Origin: Craspedostauros australis | Lineage: Eukaryota | DNA: 39,334 nt | Direction: 5' to 3' | Assembly (NCBI GenBank): GCA_030167865.1 | Contig: JALAGF010002881.1 | Location: forward strand, 1-39,334 | Shown here: piece after piece, positions 1 through 39,334 of the stretch | How positions within the stretch are numbered: the first letter of the stretch is position 1 | Layout: each line of letters starts with the position of its first letter | Translations under genes and position numbers: made by a program | Notes under the pieces: model-generated | Databases searched by the model: none | The model's input: only the letters and a program-made list of their open reading frames with translations | Told to the model about the DNA's origin: nothing

Positions 1-1819
1 GTGTTCAAAACAATTGCCTTTCTCACACAACTGTCTATTCAATCTGGAGGCTTCAGTCCATACCAAGTTAATTACTAGAGTCAAGAGTGATCCACATCCT
101 ATTGAATGCCACAATCACTTCATCGTATCGTTAACAGCTGCGCTGCCTTTTCGTAGACTACAGTATGCGTTCGACATTGGACTGACGAGCACAAACCAAA
201 CCCGAACGGGGTTTGTTGGTAGAACAGTGATACAACGTATTTTCCATAGAAATGACATATATGCATATTTCCCTCAACTCCCAGACAAAGGGCTCTAATG
301 TTCCACAGACAGATTGATGGCGTCCACGCCTCTGTTTATGTTCGTAACAACAATCCTTGTACCACGGACGCATGTCACAGTTTCGCTCACCAGAGTCAAG
401 CGTTTCCAGAATGTGCCCCGCCGACATCGTGTGCATGTTTGTGTACTTTCTCTCCCTTCGGTGGATGTTCATCAAAACCGGACGGAGGAGGGTTGCCTGG
501 CTCGCGAACCTCTCGGTGGTATTGAAAAAAGCACGATTGATGTTCTTCCTTGTCTCGCACAAAGCGAGATGCGTATCCAGGGCCAGTTGTGGTAATCATG
601 TCACTCGCATCTCCACACCTTTGCCCCACAAGATCTGGTGATGTGCACCGTGATGAGTACGTACGATGACCCAATCGCAGCAAAGAGCAGTGATTCAGAA
701 GCAGTCTGCAATTTCGATGGTATCACGTGCCAACCTTTTTGGACTCTCCGTCGCAGCGTGTTGGTACTGTCACGTCGGCGGAGGAGTACGACGCAGTCGC
801 AGGAGAAAAATGACGCGATTTGGAGACGGTATCAAACCCATACATGTGGAAACGCTTCCTGATCTGCTCTGTTCTGCTCACCAGGCATCCGGCTCAACCG
901 CTGTCCCTATTCAGACTGGTGGCGTGGTAATGACGGGAGCAGATATCGGAATCCAACTAACTTTCGGCACATTCGCATCTCGTGGTCATTCAGATGTTTG
1001 TTACGAGAATACGCCGTGGTATTTTACAATGCAAGCGTCAAGATCATACGTCTTTGCGCCCAAGGGAACAACCAAGGGTGAGCATAGTTGCAGAGAATGG
1101 TCAAGTCTCTCCTCTCCGTAGACCATAATCATCCAGCACCAAAACTGCAACCGAAATCCTCCCGCCACATGGAAGCCCGAAGTCGTCAGAAAATCCAAGG
1201 AGAGATCACGGTATCATTACGATGACACCACGAGTACATGCCGTGCTGGACGCGCATGGAAGTTCCAGCAACTCTCGGACCCACCAAAGCGCTGTGGCTG
1301 CTTTCGCTCGCCGAATGGAGCAAAGTATCCGCACATTGCAAGCAACCTCGTCTGCACCACACGTCCATGGCAGCAGAACGTGGTGGAACAGTTCTCCTCT
1401 TCGCCCCATTGGCTGGTTGACCTCATCCACTGCCACGAATCTGGAGAACTTCTGCTCAACTCTATCCTCCTTTGTAGAGATGAAGCACGAGATAAAAGGC
1501 TCAAGGAGTACCTCCAAACGTGGACAACAGATTCGGATCATGTCGATCCACGCATGGATGGACAGACGGAAAGCATCCATTTTGTTGGTTGGCTCATGCG
1601 ACCCAGCATCACAAACCCAAACCCTGGTTCCAAACCCAAAGATCGACACAACGCCAAGTGCGCACAACTCTGAGGGCGGCATCAAGTCAAGCATCCTCTG
1701 AGGAGCAACGCGACAACAACTATACCCATTCTCAAGATCCCTGCTGTAGCAAGAGCAGCAACCCCCACTAATACAATATATTTTAATATAGTGTAATATA
1801 TTATAATATAATAGAAAGG

Positions 1820-4261
1820 ATGGGAAAGAACAGCAAATCGAAGAAGGGATCATCGAAGGGCGGCGGATCGCACGCGGACGACGATGTGGCCGCGACGAAG
1901 CAGGAACAGCGGCTGCAGGCGGTGCTGCTGGCGGACTCGTTCGTGAACACGTTCCGGCCTCTGTCGCTGGACAGCCCCAAGATGCTGTGCCCTCTGAACA
2001 ACGTGAAGCTTCTGGACTACAGCATGGACTTCCTGGCAGGCGCCGGCGTGGAGGAGCTGTTCGTGGTGTGCGTGGACGACGCCATCGAGGAGCACGTGAC
2101 GCAGCATCTGTGGACCACGGGACGCACGATGGAGGTCACCGTGGTCAAGGACACCTCCCTCACGAACGCCGGCGACGCGTTGCGGGAGCTGGACAAGCGC
2201 AACCTCGTGCAGAGCGATCCCTTCCTCCTCATGTTCGGGGACATCGTCACCAACGTCAACGTGCACCAGGCCATGCGCGCCCACAAGCAGCGCCATTCCA
2301 AGGACTCCTCCGCCATGATGACGCTCCTGCTGCACCAGTGCGGCGATTCCAACTACGCCAGCCTAAGATCGGCCACGGACGACCTCATCATCGGCCTGGA
2401 CCCCACGCAGCAGAACCGCGTCGTGGTCTACGACAACCACCAGGACTCCAAGCTGGCCAAGATCCCCTGCTCCTTCTTCGCCAACCACCCGCAGGTCGAT
2501 CTATACACCGGCCTGCAGGACACGGGCGTCTACATCTGCAGCCCCGACGTCCTGGCAAGATTCTCGGATGAGTTCGACTACCGCAACATCGGCAGGGAGT
2601 TCCTGTCCAACAGCGTCGCCGAGGAGGAGGAGGGCCTGCAGAACCGGATATACGCGCACATCCTCGAGGAGTCCGAGTACGCCGCGCGCGTCACGGACTT
2701 TCGCACCTACCACGCCATCACCATGGACCTGCTGCAGCGATGGTGCTACCCCGTCGTGCCTGACAACCTCCCCAGCGGCTACGAGAAGGCCAATCGCTAC
2801 GCCGTCTTCACCAAGCAGAACCACCTCTACAAGGAGACGAAGGCTCTGTCCCGATCGGGACGCACGTCGACGGTCACGGGCCCCGGCGTCCTGGGATCAT
2901 CGTGCGTCGTCGGTGAGCACTGCACCATCGCTTCGTGCGTGCTGGGTCATCGCGTCAAGATCGCGGATGGCGTGTCCGTGTCCAACTCGCACATTTGGGA
3001 CGACGTCACCATCCACGCCAACGCGACCATCGATCAGGCCATCCTCGCGCAGGATGTCGTCATTCACGAAGGTGCGGTCGTGCCGCGGGGGTGCGTCGTT
3101 GGCAGAGGCTGCGTCATCGGCAAGGGCGTGGTGTTGCCGGAATTCACCAGAATAACCCTTCAGAAGGAGAAGGATGATGAGGACGATGATGCTTTCAGCG
3201 GTTTCTCGGATGACGATGAAGAGGATGACGACGACGACGACGACGACGAAGAGGACGAAGATGAAGATGATGATGAGGGTAAGGTCTCCGGTCTCGGTGC
3301 ACTATCTGCAGCAGACCCTGCTCTTGATGCGCAGAATACGGACCACCATGTTGTTGGCGAAGATGGGCTGGGCCATGTCTGGTTGCCGACTGCCGACTAC
3401 GATGAAGAGTACGACGAAGACGACGACGAGGATGGCACGAAGCTGCTCGAATACATCCAAGGCCAGAGCCTGGGATTCGAACTCGATGCATTCATGCAGA
3501 AACGGAACGAACGACAGGCCGAACCGGAAGATGACGGTCTCAGCGGAGCAGGCGACGATGACATGGGCGAAGGTCTCGGCTACGCGGATGACGGCGCGTT
3601 CACATTCGGCATGGACGACACCGGCGATCATTCCTTCGGAGGTGCCGCGGCCACAACGACGGCCGCCGACGTGGTCATCGGACGGCAGAAGGGCGTCGAC
3701 GTCGTCAAGGAGCTCAAGGAGATCTGCATGGAATTCGAAGAAACCTCGCCCATCGAGAATCTGTCCATCGAATTGAATTCCTACAAGTTCAGCCAGAACG
3801 CGACCTACTCCGACTGCACCATGGGTGCCATGCTGTGCGTGCTGCATCGCATGCAGATCACGGCCGACATGACGGACAGCAAGTTGATCGCGGCGTTGAA
3901 GCAGAGGCTGCAGGTGTGGTCGCCGCTGCTGGAGAAGATGAGCGTCGGCATCCCGGAGGAGCGCGCCATCATCTACGCCGTCGAGCGCGTCGCCACGAAG
4001 CATGGGACGGGCGTGAGCGAGAAGCTGAGCTCGGGTCTGTCGCTGCGGTTCATCCTGCAGACGATGCACGACGAGGAGATCCTGAGCGAGGAGGCCATCC
4101 TGTCGTGGGCTGCCGAGCGCAAGGAAGAATCGGAAGACAGTCCACTCGGGAAGCTGTTCCACCTCAAGGCCGTTCAAGACTTTTTGGAGTGGTTGGAGGA
4201 GGAGTCAGAAAGCGAGGACAGTGATGACGACGACGGTGATGATGACAGTGAAGAAGACTAG
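1820..4261 (+). CDS. EIF2B5: Translation initiation factor eIF2B epsilon subunit (GCD6-like)
   Basis: Intact 813-aa ORF with high GC3. N-terminal nucleotidyltransferase-like domain (LQAVLLADSF..FRPL...PKMLCPL, GDALRELD...DPFLLMFGDIVTN), left-handed beta-helix hexapeptide repeats (CVVGEHCTIASCVLGHRVKIADG...), acidic linker, catalytic-region motif IELNSYKFSQN, and W2 domain ending ILSEEAILSW...FLEWLEEE. Confidence 0.95.
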   Translation: MGKNSKSKKGSSKGGGSHADDDVAATKQEQRLQAVLLADSFVNTFRPLSLDSPKMLCPLNNVKLLDYSMDFLAGAGVEELFVVCVDDAIEEHVTQHLWTTGRTMEVTVVKDTSLTNAGDALRELDKRNLVQSDPFLLMFGDIVTNVNVHQAMRAHKQRHSKDSSAMMTLLLHQCGDSNYASLRSATDDLIIGLDPTQQNRVVVYDNHQDSKLAKIPCSFFANHPQVDLYTGLQDTGVYICSPDVLARFSDEFDYRNIGREFLSNSVAEEEEGLQNRIYAHILEESEYAARVTDFRTYHAITMDLLQRWCYPVVPDNLPSGYEKANRYAVFTKQNHLYKETKALSRSGRTSTVTGPGVLGSSCVVGEHCTIASCVLGHRVKIADGVSVSNSHIWDDVTIHANATIDQAILAQDVVIHEGAVVPRGCVVGRGCVIGKGVVLPEFTRITLQKEKDDEDDDAFSGFSDDDEEDDDDDDDDEEDEDEDDDEGKVSGLGALSAADPALDAQNTDHHVVGEDGLGHVWLPTADYDEEYDEDDDEDGTKLLEYIQGQSLGFELDAFMQKRNERQAEPEDDGLSGAGDDDMGEGLGYADDGAFTFGMDDTGDHSFGGAAATTTAADVVIGRQKGVDVVKELKEICMEFEETSPIENLSIELNSYKFSQNATYSDCTMGAMLCVLHRMQITADMTDSKLIAALKQRLQVWSPLLEKMSVGIPEERAIIYAVERVATKHGTGVSEKLSSGLSLRFILQTMHDEEILSEEAILSWAAERKEESEDSPLGKLFHLKAVQDFLEWLEEESESEDSDDDDGDDDSEED

Positions 4262-4938
4262 AGAGAGAGAAAGCGGCAGAGCAAGTTATCGTAGACTACT
4301 TCTGTTCACTCCTACTCTACCCATGCATTGCATTGCGCTTTATTCGAAAGAGTGATTTTGGTCGTTGCCACGACTTGTTGTGGAGTGGAGTAGTGCTTTA
4401 TGTGTGGGATAGAGCTGCGTGGGCTACGACTACCGTGGTTGTATTGATGTGCGGCTCGTGACTGTGGGCCGTGCCATCCCGCAGATACCTGCTATTCGTT
4501 TGCACCGAATTCCGTTTCTCGCAATGATCAGCATTGCAGAAAAGCGCAGAGCATGCGTACTTTGGTGAGCACTGCTTCTGGGATGCCAGCAACAAGCAAG
4601 CAGTCATGTTGCGATGAAGGTTGCTCCGTAGAAATGGATAGAGTACGAGTACCGCTCATTTCGCATTCGCCTGCATCTTCATATCCGATGACTCGTCGGG
4701 ATGTACGCACAATGGTCATAAAGGCAGCCACCCTCCCCTCTCCGCCCCCATTTGATGACTTTTTCGGCAACTGACGATGGCATGCCTCTCAATCTGTTGA
4801 CCCGCGAGGCCGCATCCACGATCATCCTAGCGTGTCTGTTTCCCTTGCTCTGTTCTGCTCTTATGGAATAGCCAATTCCCCCGACTATCCCAACGGCAAC
4901 TCCAATCGTCCCAACCCCAAGTGAAAAGCCCCACGACA

Positions 4939-5262
4939 TCAGAACCCCAAAACGTTGGACGGATGAAACGGACCCGGCGGACTGTGGATGCGCCGTGACA
5001 ATCGCTGGGCGATCTGCGTGGCGGCTTCCTCCGGATCCGGCGATTCGAACTCCACCGACAGAAAGCTGCTGCTGCTGCTGTCGGCACGGCGCCGTCCCTG
5101 GCTGACGACATCGATCTCGAGCTGGAAGGCAGCGCCGCGGCACAGGATGGGATGCACGATGAGGGCCTTGGCGACGTGCTCCGGCACCGTGAATAGCGCC
5201 TTGGCTTTGCCGCCGGGCATGTTCAGGACGAAGTACGGGACGGCCGGGAGTTCAGTCGTCAT
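4939..5262 (-). CDS. Small hypothetical protein (107 aa, MTTELPAVPYFVLNMPGG...)
   Basis: Part of ORF 4939-5367. From the ATG at 5262 the codons have strong GC3 bias like neighbouring genes, and the ATG follows an A/C-rich leader (ACAGCAACA-ATG). No recognisable domain. Confidence 0.5.
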   Translation of the reverse strand: MTTELPAVPYFVLNMPGGKAKALFTVPEHVAKALIVHPILCRGAAFQLEIDVVSQGRRRADSSSSSFLSVEFESPDPEEAATQIAQRLSRRIHSPPGPFHPSNVLGF

Positions 5263-5304
5263 TGTTGCTGTTTGTGGGTCTTTGGGGTTGTGGATGTGGC
5301 AGCG

Positions 5305-5345
5305 ATGGTGACAACAATGGTGACAACAATGGTGACAGCAATGGT
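5305..5345. repeat. 12-bp tandem repeat (ATGGTGACAACA) x~3.4
   Basis: Directly visible: atggtgacaaca atggtgacaaca atggtgacagca atggt. Confidence 0.85.
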
Positions 5346-6168
5346 CTTGATGCTGATTGCAACGCAAGCAGATTGTATGGCATGAACATCTGGATACGCT
5401 CCTCCAGGATCATGGCAAAAGGCGGAAGATGCTTCTTGGCTGTGCGTTTCTGTGTGTCCATCTCCATTTCTTGTTTGAAATCGCGAGTTAACCGTCAAGA
5501 CAGACATCAAAGAGTGATATCGATCTGGCACCATTCTCAACAGTTTCATCAGATACACTTACAAACATCCATGGGGTTCGTGACTCATCCACGACTTCAA
5601 GTGGCCAAAAATCGCATCACATTTTTGGTCTTGGCGCCAAAACTCCTCCCACATCATTCTGAGAAGGTTCTGTGTTGGCCAATGGGAGGCATGGCGATCG
5701 CCGCGGTGCGCGCTTGTGCCATTCATCGGGACCGTGGGTGTGGTTATGACGAGGGTGTACGCATGGTATCTCTTCTCGCCATGTTTGTCCAACAGGAGAG
5801 CCTCATTTGATGTGCGGAGGCGTTTGATGTCTTCCTGCCTTCCTGCCAACTTGCGATTCGCTCTCATCCCTTGCGAAAAGTATAGAAGGAAGATGAGCGA
5901 AACCGTATCGCATTTATCCAATCATATCGAACCTTCTCAACTGCAGGCGATGTATCCATTGCACATTCGTTGGCACGAGACAACAGCGCATTGCGTATTT
6001 TGCTGCCGCCACTGTCATGCACTTTTCTCTGTTGCCGTTCTTCTCAATTGCGTATGGGGGACGTCCACTCCTTCCCTCGCTCTTCTCATCCATCCACACA
6101 CTCACAAAACCACGCTCACAAAATTACCATCACAATCGTAATCCCCCATCCGCACAAAAACCAGCACG

Positions 6169-6741
6169 ATGAAGTCTCCCACGCCCCTTTCCTTCACTGT
6201 CACCGCTGTCTCGTGCGCAGTTGCGCTCACATCAATCTCCGTCTCGACGCCCTTCCTCGCCGTCGAGGCCGCCAATCTGCGCACTGCGCCCAACATGCGC
6301 ACCCCGCTGGGCACGATCGAAGAATTCAAGGCCAAGCTGCTATTCCGCAATGCCAAGGAACCCATCTCCAACAGGGACAACCGCATCGTGCAGGCCACCC
6401 TCGTATCCGCCTACAATCTGGTCAAGCCTTTCGGTCAAGCACTCGAAACCGGCAGCGCTCTGCTCGTGGCGGAGGAGGCCGTGCAAAGTACCAACGACAC
6501 CCACATTGATATATTCGCCAAGGCCATCCTCGACTACGCGTGCTTGGATTGTCCCATCGATGGCAACCATACGGTGGAGGACAAGGTCGATGAGTGGGCC
6601 GACGTTTGGTGCCGCAAGATGCGCGCCAGCGGTTCGGACCAGTTCGATGAAGTCAGCGATTGCCAGATCCATCCCGATAGAGCGGCGGCTATCCCGAGCA
6701 TTTGGCGCAGCACGCAGCCCGATGACTTGGCGCAGGGGTGA
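6169..6741 (+). CDS. Hypothetical secreted protein (190 aa) with four C-terminal cysteines
   Basis: High-GC3 ORF with an A/C-rich leader. Hydrophobic N-terminus (LSFTVTAVSCAVALTSISVSTPFLAVEA) resembles a signal peptide. C-terminal pattern YACLDCP...WC.KMRASG...F..V.DC.I. Confidence 0.7.
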   Translation: MKSPTPLSFTVTAVSCAVALTSISVSTPFLAVEAANLRTAPNMRTPLGTIEEFKAKLLFRNAKEPISNRDNRIVQATLVSAYNLVKPFGQALETGSALLVAEEAVQSTNDTHIDIFAKAILDYACLDCPIDGNHTVEDKVDEWADVWCRKMRASGSDQFDEVSDCQIHPDRAAAIPSIWRSTQPDDLAQG

Positions 6742-7244
6742 AACGCGTCTATTTCATTTCGACATCGGACTCAACTTCTATCTGTAGACATCGGAATTAC
6801 ATCATCATGTTATCGATACACCACTGTAGCCACAGCATCCTCTTCATTGTGTACGTGTATAGGCAGTGCCACTGATTCCGAAGCTGCTGCGGGAGACCAA
6901 CAATGATGGTCAATCTGTCCGGCACATGCGATGGGCGTTGGCGACTGTTGCGTTTTGATGGACAGTACTACGAATGATACCATATGGTATTGTGAGTGGC
7001 ATCGCAGTATCTACTATGGTACCATATATATGGGATATATGATCATTCATCAAGACCAAAAACGCAACAGAACGATGATTCCGTTTCCGTGTGTCGATTC
7101 CACGCTGTTCCTACTCGTCCCGCAAGGTGAGGTGATCGTGCTTCTCGCGTCATACCATACCCATAGTCATGCTCACAGTCATACCCCTCTTCAGCTGACG
7201 ACATACGACCACTGATAAGATATTATACGAGCCACCAACACACA

Positions 7245-7967
7245 ATGATCTCATCCTTCGTCTCCGGATTGCGCAGCCGCATGCGGCGCCAAATCCAAAA
7301 GAACACGTCGAAGCTGGAACCGAGCGTGCGCGACGAGCTCGTCTGGGAAGTGCGCAATGGTCTGCAGCATGACGCTCGCACGAATGACGACGACGAGAAC
7401 GGCGACACGGCCAGCGTCGATGCCAGCATGCAGCTGGAGCAGCTGGAGGAAGAGCTGGAGATTGCCAAGGAGCAGCTGCAGCAGTCGGAAGAAAGGCAGC
7501 AGTTCGTGGAAACGCGGTTGTTCAAGTACAAGCGGCTGCTCCAGGATATGCAGTATCAGACGAAGGACGATGACGCGCAGCACAAGGAGCAGCAGCAGAA
7601 CCTCCTGCAGGCCCTGCAAACGATCGAGGGCAACCACAAGGCCATGCTGGCGCAGATGGAGCGCATGAAGCGCCGCATCCAGCGTATGGAAGGGCAGCGC
7701 GATGACATGACGCGGCAGCTGCAGGAATGCCACGACTTTCTGGAGGCGGCGGGCAATGTCCATGTCGAGGAGGAGCATGCGTCGTTGGTCCACGAGGATG
7801 TGGATCGTATCGAGCTTGTGGAGATGCGGTCGTCCACGCCCGTGAGTGATCATGGGGAGGTGGATATCGAGACGCAGGCGGGAGAGGCAAAGGAAGAAGC
7901 ATTGGAAGAGGCGATGGAAGAGCAAGGGGAATCCAATGAAGCCGACCAGCTGCTGGAAGCGGCGTGA
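7245..7967 (+). CDS. Coiled-coil hypothetical protein (240 aa)
   Basis: High-GC3 ORF with E/Q/L-rich heptads (QLEQLEEELEIAKEQLQQSEERQQF; MLAQMERMKRRIQRMEGQRDDM). ATG context ACACA-ATG. Confidence 0.75.
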   Translation: MISSFVSGLRSRMRRQIQKNTSKLEPSVRDELVWEVRNGLQHDARTNDDDENGDTASVDASMQLEQLEEELEIAKEQLQQSEERQQFVETRLFKYKRLLQDMQYQTKDDDAQHKEQQQNLLQALQTIEGNHKAMLAQMERMKRRIQRMEGQRDDMTRQLQECHDFLEAAGNVHVEEEHASLVHEDVDRIELVEMRSSTPVSDHGEVDIETQAGEAKEEALEEAMEEQGESNEADQLLEAA

Positions 7968-8206
7968 AGCGCAACTGTATGAAAACGCGCAAGAGCACAG
8001 GAGTGGCGACAATGATGGTACTATACACCCTGCTGTTCTAATCAAATCTGCACGAACCAGTCACTGCACTGCTGTATAATATGATGTCTTTTTACATGGA
8101 TCTTCTGTAGTTGTGGTGAGCGATGTCAGGCGTACACTAATACATGCACTCATACATGTACATGTACATGGAGATGGTGCATCCTAGAAGCACGTATAGA
8201 CCAATC

Positions 8207-9463
8207 TCACCTCGAAGCACTGCGGCGGCCGCCGCCCGACCTGACCTTGCACAGCAGCTCCGCGCGAGACAGGTCCGAGTCGAAGTTGAAATCTTCCTGC
8301 CCATCCAGGATCTGGTACAGCTCGCGAATCGACATCTTCGAGTACTGATCGTTGCTGCTATCATCGCTGTTGCGCTTGCCGATGGAATAGTGGTGAATCT
8401 CCATCATGAGCCCGCTGCACTGCACCAAATCGGGAAAGTCAGGATGCTGCAACAAGCACGGCCACAGCTGCACCACGGCCGCCGTCGCGGATTCCTTGAG
8501 CAAGGCGCAATTCAACCCATCCGCGAGCAGCAGGAAGGCGATGCACGTGTCGTAGCTGAGATGATCATCGCACAGCCTCGTCTCGATCACCAGCTTCAGC
8601 TTGCAGCAACCGAACTGGTTGGCCACCACCAGCAAGGCCTGAAGATCCGAATGCGCCGCGTCGAGGTACGTCGTGTCCTGCGCGTACAGGAATCGCAGAA
8701 AGGCACGGAAGTGGACGGGGCGGATGTTGGGCAGCAGGATTTCTCGTGAAGCGTCCGATGCTGCTGCAGCGTCTTCCAACTGCATGCGTTCGGTTTGATG
8801 CGGGTTTATGCCATCGATGATGCCCTCCATGAGCGGCGCGGCGAAGAAGATGATCTCCGTGTTGGCTTTGATCGTCTCTTTCTCGCCGTCCTTGCCGACG
8901 ACGAATGCGATGTTCGTTCGGAATTGGTCCTCCAGATGCTTGAGGTAGCGTCTGTCCAGCGGAGTTGATGGCTTCCATCTCATGGGCGAAAGGATGCCGC
9001 CAGCCGCACCAACGTCATCTTCCACCTCGAGGCAGACGATGAACGTCAGGGTATCGTCGACGCAGCCTCTCCGAAGCACGTCCTTCCGCGGCGCGAAATC
9101 ATGCCACCCCCACGCGATCTGCGTTCTCGTCCTGTGGAAGGTGTGCGTGAGGGCTTCTTTCGTGATGCCCAAATGCTGGTTGGTGAAGGAGAACTTGACG
9201 GTGCACGCATCGGCCAGTTTCCATGAATCGACGTCGGCCCGCAGGTAGATGCTGACGGATGCCCGTTCATCGTCCACCACTTGACGATCTTCACCTCGGG
9301 GACCGAGCCACAGCTTCCATTTGAGGCCGTTGAAGTTGAAGGTGGGGGACACGGGGCCATCGGGCGGCCGGTGCTTCAGCTGCGAGAATTGGTGGAAGTG
9401 CACGGCGACCACCTCCCTGTTGAAGAGTGCGGGCGACGGATCGCCCAGCTGGACCATCTGCAT
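8207..9463 (-). CDS. MATH-BTB/POZ (SPOP/BPM-like) Cullin3 substrate adaptor with BACK-like helices and a C-terminal SAP/HeH-like motif
   Basis: MATH: SPTFNFNGLKWKLWLGPRG...VSIYL...AWGWHDF...DDTLTFIVCLEV. BTB: NIAFVVG...IKANTEII...ILLPNIRPVHFRAFLRFLY...LLVVANQFGCCKLKLVIE. BACK-like: FLLLADGLNCALLKESA. Start placed at ATG 9463 (ACAACG-ATG) within ORF 8207-9649. Confidence 0.88.
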   Translation of the reverse strand: MQMVQLGDPSPALFNREVVAVHFHQFSQLKHRPPDGPVSPTFNFNGLKWKLWLGPRGEDRQVVDDERASVSIYLRADVDSWKLADACTVKFSFTNQHLGITKEALTHTFHRTRTQIAWGWHDFAPRKDVLRRGCVDDTLTFIVCLEVEDDVGAAGGILSPMRWKPSTPLDRRYLKHLEDQFRTNIAFVVGKDGEKETIKANTEIIFFAAPLMEGIIDGINPHQTERMQLEDAAAASDASREILLPNIRPVHFRAFLRFLYAQDTTYLDAAHSDLQALLVVANQFGCCKLKLVIETRLCDDHLSYDTCIAFLLLADGLNCALLKESATAAVVQLWPCLLQHPDFPDLVQCSGLMMEIHHYSIGKRNSDDSSNDQYSKMSIRELYQILDGQEDFNFDSDLSRAELLCKVRSGGGRRSASR

Positions 9464-9490
9464 CGTTGTGGTGTGCTTGAACTTCTGCAG

Positions 9491-9522
9491 GAGTACGAGC
9501 ACGAGCACGAGCACGAGTACGA
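9491..9522. repeat. Hexanucleotide microsatellite (GAG[C/T]AC)x5 upstream of the MATH-BTB start
   Basis: gagtac gagcac gagcac gagcac gagtac ga is directly visible. Confidence 0.85.
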
Positions 9523-12500
9523 TCGGAGTGCTCTCTCGGCCTTCGTTGATTGGTTGTGGGAGCCGGTCGTGGTTCGATCCGCTGCGACTATGGCGTAGTA
9601 ATGAGCAGTTGTATGGTTCCTGCAGTCCGGAGAACCTCCACAGAAGCACTTGCCTCCTGTTCTTCGATCCGTTGGATCAATCCGGCAACGTGCACAGGAG
9701 AGACACAGGCGACGCGCCCACAACTCGTACCTCTCCTCATCCAACAGATGCTGGCGGCGGGGCAGCAGGCAGGTGATTGCAGAGGATGCTCGAAGGAGGT
9801 ATAGTGTCTCCAGCTCCTCGTTGGTCGCACGGCTGACGTTGTTGCATGTGTGTGCTTTTGATCATGGCGTTGATGGCCGCAACCACGTTTCAAACGAATC
9901 ACCACACAAGCAATCAAATTGAAAACCACGATTGACAATAGGAATCACGAATTGGGTTGCGAGTGAAAATAGAACTACATACTCAAATGATCATACTAGA
10001 AATGTCCGTTACGAAACAGCCCGAGGAGGTGGTGTCGACTGGTGTAAATGTAGGACGTTCTACATGCTCAGTCTTGATTGAGGAATCGCTTCCTCAATGT
10101 GGTGCGCGGATGCGTGAAGACGGATCGTGGGAGAAGGGCTGTTGGGCTTTACTTCGCCATGCCGATCTGTATTCGCGTCTTTGGCTGCACTTTCACACGC
10201 TTTGTGTGGATAGTTCGGTTTTATGTTGAACACTCGCGATTTCATCTGCCTTGATTTCCACAACAAGCGCGAATGCGGAATACCGGTGTCGGCGAACAGG
10301 TCATCGTTCGCACAAGACAGGACATTTCTCCTGAGCGTCGCGCGAGGTGACTATCGCAGCGCCCCATCTTCGAGTGCATCGCATCGCCTTCGACTTCACA
10401 GTCCATCACCTGTTCGCTGGACGGAAGGCAGCGAACACCCGAATCTGTTCATGTGGGCCACGTTTCCTTCACTCCTCTCCTGCCATGGCCAATCGCACCT
10501 TACGAGTACATGGTGGCGCTCTGTTGTTTGCCGTCGCGCAAATCCAACGGAAGATGCGGATGGACGAAAGATAGCCACGAGATGGACCAAGTTCTTGTAT
10601 TGTGCTGTATCGCATTGCATTGCAACTCACACGAATGTGCAGGTAGGCATAGCTCGTAGTACAACACAATGGGTGTCTATCCCTTCACCAGTAAAGAAGC
10701 TCAAATTCAGCCACACACAGATCAATAGTTCGCTGTTTGAAAGTCCAATGTCAATTTCAGTGCCAATGCTCCAGTGACACGGATGGGCGAGCAAAAGAAC
10801 GTTGGTGGAAGATATGCGCTTTGCAGAAACCAAACGGCTTTGCACGCCGAGGAATGATGATGTTGGCGCTTTGCGTTGCAGGCGCGACCTGTGGTTGATG
10901 CCATGCCTGTAGCAGGCCGCGAACCGAAGAATCGAGTGCCGCACACAGCACCATCTGGTACGAGTACGATTGCGAGGATGGTGGCACGACAGATTTTGGT
11001 TTTTGCCACAGAGCGCCTGTACGCTCCTTTAGCCGTGGGGCGGCAATGGACAGCGGTCACACATGCGAGTACTTGTGCGAAGAGGTACAGAGGCGCGAGC
11101 ACGCACTCGTGGCAGCGATAGCGACACAAGATCACAGAATCGCAGTCTTGTCCTTGATTGTTCGTCAAGACGAAGGGTTCTCCTTTGTGCTGCAGCGAAA
11201 CAGAAGCCACGAACTACTCGCAGAGAGCTCGGAGCCTTGGTGTATTTGCACCAACACACGTCACCTTGTTTGTGTCATTGGGCCAAGTTCTGGTCACGTT
11301 CTCATCTCGCCACAACACGATCAGCAATCATGGGCGCCTCAGTTGCTTAGTGGCACGAAAGCGACGTGCGCCTGTATGCTCCGTCCTCGCTATTCGTGGG
11401 ATGCTGAACACACAAGCAAAGCGCGAAGTGTCATCCATTCTGAAGTATGCGCGAGCTCAGCATGGGCGAGCTGTGGTGGCACAGGCCTCAGACCCAAATC
11501 AGTGCAACGGCACCGGTTGAAGAGACGATGCAGCAAACAGATCGGTTCCACTGCATGAGCCATTGAGTGCTCTGGAGTGTAAATACCTTCACAGAGGAGC
11601 ACATGAGACGGACAGGATCGCGTGGAGCCGCAGGACAGATCTAAGTGGCAGTTGTGACCATCACATCGAACGCAAACAACCCGTTTCACTGGTTTGATCG
11701 TGGTGAGATAGGCGCATCAATCCCCGCCAAAAGGTTGAGCAATTCATATCTTTTTGTTCCGACCGTTTCCCTCCATTCTACTGGCTCTGGAGAGGCTCTC
11801 TTGGCCGAACGCCATCAATGCGGGTTCTCGTGGGCAGCGACCAAACGTTGTGGCTCCGTCATGATGTCTGAGGCACGTCATCCGTTCCTTTCCTGGTGTT
11901 GCTGTGCGCGTCTGCAGTATCCCCCGTCTGTTGTACTTCTTGCGAAGCATCATCCCCGCGTCTTGTGGTTAGATGCTTTCGATACCTGCAGATAAAGAAT
12001 GCGCACGAGTAGCTCGTAATATTACACGTTCCATGGATGATGCCTCCGCACCCTGGAAGAACACCCACCACCACTGGTCTTTCTCTCGCATCCTTTGCTG
12101 GTCATGCGGTATCGTGTATGGAGGAGATCGTACTGCTACTCATGGGAAGGCACCTGGCCAAGGAGCAGGCGTGCTCTGTGCGAAGGAAGGGTTGAGCTTG
12201 TACTCGAGTTCGCTTGCCCGCGCTCTCTCTCCAGGATTTATGGGTCCCACAGCTAAGGCCACCTTTGTGAACAACGAGGAAGAAATTTGGACAGCCGCAT
12301 GTATCCACCATGAACATGGTAGGCGTACGGTGTGTATGTTGCTGAAAACAGAACAGGCGGTCCTGTCCCAGCGCACAACGTGGATGGCCTTGGCACATCA
12401 AGAACGCAGAGAGAGGGAGAGAGAGGAGGCCGCTCGGGATGGTCTTCTTCGCTCTGCCGTCTGTCCACAAAAGATTTATTGTCAGCTCACTTCGCGTATG

Positions 12501-13725
12501 GGAGATGTGAGTACTCTCTACTGAGTAGCTCGTCCTTGAAGCACAACCGTTTGGTACGAGTGCATCGAGTAGATTCACATGAAATGTGCAAGAGCTCGCT
12601 GGCCGCCGTCTTCTTGCAGGGGAGAGAAACATAGCATCTTCGTTTTCGCGCGTTCTTTGAACGGAATTGGTTGGATTGTTTGTCTCACATATTAGTTGCC
12701 ATGCCATACTATACCCGCAGATCCGGGGTGTGGGCGTCGATGAAGAAAGTTTCTGTGTATTGCTGATTCCTGGAAGCCCGAATGAGTGCATCGCGACCAC
12801 TTGAACAAGGAGAATCAAGAGAAGCGCCACAGCCTCCCGCATCGCCGCCAGCGCCCCCACCAACAGCAAACCAACAAACAAGCAAGCAAACAAGCAAGAT
12901 GTACGTTCTTCGATGAAATGCCTCCAGTGACATTGAACATAAGTATACATGCCGTGGTGCTGCAAGGTTCCATACTCGGAGAGCACTGTATGTACGGGTA
13001 TCGCATCACGTCGCAGCTATTATGGTGCTGATACAACTATTATATTACATAATATTATTGTCAGAGGAGCGATATATGATAGTAGTTATGGCATTGCTAC
13101 GAGTGTGACAGCGCAACCTCGGTGTCCGATCATGTCACCACGACAAATCGAACTTGTGACGAGCCGCGAGCAATAAGAGAGTGCTGCGGGTGAGGAACAG
13201 TCAATGTGTGATACGGAACCGCCACCGCCTCCTCCTCAAGACATTTGCAAGTGCGTATTTGCGCTCGTGCTCGTGCGCATAGCGCTTGTGTTGCAGAAAA
13301 TGCGTGAGGTGTGTGGTATGGGGCACGATGGGCGAAATCATCCGCTGTGCCATGCCTTGCGAATAGTTGTTGTGTCGGTGACTCTCTTGTTCGTAACCTC
13401 CTGAACGGAACTGAGAGCCAAACTCAGGCCATCTTTTGTGTCCCAGCTCGGAGAAAGCGTCATTGGGCGAACCCCTCCTCCTCTTGTGGGGGAGGAAGCA
13501 CGGCGCACAGCATGTTTGTATATTCATTGTTTGCTTGCTTGTCTGCTTGCCCGCGTCATCAGTGCATCGAAATCGCGCTGATGGTGCAGGCTGATTTCCG
13601 CATCCGAGGATATGAAGCTCCTGTGATGCGAGGCATTCTCGGTTGCGTCGGCGTTTGCTTGTTTGTTACCGTGTGGGTGTGATTGTCACGGTGTCTCTCC
13701 TCGTACCGTTCCTTCGTTGAGTTGT

Positions 13726-14508
13726 TCAGGCCGCACCCGCCGTCGTTTGGCCGCACAGGATCAGCAGGTTGAGGAGGAATTGGTTGACATCCTTGCCGTC
13801 GCATCCCATGGCGGTTTCCAAAGTGATTGCAAGTCTGCTGAGCGACGTCGCGGTGGCGTCGATCTGCGCCATCTCGCGGCACACGCAGGCCTGGTTGTTG
13901 AGGACGGCCATCTGGAGGAGAGACCAGCCTTTGCAGAATGCCATGTCCTTCTTCTCATGGTCTATCCGCATCTGCACCCACTGGAAGAGCTTGTTGGATT
14001 GGTCGAGGAGCTTGTGGCCGCGCTCGCCGTAGAAGATACCCAGGATGGCGTACATCAGCGCCAGGTTGTACCATAGCACCCAGATCCATTCGCACGGTGA
14101 AGAGGAGTCCACGACCTCCTGTGCGACGGCCGCGCTGACCTTGAGGGCCCGGAGGCAGAGGAAGGAGACCGCGCCTTCCTGCTCCTTGTTGTTGCTCGTG
14201 TGCGCTCGGTAGGTGGAGGAGCAGTCGACCCAGTGGTATCGGTAGACGTCTTGCAGGTGGAGCGGCAGGAGGGGGACCTGCGATGCCAAGGGGCTCTTTG
14301 CCAGCATAGCGGCGCGGGAGAGGATCTCGATAGCGTGCGTTAGGTTGCCGGCTTCGAACTCTGTGATGCTCTCATTGTTGAGCTCGATGACGAGCTGGTT
14401 GATGGATGACGGCAGCACTGCGGTCGAGGAGTGATGCGGCTGAGCATGGTCATGCGCATTGCCTGCGCACGGCAGTTGCTGGTTGTACTGTTCTGGTGGT
14501 GATGACAT
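13726..14508 (-). CDS. TPR-like helical hypothetical protein (260 aa)
   Basis: High-GC3 ORF with CAACAAC-ATG context. TPR-like helices IELNNESITEFEAGNLTHAIEILSRA, LWYNLALMYAILG and AVLNNQACVCREM, with C-terminal TAGAA. I recall this pattern from a diatom-expanded uncharacterised family. Confidence 0.75.
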   Translation of the reverse strand: MSSPPEQYNQQLPCAGNAHDHAQPHHSSTAVLPSSINQLVIELNNESITEFEAGNLTHAIEILSRAAMLAKSPLASQVPLLPLHLQDVYRYHWVDCSSTYRAHTSNNKEQEGAVSFLCLRALKVSAAVAQEVVDSSSPCEWIWVLWYNLALMYAILGIFYGERGHKLLDQSNKLFQWVQMRIDHEKKDMAFCKGWSLLQMAVLNNQACVCREMAQIDATATSLSRLAITLETAMGCDGKDVNQFLLNLLILCGQTTAGAA

Positions 14509-14612
14509 GTTGTTGTTGTTGTGTTTGTGAGTGATGTTGTGTTTGTGAGTGATGTTGTGGAGAGTTGTGTTTGTGACTGATGTGACGTGACGTGACGTGA
14601 CGCGACGTGATG
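14509..14612. repeat. Low-complexity leader: (GTT)n, 18-bp unit GTTGTGTTTGTGAGTGAT x2-3, then (GTGAC)x~5
   Basis: Directly visible immediately upstream of the 14508 ATG. Confidence 0.85.
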
Positions 14613-17600
14613 TGTGGGGGCAGTTTCAAGTCGAGTAGAGAACTTAGGAGGGTCCTGCGTACTAAACCTGTCGAAGTTCGTGTTGCGTTACTGTGTGTTG
14701 CGTTGGCGGGTTCTGAGGCAAGTTGATGTGTGTTTTCTGGATGTTTCGGATTGTGCTTGTTTCGGTTTTATGTGGACAGTGAGTGTTCTCGAGATGTGTT
14801 TGGTCCCTCTTGCCCATCCCTTGTGTACTTGGAGGTCGTAGGCAACACACACGCAATGGGTACCCCGTGTAGAACCCGTAGCCGCCACCATGGAGTAACG
14901 CGGTCTTGGCGATGCTTGCCTCTTTGTCCCAAGACACATGCGTGGATTTCGACATTCTTGGAGTGCCCACAAGCGCGCAGGTACATTTCCAGTCATTCGG
15001 CATCCTGGGCGGTTCCTCGCTCTGTCGAGATTTTGTCTCGCGTGTTGGTTTTCACGTTGACATCTGCGACCGGATGTGTCGGCTGATTGGTCGCAGGCCA
15101 AAGCTTCTTTCGCCAGCCACGTTCCATTTATGGGCTTCTGCGCGTCTCGGAATCGGAGACTCTGGCGAAGCCTCTGCGGAAAGATGGAACAGTCCAAACC
15201 GAAAATGTCACGACCGCGTAGAAATCCTACTGCGGACAGGAGGAAAGTAGTCGTAGGACAAACCGCACAACGCCATCCACACCAGACCAACTTGTCCCAA
15301 GGCAAGATCTTGATTCCATACTGCCTGTGGGAGATGGTGGCTTGCCGAAGACGTCCTCACCTTGTGTACATGAGTATAGGTCGTACCGTACAAGGACGGC
15401 AGCGCATGAAAATGCTTTTCCCAGCGACGAGCCATCTGCCGACCCGTGGTTTTTCGTTTGCTCCGCCCGATGGATTCTTGATCCTGTACCATCACAGTAC
15501 CCAACTCTGCCCCCTCGCTGCATGTGCTGACCTGCGCGCACCTCGCACCTGTGGCGCTTGCACCTCGTGGCATGCATCCGCGTCCTCTGGGCCCTCTACA
15601 ACTCGCCCATGGAAGTGTTCGCCACTCCGGCGCCGGACGTCTTCGGCCGTCGCTGGAAAGGTTCGCACCGTCGAAAGCGGTTTCCTCTTCTTTCTCCCCA
15701 GAACACAAACAGAGCCTCGTCGCGGAAAGATGTTTATCTGCAACCGTCACCAGCGATTTCGACGTGGTCGATATTGTCTCCTCTCTCTCTCAAGTCTCGC
15801 AGCAGGAGCGCACTTTCTCTCGTGTGGATGATGGTGCGATGGGACTTCGTGTCCTGCATTGTTGGAATTGGGTCGAATCTTGGTCTTGCTTCGTGAGTGG
15901 AAACAACTTGCTCGTCCATCGACCAGCGACAACGTTCTCACTCCCTTACGGCACAGTTCTGCAAGGGAGTTACATGCAGAAACCACTCCAAAATCAAGCA
16001 CGAACGCAAACGCAAAAGCAAATACATCTGGTTCTTCCTCAATCGCAGAAGCTACTCGCTTCGATGGTGCATGCTGCCAATCAACAACGTAGGAGAAGGG
16101 CAGGGCGATCCATCGAAGCGCACGTGCTTGCACCATGGTCTACGAACTAACACTCTGCGAGGTGTGGCGGCGAGTACTCGATGCAACCAGAGTGACCTGC
16201 ACTTCCGCAGGTGCGGTGTGGGCGCTGTCCCTTCGCGACCGATCCAGCCAGGCGCCAACTAAAAAAGGGTACCAATGAAACCACCTGACTCAGAAGCAAC
16301 AGGAGAGACAAGAACCCTGAAGAACTCAACCACTGCGTAGGTATATATTATATATATCATAGCTAGGAGTATTCGTATGGTACCTCACAAGCAAGAGAAG
16401 TGCTATACAACAAACATCAACATGGCACTCCTGCAATTATCCCTCTCGGGTTCTGCACTTGCAGGACATGCCATAGGTATTGCGATCTCATGAGAACATG
16501 AAGCAGAACGCAGAAACGTTGCGTGACACATAGGGTAGGGGGGGCTTGCATGTCAGGTACTGCCTGTTTGTGTTCATTCGAAGGTCGTGAACACAAGAGC
16601 GTTGAACTTGAATGAGCGTGACGCCTTCGCGACTAGGCCCTATTGAATTGTCCACACGGCATCCTCTCACGAGACAAATCGTATTGCGAAGTCTTGGATC
16701 GCTCCGACATGTTGTGCAGCCTGGCCGAAGAACTAGACATTTTGATCGTGGGACCTTCGTGTTCCTGTGGTCTTGCCGCTGCTAGTTTCTTCACGAAGAC
16801 AAATTGGTTGCATCTTCCTTTCTGCGATGTGGAGCTGGTCGGCTTCGACGACTTGATTCACCATTGTGGTGCTGGACAACTTCAACTTTACCTCTATCTT
16901 CTGCGAGACGTGCACGAACATATATGTCGCGCAAGGAACAATCTGCTCCTTGGCTTCTCGCCATATCGTTTCCACAACGCAGGTTAAGGAAGGAAGGCGT
17001 CACGATTGCTCGGATTTGATCGTACGCTTGCAGGGTACCCGAAGAGTAGAGCGAGTGCAATTGAACATCTACGGACGAGACACCCACCAACAGAGAGGCG
17101 CCAAACCACCTCACTCTGTAGTCCACTGGCACCAGAATGAAGATTAACATCACGCAGAACGAACTGCAACATCGTCATGCCAATTCTAGAGTACGATACT
17201 CTGCTCAACGCACCGTGTTCTGCTTCAACACCCAAACAGCCTCAGCTACAGATATAATACACAGAAGCAAACAACAGATCCAAAAATGTAATCCGGTCGC
17301 GGAAGCGCGCGTATGGTACCCAATCCACACAACTTGTCCGGCCTTCCCACAGACATTTCCGCTGCTCGCTTTGCCACCCACTCGCGCAGCTGCCATTGCG
17401 GATGCATGGTGTGAACCAAACGCACCCCGGACGAACATCGCGGGACAGGCTGCACGGCTTCATCATGTGCCCACAGCATGGGCGATCCCAACCAACATGT
17501 CCGTGGATTCCGACCACCGCGCCCATTTTAGTCTCCGGACCCCCTCGCGGCGACCCCACCTTTGGGAGGTACCGATGTTATGTCTGGTGCCAGCGACAAC

Positions 17601-18204
17601 GGCAGACGAGCCATCTCTCCCTTTCCTTTCTTCGGATGAAAAGCCGTAAAGAGCTTTTCGTGTGCGGGTACGACGATTCCGCGTTGTCGTGTGATACAAA
17701 ATCATCATGGCCATGCTTTGGCAATCTGTCGGAAGTGTTCTAGTGGTAAAATCCAGCTGGCCCTCGTGTCCAGTCAGCTCGACGAAATGACACACGGGCC
17801 TGCGCCCCACACCCCTTTGGCAAACAAGGAGAATGAGACGCGGGTCGCAGTCGCTGGCACGAAGCGTTGGCAGTTGAAGTTGGCGCAGCAAACATGCTTG
17901 AGAGTATCGCGACAGACAAGATGCAGTAGAGGAGAACAGTACTGATGGCCGCGACCCGTGCGCTCACAGTCAAGAAGAGACATGTCGCACTGACGAAATC
18001 ACCAACGACAGCGACATGGTAAAAAACGGGAATAGTCGTAGGTGATGGGGAATCGTTTAGGGGGTCCGTGTTGCTCCCGTGTTTGGTTGGGAACGGAGCA
18101 CTCGTGAGCTTTGGCACGAACAGATCGGATCTGCGCAAACGCAGCAGGGCGGTATTGGCGAGAGAAGGCGGAAGCACCTTGAGGATGAGTCGTGTGCGGG
18201 AATC

Positions 18205-18270
18205 GGCTTGAAGTTTGGTAATACAGCGCAACTGATGGGCTTGAAGTTTGGTGAGACAGTGCAACTGATG
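18205..18270. repeat. 33-bp tandem duplication (GGCTTGAAGTTTGGT.A.ACAG.GCAACTGATG x2)
   Basis: Units 18205-18237 and 18238-18270 differ at 3 positions. Confidence 0.85.
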
Positions 18271-18677
18271 GAGGCGCACAGCGAATGTTTTAAGCGGAAA
18301 GGAAAGCGAAAGCACGATCCAATCATGTTTGAGAAGCAAGAACATGTTCGGCCATGCGGGAAACAATCACGATGGTGTCAACGATTGTGTGTTTGGACAA
18401 CTCGTGCAAATCGGAGGACGTTGCAATCGCAAGAACTCGCGCCACGCGATCGTGACAACAAGGAAGGAAGAAGGGTAAGTGCGCCGATTGGATCATAATA
18501 ATGCAATCGCGTCTTCGCCTACACCGTTCACTCAGACTCACAAGATCATTGCGGAACAACATCGAGGAGCAACATCCAGCGACCAAGACATCAATTCTGT
18601 GCCACTTCTACTCTGAGCTATCCCATCCTATTATATTCTATTCTATAACACTTTGCTAGAGTAATTTCATCATCACC

Positions 18678-19421
18678 ATGCCATCAACTTCAGAGACAAT
18701 GCCATCAACATCATCACTGCCACCATCGGCACCATCAAACGACAAGACTGGCAAGGACGCCAGAACCATGCTGAAAGCATCGCCGAGGATCAGCATCAAA
18801 GGCACCGGCGATGTTTCCGTGCGCTCCTACTGCATCCCGGAAGAATTCATCTGCCCGCTGACTCTGGACATCATGCGAGAGCCGGTCGTCGATCGACTCG
18901 GCAACACGTACGAACGCGATGCCATCTTTGCGTGGATCCGGGATCATCGCACGTGTCCCATGACGCGGCGCAAGATGGGACCCAGGGACGTGATCCGCAA
19001 CCAGTTGCTGCGATCGCGCATCGAAAAATGGCGGGCGCAGCATGATCTGGAGGATGACGACGAAACCGACGACGACAGCGTTGATCAATGCTACGGCATC
19101 TTGGATGAGGGCGTCGATGGTGATGAGTGCAACAATGGCTCCAAGCTCAACACGAGGCCCAGACACCAGCGTGAACCGCAGATCCTCATCACGCTGCCGG
19201 AGAACTTTGTGGCACAGCACCGCAGCGGGGTTTTGAGCCCCAGCCGCAGCGGAATGCACGTGCACGAAGATGGGACACTGAATGTCGAATCGATCATTGC
19301 AACGCAGGGGGCCATCCGTGTGGTCCTCCCGTCCGACACCAGTGGAGAGTTGAGGCAGCCTCCATCCAATCGTCGTCGCCGTCGTTTCGCAGGCGTGTCA
19401 AAGCTCTTTCGCAAGAAGTAG
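18678..19421 (+). CDS. U-box domain protein (putative E3 ubiquitin ligase, 247 aa)
   Basis: Canonical U-box IPEEFICPLTLDIMREPV...GNTYERDAIFAWI...TCPMTR...NQLLRSRIEKW. CATCACC-ATG start context. Basic C-terminus (NRRRRRF...FRKK). Confidence 0.9.
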   Translation: MPSTSETMPSTSSLPPSAPSNDKTGKDARTMLKASPRISIKGTGDVSVRSYCIPEEFICPLTLDIMREPVVDRLGNTYERDAIFAWIRDHRTCPMTRRKMGPRDVIRNQLLRSRIEKWRAQHDLEDDDETDDDSVDQCYGILDEGVDGDECNNGSKLNTRPRHQREPQILITLPENFVAQHRSGVLSPSRSGMHVHEDGTLNVESIIATQGAIRVVLPSDTSGELRQPPSNRRRRRFAGVSKLFRKK

Positions 19422-19604
19422 CACGGGAGATCGTGCAGCAAATGGATGCAACGCTGACCGGCCATGTGTCAGCGCCAGACAGAGCGTGGGAGAGTAGAAT
19501 AATATTCTGCAATTTAGAGTACCATGCATCATTTTTTCAAATCAGTATTCCTCAACAAACGGTCCGTTGAACCGATTGGGCCCCCATACTACTCGTGCCA
19601 CACT

Positions 19605-20500
19605 CTACGCTGTGTACTTCGCCATGGTCGAGCGGTAGTCGTTCTCGATTGTGCCGGCGGCCATGTACAGGCAGTCGAGCGTGATGGCATTCTTGACCTG
19701 CAGGCGGACGCGCATGCGCAGCGTTGGAGAGATGGGTGGGCGGATTCATGGATGCATGGATGAATGCATGCATCGGTGGATGGAAGAGTGAGTAAGTGAC
19801 ATTGCAAAGGGATGATCAAAGAGATGGGCGGCAATGAAACAGTTTCGGACTTCGGCAAGGAATGCGCCAAGCTTTGCAGTTGGTAGATGTCATGCAATCA
19901 GCAGCACCGGTCCACAACGCAACTGCACATACTCCATAGTACCCCAGAGTGCTCTACTACAAATCAACTCACCCGCATCATTTCGTATCCATTCAGAACT
20001 TGTTCGAGCTGTTGCTTCCATTCCGCTGCCTTTGCCAGCAGATCGTCGTCATTGCTTTCCTCGCCACCCTTCGTTTCCGCCAGACTTCCTGACTCCAACC
20101 ACGCCTCATCTTCGTCTTGCATCATGGGCAACGGGCGAAACGTGCCGTCACCAATCTCATCCATGCTCTCGTCTCTCCGCGCATCGTCAGCGTCGAAGTG
20201 GGATGCCGCCATTCCATCCTCCTGGCGTGAGGCGTCGGAGAAGTTCTTGCGTTTGGCGCTGTTACGCGCGGCATCCCCTTCATCACCATTCTGCGGCAAG
20301 GGATCCATGTGCATTGCCGCATCTTGCTTGCTGCCGATCTGCAGTCGTGGCCGTTGCGACGATCCCGACTGTGACACGCCCGTATCCATGGCCGAGAAAC
20401 GTGGACCTTCTTGCCGATCCACGGACTTCATGCCGTTGTAGCGCTTGCTGTCCTTGTTGACAACAACATGGTGCAGTGCAGTTGGTGGTGGTGACGACAT
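19605..20500 (-). CDS. Two-exon hypothetical protein (~206 aa); exons 20500-19973 and 19697-19605
   Basis: ORF 19964-20518 stops just after a strong donor, CGG|GTGAGT (19972). Acceptor CCTGCAG|GTC at 19698 gives a phase-0, high-GC3 30-aa exon VKNAITLDCLYMAAGTIENDYRSTMAKYTA* that continues the helix WKQQLEQVLNGYEMMR. Confidence 0.65.
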
Positions 20501-20953
20501 GTTGCGAAGTATGATCACCTTTCACAACTGACGGAAGGGATGATCGACCTCCAACTTTGCGCGCTTCCTGCCTCTTCAGTGTGTTGCCTCTTCGGTTGTT
20601 CTTGGTCTCTTCCTTGTCGGCACCAAGTTTCGTTCCTTCTTTTCGTATCTTCGTTGGATCGACACTCTCGGACAACAGTCCGTTCGCGGTACTGAAAACA
20701 ATCGTGTTCAGTTTCGCGCCAAAACCAATTTGACCCAATCGACTCTATCATCATTGGTTCCTAGTTCACACAAACGAAGACAAAAAACGTCGACACCTGC
20801 TCCCAACACGATGTGCACAAAGATCGAGCCTCGAAGTGTTGGTGGTGTTGCAGTCCGACTGCGAGTCAGCACTGACCCACAATACCAGAGAGCGGTGTCT
20901 TTCTCATCGTTGCCGCACGCATTCCATTCAAACGACCAGCCGGAGCATCGACC

Positions 20954-23900
20954 ATGACATCTAGCAAGGACGCAAGCAGCAATGGCAACAGCAACAGCAA
21001 GGAGAAGAAGTCCTCCCGCGTGGGCGTCGCCGATTACTTCGGCATCGTCGGCATCGGTCAGAAGCTGGTGTGGATGCACGCGGAGAAGGACGATGAAGAG
21101 CAGCAGAAACAAACCAGCAGCAACAACGAAGAGGCCTTGCCCGTGTCCGCAGCGGATGGCGGCGGAGAGAATGAAGAGGCATGGTGGGAACGTTTCCATC
21201 GCGAGATCGTGGAGGTCGCCATCGTCACGGTCCGTGATAAGCCGCCCCCAATCCTGGAGCATCCGCCTCCTCCTGCTGCTGGAGCGTTCAGCAGGACCAT
21301 GTCCGTCCTCAATTCAAATGCCAGCAATGCAGGAGATGCTGCCATCAACAAACAGGATGCGAATCTCACTCATGCTCAACAACAGCAGCAGCAGCAACGA
21401 CAGCAGCAGATCATCACTTTGCCTTCCTGTGCCAGCACCGATCAGAATTCGTCCGTGGCGTCATTGCCTTCTCTCAGCAATGCGCATTCCACTTCGCATC
21501 TGCATGTGAATGTCCACGAGCAACAGCAACATCAATACCCGCACATCCGCGGCGCTGCATCCGATGTGACATCATTGACCGGTGGCACCGAGTACGACAT
21601 TACCATCGCGAGCAGCACGTCGGAGCATCAGCACTTCTATCAGGCCACGCCGGCTGGCACGACCACCAACCCGCTTGCGATTGATGGATGGACGGTGCTG
21701 TCGCAAACGCCAAAGGCGGGGTGGCAGGACAAGGTCGGGCCCCAGCTGTGGACGCAGTCGCAGATCTTTGACGCGAACCTCGATCCGATCAACGGCCTGC
21801 TGGGGCATTTCAGAACGGCCGAGGCGGAACTGCAGAAACAGATCGAGCAGCAACAGCAGCAGCAGCATGGGCATCGGAATTCCCACAACCATCGGCGTGC
21901 GCGATCTGGCGATACCTCCAGCAGCACGACGACCAACACCACGCCTCTCAAGGATCTGCGCCGGCGCATGCAGTCGGGATGGCCGAGGATGCTGCGCGAG
22001 GCTACGTTGGGACGGCTGGCAGTGCCCCAACCCAAGTTCTACCTCGCCTACCGACGCCGTGCCGCGACCGAAACGGATCGACCCGCCATCTCCAACCTCC
22101 GCATCTACTACGTCAAGCTGCACAAGACACTCGTCATCGCATCGGACATTGCCTCGCCTCTCGCTGCCGATCTCATGCCGCCCACACCATCCACGGTAGC
22201 CCCGGCATCAGTCACGAGCAAGGCGGCGTCCGTCATTTCCAGCGGCGCATCGTCCTTGCTGGGAGCCGCAGCCCTGGTCGGACGCGTCGCCAAGGCCGGT
22301 AAGCAGGTGGTGCGCGAACGTGTGCGATCGCAGCAGCATCCCGTGCCACCGAAGAACAACGACGAAACGTCCGCGCACGAGCCCCCGCAGCAGAAGACCG
22401 TCCCGCTTCATCTCTACCTCGGTTCACCGCCCGAAGAATTCGAGGAGTGGTGCATTCCGCCCGGGTATCAGCAGGTCAAGGTGCCGCCGGCTCCGACGTC
22501 GGCACTCGATGTCACGATCCCATCCTCCTCATCTTCTCTCGTCGGCATTGGCAGTGGGTCGTACTCCTTCTCCAACCCCGCAAGTCCATCGTCGCCGACA
22601 AGCCAAAGATCGCGGTATTCTCGCAACAGCACGCGCACCTTCCTCTTCCCTCCCGGCGATGACGCCACCGTGCTATCGGGCGGTTCCGGCGTTGGCGTCG
22701 AAGCAGTGGCAGACACCTCGCGTCCGCTGCACGAGGCCAGCCACGATATCCTGCCGCCGCATCTCGTCCTTCCCTCGCACATCCCCGCACCGCACGATAT
22801 CCATCACCTCAGCGCTCTCGACGATGACTTCTACCTCTATATTCCCATCGTGGCGACGAAACGGCAGAGGTTGGGCGACGAGGAGCGCTTTCATGAAGAT
22901 CCGGGGCTCGTGGATATCTCCGTCAGCTTCGTCAATCAGCTTGGCGAGTCCATATTTCCGGACGATTCCTACAGCTATGGCAGCATCCCGGACGAAGAGG
23001 AGGAAGAACTGAGCCCTGGCATGTTCTCCTTCCGAGGCAAGACCCCTTGGTCCGTGGCCCAGAGGCGTGGGCAGAAGGAAAGGGCGCTGCGGCATTTTGC
23101 GGAAACGGTCAGCGCCTTGCCATCGAAGCCCTTCTCCAAATCACCGAAATCAGAGCCAGTGCAGGTGGGCACACCGTCCTTGCTCGTACGCCACAATCTT
23201 CCATTTGGATTTTGCGACGCGCCGTTGCTGTCGCGCGTGCTGGATCGATTCCCAGACAAGAACTACAAAGGCCTGCCGTTGCCGCAGGAGGAACTGCCCA
23301 TGTTCTGCTATCCGACAGGCTGCCGTTTGCATCGTGCGCGTTTCAGCGAGGCTCCACTGCCGCAGTACTACGGATTCGTGCTGAAGAACGAGCAGGGCGA
23401 TTCCATCTACGTCTCCTGCATCTCCTTCATGGAACCGTTGACCCAGAACAAGCTGGAGCAGCTGAAGCGCGTATCCATTCGGCGTCAAGGCGTGTCGTTG
23501 CCGCATCGACGGTACTGGGAACGCCAGCGCTTCCTCAACCCGCAGAATCCTCAGGGCGGCGATTCCAACTTCCTCATGACAGGATTCGAGGACATGGCGA
23601 CATTCGAAAACAAGACCATCTGTTTGATCAGCCAGTATCCATTCTGGACCGCGTTCCATGACTTCCTCTCGCATTTGCACATCATGTCCGGATCGACGTC
23701 CGAGCTGCCGCTGGAACGATGCATCTCCCATCTCCTGCTGACCGCGCCGGTGCCCAAACCAGGTGGTCCCGCCATCCTCGTCCCGCTGCCGACCTTGAAC
23801 ATCCCCATGGTCATCGCGCAGCCAGCACTCAAGGATCTTCCGCTCGTGGATCTGCCATTCGAGAAGCTGGTGTCATGCTTGGGCATTCCCACCATCGTGA

Positions 23901-26900
23901 CCATCGTCTTGGGTTTCTTGGCGTTGGAGCGCAAGGTGATTGTCATCTCCACCAACCAGTCCTTGGTGCTGGAGGTGTGCGAGCTGCTGCGGGCATTGCT
24001 CTTCCCCTTCGAACTGTACGCTCCGTACGTGCCTCGACTCACCGAGACCTTCCGAGGTTGCATCGATTTCATGGGTCCCATCTTCGTTGGCATCCACGAC
24101 GACGGCACTACGGATGGCCTGGCAGCATACGCTCGCACCAACATGCCTGAAGATTCGATGATCGTGGACTTGGATCATGGCGTCGTGGATTGTCACAGCG
24201 ACAGCGACGCCGTCGGGAAGAATTCATGGGGTATCATCCCCGCCGTACCAAGGACGTCGCTGGTGTCGGAACTGGATACGCTGTGCCGTGACGCTGGCAT
24301 CATTCCAGGCAAGGGCCGCAAATCTTTGGATGCGATGGTGGATGGCACCTCTGATGTCATGGCACCAGATCCCTACGAAGGAAACCCCGATCGTCAATTC
24401 CACCATGAACCGCTTGATGATCGTGCAGTGCGTGACAGCTTCCTGCGATTCTTCTGCTCCATCCTCGGCGCGTACGAACGCTTCCTGGTGGTGCCCGACG
24501 TGGACTTTGCGACCAGCGGTAACGACTGGTTCGACGAGAAAGGATTCCTCGCATCGGTGACCGATGACAAGGCAGCCTTCCTGGGCCAATTCTGCTCCAC
24601 GCAGATGTTCCAATCCTTCATCCAACGGCGAACGGAGGCCAGCGACATCCGGTGCCTCTTCTTCGATGAATGTCTTGCCGAGTTCCACTCGACCACTGTG
24701 GCGTACGGGCGGCTCGGCGGTGACGTGGAACAGATACCAGCACCGGACAGCGACAGGGTGGAGATGTTGTACAGCCTCCTCGTCGACCAATCCAATGCGG
24801 GGTCAAGACAGCCGGCCCAGACGGTCGAGAACAAGAGCTTCGAGGTGGACTCCAAAGCAGGCAGCGACACGGACAGTAGCGTGCCGGCCAGCACGGCAGA
24901 ATCCTCTGCCAAAGCATCCGACATCGTCGTCAACCAGACCGGAGACTGGGTGACCGTCCCATCAGCGCAAGGCATCCAGAAAGGATCTCGTTTCATGTAC
25001 TGTCAGGATGGCAATCCATGCTTCCCCGACCGATTGAATACGAGCCTCTTCTTGCCGTCGGAACCGGGATCATGGCTTGTGGAGAAGAACCGCGTGTCCA
25101 ACCCTCAGCTAACCCGGACGGAGAAGGAGGTGGAGGAATGCGAGCGCCGTCGCAAGCAGGCGACCAGCTACAGAGGCTTGCAAACGCAACGTCGTTGTCT
25201 GTGGCAGTTGCCCAAGCTGATGGGATCGCACGTCCTGGGAACATGGCTGCTTTGCGTGCCAACCCAGATTGGGCAGGACGATTTGTCAAGCGATCAGCAA
25301 TCCACCTTCCTGTTGCGAGCGCTTGGTGCACTGCGTCAGCTCGGGAGCAAGCATCGCATTATCCCCGACGAGGCTGCGTACCGAGCCTTGATGGTTGCAT
25401 GCGGACGGACCCGGAACGATCGAAGGTTGGAGATTGTTCGCTTGTTCGAGTTTCTGCAATCGGATGGCATCCTTCCATCCGCCGTCACTCTTGGACAGTA
25501 CACGAAAGCATTGGCCGAAGGCCATTCGAAGGCCACGACCGGCACAAGCGAGGAAGTGCACGGCGTCGAGGTGACAGAATCAGCAAGTCGAGATTTGCGC
25601 ATCGGCAAGGGCAATTACGACGCGGAAGCTGTCCTTACCTGGATGGACACGAATCTTGCAGCGCTGGAAGACTCTGGCCGCCGATGGCGTCGAAGGAATG
25701 CATCGGACAGAGATGGCGGTGGTAACCAGCGCACCTTCGGAGGGACAAAGACCCAAGGAGGGCCCTCAACGTTAACATCGGGGACAGCGGGATCATCAGC
25801 CGTGCCCTTGTCCACGCAGCAGGTTGACAGCCGCATGAACACGAACAGCACGCTAAGCAGCAGCGGTGGTAGTGGCGTTCAGCTTCATACATCTGGCAGT
25901 TATGATCGGCACGCGAAGAAGCGCAGTTCCAACAGGAGCTGGTTGCCAGTGGTGTATTCGTCGTCCATCGTACCATCGCTGGAGAATGCACGAGGCGTCT
26001 CATTCTCGAATGACACCGTCGGGTTGGTTGCCATCTGGTCACGATGCAAGGTGTGCAACGCATGCGGGTACATTCCGTTGGAGGAAGAGGTGCAGGCTGG
26101 TTGGGACGTGCACGGAGGAGAACACAGCGAGATCCCCGGTGCCATTCACTGTCCACGATGTGGCCAGCTTTTTGTTCCGATGTTGGGTTACAAGACATTG
26201 ACGTTGGATGAAGCGATGAGCGCAGATGCCAACAATGATGCATCTGCCCACAGCAGCAGCGGCGGCAACGGCACAGATGGCAGCAGGAATGGAGGCATCG
26301 CCGACTTTGGAGAATTGCCACCCCAGATCGGTCCCACCGTGGAGGAATCGGACGCATCGTACGTGACGTATGTGAGCCCACCGTACATGCGTCGATCGTT
26401 GGAACGGTACATCGCCGAGCATGGTGAGGACGTGCTGGATCGCGACCACATGCAGAAGCTGGACCCCGAGCTGTTCTACAACTTTTGGTGGTACTGCGCG
26501 CGCTTTTCGTTGCCGTTGCCCTTCCCTGTGGCACAGCGCAACGCACCGAAGCATCTGATGGCATTTGCCGCATGGGATCGGGAGGTTGCGGTCGGTGGAT
26601 GCACAAGCTGCGCCAAAGCTTTGGAACCTTTCCTGGTGCGACCCTCAAAGCAACAATTGGATGACGACGACAATGGCGATATTGCTACCCGACAGGCGAT
26701 GGATGCCATGGACAGCTTTGAATCCTTCGATGGAAACCCGCTGCTATCGCGATTCGATCTGAAGGACTTCTACCCGAACGTGTGGGACCATCCCGACATG
26801 TCGCAGATCCTGGTGCTGCTCGTGGAGGCCTGCGAAACACGCGACTTCAAGGCCGTCGTGGAATGCGTGATGCGCTGCAACGCCCGTCGACAGCAGCAGT

Positions 26901-27274
26901 ACGGCACTGCCGCAGCAACGAACGGCAGCGATGTCGGCATCGGCACGACGCAGTATGGCATGCTGATGAACGCATCCTTCGAGCAGCAGCAGCAGGCTAC
27001 CGCCAACACGCAGCACGAACTGGACTGCTACCGCACCGTGCTGTACCTGGCCAAGTACCAGTGCGCCTCGGCCTTCCATGCCTTCTTCCCGACGACATTG
27101 AAGGCCTGCAAGGGGTACCATTTCTGGTGTCCCAACGCGCTGCTGCCCATCTTCGATCGGTTGATCCGCGAGGCGGTGAAGCGGCTGCGTGCCAAGGATA
27201 ACACCTACACGCCGCTGCAGGACGTGTCGGAAGTTGCTCTGGGATTCCGGTGCGTATTTGGACATTTGATTTGA
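20954..27274 (+). CDS. DENND4: DENND4/Crag-like DENN-domain Rab GEF (MABP-like remnants, uDENN-cDENN-dDENN, PPR, Cys cluster and conserved C-terminus)
   Basis: Uninterrupted 2106-aa ORF. uDENN: VLDRFPDKNY...LPMFCYPTG. cDENN: LPLVDLPF...LERKVIVIS...LLFPF...YVPRL. dDENN: VRDSFLRFFCSILGAY...FCSTQMFQSFIQRR. PPR: PDEAAYRALMVACG...GILPSAVTLGQYTKAL. Also C..C....EEEVQAGW...CPRC...FVPML and YVSP...LFYNFWWY...LP, as in animal DENND4. Confidence 0.88.
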   Translation: MTSSKDASSNGNSNSKEKKSSRVGVADYFGIVGIGQKLVWMHAEKDDEEQQKQTSSNNEEALPVSAADGGGENEEAWWERFHREIVEVAIVTVRDKPPPILEHPPPPAAGAFSRTMSVLNSNASNAGDAAINKQDANLTHAQQQQQQQRQQQIITLPSCASTDQNSSVASLPSLSNAHSTSHLHVNVHEQQQHQYPHIRGAASDVTSLTGGTEYDITIASSTSEHQHFYQATPAGTTTNPLAIDGWTVLSQTPKAGWQDKVGPQLWTQSQIFDANLDPINGLLGHFRTAEAELQKQIEQQQQQQHGHRNSHNHRRARSGDTSSSTTTNTTPLKDLRRRMQSGWPRMLREATLGRLAVPQPKFYLAYRRRAATETDRPAISNLRIYYVKLHKTLVIASDIASPLAADLMPPTPSTVAPASVTSKAASVISSGASSLLGAAALVGRVAKAGKQVVRERVRSQQHPVPPKNNDETSAHEPPQQKTVPLHLYLGSPPEEFEEWCIPPGYQQVKVPPAPTSALDVTIPSSSSSLVGIGSGSYSFSNPASPSSPTSQRSRYSRNSTRTFLFPPGDDATVLSGGSGVGVEAVADTSRPLHEASHDILPPHLVLPSHIPAPHDIHHLSALDDDFYLYIPIVATKRQRLGDEERFHEDPGLVDISVSFVNQLGESIFPDDSYSYGSIPDEEEEELSPGMFSFRGKTPWSVAQRRGQKERALRHFAETVSALPSKPFSKSPKSEPVQVGTPSLLVRHNLPFGFCDAPLLSRVLDRFPDKNYKGLPLPQEELPMFCYPTGCRLHRARFSEAPLPQYYGFVLKNEQGDSIYVSCISFMEPLTQNKLEQLKRVSIRRQGVSLPHRRYWERQRFLNPQNPQGGDSNFLMTGFEDMATFENKTICLISQYPFWTAFHDFLSHLHIMSGSTSELPLERCISHLLLTAPVPKPGGPAILVPLPTLNIPMVIAQPALKDLPLVDLPFEKLVSCLGIPTIVTIVLGFLALERKVIVISTNQSLVLEVCELLRALLFPFELYAPYVPRLTETFRGCIDFMGPIFVGIHDDGTTDGLAAYARTNMPEDSMIVDLDHGVVDCHSDSDAVGKNSWGIIPAVPRTSLVSELDTLCRDAGIIPGKGRKSLDAMVDGTSDVMAPDPYEGNPDRQFHHEPLDDRAVRDSFLRFFCSILGAYERFLVVPDVDFATSGNDWFDEKGFLASVTDDKAAFLGQFCSTQMFQSFIQRRTEASDIRCLFFDECLAEFHSTTVAYGRLGGDVEQIPAPDSDRVEMLYSLLVDQSNAGSRQPAQTVENKSFEVDSKAGSDTDSSVPASTAESSAKASDIVVNQTGDWVTVPSAQGIQKGSRFMYCQDGNPCFPDRLNTSLFLPSEPGSWLVEKNRVSNPQLTRTEKEVEECERRRKQATSYRGLQTQRRCLWQLPKLMGSHVLGTWLLCVPTQIGQDDLSSDQQSTFLLRALGALRQLGSKHRIIPDEAAYRALMVACGRTRNDRRLEIVRLFEFLQSDGILPSAVTLGQYTKALAEGHSKATTGTSEEVHGVEVTESASRDLRIGKGNYDAEAVLTWMDTNLAALEDSGRRWRRRNASDRDGGGNQRTFGGTKTQGGPSTLTSGTAGSSAVPLSTQQVDSRMNTNSTLSSSGGSGVQLHTSGSYDRHAKKRSSNRSWLPVVYSSSIVPSLENARGVSFSNDTVGLVAIWSRCKVCNACGYIPLEEEVQAGWDVHGGEHSEIPGAIHCPRCGQLFVPMLGYKTLTLDEAMSADANNDASAHSSSGGNGTDGSRNGGIADFGELPPQIGPTVEESDASYVTYVSPPYMRRSLERYIAEHGEDVLDRDHMQKLDPELFYNFWWYCARFSLPLPFPVAQRNAPKHLMAFAAWDREVAVGGCTSCAKALEPFLVRPSKQQLDDDDNGDIATRQAMDAMDSFESFDGNPLLSRFDLKDFYPNVWDHPDMSQILVLLVEACETRDFKAVVECVMRCNARRQQQYGTAAATNGSDVGIGTTQYGMLMNASFEQQQQATANTQHELDCYRTVLYLAKYQCASAFHAFFPTTLKACKGYHFWCPNALLPIFDRLIREAVKRLRAKDNTYTPLQDVSEVALGFRCVFGHLI

Positions 27275-27605
27275 ATTGTGTGGCGCGAAGATATGATAGA
27301 GCCTTGAGAAACAGAGGAGAGTGTGGCACTCTTAGGTATTATATTATGCAACATAATGGCATCTTGTAGAGTGAATGGATTGTTTAAAGTATCATATGTA
27401 ATATTATTTTTGTGTGGGAGGCAGGTTTGTGAAGAGCTGACTGGCGATCTTTGGTTTCGTCATCGTTGAGTTGGTAGTCGATTGCGGTTTGGAATTGTGC
27501 ATATGCTTGCGGCATGATCGTATCGTGCATTTGGCAGAAATCATGAGACACTGGAGTTGGTTAGTGCTACATCATGTTGTGTGGCATCATGCACACAACC
27601 GCTGT

Positions 27606-28232
27606 CTAGTTGCCAGCAGTGTTCAAAACGGCCGCTGGCGCTGCCGCATCGGCCGCCTGTTGCGCCTTGGAACCGAGCGCAGTCTTGGTGGTGGTATTGG
27701 TCGTCGTCGTCTTAGTAGTGGTCGTCGTAGCGGATCCATCAGTTGATGGCGCCGGTGCTGCTTCTTCTTGGCCGAGAATACGCTTGAGATGAAGGGCCGA
27801 AATGAGGCCATCCAGGATCTTCTGCACGGGCGGCACCACGGTATCCGTCGTCTTGAGGACGATGCCGACAACGGCATTGACGGCAGGCGCCGTGAGGGAA
27901 TCGAGCGGCTGCACGACCTTGGGTTCGATGATGGTTTGATCGATGTTCTGCAGGTTGGTGCCAACGACGCCCAACGCTGCTTGCGCCACACCCTCCGCAA
28001 TTCCGAAGGCGCCTCCGACGACCGCCAGGTTCTTTCCCCATGCCCATGCGCCCTTGGCTCCGTTGTACAGATTGTGGAGGTGCTTGCCGTCATCGTCGGA
28101 CGGTGGCTGCTGCTGCTGTTGCTGCGGCGTGACAGATGGTTCCGCGGTCATTGTGGTGGTCGCTGGTGGGGTGCTGGCCTTTGCGGCTGCCTTGGCGGCG
28201 ACGGCTGCGGTCTTGGTGGTCTTCTTTGCCAT
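27606..28232 (-). CDS. Hypothetical protein (208 aa), Ala/Thr-rich termini with an amphipathic helical core
   Basis: Clean ORF with CAAC-ATG start. Core LHNLYNGAKGAWAWGKNLAVVGGAFGIAEGVAQAALGVVGTNLQNIDQTII...PLDSLTAPAVNAVVGIV. Confidence 0.75.
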   Translation of the reverse strand: MAKKTTKTAAVAAKAAAKASTPPATTTMTAEPSVTPQQQQQQPPSDDDGKHLHNLYNGAKGAWAWGKNLAVVGGAFGIAEGVAQAALGVVGTNLQNIDQTIIEPKVVQPLDSLTAPAVNAVVGIVLKTTDTVVPPVQKILDGLISALHLKRILGQEEAAPAPSTDGSATTTTTKTTTTNTTTKTALGSKAQQAADAAAPAAVLNTAGN

Positions 28233-28905
28233 GTTGCTTCGTTGTTGGTTTCACTTCTTTGCTTGTGCTGAGGTTTGTTCTCTGTGATTGTGTATGTCTG
28301 TGTTGTGAGAGTCCGTTCGTTGCGCGTATTGCCAGGTGATGCGAGATGAATGCAACGCAACGTCCATCAAGGTGGTTGAGAAAGCAAATCGACACAAGAG
28401 AGAGCGTGGGCGTGAGTGCGAAAGATGGTGGATTGAACAGATGTTTTGATGGGCGTGAGTTGCGGGTTCGGATTATGGTGGCGTGCCTACCCACACGAAT
28501 ACGGAGCTCGTGCACAATTGTTCTCAAACAGATGTGGGAATGCGGACGCCTTCGGAATACCTCTCTTCAGCGCACATCCGACTAACACACCATTCCATTG
28601 TGATAATGACACATCGCAGAAGCAAGGAGGCACGCATGCATCCGTTCATCGACATCCTTTCCGCCATGGTCACAATCGTATCCGCGGCTGCGTTGCCACT
28701 TGCATCCAAACACCCACCTTGCAACTTTGTGTTGCTTTTGAGAATGCCACAACCTCCGACCCGTTCTCCCAACATGCTTCTCACTCTTCGACGATCTCTG
28801 TGACGCAGGGGCGAATTCGCAATGCGGATTCGTTTTGGTTGGAGCAAATGTGCGACATCACGATGTGACGCGTCGACTCGTTTCTGCGAAAAACGAAGCG
28901 TGTGA

Positions 28906-28942
28906 TTCGAATGAGTCCAAAACTAACTTCGAATGAGTCCAA
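28906..28942. promoter_or_regulatory. Perfect 15-bp direct repeat TTCGAATGAGTCCAA (28906-28920, 28928-28942) in a divergent intergenic region
   Basis: The repeat is directly visible. A regulatory role is inferred only from its position ~170-200 bp upstream of ATG 29111. Confidence 0.35.
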
Positions 28943-29110
28943 TGGATCATATATGCGGAGAAATGCCAATTTCTCCGAATGGCCTCGCGCGCCAAAACAG
29001 AATCAATTGTCTCCGAAACAAGGATGAGACATTCATCACCAAACGCTCACAACAAACAGTTAGTTGACCTCAATCAACACCACCGCTTTCAGCACCGACT
29101 CCAATCCATC

Positions 29111-29272
29111 ATGTGCCATCGAACACAGTGCTCCAGATGCGGCAAGGCCACCTGGGTTGGGTGCGGCATGCACATTGAGCAGGCGCTCAAAGGTGTCAAG
29201 GAGGAGGATCGCTGTCCCAATTACAAGCACTACTTCTCTTTGACATCATGCACGAGCAAGTTGGAGAAATAA
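29111..29272 (+). CDS. 53-aa Cys/His-rich microprotein (MCHRTQCSRCGKATWVGCGMHIEQAL...DRC), putative metal-binding
   Basis: Internal ATG (CCATC-ATG) of ORF 28979-29272 after an A/C-rich leader. Motif C-x4-C-x2-CGK-x-TW-x-GCG-x-H...RC matches a small uncharacterised family I recall from fungi and actinobacteria. Confidence 0.75.
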   Translation: MCHRTQCSRCGKATWVGCGMHIEQALKGVKEEDRCPNYKHYFSLTSCTSKLEK

Positions 29273-29537
29273 CCGAAGGCGAACCATCATCCGTACCTGG
29301 GGTTCGTCCAAGTGGACAATGAGAGCGCGCTCGAGAAGTCACCAAGCAGAGTGATCATCTCATCTATCCACAGCACAGCCAGGTCATCTCACTCTCTCTT
29401 TATCACATCTTTCAGTTCAGCGTTAACAACCTACTATACTTTAGTGCAGTATATTACTATCATCTTGCAGTACCATACATTACTTTTACTACAACAGTAT
29501 CAGTCTCAGTAGGATAGTAATTAGACTCTCTAGAACT

Positions 29538-32051
29538 CTACTCCACGTTGATGGAATGCTTCGTCGCCGTTCCGACAATGATGCGGCGCATCTTGGACGC
29601 CATGCGCAACGTGCATGCCGTGTTCTGAATGTCTTCTGGCTCGGAGCTCACGCATGCGAGGACGATCACCTTCGTGTCGGCCTCCAGGTTGTCGCGCAGC
29701 AGGTGCGTCAGGGTGGAATTGCGGTACGGGACGGTTCGCACGAACTGGCTGCGGGCCGTCACCACCTGGCTCAGCGTCTCCAGCGAACGGTTGGCGAACT
29801 TCCATTCCTTGCTGTTGCCAATGCCCGCGAGCATGGCCTCCGGAGTGGACGGTCGCTTGTCCTTGCCCAGCTTACGCGATGTCACGTCCGATCCGGCCAG
29901 GTCAACGAATTGGATCTTGCCGCACGTCGTCGTCTGCGTCGTCGTGTTGGATGAGACGATCTTCATGGTCGCGATCAGGTGGCTCGACGCCTCGTACTCC
30001 GTCGCATCGATGCCCTGCTCCGCAAGCCTTGCGGCTCGCTGATTCAGGCACTGGTGCCACAGCTCCATCAGATCGTCGAAACTGGAGACTTCGACAGTCA
30101 GCAGTCCTTGCACGACCGTCTCGCCGTTGTGATTCGTCTTGATCTCCAGCTTGGCGGTAGGCGATCCCTGCACATCTTCACCTGTCTCCGTGCGCTTCTT
30201 CGGCTTCCTCCTCAGCTCCTCGTTCGTGACCTTGCCCTTCGAGTCACCGACTGGCGTGCCCGCGATACCATCGCAGAGGCGCTCGTCGTGCACCTCGATG
30301 ATGCTCATGGTCACCGTGTCCTTGTACCGCTCCGTGCGACGCGCAATCACAGCGAACAGCTGCTCGGCGTACTGCAGATGCACTCCGAAGTTGTTGATCG
30401 TCGTCTTGAACGTATCGTCAACGTCTCTCACCGTGCAAGCATCGCCAAAGATCGTGTGCGTCTTGCCGGCGCTGTTCTGTCCGTGCGCCAGTACGCAGAC
30501 GTTGAAACCATCCAGGGCGCTGAGACAAATGGACTCCACCTCGTTGTACACGTCCGACTGGTTCATCTCATCATCAAAGACTCCGTCGAATTCAAAGCTG
30601 AGGGGGAAGGTATTCACGAAGCCATTGTCACTCTGCATGGGGAATCGATCCCTGTGAAGCAGCAGCAACTCACGCGACGGTACGGACACAGTGGAATTCG
30701 GCTGGTCTCCCGATGGTCGTGGACGGCAATAAACACGTACCGCACCACGCAGATCCTGCACTTCATGCTGCAACTTCCTCCGCAGCGTATTCTCTTTCGC
30801 GAGTTTCTCCTTGAGTCGTTTTATGTCGCGTTGTGCTGCCTTGTCACCCTCCTTGATATCGGCACCTGCACCGATAGACAATTGCTGGCCGCCATGTTCA
30901 AAGGCCTTGATGCGCTCGTGCACCTTTGATGGGGATGATGCTCCCTCGTTTGGGGATAGCTGATGTCTCAGTGTTTCCGTGAGCTGCGTGGATTTCATCT
31001 TCTCGCTCTGCAAGGCCTCCTCAATGATGGCACGTTGAATCTCGGCAGCGGCAGCCCTGGTTTGCAATTCGCCAGCTTCCTCCTCGGCCTTCTCCGCCTG
31101 CTGCTTCCAGTACGTCGCGCTCTTGCGTTCCGCCTCCAACCGCTCCTCGGCCTTGCGCTGCTTCGTCATTGCCTCGGCGGATCGTTTCTGCGCCAGCGCC
31201 GCTGCTTCTGCTGCCTTGTGCGTCACCGTGGAGTTCCAGTCCTTCGCCGTCGAGTTCTCAGCAGATTGAATGGCCTGCTCAGCAACCTTCACAGCTCTGG
31301 CTGCCTCTGCTCTCGAATCCTCCAGCTCGGCACGCAGCTCCGTCAGCGCCTGATGAAGCTCCTCCACGATCTCCTGGTCAAATCCTGCTCCTGTGAGCGA
31401 AGACACCGCGCTGCCCTCATCGGCCACATTGTCGGCCCCGCTATTGGCCGTTTGCGATTGTGATGTTTTGGTGGTGACAACCGCCTGCGACCGTGTGGAC
31501 GTGTGCTGAGATGAATGCAATTTTGATAACGATGATGGCATATTCTTGAGGACGCGTGCCTGGTTCTGGGCTTGTGGTTGCTGCGGTGCTTGCGCAACCT
31601 GCGCTTGCTGGTCGGGCTGGGATCTTGGCGCTGCCGCTGCCACCGCATTGAGGGCTGGCACGTCGCCGCGCAATAACGACTGCGCGGCTGTGATATTGGA
31701 TTGAATCTGGTTGATGACGTGCCGGTCGTCGACAAGGTTGTCCGCTCCTTGCTGCTTCATCCTCGGCCCTGGCGGGAGCTGCGATCTGGCTTGCGACGTC
31801 GCCTTGGACTGCAGATGGTCCGATGAACTAATGCGAGCATTGGGTGCGGTTGTGACCATCGGCAGCGGAGCATTGGAGGATTCTTTGACGTTGATGCCGG
31901 ATCTCGGAAGCGACGGTGGTGTGTTCTGCGAGAGCGCTCGGTTTGCGCTGGTCGCAGTCATCTTTTCAGGTACCGAAGAGGATGTGGAAAAGCGCTTCGC
32001 CGTTGCCGCCGATTTGCTTGATTCTGCATGTTTGTAGCAGCAATTCCCCAT
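29538..32051 (-). CDS. Kinesin-like protein with C-terminal motor (kinesin-14-like) and coiled-coil stalk; terminal exon 32023-29538, or a stand-alone 837-aa ORF from ATG 32051
   Basis: Kinesin-14 neck RRKLQHEVQDLRGAVRVYCRPRP, FEFDGVF, SALDGFNVCVLAHGQNSAGKTHT, IEVHDE, GKIQFVDLAGSD, VPYRNSTLTHLLRDNL. Long Ala/Glu coiled coil upstream. Confidence 0.9.
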   Translation of the reverse strand: MGNCCYKHAESSKSAATAKRFSTSSSVPEKMTATSANRALSQNTPPSLPRSGINVKESSNAPLPMVTTAPNARISSSDHLQSKATSQARSQLPPGPRMKQQGADNLVDDRHVINQIQSNITAAQSLLRGDVPALNAVAAAAPRSQPDQQAQVAQAPQQPQAQNQARVLKNMPSSLSKLHSSQHTSTRSQAVVTTKTSQSQTANSGADNVADEGSAVSSLTGAGFDQEIVEELHQALTELRAELEDSRAEAARAVKVAEQAIQSAENSTAKDWNSTVTHKAAEAAALAQKRSAEAMTKQRKAEERLEAERKSATYWKQQAEKAEEEAGELQTRAAAAEIQRAIIEEALQSEKMKSTQLTETLRHQLSPNEGASSPSKVHERIKAFEHGGQQLSIGAGADIKEGDKAAQRDIKRLKEKLAKENTLRRKLQHEVQDLRGAVRVYCRPRPSGDQPNSTVSVPSRELLLLHRDRFPMQSDNGFVNTFPLSFEFDGVFDDEMNQSDVYNEVESICLSALDGFNVCVLAHGQNSAGKTHTIFGDACTVRDVDDTFKTTINNFGVHLQYAEQLFAVIARRTERYKDTVTMSIIEVHDERLCDGIAGTPVGDSKGKVTNEELRRKPKKRTETGEDVQGSPTAKLEIKTNHNGETVVQGLLTVEVSSFDDLMELWHQCLNQRAARLAEQGIDATEYEASSHLIATMKIVSSNTTTQTTTCGKIQFVDLAGSDVTSRKLGKDKRPSTPEAMLAGIGNSKEWKFANRSLETLSQVVTARSQFVRTVPYRNSTLTHLLRDNLEADTKVIVLACVSSEPEDIQNTACTLRMASKMRRIIVGTATKHSINVE

Positions 32052-32211
32052 GGTGATGAAGTCGCGTCGAGAGATAATGGCAGGGCGTGGTATGGAATGA
32101 TGTGGCAAGTGGCATGTGAGATGTGGTGTATGAGCATGTCCAAGTGTACTCGTAGTTACATGATGGCTGTCTGAGACAGTCGGTGATGGCGAATGATGCT
32201 GTGTGTCATAC

Positions 32212-32313
32212 AAGTACTCGTGCTGCACTGCACTGCATGTTGCTGCTGTTGAGCTGCGGAGTCGTCCACGGTTTCTGGGATTTTTCGTGCCTGTTTCCTC
32301 TCAAACATTCGGG
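32212..32313 (-). CDS. Possible small internal exon (ARMFERKQARKIPETVDDSAAQQQQH...), 96 or 102 nt
   Basis: A 77-nt intron at 32390-32314 (G|GTACGT...TGTATAG|) joins in phase 1. Candidate phase-1 donors at 32217 (GTACTT) or 32211 (GTATGA). Confidence 0.45.
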
Positions 32314-32390
32314 CTATACAAACACAGACGAATAAAACATGTACGCATGAATGCAAACGAACAAATGAATACATGTGGTATCATACGTAC

Positions 32391-33806
32391 CTCTGAGCAT
32401 GGGATGTGATGGCGTTCCATCGGAACGAACCGACCGCATATCATCACCTTCCATGGGGACATCGAGGAACCTTGCAAAAGCACGCGCGAACTTGTCGCGG
32501 TCCACCTTGGTGGGTGCCTCAATGTCGAGCGATGCGTGGGCTGGATCGTCGGTGATGAGAGAGAGGATGCGGGATGCTGGACAGGTGTTGCGTCGTGCGC
32601 GTTCGGTGGTCTTGCCCTTGCGGACGCAGACGAATCGTTCCACCGGCATGCGCACATCCTTCTTCTTCCCCCAGGTGAGGACCTTCTTTTTGCCTGCCTT
32701 GTTGCTGTTGAGGTAGTCTCGGTTGGACAGGGATTCCGTCTCGGAGCGATCTCTCTGAACCGACCTCCTGGAGAAGGTGGTGAAGCCGCTCCTGCTGACG
32801 CGGGAGCTGACGGAACGCGTCGTGGAATGCATGTCATGCTCAAGCTCGTAGGCGTCCATCCAGCAGCACTTGACGTAGCGCAGGTTGGATTTGCCGTTGT
32901 GATTGATCTTTCGAACAGCCACACCGTAGGCATCCTCACACAATCGCTGCTCAAAGAGCGCTTGCTCCTGATCGTCTGGGTCGGCCGAATTCCGCCTCGG
33001 CATATTTCCAACCAGTGAAGCCTGCGAGGGTGTCCCGAAGCTGTTGTTGCCGTTGCTCATGCCGCTCTGGATACTGCTCTGAACGTTGCTGGAGGTCGGC
33101 AGATGCTGCTGCTGTTGTTGTTGCTGACGTTGCTGAGCCATGCGCTGCCATTCGTCCGTTGTGTCGGCCATCACTGTGCTGGGTTTGACGGTGCCGGACG
33201 AGACAGGAACCGAAGCTTGGTTGAGGAGTGTGTGTGGGTGCGGATCGCGCATTTGTGCAGGGTGGTCGTTGGTGATTGTGCTGATGTGTGGCACTTTCAA
33301 GTTGTGTTTGTTGGCTGCGTTGTTGGATGCGATAATGGCTTGCCTTTGGAGCCTGGCCCTCGTTGGTGTTCTGCCGTGGTTGATACCGTTGAAGTTGCCG
33401 CTGTTGCCGAGGATGGCGCTGCTGGTACTTTGTCCGAAGTTGAAGCCTGTATCTCTGGGGTTGCGTGGTAGCGCTCTGGGTGGTGTGGATGATGCGATGC
33501 CCCTGGCCTTTGGTGATGTGCCAGTTGCTGTTGCTGTTGCGGTTGTCGATGAAGATGGAGGCGATGGCGATAATGTTGATGACGCTGTTGGTAAAGCTTC
33601 TCCTTGTTCTATTGACCTCAAATTCTGTTGCTGTTGTTGCTGTTGCTGTAGCTTCGGTCGCGGAGGTGTTCCTGAACGCGAAAGAGATGTCGACGATGGG
33701 TTTGGCGTCGGTTTGGGAAGAACTGCTGGAGGCACAGATGAATGCGAGGCCGTTGGGGCTGTTGGTATCGTCGTTGGTGCTTCCGCTGATGCCGGTGTTG
33801 ATGCTC
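32391..33806 (-). CDS. Exon encoding a low-complexity region and a PLC/Mcp5-type PH-like domain (probable upstream exon of the kinesin locus)
   Basis: Acceptor CCACAG| at 33807 and donor AG|GTACGT at 32390, both phase 1. PH-like: GVAVRKINHNGKSNLRYVK...LTWGKKK...FVCVRKGKTTE...RILSLI...SLDIEAPTKVDRDKFARAFARFL. Confidence 0.75.
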
Positions 33807-34332
33807 CTGTGGAGGTTGGTTGATGGGTGAAAGAACGAGGAGAGTATTGGTTTGTATTGGTAGAGCAGGCAGCGCACCAATGCAGTAGCGTTGGCGTGGT
33901 ATAGCAGCAGGAGCATGGACAGAAGACAAGTGGAGCGCGGGTGCGTGGACGTTGAACCCAAGAGAGTCGAACAGCCAGAGAGCATTCGAAAAAGGCAACA
34001 GAGCCGCACGCCCGTTCGTTTTTCCGGTTTGTGCGCGTGAAGGGGCAGGCGCGTGTGCACGTGTTGTTGTTCAACACAAAAAAATTCGCGGGCAGAGCGC
34101 GGGCGCCGGCGGCACACGTAGCGTGCACATGCAAAAACCCAACGCACCACGCCGTGTGTACAATGTCGTACCGTGCCAGCCGACCACGGTCCAGTAGGAC
34201 GCGTATGTACAGGTACAAAGCACATGGCGCACACGCAACCGAACAACAAAAGGAAGGACAAAAATGAGCCGGGTGAGTCTTGTTCGTGGGATCGTGATTC
34301 AAAGTTCCCCCAATGATGCATGAATCACGTAC

Positions 34333-35218
34333 CTTTGGCGCCGACCTGTTCGCTGGTTTTGCTCATGTTGCTGTTGATGTCCCTCCGTGGCGCGATTTGC
34401 GCCAAAAACGCTGTACGTGAACGACCATGACTGTTTGTAACAGAATCAGATTGCTGCGATCCGGATTGCGATGATGCGATGCTGCTTGCGGTGCTTCGGG
34501 AAAAGCAAAGTTGGTGTGGTTGCAGGTGCATTTGCAGACGAGGCTGCAGGTGAAGCTGCACATGGCCGGATTGCTGCGGTTGCTCTGGCTCCTCGATCGG
34601 GATAGCCGGAGATGTGGCAAGATGACGGGAGTTCTGCGCAACGACGCCGCCTGTTTCAATGGTCTGCTTGGTCGTTGCACCCGTTGGTGGGACTGGTCCC
34701 TTCGCCATATTCGCTATATTTGTCGTGACCGTGGGTGAAGCAGACGCTGACTTTGTTGCTATCGCTGTCGCTGTTGTTGGCGACGGAGGTGGTAAATCGA
34801 TGATCTGCATGCTCGACGAAAATCCCGAATTCAAATTTGAATTTGGGTTGGGCATCCAACTGCCTTGGTTGGTGATGGACGATGGTGATCCTCGTGCTCC
34901 TGTCGCAAACGATGATGGGCCATTTGGATACCGGTGGCCGCTCGTGGTGTCATTCTTCTGAAGACCATTGGTTTTGCCACTGTTGCTGATGTTGTTGTTG
35001 ATGTTGCCATCGGCATTGTGATCGGTGTTGCTATTGCCACTGCTTGGACTGGTCGTGGTGGGGCTCACGGTGGTGGCTTTGCGGGGGTGAACCGGCGGGT
35101 ACTTGTTCTCGTCGTTGGTCGTGGCGAAGCTGCCGCTCGTTCTTGATGCCGGTGACGAGGATGGTGTCGTCGATGTCGTGATGGACGTCATGGTTCGGAT
35201 TTCTGGGTTTGTGTTCAT
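34333..35218 (-). CDS. Probable first exon (Ser/Thr/Asn-rich, disordered) of the PH(-kinesin) gene
   Basis: ORF 34325-35245 ends right after the donor AAG|GTACGT (34332). A phase-1 join to 33806 restores a Gly codon. ATG 35218 follows an A/C-rich leader; a further upstream exon is not excluded. Confidence 0.6.
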
Positions 35219-36409
35219 GGTTCGATTGCTGGTGGGGTCAACCAACTGAGTAATGTAATGGCTCGACGGATAGAGTTATGAATAAACTTCTGGATGGATG
35301 GATGTTTGTCTCGTTTTGTTTGGTTGCTTGTTTGCTTGTTTTGTGAGATTATGTCCTTATGGATCTGGGTTGCTGTTGCCGCCTCGGTAGCGGTTGTTGT
35401 TGTCTTCAGCTCTCTGTCCGCTGGACTGTGCTCTCGGCTGCAGGCACGAGAAGTGCACGTCCAAGGTCTCCTCGTGCTTTGCCAGCAGGCTGAGGAGAGC
35501 TCGGAAGGCGGCAGCAGCAGAGTGGCAGCAACAGTGCTCTCGAAGTTATGCGTCTCCTCTTACGAGCCGATCGTATGGTAGAATAGATGTATAATATGTA
35601 TGGAGGAGCAATCCTGTGTGGTTGCCAACTCTATTCCTCTGGATTCGAGCTGTGACAGCAACGGTGACGAGGACCTTCCAACGTCGTCTTTGATGGCAAT
35701 GTGTATCGTATTATACGAGTGTGACAGTTGCTGCTGGTTTGCCACTGTCGCTGTCAATGAACTCTGGCCGCTCCTGTTTGCTGTTCCTGTTGCTGTCATC
35801 GCCGTTGGTGGCGCCACTCCACGAGCTATGGGCATGGGCAGGAGTGGTGTTGGCGCCTCTTCTGCAGGTTCTGGTCTGCTGTACGAGTACTCTGTTCCCT
35901 CTTGGTCTTGCTCATGTCTGTCCTCTCTCCACGGATTGGCGCCTTCCGTGCCGTCTCTTGTGTCTGTTCTTGTACCTTGCAGTCGACGCTTGTGTGTGTT
36001 TCGCATTCACATTTGTGTGTGGGAGGTTGGATTGCGTGTGTTTGGCGGTTTGATTTCCCTCCCACTGTTCATTCTACAGGGAGCAGGGGAAATTGGCGCC
36101 CTGAAAAAAAAAGAGCGTATTTTCTGCATTTGTTCACGGATTGCTTCCCCGAGTTTTGACTGATATGACCGAAATGTTGTCGTCAAATAGCCCCCACTCC
36201 GGTAGTATCGACGGTCCTGCTGTGACGCACACGGGCAGGTCTTTCGCTTCCAACACACAGGTGTGTGTCTTGTGTTTTCTGTCGCCTCTTCGTCGCCATG
36301 TTCTCCTGCCTTGTCTCGTTTTGCACCCTCCGTATCGGTGTCGGTTTGGGTTTCGTCCTCGCCCCGCGTTTCGTGTTTCCACACGTGCACCACAGAACAT
36401 GGCACCATG

Positions 36410-36760
36410 CAACCCAATGCAACACAACACCACACAAAATCACACACCCACAAAATCACACCACATCACACGACATCACATACCATCACACACCATCACA
36501 TACCATCACATACCATCACATACCATCACATACCATCACATACCATCACACACCACCACACACCATCACACACCACCACACACCGTCACATCACACTGCA
36601 TCACACTGCATCCCACTGCATCACACAACATCACACACGACGGCACGCAACTCCACTCAACACACCATCACACACCATCACACACCATCACACAACGGCA
36701 CATCACACTGCATCACACACGACGCAACGCCACGCCACGCCACATAACGCCACATGTCGA
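36410..36760. repeat. CA-rich minisatellite; core 10-bp unit [T/C]ACCATCACA x~11-13, degenerating to pentamer periodicity
   Basis: taccatcaca/caccatcaca units in register from 36481 to 36590. The plus strand is almost devoid of G. Confidence 0.92.
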
Positions 36761-37339
36761 GACACACCAACTGCACTTGTCTGCATTGTTGACATAGCGT
36801 GTTCGCACTTGTCCCCTCTGTTTCGTGCATGCCCCACATTGGCACGTGTGTGCAGTCGACTTGCTTGCCTTGTGCGTATTCCTATTTCATGTTGCTTGCC
36901 TTTCCATCCAGTCTGCTTTGCATTGAACTCTTCTCCGCACTGGGATCTTCGTTCCTGTTCAGTTACTTGCCTTTCTCCTTTGGCCCTCCTGCAGGTTATC
37001 TTCGTTTCTATTTCGGCGGAGTTCCGGATCTGGTGCGTTTTGGCGTTGCTGTCGGCATTTTTCCATGCTGGCGTGGCTTGCTTTTTTCTGGTGGTGTTGA
37101 CCTGCGATGTCCACCATGCTGACCCTCTCTGTTGCCGCTTCGGCCACCTCCGCGTGTCACCAGCATGTTTCCTACCGCGGTTCCGAAACCATCACGTCCA
37201 GGCACATAAATATATTGCGCCATGGCACAGTCGAAGCAACTGCATCATAAAGCAATCGACAATGTCAGAGAGAAGCTCTGTGTGTTAGTTAGTGTTCTAC
37301 GTCAATTATCGCTACTTAGATAGTCCGGTTGTGATTGGC

Positions 37340-38392
37340 TTACTCCTCCATTACGCTATTCAGTTCCTCCAATAGTCTCTCACGCAATCTCATCCGAGTC
37401 AGCTTTCGTTCAACTACTGGAACGGGGTCGAAGAGAGGAGAACCTCCAACTAGCTCAATTTGCGTAATGGTGGCAACAGAGGCAAAGGCAAGAACGTGTT
37501 TGTCAGGATCGTGTCGCCACACATTTCTCAGGCAGGCCCAGTGCTTGATGCGTCGGTTAACAGTTTCGTGTCTCGCACGGAGTATTTTGTCAGTGATGTA
37601 CTTGGGACCCAAAACGCGTTCATCCCCGACGTAACCTTTGTCGGCGACAACAACTTCGCCGTCAGTCAACTGGTTCTTTAAACCAAACCGAAAGATGCTG
37701 ATGTCATTCCACATGCCACAAGGAAAGGGTCCATTGGTCCACACGATGTCACCACCAGTAATTGACAGGGCGATCTCATACCGAACGCCTGGGCCCGAGA
37801 ATTTTGGCGAAAACCATCCCTCTGTGAACGGTTGGGGCTCTTGAATTCGCATGTCAACTCCGTCAACAGTGACAAGCGCTTTGTCCTCTGGCGACGCTTC
37901 ACGAAACCGATTGGGCCAGTGAATCTGCAACAATGAGGAAGCAATTGGCGTTCTGTTAGTGGTTCGCTTATTGAAGTGAATGGAACATGAAAGAAACATT
38001 TAGGATCGCATTCGACAACTTACCACATTGTGCTTGACTCGGGCTATGATGTCCAACACGATCCAGACCCATTTGCGGAGAGTGGTGCGATTTGTCCTCA
38101 ACCACGATGACAAAATGGTTTCCGTGGCGTACTGTTTTAGAAACGCTGCAGCCCACATCAGGTGCTTTGGGCATAAGTCATGCCGAAATAGTCCTGCTGC
38201 TCCAATTTCATTCCACAGCGTGTGTATCACTGTCCCTGAAGTGCCAAAAAACGAGTGGAAGATTCGTTGATTGTCCGTTGCGTTGGCATGTCGTTGGATG
38301 TCATCAAACCCAGTGTTGATGCCAATAATGGACCAGCCCAACCAGTCGAAGGTTCCAACTGGGAGTGCATAAGGAGGGAGTTGATCTGCCAT
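37340..38392 (-). mobile_element. PIF/Harbinger(ISL2EU)-type DDE_Tnp_4 transposase, two exons (38392-38024, 37924-37340), ~317 aa
   Basis: Catalytic motifs VTVDGVD, VVADKGYVG and RARHETVNRRIK; also WFSPKFSGPGVRYEIAL...GDIVWTNGPFPCG.WNDI.IF. The N-terminal exon has an HTH-like region (KHLMWAAAFLKQYATE...RTTLRKWVW). Canonical 99-nt phase-0 intron GTG|GTAAGT...TTGCAG|ATT. GC is lower than in host genes. Confidence 0.88.
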
Positions 38393-39334
38393 GGCTCCAA
38401 AGGTCCTTTTTGGGTTTTGTGAGAGTTTGATGGTCCCAACCCATCCTCTTGGATGGATACACATTGGTGAAAACTGAGAGGCCAACAACTAGTACAACTT
38501 GAAGCCTGGCACATCAACCGTGACAGCGACACCGTCGATGCGCCATTGCAAACGCTGCACTGAAGCGGCTGTGATGTGGTGTCATTGAACTTGTGTTGTG
38601 AACCTGAGCCTGTTTTAAGATTATTTATTTCCTTTCTTCTGTTGACGTCAGCGTGGACAACCCACTGCATACTGTAGTCGTGACGCCACCCCCGGCAGCC
38701 GCCACGTCTGTGCTGGATGCCATTGCTATGTTCTAGTGCAAATCATTAGCTGTTCTTCGTGTCAACACAAGCAATGGGTCCGCCATTCGAAGTCTCGCGT
38801 TAGATGGCGGAGACGGCGAGCTTCACATCTGATTGGAAGGTGCCATCTTGCTTTGCATCAACGGCAACATCGCTCGCATTCAGGAAGGATTCCATAACGA
38901 CAGGGGTCCGTCAAGGAACGCCAACTGGCATAGTCACTTGTTTTTGGAATGTGTACGTTGGTCATGGTAGATGTTTGTACCAGCAGGCCATCTCTCGCAG
39001 GCGTACACCACAGTGGATCCAGCACATGCACATGTAGTAGTACACTCAGGATTGCAATTTTCTAGTAAAGCTAGTTGTTTTGGCAAGGTACCTCGTCGTT
39101 GCGGGATCCAAAGTGACACTGCGTTGTTACAATCAGTATGCTATGGCATGATTCCTATGGGCGCAACAGCGATGATGCGTGAGACAAGACCATCAGTAGT
39201 GGCATGTTATCACGGTCCCCATTCTGTAATCATGGATTCACGCGTCTGCGCCACATGCCCCTCTTTGGCGACGAGACACGCAGAGTCTCCATCGCGTCAT
39301 CACAATCTCACTCGTATTTCCATGTGATGGTGTC

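Follow-up and report, generated by a model that had tools for sequence, protein, structure and literature searches.

A diatom-wide kinesin-14-type pseudokinesin with degenerate catalytic switches and a predicted upstream PH domain, a candidate membrane-microtubule tether

The window analyzed here, the whole 39,334 nucleotides of contig JALAGF010002881.1 from Craspedostauros australis, carries on its minus strand a gene for a kinesin-14-type protein with degenerate catalytic switches. This loss is real, conserved and under selection in a family of homologs, while the function proposed for the protein is read from its sequence. We suggest that this diatom-wide pseudokinesin may represent a non-motile tether that links membranes containing anionic lipids to microtubules, a reading to which we assign an about even chance of being correct.

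The kinesin-like frame runs from 32300 to 29538 on the minus strand and comprises 920 codons without a stop, in agreement with the original prediction of an otherwise intact open reading frame. Its C-terminal part down to the stop codon (29538..30746, minus strand) matches the Pfam family Kinesin (PF00225) with an E-value of 1.3e-54 and 185.9 bits (cut-off 29.3), whereas an Rfam search of the window gave no match. Structure modelling, which had been recommended as a check, returned a kinesin fold for this domain (pLDDT 89.6, pTM 0.88) with KCBP as the top structural match (E 2.8e-28), and the kinesin-14s KCBP, KIFC3, Kar3 and Ncd are its best solved relatives. The motor-homology domain is C-terminal and directly preceded by a kinesin-14-type neck helix (30747..30860, minus strand), the arrangement expected of a kinesin-14; the neck aligns to those of Ncd, Kar3 and KCBP and forms a single long helix in the model.

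Within the 920-codon frame, the P-loop GQNSAGKT is retained at 30482-30459 and switch II reads DLAGSD at 29903-29886 (both minus strand), each exactly where it had been predicted. Switch I reads TEYEASSH and lacks the Arg, as claimed; it is located in the same frame at 30002-29979 on the minus strand, 3 bases off the predicted range. The Arg is not the only residue missing there: in the alignment with KCBP, none of the four conserved residues of the NxxSSR motif (Asn, the two Ser and Arg) is kept, and switch II is followed by an aliphatic residue. The microtubule-binding loop is present as the L12/alpha5 element VPYRNSTLTHLLRDNL at 29732-29685, again in this frame on the minus strand. Of the motifs of active motors, the protein therefore contains the P-loop GxxxxGK[T/S] and lacks both the NxxSSR of switch I and the DxxGxE of switch II. 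The salt bridge between the two switches (R203-E236) is described as a catalytically activating contact of universal conservation (passages of PMC4383081), and NxxSSR as strictly conserved across a kinesin alignment (passages of PMC5076506).

Homologs were collected from the best 120 of 833 matches of a first search, which showed 46-58% identity, and from three more searches. We examined 314 proteins, 197 of which match the motor; 189 of these (185 distinct) cover it fully and were compared, and eight partial or very divergent rows, including two Leptocylindrus-type proteins, were excluded. The 189 rows are related by descent and do not stand for 189 independent events. The column of the switch I Arg holds Arg in 5 of 189 rows (1 of 120 in the first set), that of the Asn holds Asn in three, and the first Ser is present in a single one. 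At the switch II Glu position, Glu occurs in 8/189 and Asp in 151/189, and the preceding Gly is found in 84/189, with Ala or Ser in 105/189. Neither Arg and Glu nor Gly and Glu occur together in any of the 189 proteins. Counting six catalytic features, 69 proteins keep none, 98 keep one and 22 keep two, and none keeps more than two. Both partners of the salt bridge are thus lost family-wide, which bears out the expected conservation of the substitutions in diatom homologs, and orthologs with canonical switches, which could have overturned the prediction, did not appear among the 189 proteins.

Purifying selection was evident from dN/dS values of 0.03-0.13 in those 14 of 861 pairs (42 distinct coding sequences) with dS between 0.05 and 1.5; these pairs fall into about five clusters, none of which includes the window gene, whose own pairs are saturated. 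The dN/dS check proposed with the original prediction therefore turned out in its favor for the family. In addition, a contig of sequencing run X1, which possibly derives from the same sample and leaves most of the gene uncovered, shows no differences from the window over 29460-29944, a segment that includes switch II and ends before switch I. Canonical switches are found in most of the further kinesin loci of this genome, the exceptions being L007 (SSRGH), L021, in which switch II was not read through, and loci without a detected motif. An origin of the altered motifs by sequencing error or pseudogene decay could invoke these motifs themselves and nothing further, and it has to face the unbroken 920-codon frame and the identical X1 contig across switch II. 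Because the pattern is family-wide and dN/dS is as low as 0.03-0.13, the gene shows neither decay nor error; the homolog data already refute this explanation, and we regard its probability as practically nil. Together with the tree position described below, family-wide loss and purifying selection uphold the original proposal of a retained kinesin-14, in which ATP hydrolysis is probably deficient.

Several parts of the nucleotide site are kept. The GK[T/S] of the P-loop is present in 181/189 and the switch II Asp in 182/189 homologs, and the R-x-R-P adenine motif is retained in the family. Switch I shows an alternative pattern of Y/H followed by E/D in 162/189 proteins, which together with the switch II Asp could serve a rewired chemistry. 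If so, the protein might still be a slow ATPase with a non-canonical switch, using nucleotide to gate its microtubule affinity or even moving slowly, and the conservative exchange of Glu for Asp in 151/189 and the occurrence of Arg at some position of the switch I segment in 33/189 homologs would be consistent with this. We consider it quite improbable in view of the conservation pattern: switch I is conserved less than any other motif of the domain (mean column conservation 0.45, compared to 0.59 for the whole domain, 0.84 for the neck and 0.92 for L12/alpha5, the most conserved segment), more than half of the proteins have Ala or Ser in place of the switch II Gly, and no compensating invariant basic residue was found in switch I among the 189 homologs.

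Every named homolog comes from a diatom, from centric to raphid pennate species, namely from Leptocylindrus, Cyclotella, Stephanocyclus, Cyclostephanos, Thalassiosira, Odontella, Asterionellopsis, Thalassionema, Seminavis, Cylindrotheca, Nitzschia, Epithemia and Amphora, plus one Chaetoceros-like label that is truncated. No non-diatom member was identified among the named homologs, which make up the smaller part of the rows, and judged from these the family is likely restricted to diatoms. A tree of 24 rows places it as a single clade with a long stem (1.63) inside kinesin-14, as sister to L078 with support of 95/88, and separates the non-14 kinesins at 96/93; in a tree of 29 rows without L078, the family is also found on the kinesin-14 side. 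L078 is an intact KIFC3-like kinesin that shares the L12 and C-terminal motifs with the family. The kinesin-14-like assignment of the original prediction is therefore confirmed by neck, KCBP/KIFC3 relatives and tree position, which agrees with the 14B label published for the orthologs of model diatoms (passages of PMC2867816), and the sequence comparisons suggest descent from a KIFC3-like kinesin-14B. Searches of the own genome revealed no second copy of either the PH domain or the Ala-rich region described below (the latter gives one match), so the gene is single-copy. The same genome contains three further genes of the kinesin-14 type (L002, L003/L008 and L007), whose switches are canonical or nearly so.

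The motor is not the whole of the gene. The original prediction had placed it at 29538..30790, which holds for the motor and misses a conserved, probably coiled-coil region as well as a PH domain further upstream. The former is an Ala-rich region at 30942..31442 (minus strand) with 60-78% identity to most homologs and no Pfam family; it occurs in 99/99 long homologs, and its composition suggests that it is probably a coiled coil. In addition, 47 of 50 homologs of at least 950 amino acids match a segment at 32400-33050, upstream and in another frame. A PH domain is part of the same polypeptide in 98/99 motor-bearing proteins with at least 600 amino acids before the motor. In metagenome loci, it is encoded upstream of the motor in 37 of 49 family loci and in all 27 whose upstream DNA extends for 2600 nt or more, and in 13 of the 37 PH-bearing loci, PH domain and motor share one unbroken frame.

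In the genome of the window, the fusion of PH domain and motor is predicted to be generated by splicing, all on the minus strand. The predicted exon 1 (34333..35218) codes for a poorly conserved, low-complexity N-terminus in an open frame and ends with a phase-1 GTACGT donor. A GT...AG intron of 526 nt (33807..34332) would join it in frame to exon 2 (32391..33806), which codes for a low-complexity linker and the PH domain within the open frame 34362-32314 and contains the homolog matches at about 32400-33050. The predicted intron 2 of 367 nt (32024..32390, model D) then gives an in-frame join from the PH exon to the kinesin exon. With introns 34332-33807 and 32390-32024, we obtained an unbroken predicted protein of 1595 aa; a variant with the shorter intron 32390-32171 (220 nt, model A) gives 1644 aa. 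The region of intron 2 has a non-coding score in all three frames in a small codon model. A further model with two introns and a donor at 32212 (model B) was ruled out, as it introduces a stop.

Alternatively, the PH exon and the kinesin exon might be separate genes, the latter starting at the ATG at 32051 with MGNCC, which resembles an acylation signal. This in-frame ATG does exist, and a 77-nt GT-AG intron (32390-32314) would lead to a stop and an 819-aa protein containing only the PH domain. Nevertheless, we regard two genes as very improbable: the full fusion results from two simple splice models, the MGNCC stretch has a non-coding score, MGxCC occurs in 0/314 fetched proteins, and 98/99 long homologs are fusions.

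The PH domain (32404..32991, minus strand) was recognized by structure. A Pfam search gave no match to a PH domain, and a PDB sequence search missed it, the sole match (E 1.2) being due to chance. The AlphaFold model of the 196-aa piece has a mean pLDDT of 81, with low confidence confined to a disordered insert at residues about 60-93 and to the tail, and shows a seven-stranded sandwich with a C-terminal helix, as in the PH superfamily. Its top match in Foldseek is the PH domain of PLC-delta (1mai, E 9e-5), and VIA-align gave a Z-score of 11.8 for the same structure (rmsd 3.4, 111 aligned residues). Toxoplasma ISP1 (11.3), GAC (11.3) and PLC-gamma follow within 1 Z unit, and nearly all of the 18 chains with Z of at least 8 are PH domains by title. 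The Atlas feature search returned PH clusters only below 0.9, a point against the tether reading, and the Atlas search with the full-length protein P0055 gave generic kinesin clusters only. On the basis of the model, we assign the upstream domain to the PLC-delta type of PH domains. It carries a conserved basic patch: K28, K34, R38, W107, K127, R165 and K167 are invariant in 45/45 homologs, K109-K111 are found in 41-42 of 45, and the net charge of the PH core is +15. PLC-delta-type PH domains that bind phosphoinositides have basic ligand residues on beta1/beta2 and beta3, and judged by their spacing, K28 and R38 may be the counterparts of the phosphate ligands of PLC-delta. Because ISP1 and GAC score within 1 Z unit of PLC-delta, the lipid that the PH domain may bind could differ from that of PLC-delta, and many PH folds bind proteins.

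From N- to C-terminus, the protein would thus consist of a disordered N-terminus, the basic PH domain, a linker, a conserved helical region, the neck and the motor-homology domain. As a tether, it would bind a phosphoinositide or another anionic lipid via the PLC-delta-type PH domain, while the Ala-rich region and the neck may dimerize the protein or attract another protein as partner. The motor-homology domain may hold a nucleotide in the P-loop without closing its switches or hydrolyzing ATP, and would bind microtubules statically or diffusively via L12/alpha5 and alpha4. What is tethered is probably specified by the PH domain and the Ala-rich region. The plasma membrane, the silica deposition vesicle and the Golgi are candidate membranes.

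The proposed microtubule contact agrees with the high conservation of L12/alpha5, which is letter-for-letter the same as in the intact kinesin-14s L078 and L080, and with alpha4, whose Asn is present in 158/189 homologs and followed by Lys or Arg in 120/120 of the first set. In 184/189 proteins, switch II is followed by L, V or I in place of the basic residue. Because of this aliphatic residue and because the beta4 Tyr is kept in only 24/189 and the alpha4 Glu in 94/189, the affinity for microtubules may be weak. The head may even have abandoned microtubules, leaving a dead, membrane-bound scaffold directed to proteins or actin, for example for organelle anchoring. We entertain this because the kinesin-14-like plant proteins KAC1/2 show neither ATPase nor microtubule binding (passages of PMC3472504 and PMC3402901) and because the basic residue after switch II and the beta4 Tyr are lost. 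Leptocylindrus-type members would fit as well, having lost the P-loop and most of alpha6 and kept PH domain and Ala-rich region. With L12/alpha5 as the most constrained segment and the alpha4 residues retained, however, such a scaffold appears possible, though on balance doubtful. A Lys-to-Thr exchange in L12 seemed specific for the family as long as it was compared to the kinesins of its own genome alone; it was dropped as a sign of lost microtubule binding, since the intact L078 and L080 share it.

A protein of this anatomy might also work like Vik1/Cik1, forming a heterodimer via its neck with an active kinesin-14 and adding membrane cargo to a minus-end motor. The neck is strongly conserved (0.84), the three further kinesin-14-type genes of the genome offer potential partners, and there is a precedent in Kar3, which is processive only with a non-catalytic head (passages of PMC4338441). 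A heterodimer prediction of neck and motor with the own-genome L002 scored 0.28 against a mark of 0.34, which we count neither for nor against a pairing. However, the intact kinesin closest to the family in the tree is L078 and not one from its own genome. Moreover, the only 14B kinesin of P. tricornutum among 15 survey rows is itself a family member, so there is no evident active sister of the same subfamily in the covered part of this survey (PMC2867816). We therefore hold such a partnership to be unlikely and retain the membrane-microtubule tether as the preferred reading.

In diatoms, the shaping of silica is thought to require microtubules that membrane-associated bridging proteins link to the silica deposition vesicle (passages of PMC3478156), and a single-copy, phylum-wide diatom protein with the anatomy of a membrane-microtubule bridge is of interest in this context. 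A more specific and rather doubtful version of our proposal is that the ancestral diatom turned its KIFC3-like kinesin-14B into a dedicated PH-pseudokinesin, which would fasten microtubules to the silica deposition vesicle or to the plasma membrane next to it. If true, it would be one of the long-postulated membrane-cytoskeleton bridges that determine where the forming valve lies and which shape it takes, and it would have been retained from Leptocylindrus to the raphid pennates. Because orthologs exist in two genetically tractable diatoms (Phatr_13169 and Thaps_38555), tagging and knock-out are possible now. The family also appears to have become pseudokinesins independently of other lineages, and its members range from those that have lost the switches only to those that have lost the P-loop as well, a gradation that can help to find out which role remains for a kinesin head that no longer hydrolyzes ATP.

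Both pseudokinesins and kinesins with a PH domain have been described before, whereas we did not find the combination of a PH domain with a dead kinesin-14B head across diatoms in print. The open literature contained no description of a diatom PH-pseudokinesin; subscription journals and bioRxiv supplements were outside this search, and a prior mention is possible. Neither PMC3478156 nor PMC9894196 mentions the ID 38555 in the text and in those supplements that were searched. Since both give only part of the genes and the earlier gene model could be incomplete, this absence carries no information about the function of the protein.

Among the known systems, kinesin-14B motors of the KIFC3/KCBP type share neck, C-terminal motor, fold and L12 motif with the diatom protein, which differs by the loss of the catalytic switches and by its N-terminal PH domain. 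Phatr_13169 and Thaps_38555 were listed by Wickstead et al. 2010 as kinesin-14B with motor-only architecture and low Pfam scores of 165.9 and 122, and matched by eye, their rows in that alignment contain the signature motifs of the family; the passages covered, with 16/24 Thalassiosira and 30/90 14B rows and without image figures, contain no comment on their catalysis (PMC2867816).

The likeness to established tethers drawn in the original prediction holds better for KIF26/Costal2 or KAC-type proteins than for Vik1, because the P-loop is kept and the diatom protein has a membrane-type domain of its own. Vik1 is not known to have a nucleotide site, whereas the P-loop is present in the window and lost only in Leptocylindrus-type members. 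Costal2 and KIF26A/B (kinesin-11) belong to other families and are signalling scaffolds with N-terminal motors; KIF26A is reported to be without ATPase, and we know of no PLC-type PH domain in any of them. Like the diatom protein, they are divergent kinesins, and Costal2 is described as acting without motor activity (passages of PMC2867816). In yeast, the neck coiled coil of Vik1/Cik1 is followed by a motor-homology domain of the kinesin-14 type that is non-catalytic (passages of PMC4338441). The diatom family differs in having a PH domain in addition and in retaining the P-loop in most members, and for it a partner is only a possibility, whereas Vik1/Cik1 are obligate partners of Kar3. The plant proteins KAC1/KAC2 (class V kinesin-14) are kinesin-14-like, have no detectable ATPase and play a part in anchoring an organelle to the plasma membrane (passages of PMC3472504 and PMC3402901). 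Compared by description, they act via actin without binding microtubules, whereas the diatom protein keeps the microtubule loop and has a PH domain; we assume an origin independent of KAC from a tree that contains no KAC.

PH and kinesin domains are also combined in one chain in KIF1A/UNC-104 (kinesin-3), which couples lipid to microtubules. Kinesin-3 proteins are active plus-end motors with an N-terminal motor and a C-terminal PH domain, whereas the order is reversed in the diatom protein, which is a kinesin-14 with an apparently dead motor. The PH domain was regarded as an animal kinesin domain absent from the kinesins of photosynthetic eukaryotes, and diatom gene models as poor (passages of PMC1434745). 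Finally, the PH domains of PLC-delta, Toxoplasma ISP1 and GAC are the best structural matches of the diatom PH domain, which is only 11-22% identical to them and differs by its long disordered insert.

The Ala-rich helical region of the pseudokinesin (30942–31442, minus strand), which is without a Pfam family, is better conserved among homologs than the motor, with identities of 60–78% compared to about 50%. In most homologs, it is followed by a predicted coiled coil, about 100 amino acids of which are missing from the window's lineage.

In the Leptocylindrus-type members P0230, P0271, P0232 and P0239 the P-loop is gone too. The PH domain and the Ala-rich region are still present in them, as is part of the microtubule-binding loop element L12, so that decay has gone one step further here within the pseudokinesin family. 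In the family member encoded at locus L084, the frame skips from the middle of the motor to the C-terminal motif, and both switch regions are absent, representing either a deletion or an assembly artefact. The proteins P0228 and P0240 are short and divergent, with the PH domain as the sole matching part (41% identity); they may be fragmentary, or they may represent a distinct relative that has the PH domain alone.

An in-frame ATG opens a stretch reading MGNCC (32051–32037, minus strand), which resembles a myristoylation/palmitoylation signal. Because it lies inside the predicted intron or linker and a similar motif (MGxCC) was found in none of the 314 proteins examined, this likeness to an acylation signal is probably due to chance.

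The kinesin gene is convergent with a tiny Cys/His-rich ORF of 47 amino acids (29081–29221, plus strand), which gave no match in a Pfam search; the DNA a short way downstream is covered by a contig of sequencing run X1. About 2 kb away from the kinesin gene, a plus-strand frame of 2132 codons (20876–27274) matches uDENN, DENN and dDENN domains of the Rab GEF type. Other frames in the neighbourhood match eIF2B-epsilon (1787–4261, plus strand), MATH (8207–9676, minus strand), U-box (18660–19421, plus strand) and a DDE_Tnp_4 transposase fragment (37340–37999, minus strand).

Among the other kinesin loci of the same genome, L007 (G000:C5169) is a kinesin-14-type gene whose switch I is slightly changed (SSRGH) and whose switch II is intact. 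In the raw frame of another kinesin, L021 (G000:C2287), the DLAG of switch II runs on into non-canonical residues, which possibly reflect an intron boundary.
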